Shown here: positions 1-32,000 of the stretch, one piece after another
Layout of the letters: each line of letters starts with the position of its first letter
How positions within the stretch are numbered: position 1 is the stretch's first letter
Assembly (NCBI RefSeq): GCF_000025945.1
Contig: NC_006138.1
Location: 270,001-302,000 of the forward strand
Reading direction: 5' to 3'
DNA from: Desulfotalea psychrophila LSv54
GTDB lineage: Bacteria > Desulfobacterota > Desulfobulbia > Desulfobulbales > Desulfocapsaceae
Length of the DNA stretch: 32,000 nt
Made by a program: the position numbers and the translations under genes
Notes under the pieces: model-generated
Seen by the model: the letters and a program-made list of their open reading frames with translations, nothing else
Told to the model about the DNA's origin: nothing
Databases searched by the model: none

Positions 1-77
1 GACTGTTGGAAGGCCTCAACGACAAAACACCCCTTGGTAAAAGCCCCTTAAAGGAGTTCAAGACCAGTAGAACAAGC

Positions 78-1148
78 CTAGAGGCTATAAATAAAGCGTC
101 TGTCCACCTTGCCACTGGCCGTCCTGACCAGTTGGGAGACATAGATGATCTGCCGGGGCAGGGCATATTTATCCAGTACCTCCGCAAGCATGAGACACAT
201 CTTTTTTCGGAAGAGATCCTGTTTGGATCTGCTCAGATAATAGATATCGGCCGACTCTATGACCAGAATAATCTTCCGGCCCAGACGACTGTCAGGACTT
301 GAGGTCAGCAAAAATGGATAGTCAAGCAGATGGACAATGCGGCTCTCAAGCTCTTCCGGGGAAAATTTAATTCCGCCTGAGTTAATGATATTATCCCAGC
401 GCCCCAACCAGCGAAAGCCTCCGGCACAAAGCGCTGCCATATCGTTACTGATCAGAGCTTGGCCTACCACCTCACCATCCTCCACCACCAGACAGCCACG
501 CTCATCACAGGCGAACTCCACCCCCGGCAGGCCTCGATAAATATCATCGACACCAATTTTTTGCAGGGCCACATGGGAGCAGGTCTCTGTCATGCCATAG
601 CCCAGATAAAACTCCGTCTCCGGGCAGGCCAAAATCAACTCCCGCAGGGGGGCTGAAACCTCGGCCCCGCCGAGGAGAACAGTCTTCACCCGGACAGTAT
701 AGCCAATATCCCGCAGCATATTTTCCGCCTGAAGGGGAACCATGGCCACAAAGTCAATATCGTCACTAAATTTTCGGTGGGGATTGCCCTCGGGGGCGAT
801 GGTCAGAAGCTCGGCCCCGGAGACCAGGGCCCTAATAAGCATCATCTTACCGGCAATATATTCCGCCGAGAGACAGAGGGCCAGTCGACTGACCTCCGAG
901 ATATGAAAAAAAGCACAGGTCCGACGGGCAGAGGCCAACATGGCCCTCTTGGCAAGCTGAATAGGCTTGGCCTTTCCGGTGGAGCCAGAGGTATACTGCT
1001 CTATACTCTCCGCAGACTGCCACCAGGCAGCCAAAAAGGTGAAAATATTCTGCCGCCAGAGGGGCAGATCGAGGAAGGCCTCGCTCTTAAGCAGGGAGGT
1101 AAGAGATTCAGCATCATAGATCTTTCCATCAATTTTAACAGAGTCCAT
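78..1148 (-). CDS. menE: o-succinylbenzoate--CoA ligase (short adenylate-forming enzyme)
   Basis: 356-aa ORF with ATG at 1148. It has the adenylation motif YTSGSTGKAKP and the GYGMTET core motif. It is the last gene of the men operon, 11 nt after menC. Confidence 0.8.
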   Translation of the reverse strand: MDSVKIDGKIYDAESLTSLLKSEAFLDLPLWRQNIFTFLAAWWQSAESIEQYTSGSTGKAKPIQLAKRAMLASARRTCAFFHISEVSRLALCLSAEYIAGKMMLIRALVSGAELLTIAPEGNPHRKFSDDIDFVAMVPLQAENMLRDIGYTVRVKTVLLGGAEVSAPLRELILACPETEFYLGYGMTETCSHVALQKIGVDDIYRGLPGVEFACDERGCLVVEDGEVVGQALISNDMAALCAGGFRWLGRWDNIINSGGIKFSPEELESRIVHLLDYPFLLTSSPDSRLGRKIILVIESADIYYLSRSKQDLFRKKMCLMLAEVLDKYALPRQIIYVSQLVRTASGKVDRRFIYSL

Positions 1149-1159
1149 CGGCAGATCCT

Positions 1160-2257
1160 TTAAGATACCCCCAAAAGTCCCCCGTCCACGGCAAGGTTTG
1201 AGGGAAGATTATTGGTATATAGCTGGCCTGTCCCCAGCCCTTGGGGCATGGTGGGCTGATAGAGGGCCGTCCACTGGGCAATGGCGGCAAGCCCCAGATT
1301 AGATTCAAGGGCCGAAGTGATCCAGAAACCGATACCACGCTCTCGAGCAAGCTCTATCCACTGTCCGGCATAGTGAAAGCCACCAAGCAGGGATGGTTTG
1401 AGAATGATATACTGGGGCCTGATGGCATCGAGCATGGCAGAACGCTGTTCAGCCCCTAGCCCGATCAGCTCCTCATCCAGAGCAATGGCCAGAGGAGAGT
1501 TGGCACAGAGAGCCGCCATCTCGGACCATTGATGCTGGCGAATGGGCTGCTCAATGGAGTGAAGATGGAACTGACTGAGACGCTTCAGTCTTTGTGGGGC
1601 ATTGGCAGGCGAAAAGGCACCGTTGGCATCGACCCGAATCTCCAGCTGCTGCGGAGAAAAGCTCTCACGAATGCCGGCGAGAAGGGCACACTCTTTATCG
1701 AAATCAATGGCCCCAATCTTCAATTTCAGACAGCCATAGCCCTCGGCCAGCTTGGCCTCGATCTGTTCCTGCATAAAAGCGGCCTCGCCCATCCAGATCA
1801 GGCCATTGACCGGAATCCGCTTTTCACCACGAGTAAAGTCCGAGGCGAACCACTCCTGCCTGCCTCCAGAGAGCAGATCCAGCAGGGCCATCTCCAGGGC
1901 AAAGCGCAGGGCAGGAAAGCGACCATCGGTTGAGACCTGCCAGGAATCCAAAATTCCGGCAATATCGGTCAGAACAGACCTGTAGTCAGAAAAATCCGCC
2001 CCCCCCCTCTCAGCCAGAAACTGGCGGAGACGAATTGGCTCCTCGGCCCGAAGTCTCCGGGCAAGGAGATCAAGCTCTCGCCCTATCTGCTCCTCGGGAT
2101 CAAGAGAGAGTCCCGGAATAAGGGATACCTCCCCCTGCCCTCCGTGACCGTCAATATCCAGACGGACAAACCAGGTGGGCTTACTGGTGAGCACTCCACG
2201 GGAGGTGCCCGCCGGTCGCTTAAATATCAGATCACTGCGTCTATAGCTCAGTTCCAT
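1160..2257 (-). CDS. menC: o-succinylbenzoate synthase (enolase superfamily)
   Basis: Enolase-superfamily pattern KLKIG / IRVDANGA / IEQP / ALDEEL, sitting between menB and menE. The track start at 2266 is GTG. I prefer the ATG at 2257, which is preceded by AGGTG at 6-nt spacing overlapping the menB stop. Confidence 0.8.
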   Translation of the reverse strand: MELSYRRSDLIFKRPAGTSRGVLTSKPTWFVRLDIDGHGGQGEVSLIPGLSLDPEEQIGRELDLLARRLRAEEPIRLRQFLAERGGADFSDYRSVLTDIAGILDSWQVSTDGRFPALRFALEMALLDLLSGGRQEWFASDFTRGEKRIPVNGLIWMGEAAFMQEQIEAKLAEGYGCLKLKIGAIDFDKECALLAGIRESFSPQQLEIRVDANGAFSPANAPQRLKRLSQFHLHSIEQPIRQHQWSEMAALCANSPLAIALDEELIGLGAEQRSAMLDAIRPQYIILKPSLLGGFHYAGQWIELARERGIGFWITSALESNLGLAAIAQWTALYQPTMPQGLGTGQLYTNNLPSNLAVDGGLLGVS

Positions 2258-2267
2258 GCCAGACACC

Positions 2268-3083
2268 TTATGGGAATTTAGGAAACTGATCGAAATCCGG
2301 CTCGCGTTTTTCCAGGAAAGCGTTCTTGCCCTCCTGAGCCTCTTCCATCATATAGAACATCATGGTGGCATTACCGGCAAGCTCCTGGATACCGGCCTGA
2401 CCGTCAAGCTCAGCATTAAGACCCGCCTTGATCATGCGCAGGGCCATGGGGCTCCGTTTGATAATCTTTTCACACCACTCAACGGTGGTATCTTCCAGCT
2501 GTTCCAGAGGAACAACCTTATTAACCATCCCCATATCCATTGCCTCCTGAGCAGAGTACTGATCACAGAGAAACCAGATTTCCCGGGCCTTCTTCTGGCC
2601 AACCTGACGGGCAAGATAGGAGGAACCAAAGCCTGCATCAAAACTGCCCACCTTGGGTCCTGTCTGACCGAATTTGGCATTTTCCGAGGCAATGGTCAAA
2701 TCGCAAACCACATGGAGGACATGGCCACCGCCAATGGCAAAACCATTTACCATGGCAATAACGGGCTTGGGCAGGGAACGGATGGCCTTTTGCAGATCGA
2801 GGACATTAAGACGGGGCACTCCGTCCTTACCGATATAACCACCGGTGCTCTTCACATTCTGATCACCACCCGCACAGAAGGCCTTATCGCCTGCACCAGT
2901 AAAGATCACCACCCGCACGTCCTGACACTCACGGCAATAGACCATGGCTTCAAGCATCTCTTTATTGGTATCGGGGGTAAAGGCGTTATAATAACGAGGA
3001 CGATTAATGGTTATCTTGGCGATACCATTAAAAATCTCAAACTTAATCTCTTCATACTCTTTTATTGTTTTCCATTCTCTCAT
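2268..3083 (-). CDS. menB: 1,4-dihydroxy-2-naphthoyl-CoA synthase (crotonase fold)
   Basis: 271 aa with ATG start. Crotonase/MenB motifs are present: ITINRP, FCAGGDQ, GGGHVLH. Confidence 0.92.
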
Positions 3084-3236
3084 GGCTGTTTCCTTCGTTA
3101 TATTATAGGGGGTAAAATTAATGGGAATCTTAAAAAATTAATATTTTCCATAAGGGGCACATGGAAAATTTTACCACAGGCATCGTTAATACCGAAGTCT
3201 ACGCTGAGCTTCGATAATAGCCTTTTTCAAAGTTCC

Positions 3237-4850
3237 CTAATCTCTTTTGGTCGGATCAACAAACACCTCAAGAACCAGAGGGCCATCCTGCAGTCCTAAG
3301 AATTCCTCGGAAAAACCATCTATCTCCGAGGCCAGGCAACGGCGATAGGCCACGCCATATGCCTCTATCATCTTACCTATCTGCACAGGATGATGAGCGA
3401 CAAAAAAGTCCTGATAGCCGGGACTGACACTGGGCCCCTTCAGCCTTCTAAAAATATCACCACCCTGATTATTGAGAATAACAATACGCAGGTTGGAAGG
3501 CAGATTGCGGTTCCAGAGGGCATTGGAGTCATAGACAAAGCTCAGATCACCCAAACAACAGAGGACCAGCTGATCCGTTGCCAGGGCAACCCCCACGGCG
3601 GTGGAGAGACAGCCATCAATGCCCGCCACCCCTCGATTGCTATGATAGAGAAGATCAGCTCTGGAGGCCAGTTTTTGGGCATGACGCACGGACATGGAGT
3701 TGCCCAGATGGGCAATACTACCTGCGGGCAGTTGGCCCAGCAGTCTCTTCAGAACCAGAAACTCATCATCTTGGTTCTCAGCAACTCCCTCGGGCAGAGC
3801 CCAGAGATCACGAAAACCGGCAGCTGGCTCCACCTGCTGAGCAAGACGGCGAAAAAATGTTGTGGGGGCAAGATCAAGTTCTGCACTGAGGCACTGATAG
3901 GTATCAATACCCATCTGGGCAGGATCGAGGCGAAAGTGAAAGGCCGGTTTAAACTCCCGCAGGAGGAGCTTGATGTGCTTTGCAACCAGATGACCGCCAA
4001 AGGAGATAAGACAGTCAGGGGCCAGAAGAGATCTGGATGCCTCATCACAGGCCAGAAGCACGGCATCTGGTCTGTCCACCAGCCAGGGGCCGACGATATT
4101 GGCCGTGTTTTCGGCAATAATGGTCACAGTTTTGTCCGGAGCAAATCGAGCCAAAAGGGCCTGAAGCTCAGCATCGGCCACGCCCTGTCCACATACAATC
4201 ATCCGCCGCTTGGCACCTCGCCAGGCAGACTCCACCTCCTGCCAGAGAGCTGGACTCATACCCTTGGGCTCTGCTAGCTGCAGAGGAGAAAGAGCAATAA
4301 GGGACTCAGCCATCAATTCGCCTCCATAGAGGGGTTCATCGAGGGGAATATTGATATGAACGGGGCCAAAGCAGGGAGAGAGGGCGGTAGAAAAGGCCTG
4401 AGCTATGACTCGCGCCGACAGTTCCAGCTCCGCCACAGTTTCCGGTTCTTCAGGCAGGCTATAACTACCCTTAACAATATTGGCAAAGAGGTTATCCTGG
4501 CAAATGGTCTGACTATCCTGCTGACCAACCAGACGGGCCGGACGATCGGCTGAAAGAACTATAAGGGGGGCCCGCAGATAGTAGGCCTCGGCAATAGCCG
4601 GTCCATAGTTGAGCAGAGCCGTCCCCGAGGTACAGAGCACTCCCACCGGGGCCTGTAGTTCCGTTGCCAGACCGAGGGCCACAAAGGCCGCTGATCGTTC
4701 ATCGACAATGCTCAGGCACTCTATCTGGGATGAAGCAGCAAAGGCACGGATAAGGGGGGCGTTACGGGAACCAGGAGAAATCACCAAATGGCGCATGCCA
4801 TGGGCGATACAGTGATGAGCAAGGTCTGAAATATGTTGTTTTGCACGCAT
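3237..4850 (-). CDS. menD: 2-succinyl-5-enolpyruvyl-6-hydroxy-3-cyclohexene-1-carboxylate (SEPHCHC) synthase, ThDP-dependent
   Basis: 537 aa with ATG start. It has the ThDP-binding motif GDLSFVYDSNAL...ILNNQGG and sits between menF and menB. Confidence 0.88.
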   Translation of the reverse strand: MRAKQHISDLAHHCIAHGMRHLVISPGSRNAPLIRAFAASSQIECLSIVDERSAAFVALGLATELQAPVGVLCTSGTALLNYGPAIAEAYYLRAPLIVLSADRPARLVGQQDSQTICQDNLFANIVKGSYSLPEEPETVAELELSARVIAQAFSTALSPCFGPVHINIPLDEPLYGGELMAESLIALSPLQLAEPKGMSPALWQEVESAWRGAKRRMIVCGQGVADAELQALLARFAPDKTVTIIAENTANIVGPWLVDRPDAVLLACDEASRSLLAPDCLISFGGHLVAKHIKLLLREFKPAFHFRLDPAQMGIDTYQCLSAELDLAPTTFFRRLAQQVEPAAGFRDLWALPEGVAENQDDEFLVLKRLLGQLPAGSIAHLGNSMSVRHAQKLASRADLLYHSNRGVAGIDGCLSTAVGVALATDQLVLCCLGDLSFVYDSNALWNRNLPSNLRIVILNNQGGDIFRRLKGPSVSPGYQDFFVAHHPVQIGKMIEAYGVAYRRCLASEIDGFSEEFLGLQDGPLVLEVFVDPTKRD

Positions 4851-4923
4851 ATTATCTATTGTATGAGGCTTCCGGCCATTGGCCGGGGTCAGTAAGGCAG
4901 ACCCTGCACAGACTGACAGGAAT

Positions 4924-6045
4924 TTAATTATCCAGGGCGGAGAGAATAGTCTTGGTCTTCAGTACAGTTTCCGTCCACTCATCCTCGGCAACAGAGTCCG
5001 AAGTGATGCCACCACCGACATATACCTGAGCATAACCTCTGCATACCTGCATACAGCGCAGATTCACATAAAGAGAAATCTGTTCCGGAGATATATTTAC
5101 CGGCCCCAGAAAGCCCGAGTAGTACTGGCGATCGTGTTTCTCCAAACCATGGAGGAAGGTACGGGCCGCCTCCTTGGGCATACCACATACCGCCGGGGTG
5201 GGATGGAGGGCCTGAAGCAGCGGGCTTAGCTTACCACCTATCTCATGTGAATCACAGGAAAATTCTGTGCATAGATGGAGCATATTGCCAGCCTGACGTG
5301 GATAGGGCAGGCCCCTCTTAACCGACTTCAGATCAAAGCTAATGAGAAGATCATTTATATAATCGGTGACATACTGTTGTTCCTGTCTCTCTTTCTCTGA
5401 CCAGGCAGAAAATTTTTGGTTTTCGGGAGTGTTTTTTCGAGTGGCCGCAAGAGCGATGGTTTGCAACTTCCCCTGCCCGACCGAAGCCAGAATCTCCGGA
5501 GTGGCTCCCAACCAGAGATGCCCATCCGCCTGAAAGATATAGACGAGGGAGTGGGGATAACGAGCACACATTCTTATATAGGTGGCCACCACCTTTTCCC
5601 GAATATCGTCCCTAATAATCTCCACCCGAGAGAGTACGGCCTTGGCAAACCGACCCGCCTCGATGGCCGTAACCAGACTGTCCACCTCCTGCAGATACTC
5701 CGCATGGTCACACTGATAGGTCTCACCAATGTCTCCGCAACCATTAAGCGAATTACCACCAAACTGCTCCAGTCTGGCAAAAAGAGACTCATCTGGAGCA
5801 TCACCTACTGAGATCAGATCCGGGGAGATAAGGATGGGACGGCAGGAATCGCTCTCGACAAAGGGGGCAATGGCAAAGCCCCTCTGCTCAGATATTTCAT
5901 GATCAACACTGAGCCTCAGGGGCTCTCCGCCATCCTGGGCCAGGGTAACAATATCACAGCCCGGCTCTCGATAAGAGGCAAAGCAGAGTTTTTTATCCAG
6001 ACAGAGCTGAAGCAGTTGAGGCAGGGTTTTCTTTATAGGTTTCAT
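4924..6045 (-). CDS. menF: isochorismate synthase
   Basis: Chorismate-binding C-terminal motifs HPTPAVCGMP, YSGFLGP and GGGI. The track start at 6075 is TTG and overlaps the upstream gene. The ATG at 6045 (MKPIKK...) lies after the upstream stop. Confidence 0.85.
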   Translation of the reverse strand: MKPIKKTLPQLLQLCLDKKLCFASYREPGCDIVTLAQDGGEPLRLSVDHEISEQRGFAIAPFVESDSCRPILISPDLISVGDAPDESLFARLEQFGGNSLNGCGDIGETYQCDHAEYLQEVDSLVTAIEAGRFAKAVLSRVEIIRDDIREKVVATYIRMCARYPHSLVYIFQADGHLWLGATPEILASVGQGKLQTIALAATRKNTPENQKFSAWSEKERQEQQYVTDYINDLLISFDLKSVKRGLPYPRQAGNMLHLCTEFSCDSHEIGGKLSPLLQALHPTPAVCGMPKEAARTFLHGLEKHDRQYYSGFLGPVNISPEQISLYVNLRCMQVCRGYAQVYVGGGITSDSVAEDEWTETVLKTKTILSALDN

Positions 6046-6058
6046 GGGGTCAACCAGA

Positions 6059-6457
6059 CTATGCCTCAGCCGCAAGCTTTACGGTGATACGACAGAGGGC
6101 AACGGTCTTACCCATCTCTGTCTCCACCCGCACATCCCAGATATGACTAGTCCGGCCCCTATGGACAAGCAGGGGCTCGGCGTAGACATAGCCCTCACGC
6201 ACCGATGAGAGAAGAGAGGCATCAACATGATAACCAAAGGCCGCCATATCTCTGTCTGTACAGGAAGAGGCGACACTGGCAACGGTCTCGGCCAGGGCAA
6301 TGGTAGCGCCTCCATGCAGATAGCCATGGGGTTGTTGGGTGCGGCTATCGACCTTCATCCGCGCTCGGGGGACACCATTTCTATATGAGATGAATTCAAT
6401 ACCCAGATTCTGGATCATTGAATCCTTACAAATTTTATTTATTTCGTCTAAAGTCAT
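6059..6457 (-). CDS. PaaI/YdiI-type hotdog-fold thioesterase (candidate DHNA-CoA thioesterase)
   Basis: Hotdog-fold pattern ...LHGGATIALAETVAS... plus position as first gene of the men operon. The track start at 6496 is TTG; the ATG at 6457 (MTLDEINK...) gives a typical ~132-aa protein. Confidence 0.7.
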   Translation of the reverse strand: MTLDEINKICKDSMIQNLGIEFISYRNGVPRARMKVDSRTQQPHGYLHGGATIALAETVASVASSCTDRDMAAFGYHVDASLLSSVREGYVYAEPLLVHRGRTSHIWDVRVETEMGKTVALCRITVKLAAEA

Positions 6458-6762
6458 AAATATAGAGACCACATTCCAGGCAATAAACTTCACCAAAATA
6501 GTACGTTAAATAGAGCGTTCAAGATGCCCAGACTGTAGTCCCTCCCCCGTTCTATGGCAAGTTTTTTCTTTAAGGAGATGTCTTGCCGAAAAAGGCCCTG
6601 CAAAAAGAAAACCCACTTTTTCTCCGCCTAAGAAAAGGGCCAGGACTAAACAGCTCGCCCATAAAAGGGCCTCGCCTCCTCCAGGAATAATCTCTTCTCC
6701 TCTCCTTATCGCAAAAAAGTCTTTCATCTTTTCCTGTTTCCAACTATAAGAAAGCTGTGTGT

Positions 6763-7116
6763 GAAGTGGGCTCATGATCGCCCCGACTTTCGCAGTCGGA
6801 GAGGAAAGTCCGAACTCCGCAGGGCAAGATGGTTCGTAACACGAACACTGGGTGACCGGTGGAAAGTGCCACAGAAAATAGACCGCCTGGTTCGCCAGGT
6901 AAGGGTGAAACGGCGAGGTAAGAGCTCACCGCTTTCACGGTGACGTGGAAGGCAGGGCAAACCCCATCTGGAGCAAGACCAAATAGAGAGATGTTTGAGG
7001 GCGGCTCCGTCCGAGATCTCCGGGTAGGTTGCAAGAGGCGTCGGGCAACCGACGTCCCAGTGAAATGATCATGGCTCCCTTCGGGGAGAGACAGAATTCG
7101 GCTTATAGCCCACTTC
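6763..7116 (+). ncRNA. rnpB: RNase P RNA, bacterial type A
   Basis: Conserved regions are readable directly: GAGGAAAGTCCG (CR-I), CACAGAAAATAGACCGCC, GGGTGAAACGGCGAGGTAAGAGCTCACC and ACAGAATTCGGCTTATAG. The P1 helix pairs GAAGTGGGCT (6763-6772) with AGCCCACTTC (7107-7116). A T8 run follows at about 7123-7130. Confidence 0.95.
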
Positions 7117-7169
7117 GCACATTTTTTTTCGTCTCAAAACAAGGAAACATCTCACCGCAAGACAGGAAA

Positions 7170-8330
7170 ATGAAAAACGGTGCAGTCATCATACCCGCAG
7201 CAGGTAGCGGCACACGGATGAAACTGGATTACCCCAAACAGTATCATGCTGTTGCGGGGACTCCCATTATCGTTCACACCATACGCGCGTTCAATAAACA
7301 CCCCTGCATAGCAAAAATAATCCTTGTCGTCCCCCAAGATCATCTCGAAGAAAGCAAAGCTCTCCTGCAAAAATATCAGCTAGAAAACATCTCGATTGTG
7401 ACTGGCGGCGCCCGTCGTCAAGACTCCGTACTCCGTGGTCTACAAGAGGTTCCAGAGTCAATAGATATTGTTTTGGTGCACGATGGGGCCCGCCCCATGG
7501 TCAGTGCCGAGCTCATCAGCCGTTGCTATAAAGGCGCCCAGCAATACGGGGCTGTCATTGCCGCTGTGCCGGTAAAAGACACCCTGAAGAGGGGCGCAGG
7601 CAGAATTGTGACTGGCACCGTTGACCGCGAGGGACTATGGCAGGCCCAGACTCCCCAAGCTGCCCGAAAAGCTCTTCTCGTCAAAGCCTTTAAGGAAAAC
7701 GGCATGAGAAATGTCACCGATGAGTCCACCCTTCTGGAAGGGGTAGGAATCCCCGTAACCCTGATCGAGGGATCAGAGACCAATATCAAGATTACCCGCC
7801 CTGAAGACCTCATCCTAGCTGAAAACTTCCTCAGAGAAAAAAAAGAACCCATGCAAAAAATACGCATTGGCCACGGCTTTGATGCCCACCAGCTGGTCGA
7901 AAAGAGAAGGTTGATACTGGGCGGAGTAGAGATCCCCTACCACCTGGGCCTTGCCGGCCATTCCGACGCCGACGTTCTTGTCCATGCCCTCTGTGATGCC
8001 CTGCTCGGAGCCATTGGCGCAGGTGATATCGGCCGCCATTTCCCCGACAGCAGTGATGCCTTTAAGGATATCTATTCCATCAGACTCCTCGAATCGGTCA
8101 TGCAAAAGGTAGGGGAGCTGAACTACAAAATCGGCAACGCCGACATCAGCGTGATCTGCCAGGCACCAAAGCTTGCGCCCTATCTCAAGCAAATGCAGGA
8201 GATCATCGCCACCAGCTGTGCCTGCCAAATCAGCGATATCAATATCAAGGCCACCACCACCGAAAAGATGGGGTATACAGGCCGGGGCGAAGGTATCAGT
8301 TGCCATGCCGTCGTCCTTCTTCAACAATAA
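7170..8330 (+). CDS. ispDF: bifunctional 2-C-methyl-D-erythritol 4-phosphate cytidylyltransferase / MEcPP synthase
   Basis: The IspD N-terminus has IIPAAGSGTRM, and the IspF half has IRIGHGFDAHQL and GHSDADVLVHA. The track ORF starts at 7029 inside rnpB. The ATG at 7170 is preceded by AGGA. Confidence 0.9.
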   Translation: MKNGAVIIPAAGSGTRMKLDYPKQYHAVAGTPIIVHTIRAFNKHPCIAKIILVVPQDHLEESKALLQKYQLENISIVTGGARRQDSVLRGLQEVPESIDIVLVHDGARPMVSAELISRCYKGAQQYGAVIAAVPVKDTLKRGAGRIVTGTVDREGLWQAQTPQAARKALLVKAFKENGMRNVTDESTLLEGVGIPVTLIEGSETNIKITRPEDLILAENFLREKKEPMQKIRIGHGFDAHQLVEKRRLILGGVEIPYHLGLAGHSDADVLVHALCDALLGAIGAGDIGRHFPDSSDAFKDIYSIRLLESVMQKVGELNYKIGNADISVICQAPKLAPYLKQMQEIIATSCACQISDINIKATTTEKMGYTGRGEGISCHAVVLLQQ

Positions 8331-8338
8331 GGTAGACC

Positions 8339-9478
8339 ATGAATATAAACAGCGAAAGAGTTGCCCAGATATTTACCGCACTGTGCGAGATCAGCTCACC
8401 TTCAAAAAACGAAAGGGTAATTGCCAACTATCTTAAGGAGATCTTCAGAGAGCTGGGTGCCACGGAAATTTACGAGGATAATTCCGCCGAACAGACCGGC
8501 TCCAACAGCGGCAATATCATTGTTCGCTTTGCCGGATCCTGCCCCGAACGCACCCCCCTCCTCTTTGCCTGTCATATGGACACTGTCCTGCCGGCAGATA
8601 ATATCGAGGTTGCCCGAGAGAACGACACCTTCACCAGCGCCGGCGAAACTGTGCTCGGCGGTGACGATAAGTCAGGAATCGTGGCCCTGATAGAGGCATT
8701 CACCCTGATCAAAGAAAATGACACCGAACACGGAGCCATTGAACTGGTCTTTACCACCTGCGAAGAGATCGGCCTGCTCGGAGCCAAGTACCTTGAGTAC
8801 GACAAACTCCAGGCAAAGATGGGCTATGCCCTTGATGCCGGTGGTAGTGACACCGTTGTCACCCGGGCCCCGACAGCAAACAGCATTGATATAATCATCC
8901 ACGGACTGGCAGCCCATGCCGGCCTCAGCCCGGCAAAGGGGATCAATGCCCTCACTCTTGCCGCCCAGGCCTTGGCAGGCCTGCAGCTGGGACGACTGGA
9001 CGCGGATTCAACCGCCAACTTCGGCCTTATCTCCGGTGGTACGGCAGTCAACATTGTCCCCGACAAGGTCTGTCTCCATGGCGAGGTGCGCAGCCAATCA
9101 CCAGCCAAGCTCGATGAGTATACGGAAAAAATCTGCACTGTCTTTCGTAAGACCGTGGCCGACTGGAGTAGCCCTGAGCATAAGGAGCAGAGACCCTCTA
9201 TTGATATAGAGGTGATAAAAGAGTACGACGCCATCGTCATAAACGAAGAGGGACCGCTCATCCAGCACCTCCTCCGGGTTACCAAGGCCATGGGTATAAA
9301 TATAGGAATCACCTCCACCGGAGGCGGCAGTGATGCCAATGTTTTTAACGGCCACGGTATAGAGACGGCTATCCTGGCAACGGGCATGGATCTAGTCCAT
9401 ACCACCGCAGAACGAATCGATCTTAAAGATATGCTTAAATTGACGAATCTTATTTATGAAATCATCAGTCAGGGATAG
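8339..9478 (+). CDS. M20/M25/M40-family metallopeptidase (PepT-like)
   Basis: 379 aa with ATG start. Metal-ligand motifs CHMDTV and GGDDKSG are present, along with a C-terminal GGGSDAN motif. Confidence 0.75.
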   Translation: MNINSERVAQIFTALCEISSPSKNERVIANYLKEIFRELGATEIYEDNSAEQTGSNSGNIIVRFAGSCPERTPLLFACHMDTVLPADNIEVARENDTFTSAGETVLGGDDKSGIVALIEAFTLIKENDTEHGAIELVFTTCEEIGLLGAKYLEYDKLQAKMGYALDAGGSDTVVTRAPTANSIDIIIHGLAAHAGLSPAKGINALTLAAQALAGLQLGRLDADSTANFGLISGGTAVNIVPDKVCLHGEVRSQSPAKLDEYTEKICTVFRKTVADWSSPEHKEQRPSIDIEVIKEYDAIVINEEGPLIQHLLRVTKAMGINIGITSTGGGSDANVFNGHGIETAILATGMDLVHTTAERIDLKDMLKLTNLIYEIISQG

Positions 9479-9534
9479 TATTTAATCCACCCTCATCTAT
9501 GCTGCTTACAAAGGGCGACACAGTAAAGGAAAAC

Positions 9535-10974
9535 ATGTCACAGGTAAAAACATTATCCGCGTCCCAGGACTACCCCACCCACGAATGTGGTGTTTGCGGT
9601 ATTTTCGACCATGAAGATGCTGCAAAGCTCACCTACTTCGGCCTCTATGCCCTCCAGCACCGTGGCCAAGAAAGTGCGGGAATTGTTACATCAACCGGCA
9701 AAGAGGTCTTTCTTCACAAAGATATGGGACTTGTGCCCGAGATCTTTACCGAAGATATCCTGCAAGGACTTAAAGGGGACATGTCCATCGGCCATGTACG
9801 CTACTCCACCACCGGTGCGTCCAACTTCACCAATACCCAACCCCTGATGGTTCACCATAAGAACCAGACCCTCTCCGTTGCCCACAATGGCAACCTGGTG
9901 AACTCCACCGAGCTCAGAAACAGGCTCGAGGAGAGTGGTTCTATCTTTCAAACCACCATGGACTCCGAGGCCGTCCTCCATCTCATGGTACGCAACAGCG
10001 GTCCCGATCTCGATAAAACACTGAGCGAGACATTCCGTGCCCTCAAGGGTGCCTATTCCCTGCTCTATATGACCGAGGACACCCTCGTTGCCGTCCGTGA
10101 TCCCGATGGATTTCGCCCCCTCTGCCTTGGTCGCCTGACCACTGGCGGCTGGGTTATAGCCTCTGAAACCTGCGCCCTCGACCTCATCGAGGCCGATTAT
10201 GTACGTGATATCGAGCCGGGTGAAGTTCTTATCATGAAAAGAGGTGAGGAGATGCGCTCCATCTTCCCATGGCCAAAACAGACCCCGCACCACTGCATCT
10301 TTGAGCAGGTCTACTTTGCCCGTCCCGATTCCGATGTCTTTGGTATCAACGTCTATCAATCACGTAAGCAGATGGGTAAGATCCTGGCCCGCGAGGCAAA
10401 GATTGATGCCGATTTCGTTATGCCCTTTCCTGATTCCGGTAACTATGCGGCCATTGGCTATGCACAGGAATCCGGTATTCCCATGGAGATGGGCGTGATC
10501 AGAAATCACTATGTGGGCAGGACATTCATTGAACCAAGCCAGTCCATGCGTGACTTCAACGTCAAGGTCAAGCTCAACCCCGTACGATCTCTCTTGAAGG
10601 GAAAACGGGTTATCATCGTTGAGGATTCTATTATCCGAGGAACAACAGGTAAGAGTCGGGTACGAGCCCTACGCGAGGCGGGGGCCAAAGAGATCCACAT
10701 GGTGGTCAGCTGTCCTCCGACCATGCATGCCTGCTACTATGGCATCGATTTCCCAACCTCATCACAGCTCATTGCCTGCAATAAGAACGTCGAAGAAATC
10801 GCAGAATATCTGGGCCTGGACTCTCTCCACTACCTCAGCCTTGAGGGCATGGTAGAGGCAACGGGTATCCCTAAAGAGCACTACTGTCTGGCCTGTTTCA
10901 ATGGCATTTACCCCATCGCCCCTGATCAAAAATATCACAAAGACGCTCTGGCAACAAAGGTTGTCAAGGGCTAG
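9535..10974 (+). CDS. purF: amidophosphoribosyltransferase
   Basis: Ntn-amidotransferase N-terminus ...HECGVCGIF, a PRPP-binding loop VIIVEDSIIRGTT and C-terminal Cys residues for an FeS cluster. The ATG at 9535 has AAGGA 5-6 nt upstream. The alternative ATG at 9499 adds 12 aa. Confidence 0.9.
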   Translation: MSQVKTLSASQDYPTHECGVCGIFDHEDAAKLTYFGLYALQHRGQESAGIVTSTGKEVFLHKDMGLVPEIFTEDILQGLKGDMSIGHVRYSTTGASNFTNTQPLMVHHKNQTLSVAHNGNLVNSTELRNRLEESGSIFQTTMDSEAVLHLMVRNSGPDLDKTLSETFRALKGAYSLLYMTEDTLVAVRDPDGFRPLCLGRLTTGGWVIASETCALDLIEADYVRDIEPGEVLIMKRGEEMRSIFPWPKQTPHHCIFEQVYFARPDSDVFGINVYQSRKQMGKILAREAKIDADFVMPFPDSGNYAAIGYAQESGIPMEMGVIRNHYVGRTFIEPSQSMRDFNVKVKLNPVRSLLKGKRVIIVEDSIIRGTTGKSRVRALREAGAKEIHMVVSCPPTMHACYYGIDFPTSSQLIACNKNVEEIAEYLGLDSLHYLSLEGMVEATGIPKEHYCLACFNGIYPIAPDQKYHKDALATKVVKG

Positions 10975-10982
10975 AATAAATA

Positions 10983-11009
10983 CAGTACAGGGGGATGCCC
11001 CCTGTACTG
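10983..11009. terminator. convergent-gene hairpin, candidate bidirectional terminator
   Basis: Perfect 12-bp stem CAGTACAGGGGG / CCCCCTGTACTG with a 3-nt loop, between the purF stop (10972) and the regulator stop (11011). A T-rich tail (TATTTATT) is present only on the minus-strand side. Confidence 0.6.
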
Positions 11010-11010
11010 C

Positions 11011-11865
11011 TTATCTGCGAAAAACCACCGAATAGTCACCTGCAGCACGAGACTCCTCCATGGCCATTCTTGCCTTTTTGATCAACCTAAACTCGGCATC
11101 ATCTAAGTCCTCGTCCTTCTCAATGGAACAGGAAACGCATCCTATCGCCAGGGGCTGCTCACCAAAATTCTTCTCAAGATTCTGCAAGAGAACCCGTTGG
11201 ACGATCTCTGCGGCCTGATCGGCATTGGTTTCCGGCAGGAGAAGGGCAAATTCACGCTTTGTGCAACGACAGGCATGATCCACATAGGAACGGATAGAAG
11301 ACTTTAAAATCAAGCCAATCTCGGCAAGTTGTTCCTTCTCCACATCCTGCAAATAGAGCATGGCCAGATGCATGGGACGTTTTTGCCGCTGGGCACGTTC
11401 GAGTTCACGGGAGAGATGGACAAAGAAGGCGTTACCATCCTCAAGCCCCGTGGCCTCATCAAAATCAGCTATGAGCGAGAGTCTGTAGCGCAGAGCAGAT
11501 TCCCGCCTGGCCCGCTCAATTTTAAGCTCCAGCTCTCTTGCCATAACCGGCTCAGCAACAAAATCCAGGGCACCTCCCTCAACGGCAGCCACATAGACAT
11601 TCTCCTCGTCCGCCCCCACCAGAATGAGGCCAATGCTACGCCTTACCTCCCTCATGGCAATAAGCGCCTCCTCCTCTGCTCCTGCGGGCAGATGATCCAC
11701 CAAAAGGAGATCAACCCTTCTACTACGGGTCGCAACCAATGCCTCGGCATAGTCAACGGCAGTAATCACCCTATAGCCATATCCACGGACGAGCTCCTCC
11801 AAGTTTTTCCCCAGCAGCTCTTCCTCCACCACCAAGAGCAGCACAAATGACGCTTTGCCAATCAT
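11011..11865 (-). CDS. response-regulator-like protein with atypical receiver and degenerate GGDEF domain
   Basis: 284 aa; the ATG is preceded by AAGGAG. The N-terminal CheY-like fold has DLLLVD, and the C-terminal GGDEF-fold region reads RCTKREFALLLP where RxGGDEFxxLLP is expected. Confidence 0.65.
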   Translation of the reverse strand: MIGKASFVLLLVVEEELLGKNLEELVRGYGYRVITAVDYAEALVATRSRRVDLLLVDHLPAGAEEEALIAMREVRRSIGLILVGADEENVYVAAVEGGALDFVAEPVMARELELKIERARRESALRYRLSLIADFDEATGLEDGNAFFVHLSRELERAQRQKRPMHLAMLYLQDVEKEQLAEIGLILKSSIRSYVDHACRCTKREFALLLPETNADQAAEIVQRVLLQNLEKNFGEQPLAIGCVSCSIEKDEDLDDAEFRLIKKARMAMEESRAAGDYSVVFRR

Positions 11866-11919
11866 ATAAGGCTCCTTAATTCATTTTAAAGTCTTCTCTG
11901 TGCCAAGGAGAGAGCTTCC

Positions 11920-12126
11920 CTACTTCTTCTTCCTCGGATCATCTCCTGTTTCAAACATCTCAAAGAGATCATAAAAGAGGCGGGTTACAGCACTGTAGTG
12001 AGTGGCAGAGCCTGAGCTGGCATAGGCCTTAGTCAACTCCATGGCCTTAACAAAACTCTCCTGACTCTCCGCATCATCTCTCTTCTTAAGTGCTGCCACG
12101 AGTTTTTCTCCGACCTTCTGCTCCAT
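11920..12126 (-). CDS. hypothetical small acidic helical protein (68 aa)
   Basis: ATG at 12126 preceded by GGGAG (the track TTG start is at 12138). I recognise no motif. Coding is supported only by ORF, RBS and operon context. Confidence 0.4.
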   Translation of the reverse strand: MEQKVGEKLVAALKKRDDAESQESFVKAMELTKAYASSGSATHYSAVTRLFYDLFEMFETGDDPRKKK

Positions 12127-12165
12127 AACGACTCCCAAACCTTTTTGTTTTTTCAGGCCACTATT

Positions 12166-12492
12166 TTATGAAGAGAGTTGCCAGCCATCAAAGCGGGCCG
12201 CAATGCCCGAGAGCTCTGCCTGCCGATAGAGCGCCTGAAAGACCCCCTCCATCCTCGCCAGATGTTCTGTCGAAATTATCCCTGCCCGCTTCAGAACAAT
12301 GATCTGCCAGTCATGCCGGGCGGCATAGCGCCCGCACAGGACCCTACCCTCCTCGTCGGAGGCGGCAAAGACAATCATATTTACCAGACCAGCCTTCCAC
12401 CTCTGAGCCTCAAGGCTCTCAGCACCCGGGCAAACCTCATACTGATACCAGATGGCAGAGAGATTCTCTCCACAATTTTTTCCCGCCTGCAT
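12166..12492 (-). CDS. hypothetical protein (108 aa)
   Basis: ATG at 12492 preceded by GGAGG at about 5-nt spacing. No motif recognised. Confidence 0.45.
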   Translation of the reverse strand: MQAGKNCGENLSAIWYQYEVCPGAESLEAQRWKAGLVNMIVFAASDEEGRVLCGRYAARHDWQIIVLKRAGIISTEHLARMEGVFQALYRQAELSGIAARFDGWQLSS

Positions 12493-12595
12493 ATAACCTC
12501 CACCTCTATGATAAAATCATATCATAAGACAAGATCTCTGTTTTACATAAATAAAAATTTAGAGCGCAGGACGCAAAGAGGCAGCAGAAAGGGGT

Positions 12596-12621
12596 TCCCT
12601 CTCCGTGAAAAAAGAGAGGGA
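12596..12621 (-). terminator. weak hairpin after xdhC (possible operon end)
   Basis: 8-bp stem TCCCTCTC / GAGAGGGA with a 10-nt loop, 14 nt downstream of the xdhC stop on the minus strand. The U-tract (CCCCTTTCTG) is poor. Confidence 0.25.
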
Positions 12622-12634
12622 GGGGGGAAAAAGC

Positions 12635-13651
12635 CTAGAGAAGGGTCTTGGCCCGAACACCAATAAGCTCTGCGGCTATACTAACGGAGATCTCCTCGGG
12701 GGTCTGAGCACCGATGGTCAGACCGATGGGAGAGTGGCAACGATCAATATTCGCCTGAGAAACGCCATCGGCCAACAGGGCGTCGTAGATGGCATTTCGT
12801 TTCTTCTTACTGCCAATCATACCGATATAGCGAGCATCGGTCTTCAGGGCATCTCCCAGAACAGTCAGATCATGGACATGCCCACGGGTAACAATGATGA
12901 TATAGGCATCTTCAGGGATGGAGAGATCGGTACAGCAATCCTCAAAGCTAGCGAGGACACGCACCTCATCAACGGTGGGGAAGCGTTCTACATTGGCAAA
13001 ATCATCTCGATCATCAAGGACCACCGTGCGAAAGCCAAGCATGGCTCCTACCCGGGCAGTAAAGAGGGAGACATGACCGGCACCAAAGATATAGAGCGGA
13101 GCCGGCGGGATAAAGGGTTCGGCAAAGCAGAGCTCCGTTTCGGACTTACTAAAACATGGACTCTCCTTCTCCATGGCCTGTCCGGCCAGGGCAGAGTAGT
13201 CCCCAAGCATCACCTCATGTCCTACGGAGCAAAGAGAATCCCCCTTGGAAAAGGTGGTAGAGAGAACCGCTCTCTCACCCCGGCGCAGCAGGCCATCCAA
13301 CTCCCGATAGGCCAGGGCGCAGGGACCGGTGGACTCAATGGTCTCCAGGAGGACCGAGAGATTACCACCACAGATCATATCTGAGTTAGCGGCCATCTCC
13401 TGGTCCATATCGGTAAAGGTAAGTTCTGCTCGACCATCCTTACAATCCTCAAGCATTCGGCGGGCATCACGACAGGCGATGGCCTCCACGATACCACCGC
13501 CGATGGTACCAATGGCAGTGTGCTGGGCTCGGACAACCATCTTCGCCCCCGAGGAACGCGGGGTAGAGCCGGAGCTCTCTAAAACAGTGGCAAGTACACA
13601 GGGTTCACCCTGCTCAATAAGTTCACACAGGGAACGGACAAAGGCCTTCAT
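12635..13651 (-). CDS. xdhC: XdhC/CoxI-family Moco-insertion accessory protein
   Basis: 338 aa. The N-terminal XdhC_CoxI-type segment reads CVLATVLESSGSTPRSSGAKMVV, and the C-terminal Rossmann-like LYIFGAGHVSL is present. The ATG lies 3 nt after the ligase stop, with GGAGAG upstream. Confidence 0.85.
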   Translation of the reverse strand: MKAFVRSLCELIEQGEPCVLATVLESSGSTPRSSGAKMVVRAQHTAIGTIGGGIVEAIACRDARRMLEDCKDGRAELTFTDMDQEMAANSDMICGGNLSVLLETIESTGPCALAYRELDGLLRRGERAVLSTTFSKGDSLCSVGHEVMLGDYSALAGQAMEKESPCFSKSETELCFAEPFIPPAPLYIFGAGHVSLFTARVGAMLGFRTVVLDDRDDFANVERFPTVDEVRVLASFEDCCTDLSIPEDAYIIIVTRGHVHDLTVLGDALKTDARYIGMIGSKKKRNAIYDALLADGVSQANIDRCHSPIGLTIGAQTPEEISVSIAAELIGVRAKTLL

Positions 13652-13654
13652 AGA

Positions 13655-14956
13655 TTATCTCTCCTCATCTATCTGTAGACAGCGTTTGGCCAAACCGGGA
13701 ACAGCCGGCCTGCCGTCGTTTTTTATCTCAATACTTATTTGCAAGGAACCTAACTCAATGGCCCGGAAAATAGTAGGTATCTTTTTCAGGGCAACTCTTA
13801 TGGCAGACTCAAGGCTACCCCCTCTTCCACAGGCCAGGATTCCCAAGCGACCGGGAGCAAGCGATGCACTAAAATCCGCCAGACCAGCAACGGAGTAGAG
13901 AGCCTCGTTCAACTCATCTATTGTCAGTAAAGGCGAAGAATCTTGGGGCAAACGACGAATCCAGGGATCAAGGCGGCGACTGGTACTGCCACAGGGGCAG
14001 GTGTCAGCCAGAATACGACCCAGATCTCCGCTCCGATAACGAATCAGGGGCATGCCCCATCGCTGCAGGGTGGTCAGCACCAATTCGCCAAATTTACCGT
14101 CGGGCAAGGGCTGGCCTGTCTCTGGATCGGTGATCTCTAAAAATATATCGGCCTCCCGCAGGTGCATACCCGAATGGGGGGCACACTGGACGGCACCGCC
14201 AAGACCGGTTTCAATCATGCCCCAGTGCCGATAGGCTCGGCAGCCCCAGATTCTCTCGATATTATGGACAACGGCGGTGGAGGGGGCATCCCAGCAGAGG
14301 AGGACCGAGGCAATTTGGCCATGCCCAAGACCACGCCTGGCCCACTCACAGGCAAGCAGATTAAGATGGGCGGCAGGCCCAATGACACAATCCGCATCCA
14401 CCTGGAGGAGGTGGTCGACGGCTGCTGCCACCTCATCCACCATTCCATGGGAGACGATGTGCACCCCGCGTCGTTCAAGTCCCTCAACGAGAAGACGACC
14501 CACCCCGCCCGGACGGGCTGTGGGCATAAGGAGAAAGGCGGTCTGCCCGGCCGCAACCAGATGAGCCATGCCCGCATCAAAGTAGTCCACCGTTGCCTGC
14601 AGATCACTCTCCGTATAGAAGATGCGCTTAGGGGCACCGGTGGTCCCGGAACTCTGCACGGTCACCGCCCGGGCAATCTCATCCTGAGAGACACAGAGAA
14701 ACTGCTCCGGGCCAGCCCGAAGGTCATCGGCCGTAACCCGGGGTAGGGCCGAGAATGCCTGAAGGCTATCAAGACTTTCCAGCTCAAGGCCGGCAAAATG
14801 GCGGCGATAAAAGGGGCTCTTCTCCCGGGCATGCAGGATCGTCTTCTGCAGATATTTCAGCTGCCAGGCACTCATCTCCTCTGCCGTGGGCGCGCTGCTC
14901 TCCTCCGACATACCCATACGCCTGAGGAGAAGTCGATCAAGATGGGATAGGGCCAT
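13655..14956 (-). CDS. PaaK/F390-synthetase-like adenylate-forming (acyl-CoA) ligase
   Basis: It has the SSGTTGAPKRIFYT P-loop and PaaK-like length. The track start at 14986 overlaps the radical SAM gene by 50 nt. The ATG at 14956 has GAGGA 7 nt upstream (20-nt overlap). ATG 14917 or 14911 are alternatives. Confidence 0.75.
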   Translation of the reverse strand: MALSHLDRLLLRRMGMSEESSAPTAEEMSAWQLKYLQKTILHAREKSPFYRRHFAGLELESLDSLQAFSALPRVTADDLRAGPEQFLCVSQDEIARAVTVQSSGTTGAPKRIFYTESDLQATVDYFDAGMAHLVAAGQTAFLLMPTARPGGVGRLLVEGLERRGVHIVSHGMVDEVAAAVDHLLQVDADCVIGPAAHLNLLACEWARRGLGHGQIASVLLCWDAPSTAVVHNIERIWGCRAYRHWGMIETGLGGAVQCAPHSGMHLREADIFLEITDPETGQPLPDGKFGELVLTTLQRWGMPLIRYRSGDLGRILADTCPCGSTSRRLDPWIRRLPQDSSPLLTIDELNEALYSVAGLADFSASLAPGRLGILACGRGGSLESAIRVALKKIPTIFRAIELGSLQISIEIKNDGRPAVPGLAKRCLQIDEER

Positions 14957-16286
14957 TGCATTTTCCTCGATACAGGGTCTCGCCATCCATTGAGGTCAGG
15001 TTATAGGCGCAAAAGGGAATGAGGCGACCGTCTGGAGAGACCACATGGATACAGCACCCCCGCAGCCTCTCAAAATCAAGGGTCCAGGCATCCTGAAAGG
15101 CCATGGCCGAAATGGCCAGGCTATGGCTGGCGGCCCGACTGATAAATCTTCCCAAATCATCCTCTAGCGCCCCGGCCATGGGTAAACTCTGCTTGACTCC
15201 GGCCCACTGCCGCTTAACAAAGGATTTAGCCTTATCGGCCCCCTCTCTGGCTGGCCTGGGAGCACAGTCACACTTGCCTCCGGCGGAGAGCTTTGTCAGC
15301 CCACCCTCCTCGGTGACCATATAGTTGCCATTAAAGGAACAGTGAGAGTGTTCACAGCCCGGAGGTTGAAAATCCGCAGCATGAACAGCACCACCGCTCT
15401 GGACCTCAAGCAGGTCCATCAGCTCCGGCAGGGTGATACGCTCTTCATCCCCGGGCGCCTGCGGATATCTGCCAAAATAGCTGACCGGCTGAAAATGAAC
15501 CCCCCGCACATGGGGAGAGTTCTGCACAGCCAGATCAAGGATTGCCCCCAAATTATGATCATTCAAGCCCGGCACCACCACGGGTACCAGAACAATACCA
15601 ATTCCGGCCTGAGAGAGGGCCTCAATAGCTGCCCTCTTTTCTGCCATGAGGGGACGACCTCGCAGACTGCTATAGATGGCATCTTCGGTGCCATCAAACT
15701 GAAGAAAGACGGAATCAAGGCCCGCCTCGGCCAGCCTCTGAGCATAACCCTCTTCACGGGCAATACGCAGACCATTGGTATTGAGCTGAATAAAGGGAAA
15801 GCCCCTCTTTTTAGCCAGGGCAATGAGCTCCGCCAGATCATCACGCATGGTGGGCTCACCACCAGAGAGCTGAATATTACAAAAGCCCGAAGCAAGCTCC
15901 ACCCGCTCCAGCAGTTGAGAAATTTCTGCCTGACTGGGATCGGGAGCAGCCTTCTTGCCAGAGGAGGCAAAACAGACGGGACAACCCAGATCACAGCGCC
16001 AGGTCACCTCAAGAAGAGCAGTGCAGGTGTGCTGACCATGAGCGGCACAGAGGCCACAGTCATAGGGACAGCCCCTGTCCACCGCAGTAAAAGGGGTCTT
16101 AGGCTGGGAAGGAATCTTGGTCCGGGACCACTCCTTAAAGGAAGTACCGGCTCGCCAAACTACCGTTTTAAAAGCACCATGCTCAGGACACTCCTTCAAC
16201 AGATAGGTATTGCCCTCAATAGTTTCATGGTGAGCGGGGATAGCCTTCAAGCAAACGGGACAGACACTTCTAGCGATGGAGTTCAT
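14937..16286 (-). CDS. radical SAM enzyme with N-terminal Zn-ribbon and extra Cys clusters
   Basis: The CX3CX2C motif is RCDLGCPVCF (C98/C102/C105). N-terminal CPVC...CPEHG is followed by GCPYDCGLCAAHGQHTC, and C-terminal Cys pairs occur (GCEHSHC, KCDC, GCC). The ATG overlaps the upstream stop as ATGA. Confidence 0.85.
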   Translation of the reverse strand: MNSIARSVCPVCLKAIPAHHETIEGNTYLLKECPEHGAFKTVVWRAGTSFKEWSRTKIPSQPKTPFTAVDRGCPYDCGLCAAHGQHTCTALLEVTWRCDLGCPVCFASSGKKAAPDPSQAEISQLLERVELASGFCNIQLSGGEPTMRDDLAELIALAKKRGFPFIQLNTNGLRIAREEGYAQRLAEAGLDSVFLQFDGTEDAIYSSLRGRPLMAEKRAAIEALSQAGIGIVLVPVVVPGLNDHNLGAILDLAVQNSPHVRGVHFQPVSYFGRYPQAPGDEERITLPELMDLLEVQSGGAVHAADFQPPGCEHSHCSFNGNYMVTEEGGLTKLSAGGKCDCAPRPAREGADKAKSFVKRQWAGVKQSLPMAGALEDDLGRFISRAASHSLAISAMAFQDAWTLDFERLRGCCIHVVSPDGRLIPFCAYNLTSMDGETLYRGKCNGPIPS

Positions 16287-16738
16287 AAAAGTTCACGCCC
16301 CTCTGTCGGATCACAGCCATTATCAAGCAAGATCTCCCGGACCCGGCCATGGGCATCAGCTAACAGGGAGCCACAGAGAGAGGTATTCATCTGCGGCGTA
16401 CTACCATCAAGAATATCAAGGCAGCGGATACCTGCATGGGCGCTGGTTCTGCTTACAAACCACTGAGCAAACTCTTCCAGCATAAGGGCAAGTTTACCAT
16501 CGGCCTGCTCCATGGCAAGCCCCTTACCTGCATAAAGGCCCAAAAGCAGATTGGCTCCGGCATAGACTCCGCAGGGGCCGGTACCGTCTCCCATGCCATT
16601 ACAGAAACCCGAGGCCGCCCGGACCAGATCCGGATTTTCCCGATCCATCTCATCCAGGGCCAGCAGGACCATGATCTGGGTACAGCAATAACCCTGCGCA
16701 CCTAACTCCATAACTTGCATTCCAATATCATCTAACAT
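16283..16738 (-). CDS. C_GCAxxG_C_C-family putative redox protein
   Basis: 151 aa with N-terminal GYCCTQ, central GPCGVYAG (a GCAxxG-type motif) and two distal Cys (IRCLD, SLCGS). The ATG abuts the upstream TAG, with AGGAGG inside the upstream gene's last codons. Confidence 0.75.
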   Translation of the reverse strand: MLDDIGMQVMELGAQGYCCTQIMVLLALDEMDRENPDLVRAASGFCNGMGDGTGPCGVYAGANLLLGLYAGKGLAMEQADGKLALMLEEFAQWFVSRTSAHAGIRCLDILDGSTPQMNTSLCGSLLADAHGRVREILLDNGCDPTEGRELL

Positions 16739-17386
16739 CTACTCCTCCTTTTTTTGCCCAACCAATAAATAGTAACCGAGCTGAGGCTGACCGCAGTTGC
16801 ACGCCTGTTCCTCTCCACCGGCAAAGAGAAGCCGGGCCGCCAGTTGATGAAGGAGACGGGAATGATCCTCTACCAAAAGCAGGCGAAAGCCCGCCGCCTC
16901 TACAATCGCCTCTGTTTGCGCCCGGGGCAGGGCCCTGACCGCGCAGGAGGTCCCCCCCGCAGGGTCTCCATGACCACAGAGATCGGAGAGGAGAAGAAAA
17001 GCACCGGGTTGCAGCACCCTGTTAAACTCTGCCAGGCCCTGCTCCGCATCCGGGAAGAGGGAGAGGACACATTCACAAAAGAGGGCCCGAAAAGAGGAGG
17101 AGAGAAAGGGAAGATCATCCCCCCAGGCCTGGACCTGCCCCGTACCACGACCACGCTTAAGCTGAGTCCAGGAGGGCTCTACCCCATGGGCCATGGCTCC
17201 ATAACGCGCGCGCAGACGCTCGACGGTGGCACCAAGGCCACTGCCCACATCAAGAACGGGCCAACCAGGAGCCAGCCCCACAAAGTCCGCGGCCCTATCT
17301 GTTATGGTAAACCCGCCCGGGCGCAGGGTATCCCCGGCAGCCAGGCGAAGCAGTGGCTGTTCCCAGAGAGGTACTGACTGCACCAC
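16739..17386 (-). CDS. class I SAM-dependent methyltransferase
   Basis: Motif I is VLDVGSGLGATVERL and the length is 215 aa. The GTG start lies 1 nt after the upstream stop, with GGAGGA 8 nt upstream. Confidence 0.8.
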   Translation of the reverse strand: MVQSVPLWEQPLLRLAAGDTLRPGGFTITDRAADFVGLAPGWPVLDVGSGLGATVERLRARYGAMAHGVEPSWTQLKRGRGTGQVQAWGDDLPFLSSSFRALFCECVLSLFPDAEQGLAEFNRVLQPGAFLLLSDLCGHGDPAGGTSCAVRALPRAQTEAIVEAAGFRLLLVEDHSRLLHQLAARLLFAGGEEQACNCGQPQLGYYLLVGQKKEE

Positions 17387-17387
17387 C

Positions 17388-17603
17388 CTACTTATCCTCC
17401 AGCAGATGCTCTACCTGATTCATCTTGCCACCGGCCAGACTCTCGGAGATAAAAACCATATTACACTGGGGACATACCGGCAGGGCAACGTTAAAGAGAG
17501 AGTCGAGATACTCTAACTCCACCGGTTTATAGACCAGATCTACCCCACAGGCCGAACATTTCCAACCAGCCGCATCGGCTTCCGCTACCTTAATTAAACT
17601 CAT
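17388..17603 (-). CDS. small CxxC...CxxC zinc-ribbon protein (71 aa)
   Basis: It has KCSACG and CPQC pairs 25 residues apart. The ATG overlaps the upstream TGA (ATGA), so it appears translationally coupled. Confidence 0.6.
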   Translation of the reverse strand: MSLIKVAEADAAGWKCSACGVDLVYKPVELEYLDSLFNVALPVCPQCNMVFISESLAGGKMNQVEHLLEDK

Positions 17604-19846
17604 GCCTGACCTCCTCTGATACGCATACGATGACTCCAGGTATTATGGACAAGATAGCCCTCAGCCAGCCTCTCAAACTCCACCCAATAGGTGACCAGGG
17701 TGGGTCGATAGGAGGCGAGCAGATGACCTGTCTCACTGTGAACAAAGGCCTTGCCGCTCTCCTCGACCTGAAGCAGGACCTTTTGCATGTCCGATTTTAG
17801 AATTCGACGCTCCTCCATGATCCTCTCCGCCTCCTCGGTAAAGAAGACCTGCACCTGAGAAAAACGCTCCACCCTGCTGGTATCCTCCTCGGCCCAGAGA
17901 TCTTGCAAGAGCCCCTCCTTCAGATGGGCACGATTCTCTCGACGGGCAGAAAAGCCCGGAGAGGGACGTCCGGCAGGATCGCTCTCACTTGGAAAAATAA
18001 GGTCATAAAAGTGCATGGCCCGTTTACCATTTTTGACCAGCATATCACGGCACATGGCACAGTAGGTGACAAAATCCTCCTCCACCGCTGCCCCACGACG
18101 AACAGCCACAGCCTTTGCCAGATCAGGATTAGCATCGGAGAGGAGACCACCATAGCCACAACACTCGGTATGCTTGCCGGTCAGCCGAGGTTCCACCACC
18201 TCGATAGAGAGGTCCTGCAAGAGGGCACGCACATCTCCCTGCAGAAGGGGGTCATGCCGGGCTGAACAGGGATCGTTGATTGCCAGGGTAGCGGCCTCAA
18301 CCCTTGCCCCTGCGGGCAGGCCAAGGGCACGAAGAATGGTCCAGTGAGAAATTATCTCCGCCTCGGGGATACCAGCCCGTAGGGTAGTAAGACAGGTGGG
18401 GCAGGAGACAATAATTTGGGGAGAGCCGAGTTCCTGCCACTGCTCCCGAATCAGGGCCATGGACTCATCCATCAGGGCCTTACGTCCGGACCACTCGGCG
18501 GGTGCACCACAGCAGGAGAGCATAAGACCAACGCTACCCAAACGATCACGCAGATCCTGATAGGCCCGCTCCACCGCCCCAGGATTTGAAGCAGTCAGCT
18601 GACAGCCGGGAAAAAAAAGATACTCACTGCTCACCATGCCCGGGGCATGACGAACCAAGGCGCACTTCTTGCCATTGGCAAAGGCCATGTCGCGCAGGGC
18701 AAATTCATGGGCTGCCGGTGGCATCTTATTCTTTTCCACCATCCCCCGCCGGATAGTCAGACAAAAATCAGCCATGGAAAACTCTTCGGGACAGAGGGTA
18801 TCGCAGAGACCGCAGAGCATACAGGAGTTAACCATGGTATTGGCCTGACGAGTCCCCATAACAATGGCATCATTGTTATAGGCCTGACGGGCATAGACCT
18901 TGGGATAATATTTATAGTGTTTCAGATACTCACAGTTCTTAACGCACTCCATGCACTCGCACTGCAGACAGCGTTTGGCCTCGGCCCGAATCTCTTCATC
19001 GCTGTAACTTGCCTGAACAATAAGGGCGGGCACCGATTCAACATCCTCGACATTGGTATAGAGCCTTGTCTGATAGGGGCCCTCCAGCTCACGGCCTGCC
19101 ACCATGGAGACACCTTGGGTAAAGCGTACAATGGAGTTGGCGGCACGACGACCGGTGGCCGCCTGGAATATAGCCGAATCCTCAGCACAGGGAGAGGCAA
19201 AGAGACCCGGACGTAGGGTGCCCAAGGTCAGACTATCCGCTTCACCCCAAGAGGAAAGCTCCGAGGGCAGACTGTCTGAATCGACAAAGACGGCATCTGC
19301 CTCGGCAAGAAGGGCGTCGAGCAAAACCTGATCAATGCTGACATCGTGAAAACTCACCCCCAGACGGGCAAGATTTTTTATCTCAGCGGCGAGAACACCC
19401 TCGGGCAGGGAAAGAGCCAAAACCTTACCAGGCTCACCGTAGAGCCTTACCGCAAAACCTCTACGGGCCAATTCCCAGGCAGCGCAGAGACCGGTCAGTC
19501 CTGCCCCCACCACTGCCACCACCTTACCACGGGCGGGCAGAGGCCTGGGCGGATCAACAGCCCGGGCATTTTCAGCACAAAATTCCTCCAGGGAATCCAT
19601 GGCAATACTGCCACCCAAACCCTGACGAATACAATCATTTTTACAGGGACCATGACAGAGTCGTGCCAGGACACCCGGCAGGGGTAGGGTTTTGGCAAGC
19701 ACCGTCCAGGCCTTGTCCCAACGCCCCTGCCCCATCAAGGAGCAGAAACTACGCACATCCACATGAAGGGGGCAGGCTGCGGTACAACGAGGCACCTCTT
19801 CCTGCACACATTTTGCTTCCCATTCTCTGAGTTCACTCTGTTCCAT
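17600..19846 (-). CDS. multidomain flavo-iron-sulfur oxidoreductase (GltD-like N-terminus + Rossmann + 2x[4Fe-4S] + two CCG domains + unknown C-terminal domain)
   Basis: Motifs seen are CTAACPLH...CHGPCKNDC, VAVVGAGLTGLCAAWELARRG, CLQCECMECVKNC, CMLCGLCDTLCPE, FFPGCQL...SCCGAP and ECCGYGG. The track start at 19897 is TTG. The ATG at 19846 has GGGAGGGAG upstream. Confidence 0.8.
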   Translation of the reverse strand: MEQSELREWEAKCVQEEVPRCTAACPLHVDVRSFCSLMGQGRWDKAWTVLAKTLPLPGVLARLCHGPCKNDCIRQGLGGSIAMDSLEEFCAENARAVDPPRPLPARGKVVAVVGAGLTGLCAAWELARRGFAVRLYGEPGKVLALSLPEGVLAAEIKNLARLGVSFHDVSIDQVLLDALLAEADAVFVDSDSLPSELSSWGEADSLTLGTLRPGLFASPCAEDSAIFQAATGRRAANSIVRFTQGVSMVAGRELEGPYQTRLYTNVEDVESVPALIVQASYSDEEIRAEAKRCLQCECMECVKNCEYLKHYKYYPKVYARQAYNNDAIVMGTRQANTMVNSCMLCGLCDTLCPEEFSMADFCLTIRRGMVEKNKMPPAAHEFALRDMAFANGKKCALVRHAPGMVSSEYLFFPGCQLTASNPGAVERAYQDLRDRLGSVGLMLSCCGAPAEWSGRKALMDESMALIREQWQELGSPQIIVSCPTCLTTLRAGIPEAEIISHWTILRALGLPAGARVEAATLAINDPCSARHDPLLQGDVRALLQDLSIEVVEPRLTGKHTECCGYGGLLSDANPDLAKAVAVRRGAAVEEDFVTYCAMCRDMLVKNGKRAMHFYDLIFPSESDPAGRPSPGFSARRENRAHLKEGLLQDLWAEEDTSRVERFSQVQVFFTEEAERIMEERRILKSDMQKVLLQVEESGKAFVHSETGHLLASYRPTLVTYWVEFERLAEGYLVHNTWSHRMRIRGGQA

Positions 19847-19868
19847 AGTCTCCCTCCCACAAATAAGT

Positions 19869-19909
19869 ACAGGTAGTGACCTGTGCCAAATGCACAAACC
19901 ACTACCTGT
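19869..19909 (-). promoter_or_regulatory. intercistronic composite hairpin between aor and the accessory operon (attenuator, 3'-stabiliser or operator candidate)
   Basis: Perfect 10-bp inverted repeat ACAGGTAGTG (19869-19878) / CACTACCTGT (19900-19909) encloses a second 5-bp stem TGTGC/GCACA with a 5-nt loop. On the minus strand it is followed by ACTTATTTGTGGGAGGGAGACT-ATG. Confidence 0.45.
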
Positions 19910-20003
19910 CTTTTAACACCAGCTGAGGACCTCTCATAAACCTCTGAAAAGCCCTCAAATAGGGAAGCAGCAAATTAATTATCTACCTCCCTCTGCCTAT
20001 AAT

Positions 20004-22724
20004 CTACTTAGCCTGCAGACCTGCAAGAATCTTCTCAGGCAGGGCAGGAAGCTTAGTAATACGTACGCCACAGGCATTGTAGATACCATTAATAATGGCC
20101 GCATGAGGCGCAGTAAGTGGCAGCTCGCCACAACCAGATGCGCCAAATGGACCCTCGGGACGGGCAGTCTCGATATACTCAACTTCAATATCATCAGGGA
20201 TGTCCTTGATGTATGGAAAGCCAGCACCTTTCATGGTGGAGTGCTTCTTGATATCTTCGTAGTCCTCGGTGAGGGCCAGGCCAATACCCTGGGCAAGTCC
20301 ACCGTACATCTGACCATCAACGATCAATCTATTGTTGATCTTACCTACATCGGCAATCAAAGTCATCTTCTCAGCGGAAGCTTTACCGGTTTTCATATCC
20401 ACTGCCATCTCGGCAAGGAACATACCGTACATATAACAGGCAAAAGGATTACCCTGACCATTGGCATCACACTCGGTGGCAGGAGCGGTCCACTTGCCAT
20501 TATAACGAACAGGTTTTTCTGCCTCAACCATCTCGGCATAGGTCGAGAAGGTGTCCGCAGTTTTGCGCATAGCTTCAACAAGGGCATCACAACCTGCCTT
20601 AATAGCGCGACCAATAATAACCTGAGAACGGCTACCACCAGCAGGGCCACCATTGCCACAGGTACTGGTATCGTTCATAACCAGTTTAATCTGATCAGGG
20701 GTGAGACCAAGAGGACGAAGTGCCTCGTGAGCCGTACCCAAAACGCCCATATCAGCGCCCTGACCATGGTCATGCCAACAGGCAAAAACGGTTACGGTAC
20801 CATTTTCATTGAGCTCAACGTCGATTTCAGCGGTATCAGGGCCGTCAAGACCGGAACCATAAATACCGAGGGAGATACCAACACCGCGCTTGATCTCGTC
20901 GGTGGAGTTAGCAGCAACACGTTTCTTAGCTGCCTCATATTTTGGTCGCATGGTATCAAAGATCTCAGGAAGTGAATACACCTCAGGTTCCTGACCAGTT
21001 GGGGTAGTAGAACCCTTGCGATAGATATTCTTATAACGAAGATCAAAGGGGTCCATACCGATCTTCTCAGCAAGCTCATCCATCAATACCTCAGATGGAA
21101 ACTCTGTTTCAGGGGCGCCATAACCACGGAAGGCAGAGCCCCAGGCATGGTTGGTGGCAACACAACGACCATCACCGCGAATATTAGCAATATCGTAACC
21201 TGCACCAATGTACTGGGCACCACGGAGGGTGAGCAGATCACCGAACTCAGAGTAAGGACCATGATCAACAGTCCAATCAGTCTCCATTCCGAGAAGTTTA
21301 CCATCGTTATCGGCAGCCATACGCACGTTGGTGAAAAATGGAGAACGCTTACCGGTATAGGTTTGCTGTTGTTTCCAGGTGTAGTTCAAGAAAACAGCCT
21401 TGCCAGTGGCAAGACAGGCGGCACCAACCAGGGCTTCCATGGTTGGGGAGAACTTGTAACCAAAGGTACCCCCGGTGGCATTCTGAACCATAACGATGTT
21501 CTCAGGCTCAACACCAAGACCTGGAGCGATCATATAGAGATGGAGATGGAGACCAATGGATTTAGTGTGAATACAGAGTTTTCCCTCATCGTTCATAAAG
21601 GCAAAACCAACATCCGGCTCAAGAGGCATATGTGGTTGACGACCAACATAAAAATCATCCTCAACAACATGAGCTGCTGCCTCAAAGATAGGAGCAGTCT
21701 CGGCACCCTTGGCAACGTGTTGCTCAAAGTAGATATTAGGAGTTCCAGGATGAATCTCGATGGCATCATCTGCCATGGCAGCAGGAGCACTCATGTACTC
21801 AGGCAGACGTTCGAGCTCAACCTTAACCTTGGCAGCAGCAGCCTTGGCATGTTTATCGGTATCGGCACAGACGATGGCAATGGCATCACCGTACTGAAAG
21901 ACCTTCTCATCACAGAGGATAGGACGATCCCAACCATCACCCTTATTGGTGGGGAAGGTGATCAGGCCGGTAATACGGTTCTTACCTTTAACGTCCTTAT
22001 GGGTAACAATCTTCTCAACACCGGGCATTTTCTCTGCTTCGCTGGTGTCGATGGAGAGAATCTTAGCATGGGAAACCTCGGCTTGAACCAGGGCAAGTTG
22101 CAGGGTTCCAGCAGGCATCTTCAGGCCAAGGTCAGCACCAAAATCGAGGGTACCGGTTACCTTAGAGACTGAACTTGGACGTGGATATCTGGTGCCCCAG
22201 ATGCGACCATCCTCAGGAATCTTAAAGTACAGATCATTAATATCCTTATCACCACGCATAACCGCGGCAGCATCGCGAACGGCATCAACGAGTTGCTTGT
22301 AGCCTGTACAGCGACATGCATTGCGGTTTTTTTGGAACCAGTCACGAACATCATCACGGCTAGGGTTAGGATTGGATTCAATCAAGGCATAGGTAGAAAC
22401 GATGAATCCAGGTGTACAGAAACCACACTGGGCGCCACTATGGGCAATCCAGGCAACTTGAATAGGGTGGAGGTGATTTGGAGTTCCAATTCCCTCTACG
22501 GTGGTAATTACTGCATCGTTTTGCATTCGTTTCATCTTCATGGTACAAGATCGAACCAACTTGCCATCAAGAATAATAGTACAGGTACCACATTGGCCAG
22601 TACCACAACCAATTTTCACACTGGTAAGGCCCAGATTATCACGCAGTACATTGGCCAGAGATTCGTCCTTATCACAGACCACAGACTTGGCGATACCGTT
22701 AACCTGGAGATTAAGCTTAATCAT
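20004..22724 (-). CDS. mop: molybdenum aldehyde oxidoreductase, Mop type (2x[2Fe-2S] + Mo-pterin domains, no FAD domain)
   Basis: By my recollection it is collinear over its full length with Desulfovibrio gigas MOP. Motifs present are GCGTGQCGTCT, CGFCTPGF, CRCTGY, GGTFGYK and GASGCGELPL. The ATG at 22724 (MIKLNLQVNG) is preceded by AGGAGG and gives 906 aa. The track start at 22775 is further upstream. Confidence 0.92.
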   Translation of the reverse strand: MIKLNLQVNGIAKSVVCDKDESLANVLRDNLGLTSVKIGCGTGQCGTCTIILDGKLVRSCTMKMKRMQNDAVITTVEGIGTPNHLHPIQVAWIAHSGAQCGFCTPGFIVSTYALIESNPNPSRDDVRDWFQKNRNACRCTGYKQLVDAVRDAAAVMRGDKDINDLYFKIPEDGRIWGTRYPRPSSVSKVTGTLDFGADLGLKMPAGTLQLALVQAEVSHAKILSIDTSEAEKMPGVEKIVTHKDVKGKNRITGLITFPTNKGDGWDRPILCDEKVFQYGDAIAIVCADTDKHAKAAAAKVKVELERLPEYMSAPAAMADDAIEIHPGTPNIYFEQHVAKGAETAPIFEAAAHVVEDDFYVGRQPHMPLEPDVGFAFMNDEGKLCIHTKSIGLHLHLYMIAPGLGVEPENIVMVQNATGGTFGYKFSPTMEALVGAACLATGKAVFLNYTWKQQQTYTGKRSPFFTNVRMAADNDGKLLGMETDWTVDHGPYSEFGDLLTLRGAQYIGAGYDIANIRGDGRCVATNHAWGSAFRGYGAPETEFPSEVLMDELAEKIGMDPFDLRYKNIYRKGSTTPTGQEPEVYSLPEIFDTMRPKYEAAKKRVAANSTDEIKRGVGISLGIYGSGLDGPDTAEIDVELNENGTVTVFACWHDHGQGADMGVLGTAHEALRPLGLTPDQIKLVMNDTSTCGNGGPAGGSRSQVIIGRAIKAGCDALVEAMRKTADTFSTYAEMVEAEKPVRYNGKWTAPATECDANGQGNPFACYMYGMFLAEMAVDMKTGKASAEKMTLIADVGKINNRLIVDGQMYGGLAQGIGLALTEDYEDIKKHSTMKGAGFPYIKDIPDDIEVEYIETARPEGPFGASGCGELPLTAPHAAIINGIYNACGVRITKLPALPEKILAGLQAK

Positions 22725-22799
22725 GAATTGTATTCCTCCTAAGTGTTTCATTGCCTTGCATGTTACGACCATCAAGATGAGGCACGTAACTCAAAAATA

Positions 22800-23816
22800 C
22801 TACTTTCCAAAGGGGCAGGTGGGATAATGGCACACTTCACATGTTGCACAAAAACCACCATGTCCCATGGCTACAATATCTTCACGGGTAACCTCAACCC
22901 CTGCCAGCAGACGGGGCACAACCAGATCAAAAATACTGGCCCGATAGTACATAACGCAGCCTGGGAGTCCCAGAATCGGGATACCGTCCCTGACTGCGAG
23001 CATAAACATCACGCCAGGAAAAGTGGGAGAACCATATGTAATAACCTCGGCCCCGGTGGCTCGGATTGCGGTGGGGGTCTGGTCGTCGGGATCAACGGAC
23101 ATACCGCCTGTCACCACCACCATTTCAGCGCCTTCAGCAATGGCATCTAAAATCTCATCACGGGTCATGATGGGATCATCTGAGCTGAACCGTTGCTCCA
23201 TAACCGTGGAACCGAGTTTTGCAAATTTTTCACGAATAACAGGGCCGAACTTATCCTGAATACGACCGTGATAGACCTCGCTGCCCGTGGTTACCACACC
23301 AACTTTATGGTGGATAAAGGGACGGATGCCGACCACGTAGGGATATTCAGCACATATTGCCTCCACACGCTCAATCTTCTCCTCATCTATAACAAGGGGA
23401 ACAACCCTGGTGCCGGCAACGGCTCGGGCTTCGGTCACCTGCTGGCCACTGTGCATGGTGGCAAGCACGACCTCCTCAATGGAGTTAATACGATTGAGGG
23501 CTTCAACATTGATATCAAGCAGACCGGGACTGGCCTCAAAGTTCACTCGACCTTCGCTGACGTCGGAAAGGGTAATACCGGGACCAAAGGCTGCCTTGGC
23601 GATACGCTCGGCTGCCTCGTTTTCATGAATGCGGCCTTTTTCCATATCCAATACAAAAATATGTTCTTTGCCAATTTCAAGCAGGGTGGGAATATCTTCT
23701 TCAGTTACAACATGACCCTTCTTAAAGGCAGGTCCCTTGCACTCTCCGGGAACAATTCTGGTCATATCATGGCATAGAACCATGCCAATAGCTTCTTGCA
23801 CAGGAACAGTATTCAT
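22800..23816 (-). CDS. molybdopterin-binding (MoCF_biosynth / MoaB-Mog-like domain) protein with Cys-rich C-terminus
   Basis: The central segment VGVVTTGSEVYHGRIQDKFGPVI...VVTGGMSVDPDD is typical of the MoCF-binding fold. The C-terminal tail is FCATCEVCHYPTCPFGK. The track start at 23912 is TTG. The ATG at 23816 (MNTVPVQEA) has GGAGAG upstream. Confidence 0.7.
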   Translation of the reverse strand: MNTVPVQEAIGMVLCHDMTRIVPGECKGPAFKKGHVVTEEDIPTLLEIGKEHIFVLDMEKGRIHENEAAERIAKAAFGPGITLSDVSEGRVNFEASPGLLDINVEALNRINSIEEVVLATMHSGQQVTEARAVAGTRVVPLVIDEEKIERVEAICAEYPYVVGIRPFIHHKVGVVTTGSEVYHGRIQDKFGPVIREKFAKLGSTVMEQRFSSDDPIMTRDEILDAIAEGAEMVVVTGGMSVDPDDQTPTAIRATGAEVITYGSPTFPGVMFMLAVRDGIPILGLPGCVMYYRASIFDLVVPRLLAGVEVTREDIVAMGHGGFCATCEVCHYPTCPFGK

Positions 23817-23990
23817 AGGTAATATCTCTCCATCTTCTATCCAACCATCAACGACAATTCTGTACCCGACAAATCTGACATACAAATGCAGTGAAAAAAG
23901 CACAGAGTTCAATACATTTTACCTGTAAAAATGCAGTAAAAAATTCGCCTGCTAAAAAAGCAAGATTCATTCTTATTTTGTCGAGGTAAA

Positions 23991-24156
23991 AAGGCATCAG
24001 ATTTGACTAGTGGCATGCTCTACAGCAAGAAACAGGCAAAGTATTACTAATATATGCCTTACTTAACTGGCAATAAAAAGCCTGGAGGCAACGACCTGCC
24101 AAGAGGCGAAAGCCCAGACAAAACCGAATATACGCCATTACTCTTAGCAGAGGCAT
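23991..24156 (-). promoter_or_regulatory. candidate structured leader RNA element with mutually exclusive pairings
   Basis: AAGGCAT (23991-23997), ATGCCTT (24054-24060) and AGGCAT (24151-24156) allow the middle segment to pair with either neighbour. The 24054-24156 segment encloses several short GC stems (GGC/GCC, GGCA/TGCC, CTGG/CCAG). T-runs follow on the minus strand. Confidence 0.25.
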
Positions 24157-24450
24157 CCGACCCTGTCAACCACAACCATAAATTTACCCACGCAACTCCT
24201 TTATTTTCATATCTTATCGAGATTACAGCTTTTTAATCTCGGACAACTAACCAAAAATAACCATGGATAACAAACCTTACCCCTCGACTGACAAAAACAA
24301 GCTCAAAGCCAAATATGATGTTAGGAAATGACCTTTCGCCTGGCAGGCAATAGCACCTGCTCCTGCCAAGCAAACAGGCACTACCTGACCGTTCGTAAAT
24401 TAAAGCTCCTGAAGAATTTCTGGGCAGGTAAAAGACGAAAGGATAATCAC

Positions 24451-24479
24451 TTGACCCTCCATTTTTTTTAAGATAGAGT
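24451..24479 (+). promoter_or_regulatory. sigma70-like promoter candidate for the FAD-protein gene
   Basis: TTGACC (24451-24456), a 17-nt spacer, then TAGAGT (24474-24479), about 110 nt upstream of the ATG at 24592. Confidence 0.35.
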
Positions 24480-24591
24480 TATGGGTTGCCCTTTTGCATG
24501 CCATACCCGCGCTACGGGCAGAGGTGCCCAAGGATACCAATCAAAGAACATTCTCCTTGGCACAACGACAAAAATTCTCTGGAGTGAAAAA

Positions 24592-25986
24592 ATGACAGCT
24601 GAAAACAGATATGACGTGATTATTGTTGGCGGAGGCCCTGCCGGCCTTTTTGCCGCCTACTATCTGGGTGAGCACTCAGACCTCAAGGTGCTTGTTATTG
24701 AAAAGGGACGACGTTCTCTGCAACGAAAATGCCCCATAGCAGGGGACAGGGCATGTATCCAGTGCAAGCCATGCAATATTCTCTGTGGAGTAGGTGGGGC
24801 GGGACTTTTTTCCGACGGGAAGCTCAATTTCATCCCCCGCCTAGGTAAAACCGACCTCAGCCAGTTTATGCCCATGAGCGAAGCGACAAAGCTCATCGAT
24901 GAGACCGAGGAGATCTTTAATCGCTTTAATATGGACGGAAAGGTTTATCCCACCGATATGAACAGCGCAAAAGAGATACGTAAAGAGGCCAAAAAACATG
25001 GCATTGACCTCCTGATAATCAAACAAAAGCACCTTGGTTCCGACCGACTCCCCACCCATATCAACGGACTGGCCGAATATACGGAGAGCAAGGGGGTTAC
25101 CTTTCAGACCTCTGAAACCGTAACCGACATCACCACCCAAGATGGCCGAGTAACCGGCGTTGTGAGCAATAAGGGAGAGTACCAGGCAGACAATGTTATT
25201 CTTGCCCCCGGTCGAGTTGGGGCAGAGTGGGTGGCATCGGTGGTAAAAAAACACGGCATCAAGGTGTCACAACGTGGCATTGAGGTGGGTGTGCGGGTAG
25301 AGGTTGCCAACGAGGTCATGCAGGATCTCTGTGAGGTCATCTATGATCCAACCTTTTTTATTCAAACCAATAAATATGACGACCAGACCCGCACCTTCTG
25401 CACTAACTACGGTGGTTTCGTCGCTCTCGAAAATTACCAGGACTTCGTCTGCGTCAACGGCCATGCCTATATGGATAAAAAGTCCAACAACACCAACTTC
25501 TCCTTTCTCTCCAAGGTAGTATTAAACGATCCGGTGGAAGACAATACCGCCTACGGAGAATCCATTGGCCGCCTCGCCACCATCATCGGTGGCGGCAAGC
25601 CCATTCTACAGCGTTTTGGCGACCTCAGACGAGGACGTAGATCCACCTGGAACAGAATTAAGCACAGCTCAATCGACCCCACCTTCAAGGATGTCACCTG
25701 TGGCGATATCGCCATGGCCCTGCCCGAAAGGATTGTCACCAATCTGGTGGACGGCCTGGAACAGCTGAACAATATTGTCCCCGGAGTGGCCAACGACGAG
25801 ACCCTGCTCTACGCCCCGGAAATAAAGTTTTTTGCAACCCAGGTGGACACCGACAACTCACTTGAGACTGCCATTAAGGGTCTCTATGTGGCAGGCGATG
25901 GCCCCGGAGTGGCAGGCAATATTGTCTCTGCAGCAGCGACGGCCCTCATCCCGGCTAAGAAGATTATCAAGGCCCAAACCAAATAG
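24592..25986 (+). CDS. NAD(P)/FAD-dependent oxidoreductase (COG2509-like uncharacterised FAD protein)
   Basis: It has the dinucleotide fold YDVIIVGGGPAGLFAAYYL and a C-terminal GLYVAGDGPGVAG motif. The ATG at 24592 has GGAG 8 nt upstream. The track start at 24481 adds 37 non-conserved-looking residues. Confidence 0.75.
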   Translation: MTAENRYDVIIVGGGPAGLFAAYYLGEHSDLKVLVIEKGRRSLQRKCPIAGDRACIQCKPCNILCGVGGAGLFSDGKLNFIPRLGKTDLSQFMPMSEATKLIDETEEIFNRFNMDGKVYPTDMNSAKEIRKEAKKHGIDLLIIKQKHLGSDRLPTHINGLAEYTESKGVTFQTSETVTDITTQDGRVTGVVSNKGEYQADNVILAPGRVGAEWVASVVKKHGIKVSQRGIEVGVRVEVANEVMQDLCEVIYDPTFFIQTNKYDDQTRTFCTNYGGFVALENYQDFVCVNGHAYMDKKSNNTNFSFLSKVVLNDPVEDNTAYGESIGRLATIIGGGKPILQRFGDLRRGRRSTWNRIKHSSIDPTFKDVTCGDIAMALPERIVTNLVDGLEQLNNIVPGVANDETLLYAPEIKFFATQVDTDNSLETAIKGLYVAGDGPGVAGNIVSAAATALIPAKKIIKAQTK

Positions 25987-26396
25987 AAGGACCATTGCCC
26001 CAGCCCAAAGGTCTCCGCCAAAGGTAACATTTTGCCGGAGACTCCTACCCCTCTCATCCATGGAAAAAATTTTACCCCGCCACAGGCAGGAGCGGCCAGA
26101 GCTTCTTCCGCAGTAGTTCCCCTCTCTGGCCAAGGCCGGAAAGACACTCATACCCAGGACAAAAATCATATCCAGACACCTTTCTGCGACGCCAAAATGG
26201 TCAAAGATACTCAGCCTGCAGGGCGGGAAGCAGCCCACTTTTTACTACTGGAGAAATATCCCTCTTGCTCATCTTTAAATGAAAGATAGTTTTCTGTCGA
26301 TCATGCCACAGTTAATTGAGCAGGGGAGAATCTTCGATACAAAAAGCGACTAAAAATGGGCAAGAGAAGGCGACAAAGGGGAGACGAGGGGAGATA

Positions 26397-27011
26397 TCAA
26401 ATTAATTTTATCAGAAAAAAACTACCAATGAGGATAGCCATAAAGACAATGGATATTATATTGAAATAACGACTAATAAGATGCTTAATGGAAGCGCCAA
26501 ACTTCCAAACAAAGGCGGCCACCAGAAAAAATCTTGCTGCCCGGGAGACAATGGAGACAAGGACAAAGGCGGGAAAATTTAGCTGAAAGAAACCTGCCGA
26601 CAGGGTAAAAAGCTTATAGGGCAGGGGGGTAAAACCGGCAGTTCCCACCGCCAAGACACCATATTTATCATAGACCTGACGGACAATTTCATACTTATCG
26701 GCAAGGTTGTACATATTCATAATGCCCTGGCCAAGACTGTCCATAAACCAAAAGCCCAGACCATAACCAAACATACCACCCAAAACCGAGCCCAGGGTAC
26801 AGACAGCTGCATAACGAAAAGATTTAGCGGGAACGGCAATACAGAGGGCAATTAAAAAGACATCCGGCGGAATGGGAAAAACCGATGACTCAACAAAGGC
26901 TATGGCAAAAAGCGCCCATATGCCATAGGGGGTGGCCATCCACTCCATACAGCGACTATAGCTTCTCTGCACAATATTGGGCCGTTTCACGGCCTCTTTA
27001 CTTCCAACCAT
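26397..27011 (-). CDS. YqaA/DedA-like (SNARE-associated) inner-membrane protein
   Basis: The signature FVESSVFPIPPDV is present within several hydrophobic helices. The start is uncertain: ATG 27011 (14-nt overlap with pcm), TTG 27032 (the track call) or ATG 26948. Confidence 0.7.
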   Translation of the reverse strand: MVGSKEAVKRPNIVQRSYSRCMEWMATPYGIWALFAIAFVESSVFPIPPDVFLIALCIAVPAKSFRYAAVCTLGSVLGGMFGYGLGFWFMDSLGQGIMNMYNLADKYEIVRQVYDKYGVLAVGTAGFTPLPYKLFTLSAGFFQLNFPAFVLVSIVSRAARFFLVAAFVWKFGASIKHLISRYFNIISIVFMAILIGSFFLIKLI

Positions 27012-27642
27012 GAACTCCCACCAGATCGACAAAACGGACAGGGGCCAGATCTTCCACTACAAAATCGTCTCCCTCCTTAGTCACTCGTTTCAACACCTGC
27101 TCATAACGAGGACCAACGGGAATAACCATGCGACCACCATCGGCGAGTTGATCAAGAAGGGGGGTGGGGATCTCAGGACTACCGGCAGTAACAATAATAG
27201 CATCATAGGGGGCAAATTCAGACCAACCCCGACTGCCATCGTCATACTTAGAGCGAATATTAAAATAACGAAGAGAATCAAAAACCTTGCGAGCCTTATT
27301 CAGCAGAGAGTGTATACATTCAACCGTATATACCTGCCGGCAAATCTTAGACAAAATTGCGGCCTGGTAACCGGAACCGGTTCCTATCTCCAACACCGTA
27401 TCACTGGCTGTAAGCTGCAAAAGGGAGGTCATATAGGCAACAATATAAGGCTGGGAAATAGTCTGTCCCTCGGTAATGGAGAGCGGATAATCCCCATAGG
27501 CACGCATCCTCTGTCCTTCATCGACAAAAAAATGACGAGGGACCTCAAGAATAGCATCAAGCGTTGCCATGTCAGTTACACCACGGGCAACAATCTGCTC
27601 CCGAAGCATCTTCTCTCGGGCAGTAGAGTAATTATCTATCAC
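26998..27642 (-). CDS. pcm: protein-L-isoaspartate O-methyltransferase
   Basis: Motifs are AREKMLREQIVARGVTD...VPRHFFV and the SAM motif VLEIGTGSGYQAA. I prefer the GTG at 27642, which overlaps the upstream TAG by 1 nt (TAGTG). The track GTG at 27702 runs into the upstream gene. Confidence 0.85.
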   Translation of the reverse strand: MIDNYSTAREKMLREQIVARGVTDMATLDAILEVPRHFFVDEGQRMRAYGDYPLSITEGQTISQPYIVAYMTSLLQLTASDTVLEIGTGSGYQAAILSKICRQVYTVECIHSLLNKARKVFDSLRYFNIRSKYDDGSRGWSEFAPYDAIIVTAGSPEIPTPLLDQLADGGRMVIPVGPRYEQVLKRVTKEGDDFVVEDLAPVRFVDLVGVHGWK

Positions 27643-28067
27643 TATCTTATCTCGCTGGCACTCTCTGTTTGAGTTGCATCTGCAGCAAGCTCTTCCTGCC
27701 ACTTAAAATCATCCTGCCAGTCTAGATCATCCTTATCAGAGGATGTGAACATGCAGGAGGCGACCTTATCCTTATTAAGCGTTACCAAAACCTTACTTAC
27801 CTCTGGAGTGCCAATATACTTGCCAAACCACGGAGCACCCTCAAGAAGGCTGCGACGATCGGCCTTATAATGCCAACGTTCCGTTCCGGCTGAACCAATT
27901 TCCACCTTATCGGGTTCACCGAGGTATAATAGGACATCATCACGGGTCGAGGTTCCCACCTGAATGAGAACGACATCAGAGGAGAGATGGCGCACTGGAG
28001 TATTGTAGCAACCAGCAACAAGGGTCAGTAAACTTACACACAACACCACTCTTAGAAATGCAGACAT
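27642..28067 (-). CDS. lipoprotein (signal peptide + lipobox LVAGC)
   Basis: The N-terminus MSAFLRVVLCVSLLTLVAGC is a classic type II signal with lipobox. The protein is 141 aa and is the first gene of the lipoprotein-pcm-yqaA unit. Confidence 0.7.
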   Translation of the reverse strand: MSAFLRVVLCVSLLTLVAGCYNTPVRHLSSDVVLIQVGTSTRDDVLLYLGEPDKVEIGSAGTERWHYKADRRSLLEGAPWFGKYIGTPEVSKVLVTLNKDKVASCMFTSSDKDDLDWQDDFKWQEELAADATQTESASEIR

Positions 28068-28119
28068 ATGCTCTTACCTGTTTTTTTTTACACCGAGAAA
28101 AGACGGTCGTTCACTTACT

Positions 28120-28148
28120 TCTATATCCTGCAACAGGCTTTTTTTCAA
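28120..28148 (-). promoter_or_regulatory. sigma70-like promoter candidate for the lipoprotein-pcm-yqaA operon
   Basis: On the minus strand: TTGAAA (28148-28143), a 17-nt spacer, then TATAGA (28125-28120), about 50 nt upstream of the ATG at 28067. Confidence 0.35.
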
Positions 28149-28181
28149 CGTTTATTAATTCAGAGAATGAGGCTGACAAAC

Positions 28182-28217
28182 AAAAAGAGGCCACGAACCC
28201 TGGGAAGATCCGTGGCC
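28182..28217 (-). terminator. rho-independent terminator of htpG
   Basis: 7-bp GC-rich stem GGCCACG/CGTGGCC (28189-28195 / 28211-28217) with a 15-nt loop. On the minus strand it is followed by TCTTTTTGTTTG, about 10 nt after the htpG stop. Confidence 0.6.
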
Positions 28218-28226
28218 AAAGCACTA

Positions 28227-30095
28227 CTAGGCTCTTGATACCGCTCGATCAAGAATCTTATAATTACGGGCAACCATCTTCAGAGGATCAACCACAAGAC
28301 CCGCCTGAATCATGGCATTATCCAGGATCTGATGGGCCACCTCACCGGCAAAACCTGCATCGGCCTTTCTCAGTTCAGCAAGTTGCTTGATCAGGGGATT
28401 TTTACCATTGATTTCAAGATGCTTCTTAGAACCATCTACACCGGCAATACCCTGCTCCTTACGACTTGCAGCAAGCACACGTTCCATGGATGCACTCATA
28501 AATCCATCGGCATTAACAATCATGGCCGGAGCATCAACCAAACGATGCGAGGAGAGAACGTCCCCTACCTCGTCTTTAAGCTCTTCTTTCATCCAGGTAA
28601 GCAATTCTGCCAACTCGGCCTTATCAACACCGCTCTCATCCACCAGAGCATCCTCGGCCTCTTCCTTATCAAGGGAGATATCGGCACCATCGGCTGAGAC
28701 AAGCTTCTTACCTTCAAATTCCTGAAGATGACTGAGAACAAAGTCATCAATAGGATCAAGGGTATAGACAATCTCAATGTCCTTCTTTTTGAACATCTCA
28801 ACATAGGGACCCGCCTCGATTGCGGCCCGACTTGCCCCATTGATATAGTAGATCTTTTCCTGATCAGGGTTCATGCGCAGGAGATAATCTGCAAGAGATA
28901 CAGGTACACCCAACTCAGATTTAGAGGTCTCGAAGCGAAGGAGTTTACCCAGTTCTTTCTGATACTCATAATCGGTGGTCACGCCCTCCTTGAGATAGAT
29001 GCCAAAGGTGGACCAAAACTGAAGATACTGCGACTCATCGCGGGTAGCCTCTTCGGCCAAATACTTGAGAAAACGCTTGGTAACCACCCGGCGAATCTTG
29101 CTCACCAAAGCATTGTCCTGCAGACTCTGGCGGGAGATATTAAGGGGAAGATCTTCACTATCCACCACACCTTTCAAGAAGCGCAACCAGCCTGGCAGGA
29201 TATTTTCGGAGTGTTGGTCGATAAGGATGCGTTGACAGTAGAGATTAACACCGGGCTCAACCCGACCAAAACCCATAACCTCAAAATTTTCCTTGGGAAC
29301 AAAGAGGAGCGATTTTATCGAGAGAGGGGCATCGGCTGAAAAATGCAATCTATAGGAAGGATCTTCGGTAGCATTGCCAATAAACTTATAAAATTCATTG
29401 TACTCCTCATCGCTGATCTCAGACTTGCTTCGACTCCAGAGGGCCTGAACGGTGTTCACGACCTCTCCCTTAAGCTTAATCGGGAAGGAGACAAATGAAG
29501 AGTACTGCTCAATAACATTTTTAATCTTCCAATCCTGGGCATACTCATGGGCATCGTCCTTCAGCTCCACAACAATGCGTGTTCCTCGGGCAAGTCCATC
29601 CAGAGGGGTGATGGTAAAAGAGCCCGCACCTTCGGAAAGCCACTCATGGCCCTGACTACCGTCCCATGAACGAGTTTGGACGCGCACCTTATTTCCCGCC
29701 ATAAAAGCAGCATAAAAGCCCACACCAAACTGACCGATGAGATTAACGTCTTTTTTTACAGCCTCGGCAAGTTCCGCATAAAAGCTACCAGATCCAGAGT
29801 GAGCGATAACCCCAAGGTTGTTGACCAACTCCTGCTCTGTCATACCAATACCGCTGTCACTGATGGTAAGGGTATGGGCCTCTTCGTCGAGATCGATGGT
29901 GATCTCAAGGGGAAGATCCTCGTCCAAAACTTCCTGGCAGGTAAGGGCTTCATGCCGCATTTTCTCCAGGGCATCCGCCGAGTTAGATATCAACTCACGA
30001 ACAAAAACATCACGCTCGGTATAGAGCGAGTTAATAACTATATCAAGTAGCTTTTTGGTCTCTGCCTGAAATTCATAGTTTTTTGCTTCTGTCAT
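28227..30095 (-). CDS. htpG: molecular chaperone HtpG (Hsp90)
   Basis: GHKL N-terminal motifs are ELISNSADALEK and GQFGVGFY, and the gene is full length. The ATG at 30095 has GAGGTG 7 nt upstream. The track GTG at 30104 adds 3 aa. Confidence 0.95.
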   Translation of the reverse strand: MTEAKNYEFQAETKKLLDIVINSLYTERDVFVRELISNSADALEKMRHEALTCQEVLDEDLPLEITIDLDEEAHTLTISDSGIGMTEQELVNNLGVIAHSGSGSFYAELAEAVKKDVNLIGQFGVGFYAAFMAGNKVRVQTRSWDGSQGHEWLSEGAGSFTITPLDGLARGTRIVVELKDDAHEYAQDWKIKNVIEQYSSFVSFPIKLKGEVVNTVQALWSRSKSEISDEEYNEFYKFIGNATEDPSYRLHFSADAPLSIKSLLFVPKENFEVMGFGRVEPGVNLYCQRILIDQHSENILPGWLRFLKGVVDSEDLPLNISRQSLQDNALVSKIRRVVTKRFLKYLAEEATRDESQYLQFWSTFGIYLKEGVTTDYEYQKELGKLLRFETSKSELGVPVSLADYLLRMNPDQEKIYYINGASRAAIEAGPYVEMFKKKDIEIVYTLDPIDDFVLSHLQEFEGKKLVSADGADISLDKEEAEDALVDESGVDKAELAELLTWMKEELKDEVGDVLSSHRLVDAPAMIVNADGFMSASMERVLAASRKEQGIAGVDGSKKHLEINGKNPLIKQLAELRKADAGFAGEVAHQILDNAMIQAGLVVDPLKMVARNYKILDRAVSRA

Positions 30096-30179
30096 CGAAA
30101 ACACCTCATTCGTGCGTGGTTATACTATCTGTGATAGCTCAGCCGGGCTGGCCATTATTATTCCCTTAATGCGGGCAAA

Positions 30180-30207
30180 ATGTTAAACATTTATGGTAAT
30201 GTGTCAA
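30180..30207 (-). promoter_or_regulatory. sigma70-like promoter candidate for htpG
   Basis: On the minus strand: TTGACA (30207-30202), a 16-nt spacer, then TAACAT (30185-30180), about 85 nt upstream of the htpG ATG. Confidence 0.4.
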
Positions 30208-30359
30208 GAGAGATATTGCAGGGAGAAGAGGAGTCATTACTAGCTATAATGTTTCGCTAAAAACCTGTAAGGCCCCTCACGGCTGTCCTTTACAGCAATT
30301 CTATAAGAGCCATAAAAGAGAAGAAGCTCATTCCACATATACCAAGAAAAGAGACGACA

Positions 30360-31757
30360 ATGACAAAACAACTCGATACCATTATTGTTGGAGCAGGCCT
30401 TTCAGGACTCACCGTGGCCCATAAACTTCGCCTCAAAGACAAACTACACAGCCTCCTGATTATTGACAGGGAGGAGCAAAGCGGCGGTGTCATACGTACC
30501 CATCGGCAAGATGGCTTTATCTCAGAAATTGGCCCCCATGGTTTCCTTGACAATAACCCTGCCAGTAAGCTCATCCTTGCCGAGACAGGTCTTGATAAGG
30601 AGACGGTAAAGGCACCGCTTATGGACTTTGTCCGCTATGTCTACCTCCACGACAAGCTGAACCTGATAGAGCAGACGCCAGGGAAAATTATCATGGCACC
30701 GCTGATCTCCTGGCCTGCCAAGTTCCGCGTTCTGGCCGATCTATGGAAGCGGCCGCTAGAGGGAGACCCCAGCATTGCCAAGTGGGTCGAACATCGCTTT
30801 GGCCCGGCCCTACTCCCCTTTATAGATGCAATCTTTACGGGAACCTACGCCGGAGACTACGAGACCCTGACCGTTGGCAGTGTCTGGCCTGGGGTACGTG
30901 AGTTGGAAAAAAAACATGGCTCCGTGATTCGCGGACTTATTGCAAGATGGATTGCAAAGAAGAGAACAGGTGACAAAACGCCTATGAACATGCCGTCCAT
31001 GACCAGTTTTGCCGAGGGTATGGCCCGTCTACCGGAGAGATTAAGTGAAGGGTTGTCTGCCGAAGAGCTCCTGCTGAATACCGATGTTACAGCCATTGCC
31101 AGAGGAGAAAATGGTTGGGCGGTAAAGACCGGGACAGGCGAAGAGTACAGGGCGACACAGCTTGTCCTGGCCCTGCCAACCAATGAAGCCCTGCGCTTAC
31201 TTGCACCCCTTAATACGGGAATGCCAATGCAAAAGATACCCGAGGCACGAATTGCCTCGGTAATCATGGGCTTCAAGGGGGCAACGCTACCTCCGGGATT
31301 TGGCTTTCTCACCCCTGAAGTGGAAAAACGTTTTTCTCTCGGCTGCCTCTTCTCTTCAAATATGTTTCCGGGCCGAGCCCCAGAAGGCCATGTGGTGATC
31401 GAGACCCTGGTTGGAGGCAAGCGCCACCCTGAAAGGCTGAATCTGGACGATGAAACCATAATCGAGAGGGCATTAGCTGATATTAGAGCGATCCTTGACC
31501 TGCCGAACCCTCCCGTCTATACCAGGGTACTCCGCTCAAAGTCAGGAATCCCCCAACTGGAAGAGGGCTACCCGGAACTTCTCTCCTGGCGTGATGCCCT
31601 GGTAAGAACCTATCCTGGACTCCATCTCTGCGGTTTTGGTTGGGAAGGTATTGGACTCAATGAGATGATGAAGGCAGGTACCAGAGTGGCCGAGGCTGTA
31701 CTGGATGCCGGAGGTAGCGCCTCGGCTCAGGCAGAGATAAAGGGCATTTATTTTTAA
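30360..31757 (+). CDS. hemY: protoporphyrinogen/coproporphyrinogen oxidase-family FAD oxidoreductase (HemY-like)
   Basis: It has IIVGAGLSGLTVAHKL, GGVIRT...GF..E.GPHGF, and GTYAGD, with a length (465 aa) typical of HemY-type PPO. Confidence 0.7.
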   Translation: MTKQLDTIIVGAGLSGLTVAHKLRLKDKLHSLLIIDREEQSGGVIRTHRQDGFISEIGPHGFLDNNPASKLILAETGLDKETVKAPLMDFVRYVYLHDKLNLIEQTPGKIIMAPLISWPAKFRVLADLWKRPLEGDPSIAKWVEHRFGPALLPFIDAIFTGTYAGDYETLTVGSVWPGVRELEKKHGSVIRGLIARWIAKKRTGDKTPMNMPSMTSFAEGMARLPERLSEGLSAEELLLNTDVTAIARGENGWAVKTGTGEEYRATQLVLALPTNEALRLLAPLNTGMPMQKIPEARIASVIMGFKGATLPPGFGFLTPEVEKRFSLGCLFSSNMFPGRAPEGHVVIETLVGGKRHPERLNLDDETIIERALADIRAILDLPNPPVYTRVLRSKSGIPQLEEGYPELLSWRDALVRTYPGLHLCGFGWEGIGLNEMMKAGTRVAEAVLDAGGSASAQAEIKGIYF

Positions 31758-31781
31758 TCCTTGCAGGACCAGAAAAAGATC

Positions 31782-31827
31782 AAAAAAAAGGGGCTGTAAC
31801 GATATTCGTTACAGCCCCTTTTTAAAT
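31782..31827. terminator. bidirectional rho-independent terminator (hemY / dnaA convergent pair)
   Basis: Perfect 14-bp stem AAGGGGCTGTAACG (31788-31801) / CGTTACAGCCCCTT (31807-31820) with a 5-nt loop. It is flanked by A8 on the left and TTT on the right, so there is a U-tract on both strands. Confidence 0.85.
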
Positions 31828-31841
31828 TTTAGATGAAAATA

Positions 31842-32000
31842 CTATATCTGTTTTACCTTATCACTGAGCAGATTAACCTGAGCACCGAGGGACATATCGC
31901 GTCGTGCCTTGTCCGTAATAACCTTTACGGAATGAATCACCGTTGAGTGGTCACGCTTATAGGTGCGGCCAATCTCGGCAAGGGACTCTTCGGTGAATTT
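31842..32000 (-). CDS. dnaA: chromosomal replication initiator DnaA, C-terminal (domain IV) fragment; the gene continues beyond the window
   Basis: My hand translation of the minus strand from 32000 gives KFTEESLAEIGRTYKRDHSTVIHSVKVITDKARRDMSLGAQVNLLSDKVKQI*. The EIG..F/Y..RDHSTV.H motif is the DnaA DNA-binding signature. This ORF is not in the track because no start lies in the window. Confidence 0.65.
   Translation of the reverse strand, partial: KFTEESLAEIGRTYKRDHSTVIHSVKVITDKARRDMSLGAQVNLLSDKVKQI

Follow-up and report, generated by a model that had tools for sequence, protein, structure and literature searches.

The window analysed here is a 32,000-nt stretch of Desulfotalea psychrophila LSv54 DNA (NC_006138.1, positions 270,001 to 302,000), in which nine genes and one structured spacer are arranged as follows, with positions counted from the first base of the window:

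22800-23816, minus strand: MoCF-binding protein gene, 338 aa
20004-22724, minus strand: mop, 906 aa
19847-20003, minus strand: structured intercistronic spacer of 157 nt, between mop and the 748-aa gene
17600-19846, minus strand: 748-aa gene, Fe-S/flavin-type protein
17388-17603, minus strand: 71-aa gene, zinc-ribbon protein of the DVU_1557 family
16739-17386, minus strand: 215-aa gene with a GTG start, class I SAM methyltransferase of the DVU_1556 family
16283-16738, minus strand: 151-aa gene, C-GCAxxG-C-C family, DVU_1555 subfamily
14937-16286, minus strand: 449-aa gene, radical SAM enzyme TrsS (Cys form)
13655-14956, minus strand: 433-aa gene, PaaK-like adenylate-forming ligase of the DVU_1553 family
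12635-13651, minus strand: 338-aa xdhC-type gene, last of the coupled unit, XdhC family, AOR-associated subfamily

From the MoCF-binding protein gene to the xdhC-type gene, successive intergenic distances are +75, +157, -4, +1, 0, -4, -20 and +3 nt. Most starts are preceded by Shine-Dalgarno-like GGAGG/GAGGA motifs, and the starts chosen match the positions at which NCBIfam profile alignments begin. The gene order, six tight junctions and hairpin-bearing 157-nt spacer described in an earlier note on this DNA were reproduced to the base. Overlapping and abutting junctions are common in bacterial operons, so these junctions are by themselves unremarkable; what goes beyond chance is that the same gene order is kept in other phyla. 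The spacer hairpin (19909-19869, minus strand) consists of a stem of 18 bp with a loop of 5 nt and is followed by ACTTATTTGT; the T-run on its 3′ side is weak, and the hairpin lies 22 nt before the start codon of the 748-aa gene. The spacer RNA has a minimum free energy of -69.9 kcal/mol (z = -7.97 against 200 shuffles) and matched no Rfam family. A structured non-coding gap separates mop from the next gene in all of 92 loci (46-374 nt, median 94.5).

This neighbourhood has been curated by NCBI as the AOR/TrsS neighbourhood (NF045645, NF045646 and NF045663-NF045669), and eight of the nine window proteins exceed the curated cut-offs of models built on this synteny, among them those for the DVU_1553, 1555, 1556 and 1557 families, TrsS, AOR-type XdhC and ‘diclust_near_Sec’. 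Together with the Pfam matches, these scores support the product assignments of the earlier note, and the D. psychrophila proteins are already named accordingly by PGAP. The four DVU families just listed were named correctly in that note; the fifth, the DVU_1551 NTP transferase, exists but is absent from the window. The D. psychrophila gene order is that of the D. vulgaris-type cluster, but this copy lacks both DVU_1551 and a CobC-like phosphatase, and its TrsS is the Cys rather than the Sec form. In other loci DVU_1551, a MocA-like protein with an HD domain, and the phosphatase come after XdhC. The review PMC13188914 credits TrsS to a paper on selenoprotein neighbourhoods (Haft and Tolstoy, 2025, mSystems 10:e0141724). 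Since NCBI has curated the neighbourhood and that paper has named TrsS, the cluster is not a new discovery.

Mop matches NF045668 at 1682.9 bits (cut-off 1100) and is composed of two [2Fe-2S] domains and the molybdenum-cofactor domains (Pfam Fer2, Fer2_2, Ald_Xan_dh_C and MoCoBD_1/2), the FAD domain being absent in the domain search. Among solved structures it is a full-length orthologue of Desulfovibrio desulfuricans MOD (1DGJ, 1462 bits) and D. gigas MOP (1SIJ/1VLB, 1412 bits), which have the same domain order and likewise lack the FAD domain. A review devoted to the D. gigas AOR notes that a flavin module is missing and describes a broad substrate range and an unusual sulfido-free Mo site with unexplained activation chemistry; it names flavodoxin as a merely putative partner and leaves an accessory operon unmentioned. 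The protein encoded upstream of mop contains a MoCF_biosynth domain (PF00994, 83.8 bits, residues 173-303) and exceeds the cut-off of no NCBIfam equivalog; of 34 Mop-seeded loci, 21 have a homologue directly upstream of mop. The XdhC-family protein matches NF045664 at 406.8 bits (cut-off 350) and the Pfam models XdhC_CoxI and XdhC_C.

The gene for the 748-aa protein (NF045663, 987.8 bits, cut-off 530) always follows mop. Its Pfam matches (Fer4_20, NAD_binding_8, Fer4_17 and CCG) outline a GltD/NfnB-like domain with 2x[4Fe-4S], a single Rossmann domain (GAGLTG), a dicluster of ferredoxin type and, at residues 415-485 and 527-599, two CCG motifs of the HdrB type, both of which are intact CX(n)CCX(n)CXXC motifs with invariant cysteines. 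The GltD-like N-terminal domain, the dicluster and the two complete CCG motifs are features in common with the HdrB/HdrD, LutA and EtfD CCG-domain proteins and the NfnB/GltD-type Fe-S flavoproteins, taken as one group; the 748-aa protein differs from this group in its one small Rossmann domain and in a C-terminal domain of ∼85 aa (∼660-745) that no Pfam model matched. Coupling to NAD(P) is uncertain because the Rossmann part is a single small domain. Foldseek searches with the AlphaFold2 model (pLDDT 85.6) retrieved NfnABC/StnABC, EtfD and GltD/NfnB, the CCG half being matched to LutA (TMt 0.69) and HdrB (TMt 0.54), and no solved single chain matched the domain combination end to end (best TM 0.38).

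The 71-aa protein (NF045645, 97.2 bits, cut-off 60; PF24292, DUF7479) has the zinc-ribbon pattern CxxC...CPxC and ends in LEDK, encoded by its last four codons (17391-17402). LEDK forms the C-terminus in 106 of 109 locus homologues; among the best 150 matches in 1.84 billion representatives, 119 end in EDK and 136 in Lys, and the LEDK-type tail of the family always lies at the extreme C-terminus. In six loci (L033, L045, L089, L115, P0316 and P0322) the DVU_1557 domain is fused in frame to the C-terminus of the 748-aa protein.

What the earlier note had called a Zn-ribbon radical SAM enzyme is indeed a radical SAM protein and can now be identified as TrsS (NF045646, 681.9 bits, cut-off 490), a full-length homologue of the tetraether synthase GDGT-MAS/Tes (PDB 7TOL, E 1.3e-84). 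GDGT-MAS abstracts hydrogen from an unactivated carbon and gives rise to a carbon-sulfur(cluster) intermediate (PMC9433317). TrsS keeps its overall architecture, the rubredoxin-type site motif (C9x2C12x20C33x2H36), the N-terminal auxiliary cluster's cysteines and those of the radical SAM motif (C73/C77/C80 and C98x3C102x2C105), the C-terminal CCIH...PFC region and M395, which aligns with labile Met439. For Tes homologues of bacteria a role as brGDGT synthases has been suggested (PMC8941075), and the ligase and methyltransferase could activate and branch fatty acids, so TrsS might be read as a bacterial synthase of tetraether-type lipids (membrane-spanning or branched GDGT) in a cluster for lipid-tail chemistry. 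This we regard as hardly credible: the Tes model scores 349 bits, under its cut-off of 450, the middle region, which builds the second lipid pocket, is shorter by ∼40 residues in TrsS, and the conserved neighbours are a molybdoenzyme, a chaperone and soluble redox proteins rather than lipid genes, in a bacterial, molybdoenzyme-linked context. A further point against this idea is that TrsS has an additional invariant position without counterpart in GDGT-MAS, Cys311 (codon 15354-15356), which is selenocysteine in other members and is aligned with TGA in loci L053 and L118.

The PaaK-like ligase (NF045666, 433 bits, cut-off 300) is the most constant neighbour of TrsS, at 59 of 62 loci, and conserves the SSGTTGxPKR motif. 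Its nearest characterised relatives, the phenylacetate-CoA ligases 4R1L and 2Y27 in the PDB, invite a reading as catabolism or detoxification of a particular aldehyde, in which Mop forms the acid, the ligase its CoA thioester, TrsS and the methyltransferase alter the carbon skeleton and the Fe-S proteins drain electrons. In keeping with this, the module of L035 is accompanied by a tungsten aldehyde:ferredoxin oxidoreductase and by an aldehyde dehydrogenase of the NAD type, three Dehalococcoidia-type loci have MFS transporters at their flanks, and the Firmicutes loci close with a sigma-54 activator such as governs catabolic operons. Genes for later catabolic steps, such as a thiolase, hydratase or dehydrogenase, are, however, not conserved in the cluster, XdhC and other cofactor genes are embedded in it, the substrate range of Mop is broad, and three proteins that are small or rich in cysteine and have invariant features are left without a part; a catabolic role therefore seems improbable.

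The methyltransferase (NF045667, 200 bits, cut-off 155; Methyltransf_11/25) has a family-conserved Cys105 in an ‘EC’ motif and a less conserved Cys near residue 148. The C-GCAxxG-C-C protein (NF045669, 158.3 bits, cut-off 103; PF09719) has four family-invariant cysteines (19, 56, 106 and 122); no solved structural relative was found, and its single-sequence AlphaFold2 model was unusable (pLDDT 45). Aldehyde oxidation is a very low-potential electron donor, and it might merely feed electrons to the radical SAM enzyme in a pathway that methylates metalloids or organometallics (As, Se, Te or Hg). ArsM-type models and selenoprotein methyltransferase fusions are matched by the methyltransferase weakly and below threshold, the C-GCAxxG-C-C protein weakly matches a selenoprotein fusion family, and TrsS is a selenoprotein in some genomes and is placed by the review among the selenoprotein-neighbourhood families of Haft and Tolstoy. 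The ArsM similarity nevertheless amounts to 30-41 bits against cut-offs of 240-263, no ArsM structure was matched, arsenic and mercury resistance genes were not seen in the loci, and the link made by XdhC runs from the operon to Mop and not the other way round, which makes metalloid methylation very doubtful.

Full-length Mop is encoded at 47 of 62 evaluable TrsS-seeded genome loci; 39 of the 62 have all seven genes from mop to the ligase, 35 of these being collinear. The module is present in 30 of 34 evaluable Mop-seeded metagenome loci and was not found within 10 kb of the Mop orthologue in three or four (L099, L112, L119 and possibly L085), so that the association of the accessory genes with Mop, for which the earlier note had proposed a co-occurrence check, is borne out in both directions. 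The loci come from Desulfobacterota, Bacillota, Chloroflexota, Acidobacteriota, Campylobacterota and Alphaproteobacteria. Mop is clearly absent from 12 of the 62 TrsS loci, whose TrsS proteins score 536-648 bits (cut-off 490), and the module is therefore not strictly Mop-bound. Four Mop-less loci have TrsS without any other module gene nearby, and in some variants the CCG, methyltransferase, TrsS and ligase genes are all that is kept. Mop-less loci may be adjoined by a tungsten-type AFOR (L035), by DMSO-reductase-family enzymes (L040 with MoeA, L057 without) or by other xanthine-oxidase-family subunits (L006 and L036). L057 apart, the Dehalococcoidia-type loci examined have no molybdoenzyme nearby; loci of this type keep the TrsS-ligase pair and lack the zinc-ribbon protein, so the LEDK tail cannot be the universal substrate of TrsS and the ligase. 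In L048 there is one accessory set for two mop genes. A sub-module can be made out in Clostridium ljungdahlii, where AOR, FAD/CCG protein, 4-Cys protein and C_GCAxxG_C_C protein occur as a set twice in tandem, the first of the two being up-regulated on syngas and/or H2/CO2 (PMC5640608).

These loci bear on whether all seven products serve cofactor maturation or tailoring and act on the molybdenum cofactor or the Mo site of Mop, where a modified pterin dinucleotide or a further Mo ligand would be built or put in place. Parallels exist in XdhC/PaoD-type maturation and in the accessory sets that go with Mo-Cu CO dehydrogenase and with selenium-dependent molybdenum hydroxylases, where a dedicated XdhC-family chaperone is encoded with the enzyme, as here, and further genes serve the Mo site; a radical SAM enzyme, a PaaK-like ligase, a methyltransferase, a C-GCAxxG-C-C protein and an HdrB-like protein are, however, absent from those sets. 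The placement of XdhC inside the operon and of a molybdopterin-binding protein upstream, the NTP transferase and phosphatase of the canonical cluster, the other pterin enzymes beside the five Mop-less loci named above and the Mo-site peculiarities of the D. gigas AOR all speak for such a role. Yet L071, where an XdhC homologue was not detected, has most of the module and a Mop 92% identical over residues 5-401 to 1DGJ; this structure and those of the D. gigas AOR have been described with ordinary MCD. The Dehalococcoidia-type loci without a nearby molybdoenzyme also argue against pure tailoring, the duplicated mop-FAD/CCG-4Cys-CGA sets suggest that the three proteins beside mop are stoichiometric partners rather than maturases, and it is hard to see what a catalytic site of the HdrB type would do in cofactor assembly. 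On balance this explanation is rather unlikely.

The reading that we somewhat favour is that D. psychrophila carries a copy of a widely conserved, Mop-centred cluster that joins an electron-accepting partner, cofactor loading and a TrsS/ligase/methyltransferase product; the earlier note's hedged proposal of a maturation, tailoring or electron-transfer module is consistent with all findings on synteny, families and folds. From the observed synteny, fusions, conserved motifs, family memberships and similar folds we infer every functional step of this reading, including the order of electron transfer and the targets of TrsS, the ligase and the methyltransferase. Aldehydes would be oxidised by Mop, which has no xanthine-oxidase FAD domain, and the 748-aa protein encoded immediately downstream, working with the 71-aa zinc-ribbon protein, would be its dedicated electron acceptor. 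The CCG site may then hand electrons to a thiol/disulfide couple; candidates are the C-GCAxxG-C-C protein with its four Cys and a small thiol compound. XdhC, aided by the upstream molybdopterin-binding protein, would insert molybdopterin cytosine dinucleotide, with the MocA-like NTP transferase and phosphatase probably joining in cofactor loading in other genomes.

TrsS, the ligase and the methyltransferase would make or install a putative alkyl- or thiol-type group, the ligase supplying an activated carboxylate, although it may instead simply form a CoA thioester. A possible acceptor is the C-terminal LEDK of the zinc-ribbon protein. As analogies only, LysW, a zinc-ribbon amino-group carrier, also has a conserved C-terminal tail, and lipoyl assembly likewise pairs a ligase (LplA) with a radical SAM enzyme (LipA, sulfur insertion); here, however, the tail is LEDK rather than EDWGE, the ligase is PaaK-like rather than ATP-grasp or LplA-like, and the modification is hypothetical. 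D. gigas MOP and D. desulfuricans MOD have been studied for forty years as stand-alone enzymes with flavodoxin as a putative partner.

The nine genes lie on the minus strand in exactly the order and at the coordinates claimed in the earlier note, and eight of the nine encoded proteins exceed curated NCBIfam cut-offs.

Nine-gene chain, with NCBIfam scores (cut-offs in brackets)
22800-23816, minus: MoCF-binding protein (MoCF_biosynth domain)
20004-22724, minus: Mop; NF045668 aldehyde oxidoreductase (AOR), 1682.9 bits over residues 3-904 (1100)
17600-19846, minus: 748-aa protein; NF045663 'diclust_near_Sec', 988 bits (530)
17600-17860, minus: C-terminal alpha/beta domain of the 748-aa protein, about 85 aa (residues ~660-745); no Pfam match
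17388-17603, minus: 71-aa protein; NF045645 DVU_1557 family, 97 bits (60)
16739-17386, minus: methyltransferase, 215 aa, GTG start; NF045667 DVU_1556, 200 bits (155)
16283-16738, minus: C-GCAxxG-C-C protein, 151 aa; NF045669 DVU_1555, 158 bits (103)
14937-16286, minus: radical SAM enzyme TrsS, 449 aa; NF045646, 681.9 bits (490)
13655-14956, minus: ligase, 433 aa; NF045666 DVU_1553, 433 bits (300)
12635-13651, minus: XdhC, 338 aa; NF045664 'aldehyde oxidoreductase maturation factor', 406.8 bits (350)

The family names keyed to D. vulgaris locus tags, which the earlier note had listed, are real families whose models are matched above cut-off, and the eight models were evidently built on this very synteny. 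Pfam domain calls are consistent with the NCBIfam assignments, and the XdhC protein contains both the XdhC_CoxI and XdhC_C domains. A DVU_1551 NTP transferase, also among the names listed there, does exist as a family (NF045665) but has no copy in the window, which carries eight of the nine families of the DVU_1551-1559-type cluster and has neither the NTP transferase nor the phosphatase after XdhC. In other loci NF045665 proteins follow XdhC (396-437 bits against a cut-off of 315) and combine a MocA-like domain with an HD domain, and a CobC-like histidine phosphatase comes next, fused to the transferase in one locus (L012); nucleotidyl transferase, phosphohydrolase domain and phosphatase together hint at nucleotide-loop-type cofactor chemistry. 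The cluster extends past XdhC with both genes in L002, L014, L030, L012 and L007. The phosphatase narrowly misses the cut-off for alpha-ribazole phosphatase. Firmicutes loci then continue with a sigma-54-dependent activator.

The neighbourhood is already known, its synteny being encoded in the NCBIfam model names, and the D. psychrophila proteins have been named accordingly by PGAP. TrsS is credited to Haft and Tolstoy (2025) in a 2026 review (PMC13188914), and four of the cluster genes were noted in a C. ljungdahlii transcriptome paper of 2017 (PMC5640608). Literature searches on the DVU155x locus tags, and on AOR with radical SAM and XdhC, returned nothing useful, and current knowledge is a catalogue entry, with no established function found in the literature consulted. 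In a comparison that did not extend to Haft and Tolstoy (2025), no prior report was found of the C-terminal LEDK of the 71-aa protein, the gene fusions, the mapping of selenocysteine to Cys311 of TrsS, the mapping of the metal-site motifs of tetraether lipid synthase (GDGT-MAS, or Tes; PDB 7TOL), the variant contexts or the conserved structured spacer, all of which are described below.

Successive intergenic distances from the MoCF-binding protein gene to xdhC are +75, +157, -4, +1, 0, -4, -20 and +3 nt, and a Shine-Dalgarno-like motif is found at most start codons of the chain. Tight junctions are common in any operon, so that the status of the chain as a unit rests on comparison with other genomes. 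A TrsS alignment searched against one genome per GTDB species gave at least 598 relatives, of which the best 80 loci were kept; 62 of these, with at least 7 kb upstream and at least 3.5 kb downstream, were evaluable. Among the 62, the ligase gene is present in 59, the methyltransferase in 51, the 71-aa gene in 50, the C-GCAxxG-C-C gene in 49, the 748-aa gene and a full mop in 47 each, xdhC in 38 and the MoCF-binding protein gene in 22. The full set of seven, mop to ligase, occurs in 39 loci, and gene order and strand are shared in 35 of these; in two further loci, L038 and L044, mop is truncated where the retrieved sequence ends. No two genes of the cluster keep together as closely as those for TrsS and the ligase. 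Lineages represented are Desulfobacterota, Bacillota (Clostridium, Acetobacterium, Desulfosporosinus, Sporomusa and Pelosinus), Chloroflexota, Acidobacteriota, Sulfurospirillum and Alphaproteobacteria. A second set, seeded by Mop, comprised 80 metagenome loci (Mop 60-83% identity), 34 of which had at least 8.5 kb downstream and were evaluated. The 748-aa, 71-aa, methyltransferase, C-GCAxxG-C-C and ligase genes are all present in 30 of the 34, and TrsS in 27, plus two in which it is split into pieces; among the incomplete loci are L099, L112 and L119 (Mop alone), L111 (fragments only) and L157 (methyltransferase and TrsS missing). Seen from either seed, homologues of the accessory genes adjoin Mop in most loci, so that the co-occurrence check proposed in the earlier note is positive.

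The one long gap within this module, between mop and the 748-aa gene, is itself conserved: it is non-coding in all 92 loci with both genes complete, measures 46-374 nt and is mostly very stable (-0.3 to -0.55 kcal/mol per nt). In the window it contains a hairpin at 19909-19869 with an 18-bp stem and a weak T-run, and the whole spacer has an MFE of -69.9 kcal/mol (z = -7.97). An Rfam search of the spacer and upstream region found neither a Moco riboswitch nor any other family, and a search for sigma-54 promoters gave none above chance. We infer that the spacer acts as a read-through attenuator or 3'-stabilising hairpin that would let Mop be made in excess over its helpers. GC3 is 0.45 in mop versus 0.53-0.61 in the seven downstream genes; this probably represents the codon bias of a highly expressed gene and not foreign origin, and the low value agrees with high expression. 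The mop value resembles those of the HtpG and PCMT genes. Horizontal transfer of the cluster, a possibility prompted by the GC profile and by the closeness of TrsS to Pseudodesulfovibrio, was dropped because the GC3 of the helper genes matches that of other genes in the window. On the 3′ side of xdhC a 142-nt gap is followed by two small ORFs and a GGDEF response regulator, and the sole strong terminator-like site downstream lies at 11010-10982.

Other features of the window
11920-12492, minus: two small ORFs (108 aa and 72 aa) directly 3′ of xdhC
6762-7121, plus: bacterial RNase P RNA class A (RF00010, 303.8 bits)
78-6496, minus: menaquinone-type biosynthesis block (Pfam domains)

Pfam and NCBIfam give no match for the 108-aa and 72-aa ORFs, which lie where the DVU_1551 NTP transferase and the phosphatase are encoded in other genomes, and none of the 160 fetched loci contains a homologue. 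The RNase P RNA overlaps the mechanical TTG start (7029) of the IspDF ORF (7029-8330), and the real ispDF start therefore probably lies farther downstream. The menaquinone-type block encodes an AMP-binding ligase, an enolase-superfamily MenC-like protein, a MenB-like enoyl-CoA hydratase, a MenD-like TPP enzyme, a MenF-like chorismate-binding protein and a 4HBT thioesterase.

The Mop of Desulfovibrio is a textbook molybdoenzyme. The window protein is a single chain of two [2Fe-2S] domains and two Mo-cofactor-binding domains, its Pfam matches being Fer2, Fer2_2, Ald_Xan_dh_C, MoCoBD_1 and MoCoBD_2 only, with no FAD domain. It matches the solved enzymes of D. desulfuricans (1462 bits) and D. gigas (1412 bits) over its full length, and the alignments to 1SIJ and 1DGJ stay collinear for 900 residues; by these alignments it is a Mop/MOD-type aldehyde oxidoreductase, predicted to bear molybdopterin cytosine dinucleotide and to oxidise aldehydes. 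A protein-database query with residues 1-400 of D. gigas MOP returned only partial metagenomic proteins, and the best stand-in for the D. gigas locus is L071, with a Mop that shares 92% identity over residues 5-401 with the crystallised D. desulfuricans MOD. This locus bears on whether the module is purely a cofactor-tailoring system, a reading favoured by the pterin enzymes of some variant loci and by the four genes of the canonical cluster that handle cofactor. The crystal structures from D. desulfuricans and D. gigas have been described, as in the D. gigas AOR review, with an ordinary cofactor. Pure tailoring is an unlikely reading, as L071 encodes most of the module (no XdhC homologue was detected) alongside a Mop so close to the crystallised enzyme. 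The D. gigas AOR review notes the absence of the FAD domain and treats flavodoxin as no more than a putative partner, and the natural substrate, the physiological electron acceptor, the sulfido-free Mo site and the odd activation are open questions.

The 748-aa protein is a candidate redox partner. In Foldseek searches its AF2 model (25 homologues; pLDDT 85.6) resembles the large subunits of NfnABC/StnABC, EtfD and GltD/NfnB (N-terminal ∼200 residues), and the CCG half resembles LutA and HdrB; there is one small Rossmann domain with GAGLTG. Two intact CCG motifs (415-485 and 527-599), with Cys invariant in 25 homologues, depart a little in their spacers (29/35 and 34/32 residues) from the classical CX(31-39)CCX(35-36)CXXC. 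The protein shares this pair of motifs with the HdrB/HdrD CCG proteins and is a candidate for heterodisulfide reduction. The C-terminal domain of about 85 aa carries a conserved motif, roughly VTYWVEY...Y.V..AYSHR, and stands free as an 87-102-aa protein in loci without Mop (e.g., L061:8652-8915).

The 71-aa protein is physically linked to this partner in a number of loci. In-frame fusions of the two occur in L033, L045, L089, L115, P0316 and P0322, and in L035 only the C-terminal domain of the 748-aa protein takes part in the fusion. The DVU_1557 domain is always found at the extreme C-terminus, also in the fusions of ∼690-940 aa. Homologues in the fetched loci end in LEDK in 106 of 109 cases; among the best 150 of the 151 hits from an exhaustive phmmer search (1.84 billion cluster representatives), 119 end in EDK and 136 in Lys. 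LysW-type amino-group carriers have a conserved acidic tail at the C-terminus (EDWGE), which ends in Glu and is served by an ATP-grasp ligase, whereas here LEDK-COOH is accompanied by a PaaK-like ligase, so that the likeness is one of analogy. The C-GCAxxG-C-C protein has no PDB relative, and its single-sequence AF2 model has a pLDDT of 45. In the methyltransferase family a conserved Cys105 lies in an 'EC' motif that immediately follows SAM motif I, and a further, less conserved Cys is found ∼43 residues on; in a tentative comparison the two recall the arsenic-binding cysteines of ArsM. The basis for a metalloid methylation role is a sub-threshold similarity to ArsM (30-41 bits against cut-offs of 240-263 bits), with no ArsM structure among the PDB matches, and such a role is very improbable.

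TrsS is closely related to the archaeal GDGT-MAS (E 1.3e-84), and all four metal sites of that enzyme are retained as sequence motifs, including the rubredoxin-type site C9x2C12x20C33x2H36, the N-terminal cluster residues C73/C77/C80 and the radical SAM motif C98x3C102x2C105, with residue numbers as in the GDGT-MAS paper (PMC9433317); in the alignment M395 is the counterpart of Met439, the labile residue of the C-terminal cluster, and it is at this cluster that the substrate carbon-sulfur bond is formed in GDGT-MAS (PMC9433317). Cys311, in PPGCEH, has no counterpart in GDGT-MAS; the window TrsS is the Cys form, and in L053 and L118 an in-frame TGA is aligned to the Cys311 codon. A reading as pterin methylase, from the Pfam name 'HMPTM', was rejected, the MJ0619 annotation having been overturned by the GDGT-MAS structure paper (PMC9433317). 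Bacterial Tes homologues have been proposed to make the brGDGT lipids used in palaeoclimate work (PMC8941075). A lipid role for TrsS is scarcely credible: the protein scores 681.9 bits with its own model and 349.3 bits, over residues 6-323 only, with the sister Tes model (NF045702), below its cut-off of 450, and its molybdoenzyme-linked context speaks against such a role. The region of the second lipid-binding pocket of GDGT-MAS is ∼40 residues shorter in TrsS and poorly aligned. If brGDGT surveys include TrsS, this context would argue for another role and for its exclusion from gene counts.

TrsS proteins of loci without mop score 536-648 bits with NF045646 and, by this measure, are genuine family members. 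Several such loci encode another molybdenum- or tungsten-type enzyme. In L040 an 809-aa protein (L040:5488-7917) joins Fer2 to a DMSO-reductase-family molybdopterin domain, and MoeA is also present; L057 has a different DMSO-reductase-family enzyme, and L006 and L036 have other xanthine-oxidase-family subunits. The Fer2 domain of the 809-aa protein is plant-type and similar to the Mop N-terminus, and the protein occupies the usual Mop slot, being followed by the 71-aa gene, methyltransferase, C-GCAxxG-C-C, TrsS, ligase and MoeA. In L035 the module neighbours are a tungsten-type aldehyde:ferredoxin oxidoreductase, a 4Fe-4S protein and an NAD-type aldehyde dehydrogenase. This context and the family of the ligase would fit a catabolic pathway, but downstream catabolic genes are not conserved and the reading is quite improbable. 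Loci of the Dehalococcoidia and Syntrophales type have no Mop or XdhC and mostly lack the 71-aa and C-GCAxxG-C-C genes; what remains of the module is the methyltransferase, the ligase, TrsS in one or two copies and, from the 748-aa protein, the dicluster/CCG portion, the ∼85-aa domain being encoded on its own as a small protein; an MFS transporter is present in some. TrsS occurs without other module genes in L037, L065, L070 and L078, in the first of which, from a Desulfosporosinus MAG, it is fused to DUF5714 (L037:9971-12148). Tandem TrsS duplicates are found around 10001-12754 in L061 and L074 (Chloroflexota/Dehalococcoidia MAGs), and a Clostridiales locus (L075) has three TrsS and two ligase copies.

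Against this background of memberships, synteny, fusions, motifs and folds, five steps may be proposed, in decreasing order of confidence. XdhC and the MoCF-binding protein would load the cofactor into Mop, and the 748-aa and 71-aa proteins would constitute the electron-accepting module that Mop lacks. The HdrB-like site may then cycle a thiol/disulfide couple, with the four-Cys C-GCAxxG-C-C protein as a candidate participant. By chemistry like that of GDGT-MAS, acting at an unactivated carbon in an activated carboxylate, the trio of TrsS, ligase and methyltransferase could make or install a group, and the LEDK tail might serve as a tether. In C. ljungdahlii a set of four genes (AOR, FAD/CCG protein, 4-Cys protein and C_GCAxxG_C_C protein) occurs twice in tandem, with its first copy up-regulated on syngas and/or H2/CO2 (PMC5640608), and in L048 a single accessory set accompanies two mop genes; both fit the electron-accepting and thiol components as stoichiometric partners and the TrsS, ligase and methyltransferase step as catalytic. 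The tether is weakened by the persistence of TrsS and the ligase in loci without the 71-aa protein. As a long shot, the 71-aa protein could be a new carrier, in which the ligase joins a carboxylic acid to the C-terminal Lys or activates the terminal carboxylate, TrsS thiolates the tethered chain at an unactivated carbon through carbon-sulfur(cluster) chemistry in the manner of LipA, the methyltransferase caps or tunes it, and the protein-bound thiol arm, akin to lipoyl or coenzyme B, cycles at the CCG site of the 748-aa protein.

The cluster of nine to eleven genes provides concrete candidates for the questions surrounding Mop, namely an Fe-S/CCG partner, a dedicated XdhC and a radical SAM/ligase/methyltransferase trio, all encoded by genes that can be deleted in genetically tractable sulfate reducers. 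The carrier, if real, would mean that molybdenum-dependent aldehyde oxidation is coupled to heterodisulfide-type chemistry in bacteria.

What the first reader, a model, noticed from the sequence alone, without database searches (positions are those of the whole stretch)
14937..16286. Zn-ribbon radical SAM enzyme with extra Cys clusters next to a pterin enzyme: possible pterin or cofactor modifier
Seen in sequence: CPVC...CPEHG (residues 9-36), then GCPYDCGLCAAHGQHTC (72-88), then the radical SAM CX3CX2C at 98-105. Further Cys pairs occur near the C-terminus (GCEHSHC, KCDC, GCC).

Established, by my recollection: this N-terminal layout resembles the family containing MJ0619, the 7,8-dihydro-6-hydroxymethylpterin dimethyltransferase of methanopterin biosynthesis. 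It also resembles the archaeal tetraether lipid synthase. Both are cobalamin-independent radical SAM enzymes that form C-C bonds or methylate carbon.

Inference: placement between a methyltransferase/C_GCAxxG pair and an adenylating ligase, in an operon ending in XdhC behind a molybdopterin enzyme, suggests a candidate for modifying the pyranopterin or another prosthetic group or peptide of Mop. I also recall, unverified, that related proteins are named as (seleno)proteins in PGAP. Here the ORF is uninterrupted, with no in-frame TGA.
Basis: partly seen in the sequence, partly recalled or inferred. Interest (0 to 1): 0.7.

Follow-up and report, generated by a model that had tools for sequence, protein, structure and literature searches.

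The report
Known TrsS radical-SAM gene beside MOP
This gene encodes TrsS, an already named but functionally unsolved radical-SAM enzyme related to the archaeal tetraether-lipid synthase; it always travels with a molybdenum aldehyde oxidoreductase and a fixed set of helper genes, and its pterin-modifying role is possible but unproven.

Summary

It is not new. The window is Desulfotalea psychrophila, and RefSeq already names this protein "radical SAM (seleno)protein TrsS" (NF045646, 682 bits against a cutoff of 490). Its neighbours are the curated DVU_1552-1559 families.

The closest solved relative is GDGT-MAS/MJ0619 (E 1e-84, TM 0.80). All four metal sites and the SAM contacts are kept. Tyr459 is replaced and the C-terminal domain is shorter.

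The gene order Mop-Diclust-DUF7479-MTase-C_GCAxxG-TrsS-ligase-XdhC holds across at least five phyla, including D. gigas. The native D. gigas MOP crystal structure at 1.28 Å shows plain MCD, which argues against pterin modification.

Selenocysteine in orthologs aligns with Cys311 (GCEHSHC), not with KCDC or GCC.

Natural fusions join TrsS to the methyltransferase, the ligase and a MocA-like NTP transferase.

The function remains unknown. The best reading is GDGT-MAS-like C-H activation inside a MOP-associated accessory module.

The parts
14937..16286 (-). trsS: radical SAM (seleno)protein TrsS, Cys form, 449 aa
   Evidence: NF045646 scores 681.9 bits against a cutoff of 490, over the full length. 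It is 100% identical to the RefSeq D. psychrophila TrsS. The AF2 model has pLDDT 85.5, and its best fold match is GDGT-MAS at TM 0.80.
16152..16274 (-). N-terminal rubredoxin-like zinc-ribbon domain (residues 5-45; C9, C12, C33, H36)
   Evidence: Pfam PF23545 matches at 3.1e-16. The motif is the same C9X2C12X20C33X2H36 that binds the rubredoxin iron of GDGT-MAS. All four residues are invariant in 81 TrsS sequences.
16023..16070 (-). N-terminal auxiliary [4Fe-4S] site (C73, C77, C80, H83; also the TrsS-specific invariant C88)
   Evidence: These residues align with the GDGT-MAS [Fe4S4]N ligands C73/C77/C80 plus His. They are invariant in 81 of 81 sequences.
15972..15995 (-). Radical SAM cluster motif C98-x3-C102-x2-C105
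   Evidence: Pfam Radical_SAM covers residues 94-253. The motif is invariant. The GGE motif lies at residues 142-144.
15339..15356 (-). C311-EHSH-C316. C311 is the position occupied by selenocysteine in orthologs. C316 is the invariant Cys that aligns (weakly) with a GDGT-MAS cysteine and is presumed to be a C-terminal cluster ligand.
   Evidence: An in-frame TGA sits at this column in L092 and in about 22 metagenome loci, some of them inside canonical Mop loci. Those proteins pass the TrsS cutoff.
15264..15272 (-). C339-D-C341 cysteine loop (low-confidence, flexible region)
   Evidence: pLDDT is below 50 at residues 336-340. The loop is present in Cys311 and Gly311 forms and absent from Sec311 forms.
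15009..15104 (-). C-terminal auxiliary-cluster segment: M395 (aligns with the labile ligand Met439 of GDGT-MAS), C411, C412, V415 (in place of Tyr459), C426
   Evidence: See the alignment to 7TOL, the ligand roles, and the conservation figures.
13655..14986 (-). DVU_1553-family PaaK-like AMP-dependent ligase. Its start overlaps the end of trsS.
   Evidence: NF045666 scores 432.9 bits. The PDB PaaK entry 4R1L matches at E 5e-36. The gene lies downstream of TrsS in 70 of 73 loci. It is fused to TrsS in P0245, P0250 and P0303.
12635..13651 (-). XdhC-family aldehyde oxidoreductase maturation factor
   Evidence: NF045664 scores 406.8 bits, and Pfam finds XdhC_CoxI plus XdhC_C.
16283..16738 (-). DVU_1555-family C_GCAxxG_C_C protein. 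It overlaps the trsS start by 4 nt.
   Evidence: NF045669 scores 158.3 bits. The gene lies upstream of TrsS in 62 of 65 loci.
16739..17386 (-). DVU_1556-family class I SAM methyltransferase
   Evidence: NF045667 scores 200 bits. It is fused to TrsS in P0241, P0275 and P0264.
17388..17603 (-). DUF7479 zinc-ribbon protein, 71 aa
   Evidence: PF24292 matches at 4.2e-26. The protein is present in D. gigas and in metagenome loci. It is fused to Diclust in L091. A DUF7479-like motif occurs in the TrsS fusion P0273.
17600..19897 (-). Pyridine nucleotide-disulfide oxidoreductase/dicluster/CCG-domain protein ('Diclust'). The likely true start is Met at 19846.
   Evidence: NF045663 scores 987.7 bits. 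Pfam finds Fer4_20, NAD_binding, Fer4_17 and 2x CCG. The start is discussed.
19869..19909 (-). Hairpin with an 18-bp stem in the Mop-Diclust spacer
   Evidence: Found by the terminator-like scan. Its function was not tested.
20004..22775 (-). Mop: MCD-dependent aldehyde oxidoreductase. The likely true start is Met at 22724.
   Evidence: NF045668 scores 1682.8 bits. PDB entries 1DGJ and 1SIJ score 1462 and 1412 bits.
22800..23912 (-). MoCF_biosynth (MogA/MoeA-type molybdopterin-binding domain) protein
   Evidence: PF00994 matches at 1.6e-23. The gene is present upstream of Mop in 30 of 80 loci and in D. gigas.

Best explanation
Shown: the ORF is the Cys form of TrsS (NCBIfam NF045646), a bacterial sister family of the archaeal tetraether synthase Tes/GDGT-MAS. 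[quoted passage not shown]

Shown: it is one gene of a module that is conserved and probably co-translated. The order is Mop - Hdr/GltD-like FeS flavoprotein - DUF7479 - methyltransferase - C_GCAxxG protein - TrsS - PaaK-like ligase - XdhC, often followed by a MocA-like NTP transferase/HD protein.

Inferred mechanism:
1. Like GDGT-MAS, TrsS cleaves SAM reductively and uses the 5'-deoxyadenosyl radical to pull a hydrogen from an unactivated aliphatic C-H.
2. The substrate radical is handled at the C-terminal auxiliary cluster, with help from Cys311 (selenocysteine in some orthologs) and the neighbouring CxC loop.
3. The substrate is probably a carboxylate activated by the adjacent adenylating enzyme, and it is later methylated by the adjacent methyltransferase.

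Inferred role: the product is most likely a cofactor-like molecule or prosthetic group needed by the MOP/FeS-flavoprotein aldehyde-oxidising system, or a transient step in assembling that system. It is probably not a stable change to the MCD seen in mature MOP. The substrate has not been identified.
For: Family:
- NF045646 scores 681.9 against a cutoff of 490, and RefSeq uses the same name.

Fold and metal sites:
- 7TOL matches at E 1.3e-84 and TM 0.80.
- Ligands C9/C12/C33/H36, C73/C77/C80/H83 and C98/C102/C105 are invariant, as are M395 (equivalent to Met439) and C316/C411/C426.
- The equivalents of the GDGT-MAS SAM contacts are conserved: F106, R209, Q266, S269 and R273.

Module:
- In 65 loci with at least 7 kb upstream, Mop is present in 63, Diclust in 63, CGCA in 62 and MTase in 59.
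- In 73 loci with at least 3 kb downstream, the ligase is present in 70 and XdhC in 53.
- These loci span Desulfobacterota, Bacillota, Chloroflexota, Campylobacterota and Actinomycetes.
- In the window, genes from Diclust to XdhC have overlapping or abutting start and stop codons.

Fusions:
- TrsS is found fused to the methyltransferase, the ligase, a DVU_1551/MocA-like NTP transferase (with or without an HD domain), and DUF5714.

Catalytic chalcogen:
- Sec aligns with C311 in about 23 loci, including canonical Mop loci.
- Residue 311 co-varies with the CC loop.

Against a stable pterin change:
- D. gigas has the same locus, and its native MOP shows plain MCD at 1.28 Å.
Against: - No experiment exists for any TrsS. 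The primary description (Haft & Tolstoy 2025) could not be read here.
- The substrate, the role of the ligase and the order of steps are all inference.
- Cys311 is replaced by Gly, Ala or Trp in 8 of 81 orthologs (one more aligns to a gap), so it is not universally essential.
- Tyr459, a candidate catalytic residue of GDGT-MAS, is Val/Thr/Ile in TrsS. The region that forms the second lipid pocket is about 40 residues shorter. The chemistry may therefore differ from C-C coupling.
- The MocA-like fusions and the XdhC/MoCF flanks fit a direct action on Moco equally well.
- Purified D. gigas MOP works in vitro without any of these proteins and has flavodoxin as its putative partner.
Confidence: 0.55

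Rival explanations
1. TrsS, together with the methyltransferase and the ligase, acts directly on the pyranopterin cofactor (MPT or MCD held on XdhC or the MoCF protein) or on the Mop polypeptide. On this view it is a dedicated Mop maturase.
For: - The module sits between Mop and the Moco chaperone XdhC, is flanked by a MoCF_biosynth protein, and in 48 of 80 loci is followed by a MocA-like NTP transferase/HD gene.
- TrsS is fused to that NTP transferase in P0247, P0248 and P0285. The P0248 fusion lies between the CGCA gene and the next gene of the module.
- Linkage to Mop is near-obligate, at 63 of 65 loci.
Against: - D. gigas has the full module, yet its native MOP at 1.28 Å shows ordinary MCD with well-defined pterin rings, and no modified residues are reported.
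- The homology-based pterin lead is void. The MJ0619 pterin methylase activity was not reproducible, and the active-site tunnel is hydrophobic.
- A TrsS subgroup that passes the family cutoff has the ligase and DUF7479 but no Mop or Moco genes in the available flanks.
Confidence: 0.2
2. TrsS is a bacterial membrane-spanning-lipid (brGDGT or diabolic-acid type) synthase. It would couple fatty-acyl tails as Tes couples phytanyl tails. This is the role proposed for bacterial Tes homologs in general.
For: - TrsS is a close homolog of GDGT-MAS and keeps all four metal sites.
- Zeng et al. 2022 proposed this role for the 456 bacterial Tes homologs they found (PMC8941075).
- Later surveys count bacterial Tes homologs in Chloroflexota and Desulfobacterota as possible brGDGT markers (PMC11868695).
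Against: - TrsS scores below the Tes equivalog cutoff (349.3 against 450) and above the TrsS cutoff.
- Tyr459 is lost and the second lipid-pocket region is shortened.
- The gene is locked into a Mop/XdhC operon with no lipid-synthesis genes.
- Known diabolic- and iso-diabolic-acid producers lack Tes homologs and use Mss instead (PMC13159169).
- As far as I know, Desulfovibrio and Desulfotalea have not been reported to make brGDGTs. This rests on my own knowledge and was not tested.
Confidence: 0.04
3. TrsS is a catabolic enzyme. Mop oxidises an aldehyde to an acid, the PaaK-like ligase converts the acid to an acyl-AMP or acyl-CoA, and TrsS together with the methyltransferase transforms that thioester. 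The module would be a degradation or detoxification pathway rather than a maturation system.
For: - The ligase is most similar to phenylacetate-CoA ligases.
- The sequence aldehyde oxidoreductase followed by aryl-acid CoA ligase is a known motif of anaerobic aromatic catabolism. This rests on my own knowledge.
- An Fe-type alcohol dehydrogenase gene precedes Mop in 9 of 80 loci.
Against: - Gene order and translational coupling are rigid across five phyla, and XdhC and MocA come after the ligase. That pattern is more typical of an assembly line or a complex.
- The fusions to a MocA-like domain are hard to explain on this view.
- No downstream beta-oxidation or ring-reduction genes are conserved in the loci.
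Confidence: 0.13

Closest known systems
TrsS, radical SAM (seleno)protein (NCBIfam NF045646; Haft & Tolstoy 2025, mSystems e0141724, listed in PMC13188914)
   Same: The match covers the full length and scores above the curated cutoff. The genomic neighbourhood is the same (DVU_1552-1559 families). The Cys at residue 311 lies where orthologs have Sec. RefSeq already gives this exact protein the same name.
   Different: Nothing material differs. This copy is the Cys form, and its locus lacks the DVU_1551-type NTP transferase/HD gene that follows XdhC in 48 of 80 loci.
GDGT-MAS / Tes (MJ0619; PDB 7TOL, 7TOM), archaeal tetraether lipid synthase
   Same: The four-domain architecture matches, and the ligand positions are identical: C9X2C12X20C33X2H36, C73/C77/C80+His, CX3CX2C, and the labile Met. 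The SAM-contact residues are conserved. TM-score is 0.80 and identity is 34%.
   Different: - TrsS scores below the Tes HMM cutoff (349 against 450).
- Tyr459 is replaced by Val415.
- About 40 residues are missing between residues 309 and 381, the region corresponding to the amphipathic-helix lipid pocket.
- TrsS has an extra Cys/Sec311, a CxC loop and an invariant C88.
- The host is bacterial and has no archaeol.
- The gene lies in an operon with a molybdoenzyme, not with lipid genes.
HMPTM annotation of MJ0619 (7,8-dihydro-6-hydroxymethylpterin dimethyltransferase; Allen et al. 2014). Pfam still names the zinc ribbon after it.
   Same: Only the sequence family is shared. It is the same protein as GDGT-MAS.
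   Different: The pterin methylase activity was not reproducible, and the structure argues against a pterin substrate (PMC9433317). It gives no functional precedent for TrsS.
Comparative-genomics 'maturase' radical SAM proteins next to pterin enzymes, for example TIGR04317, the tungsten cofactor oxidoreductase radical SAM maturase
   Same: In both cases a radical SAM gene is genomically tied to a pterin-dependent aldehyde oxidoreductase and its function is unproven.
   Different: It belongs to a different radical-SAM subfamily (SPASM type) and pairs with a different oxidoreductase family (tungsten AOR). The window protein scores only 55 bits against a cutoff of 380.

Membership tests
TrsS (NF045646) | Whole-protein HMM score at or above the curated cutoff of 490 bits, with full-length coverage | tested here: met
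   681.9 bits, residues 5-440 against model positions 3-441 of 441.
TrsS (NF045646) | A Cys at the column where selenoprotein members carry Sec | tested here: met
   C311 aligns with an in-frame TGA in L092 and about 22 metagenome loci. Those proteins score 531-696 bits on NF045646.
TrsS (NF045646) | Neighbourhood of DVU_1551-1559-type genes (Mop, Diclust, MTase, C_GCAxxG, AMP ligase, XdhC, NTP transferase) | tested here: met
   All are present in the window except the NTP transferase. The same order is found in 80 genomes and in D. gigas.
Tes / GDGT-MAS (NF045702) | HMM score at or above the curated cutoff of 450 bits | tested here: not met
   349.3 bits. The match covers only residues 6-323, against model positions 3-323 of 486.
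Tes / GDGT-MAS (NF045702) | Rubredoxin iron site plus three [4Fe-4S] sites, with the published ligand pattern and the labile Met | tested here: met
   Shown by the alignment to 7TOL and by invariance in 81 sequences.
Tes / GDGT-MAS (NF045702) | Tyr459, strictly conserved in 1000 archaeal homologs and positioned next to the substrate's terminal carbon | tested here: not met
   It aligns with Val415. Across the TrsS family this column is V in 57, T in 10 and I in 7 of 81 sequences.
Tes / GDGT-MAS (NF045702) | A long hydrophobic tunnel and a second, amphipathic-helix lipid pocket | tested here: inconclusive
   The corresponding region (residues 309-381) is about 40 residues shorter and is only weakly alignable. 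The model's coordinates could not be inspected.
Tes / GDGT-MAS (NF045702) | Activity: coupling of the terminal carbons of two saturated lipid chains | not testable with these tools
   This needs in vitro assay or lipidomics.
Radical SAM superfamily (PF04055) | CX3CX2C cluster motif, GGE SAM-binding motif and a partial TIM barrel | tested here: met
   C98/C102/C105 and G142-G143-E144 are present. Pfam matches at 7.6e-24 and the AF2 fold agrees.
HMPTM pterin methylase (class D radical SAM methylase, as first annotated) | Methylation of C7 and C9 of a pterin substrate | not testable with these tools
   The founding assignment was itself not reproducible (PMC9433317). Only the Pfam zinc-ribbon name survives.

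The most novel reading that the evidence does not exclude
TrsS, the PaaK-like ligase and DUF7479 form a self-contained unit found both with and without Mop. This unit would use GDGT-MAS-type activation of an unactivated alkyl C-H, with carbon-sulfur or carbon-selenium capture at Cys/Sec311 and the auxiliary cluster.

Its product would be a previously unknown thiol- or alkyl-based cofactor or protein-bound prosthetic group. That group might be lipoate-like and serve as a substrate for the Hdr-type CCG domains of the neighbouring FeS flavoprotein. Alternatively it might be a transient adduct on Moco before insertion. Either way, it would couple the classic Desulfovibrio MOP to its real physiological electron pathway.
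Probability: 0.2. Interest if true: 0.85.

Novelty: already known. Interest (0 to 1): 0.4.

Why it matters
TrsS is a widespread enzyme with no known reaction. Relatives were found in at least 581 GTDB species-representative genomes. It sits next to one of the best-studied molybdoenzymes, D. gigas MOP, whose physiological role and electron partner are still uncertain.

Solving TrsS could reveal new radical chemistry derived from the only known enzymatic sp3-sp3 lipid coupling. It could also explain why a Sec/Cys sits beside an auxiliary cluster.

There is a practical consequence too. TrsS passes the BLAST thresholds used to count 'bacterial Tes homologs' as candidate brGDGT producers in Chloroflexota and Desulfobacterota. 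Its fixed Mop context suggests that many of those hits are not lipid synthases. This matters for palaeoclimate biomarker source attribution.

Tried and rejected
1. Sec in the N-terminal region. Several database homologs lack the zinc ribbon or start at residues 90-92. Their contigs show intact upstream reading frames or contig ends, so these are start-codon miscalls and not TGA.

2. Sec near the C-terminus. TGA codons just after the conserved LYR motif are ordinary stops. The conserved 'PLDxWI' peptide that follows in frame is the N-terminus of the ligase.

3. None of the 80 genome loci or the 120 closest proteins contains Sec.

4. A SECIS-like fold after the TGA of L092 is no more stable than shuffled sequence (z = -0.35). 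It was not used as evidence.

5. The primary TrsS paper (PMC12013261) and the DVU155x literature are not in the held library. The supplements of two selenoproteome papers are not held either.

6. Homology between DUF5714 (fused to TrsS) and the C_GCAxxG protein is not significant by BLASTP (E 0.79).

7. C88 and C136 were considered as possible Sec or catalytic sites. C136 varies (50 of 81) and lies at the bottom of the barrel by topology. C88 is invariant but was never seen as TGA.

8. An exact-sequence look-up of the window protein's own contig found nothing.


Full report
**Observation**

The ORF at 14937-16286 is real and lies on the minus strand. It has an ATG start, encodes 449 codons, ends in TGA and has no internal stop.

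- C9/C12/C33/H36
- C73/C77/C80 ... C88
- C98/C102/C105
- C311/C316
- C339/C341
- C411/C412

Pfam finds Radical_SAM (7.6e-24) and the 'HMPTM' zinc ribbon (3.1e-16).

The neighbours are as described, and all lie on the minus strand:
- MoCF_biosynth protein
- Mop-type aldehyde oxidoreductase
- a 765-aa NAD(P)/FAD, dicluster and CCG-domain protein ('Diclust')
- a class I methyltransferase
- a C_GCAxxG_C_C protein
- the radical SAM gene
- a PaaK-like AMP ligase
- XdhC

From Diclust to XdhC the genes overlap or abut. A 157-nt spacer holding an 18-bp hairpin separates Mop from Diclust.

**Identity**

NCBIfam places the protein in NF045646, 'radical SAM (seleno)protein TrsS'. It scores 681.9 bits against a cutoff of 490. 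It falls below the Tes cutoff (349.3 against 450).

The neighbours hit the consecutive curated models NF045663-NF045669. These cover Mop, 'diclust_near_Sec', the DVU_1556 MTase, the DVU_1555 C_GCAxxG protein, the DVU_1553 ligase and the XdhC-related AOR maturation factor.

A 100% identical database entry is RefSeq's TrsS of Desulfotalea psychrophila, on a 3.52-Mb chromosome.

A 2026 review lists TrsS among the selenoprotein families introduced by Haft & Tolstoy 2025 (reference). That paper is not in the held library. The entity is therefore already named and curated, but I found no report of any experimental work on it in the held library.

**Relation to MJ0619/Tes**

The best solved relative is GDGT-MAS, the product of mj0619. 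phmmer gives E 1.3e-84 over residues 6-308 and 382-430.

An AlphaFold model (pLDDT 85.5, pTM 0.89) matches 7TOL/7TOM with TM 0.80/0.74 and 34% identity. The next fold is MoaA at TM 0.42.

Lloyd et al. 2022 report the ligand sets C9X2C12X20C33X2H36 (rubredoxin iron), C73/C77/C80 plus His, CX3CX2C, and a C-terminal cluster with the labile Met439. TrsS has these at the same residue numbers, and Met439 aligns with Met395.

All of these residues are invariant in 81 TrsS sequences. The same is true of the SAM-contact equivalents R209, Q266 and R273; S269 is kept in 79 of 81 and F106 in 76 of 81.

The differences are:
- Tyr459, strictly conserved in archaea and 4.2 Å from the substrate carbon, aligns with Val415.
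- The stretch corresponding to the second lipid pocket is about 40 residues shorter.
- TrsS adds an invariant C88, Cys311 and a CC/CxC loop at residues 339-341.

The same paper states that the pterin-methylase annotation of MJ0619 could not be corroborated, and that a bulky hydrophilic pterin is unlikely to fit the tunnel.

**Gene neighbourhood**

In the 80 best loci the gene order is essentially fixed.

| Gene | Present | Loci with enough flank |
|---|---|---|
| Mop | 63 | 65 (at least 7 kb upstream) |
| Diclust | 63 | 65 |
| C_GCAxxG | 62 | 65 |
| Methyltransferase | 59 | 65 |
| Ligase | 70 | 73 (at least 3 kb downstream) |
| XdhC | 53 | 73 |

All but one of these neighbours lie on the TrsS strand.

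The hosts include Desulfobacterota, Clostridia and other Bacillota, Anaerolineae, Sulfurospirillum and an actinomycete.

In 48 of 80 loci a MobA/MocA-like NTP transferase with an HD domain (NF045665, DVU_1551 family) follows XdhC. The window has two orphan ORFs at that position instead. One locus, from Clostridium ragsdalei, has TrsS alone.

**The D. gigas test**

The window's Mop is a close relative and apparent ortholog of the crystallised D. desulfuricans and D. gigas enzymes (1462 and 1412 bits).

I rebuilt the D. gigas MOP sequence from the alignment and recovered its database entry. Its chromosome has this order: MoCF_biosynth - mop - nitroreductase - Diclust - DUF7479 - MTase - C_GCAxxG - TrsS - ligase - XdhC. 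The TrsS there scores 632 bits.

The D. gigas MOP structure, refined to 1.28 Å, shows MCD with 'amazing definition ... for the pterin rings', and the enzyme needs no sulfido ligand (PMC10223205). That the crystals came from enzyme purified from D. gigas itself rests on my own knowledge, not. On that basis an organism that carries the full module makes MOP with an ordinary cofactor. This weighs against a stable pterin modification. It does not exclude a transient or traceless step.

**Selenocysteine position**

None of the 80 loci or the 120 closest proteins has an in-frame TGA. The truncated homologs proved to be start miscalls or contig ends.

In an exhaustive search of cluster representatives, one 327-aa protein ended at '...NFIPPG'. 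Its contig continues in frame after a TGA with 'EESHCSF ... GMAFQDAW ... CCIHV ... PFCAYY'. The TGA therefore occupies the column of Cys311.

A degenerate DNA pattern with TGA at that codon returned 54 metagenome stretches. About 22 of them are TrsS genes with the radical-SAM motif upstream and/or MxFxD downstream.
- One group ('PPGUENALCSFHGNF') lies in canonical loci. L132 has MoCF-Mop-Diclust-DUF7479-MTase-CGCA-TrsS. L098 and L113 run on to XdhC. These proteins score 692-696 bits on NF045646.
- A second, more divergent group ('PPGUEESHCSFSALSVLRED') scores 531-556 bits. Its neighbours are DUF7479, a small protein homologous to the last 80 residues of Diclust, a PaaK-like ligase, a GATase_7 protein and unknown ORFs. 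No Mop, MTase or C_GCAxxG gene appears in the flanks.

There is co-variation with the cysteine loop:
- Cys311 forms carry two or three loop cysteines (70 of 72).
- Gly311 forms mostly carry three.
- Sec311 forms have lost the loop cysteines and carry a Cys next to Met395 instead.

This pattern is descriptive and is not corrected for phylogeny.

**Fusions**

Cluster representatives include the following fusions, and the TrsS parts tested pass the family cutoff:
- methyltransferase-TrsS and TrsS-methyltransferase
- TrsS-ligase
- NTP_transf_3 (with or without HD)-TrsS
- TrsS-zinc ribbon-DUF5714

One NTP-transferase fusion sits between the C_GCAxxG gene and the next gene of the module. DUF7479 is fused to Diclust in another locus. 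These fusions indicate a single functional unit centred on TrsS.

**Interpretation**

Shown:
- family membership
- the GDGT-MAS-like metal architecture
- the obligate module
- the Sec/Cys311 site

Inferred:
- TrsS performs 5'-dA radical hydrogen abstraction from an unactivated carbon.
- The radical is processed at the C-terminal cluster with a nearby chalcogen.
- The ligase activates the substrate and the methyltransferase finishes it.
- The product serves the MOP/Diclust system.

Direct pterin modification remains a live rival at about 0.2. The MocA-like fusions support it. The D. gigas structure and the Mop-less subgroup count against it.

The brGDGT-synthase idea for bacterial Tes homologs is unlikely for this subfamily, given its context, the lost Tyr, and the finding that known diabolic-acid producers use Mss.

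A catabolic reading (aldehyde to acid to acyl-CoA to radical step) is possible. It fits the rigid synteny and the fusions poorly.

**Verdict**

Its interpretation is partly right: the family relationship, the seleno-name and the operon logic all hold.

It is not new, because the gene, the family and the neighbourhood are already curated and published. The biochemical function is open and experimentally approachable. The Sec site, the loop co-variation, the fusions and the D. gigas linkage assembled here narrow the hypotheses.

Interest is moderate.

Noticed in passing
window 15264-15356 (-); loci L092-L143: Residue 311 co-varies with the cysteine loop at 339-341 across the TrsS family. Cys311 forms have a CC or CxC loop. 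Gly311 forms mostly have CCC. Sec311 forms have lost the loop cysteines and gained a Cys next to Met395, as in GDGT-MAS 'SCMHF'. The pattern is not corrected for phylogeny.
   Followed up: partly
L092, L099, L100, L126, L140 and about 12 further metagenome loci: A divergent Sec-containing TrsS subgroup scores 531-556 bits. It sits with DUF7479, a ~135-aa protein homologous to the C-terminal 80 residues of Diclust, a PaaK-like ligase, a GATase_7 protein and unknown ORFs. No Mop or Moco genes appear in the flank. This suggests that the core unit is TrsS plus ligase plus DUF7479.
   Followed up: partly
window 19869-19909 (-): A hairpin with an 18-bp stem lies in the 157-nt spacer between the Mop stop codon and the likely Diclust start. 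It could be an attenuator or a transcript-stabilising element that sets the ratio of Mop to accessory proteins.
   Followed up: no
window 12635-23912 compared with the flanks: TrsS, Mop and MoCF of D. psychrophila (Desulfobulbales) are 74-83% identical to Pseudodesulfovibrio proteins but only 53-56% identical to Desulfobulbales TrsS. The accessory genes have GC 0.55-0.58, against 0.47-0.53 in the flanks. Lateral acquisition of the module is possible.
   Followed up: partly
window 11920-12492 (-): Two orphan ORFs (108 aa and 72 aa) with no Pfam hit lie directly after XdhC. In 48 of 80 other genomes this position holds a DVU_1551-type MocA-like NTP transferase/HD gene.
   Followed up: partly
L019, L024, L004, L041, L066 and others (flanks of TrsS loci): Several recurrent but non-universal neighbours appear in the TrsS loci: an Fe-type alcohol dehydrogenase upstream of Mop (9 of 80), molybdate-type ABC transporter parts, DUF364, and sigma-54 response regulators. 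D. gigas has a nitroreductase gene inserted between mop and Diclust.
   Followed up: partly
window 78-6496 (-), 7029-10974 (+), 26998-31757: The rest of the window looks like ordinary housekeeping genes. There is a menaquinone operon (menE/C/B/D/F-like plus a thioesterase), then ispDF, an M20 peptidase, a purF-like amidotransferase and a GGDEF response regulator. Further along are pcm, htpG and a protoporphyrinogen-oxidase-like flavoprotein.
   Followed up: partly
L066 (Clostridium ragsdalei P11): A TrsS scoring 654.7 bits occurs with none of the usual neighbours within 9-10 kb on either side. It is the only such exception among the 80 loci.
   Followed up: no
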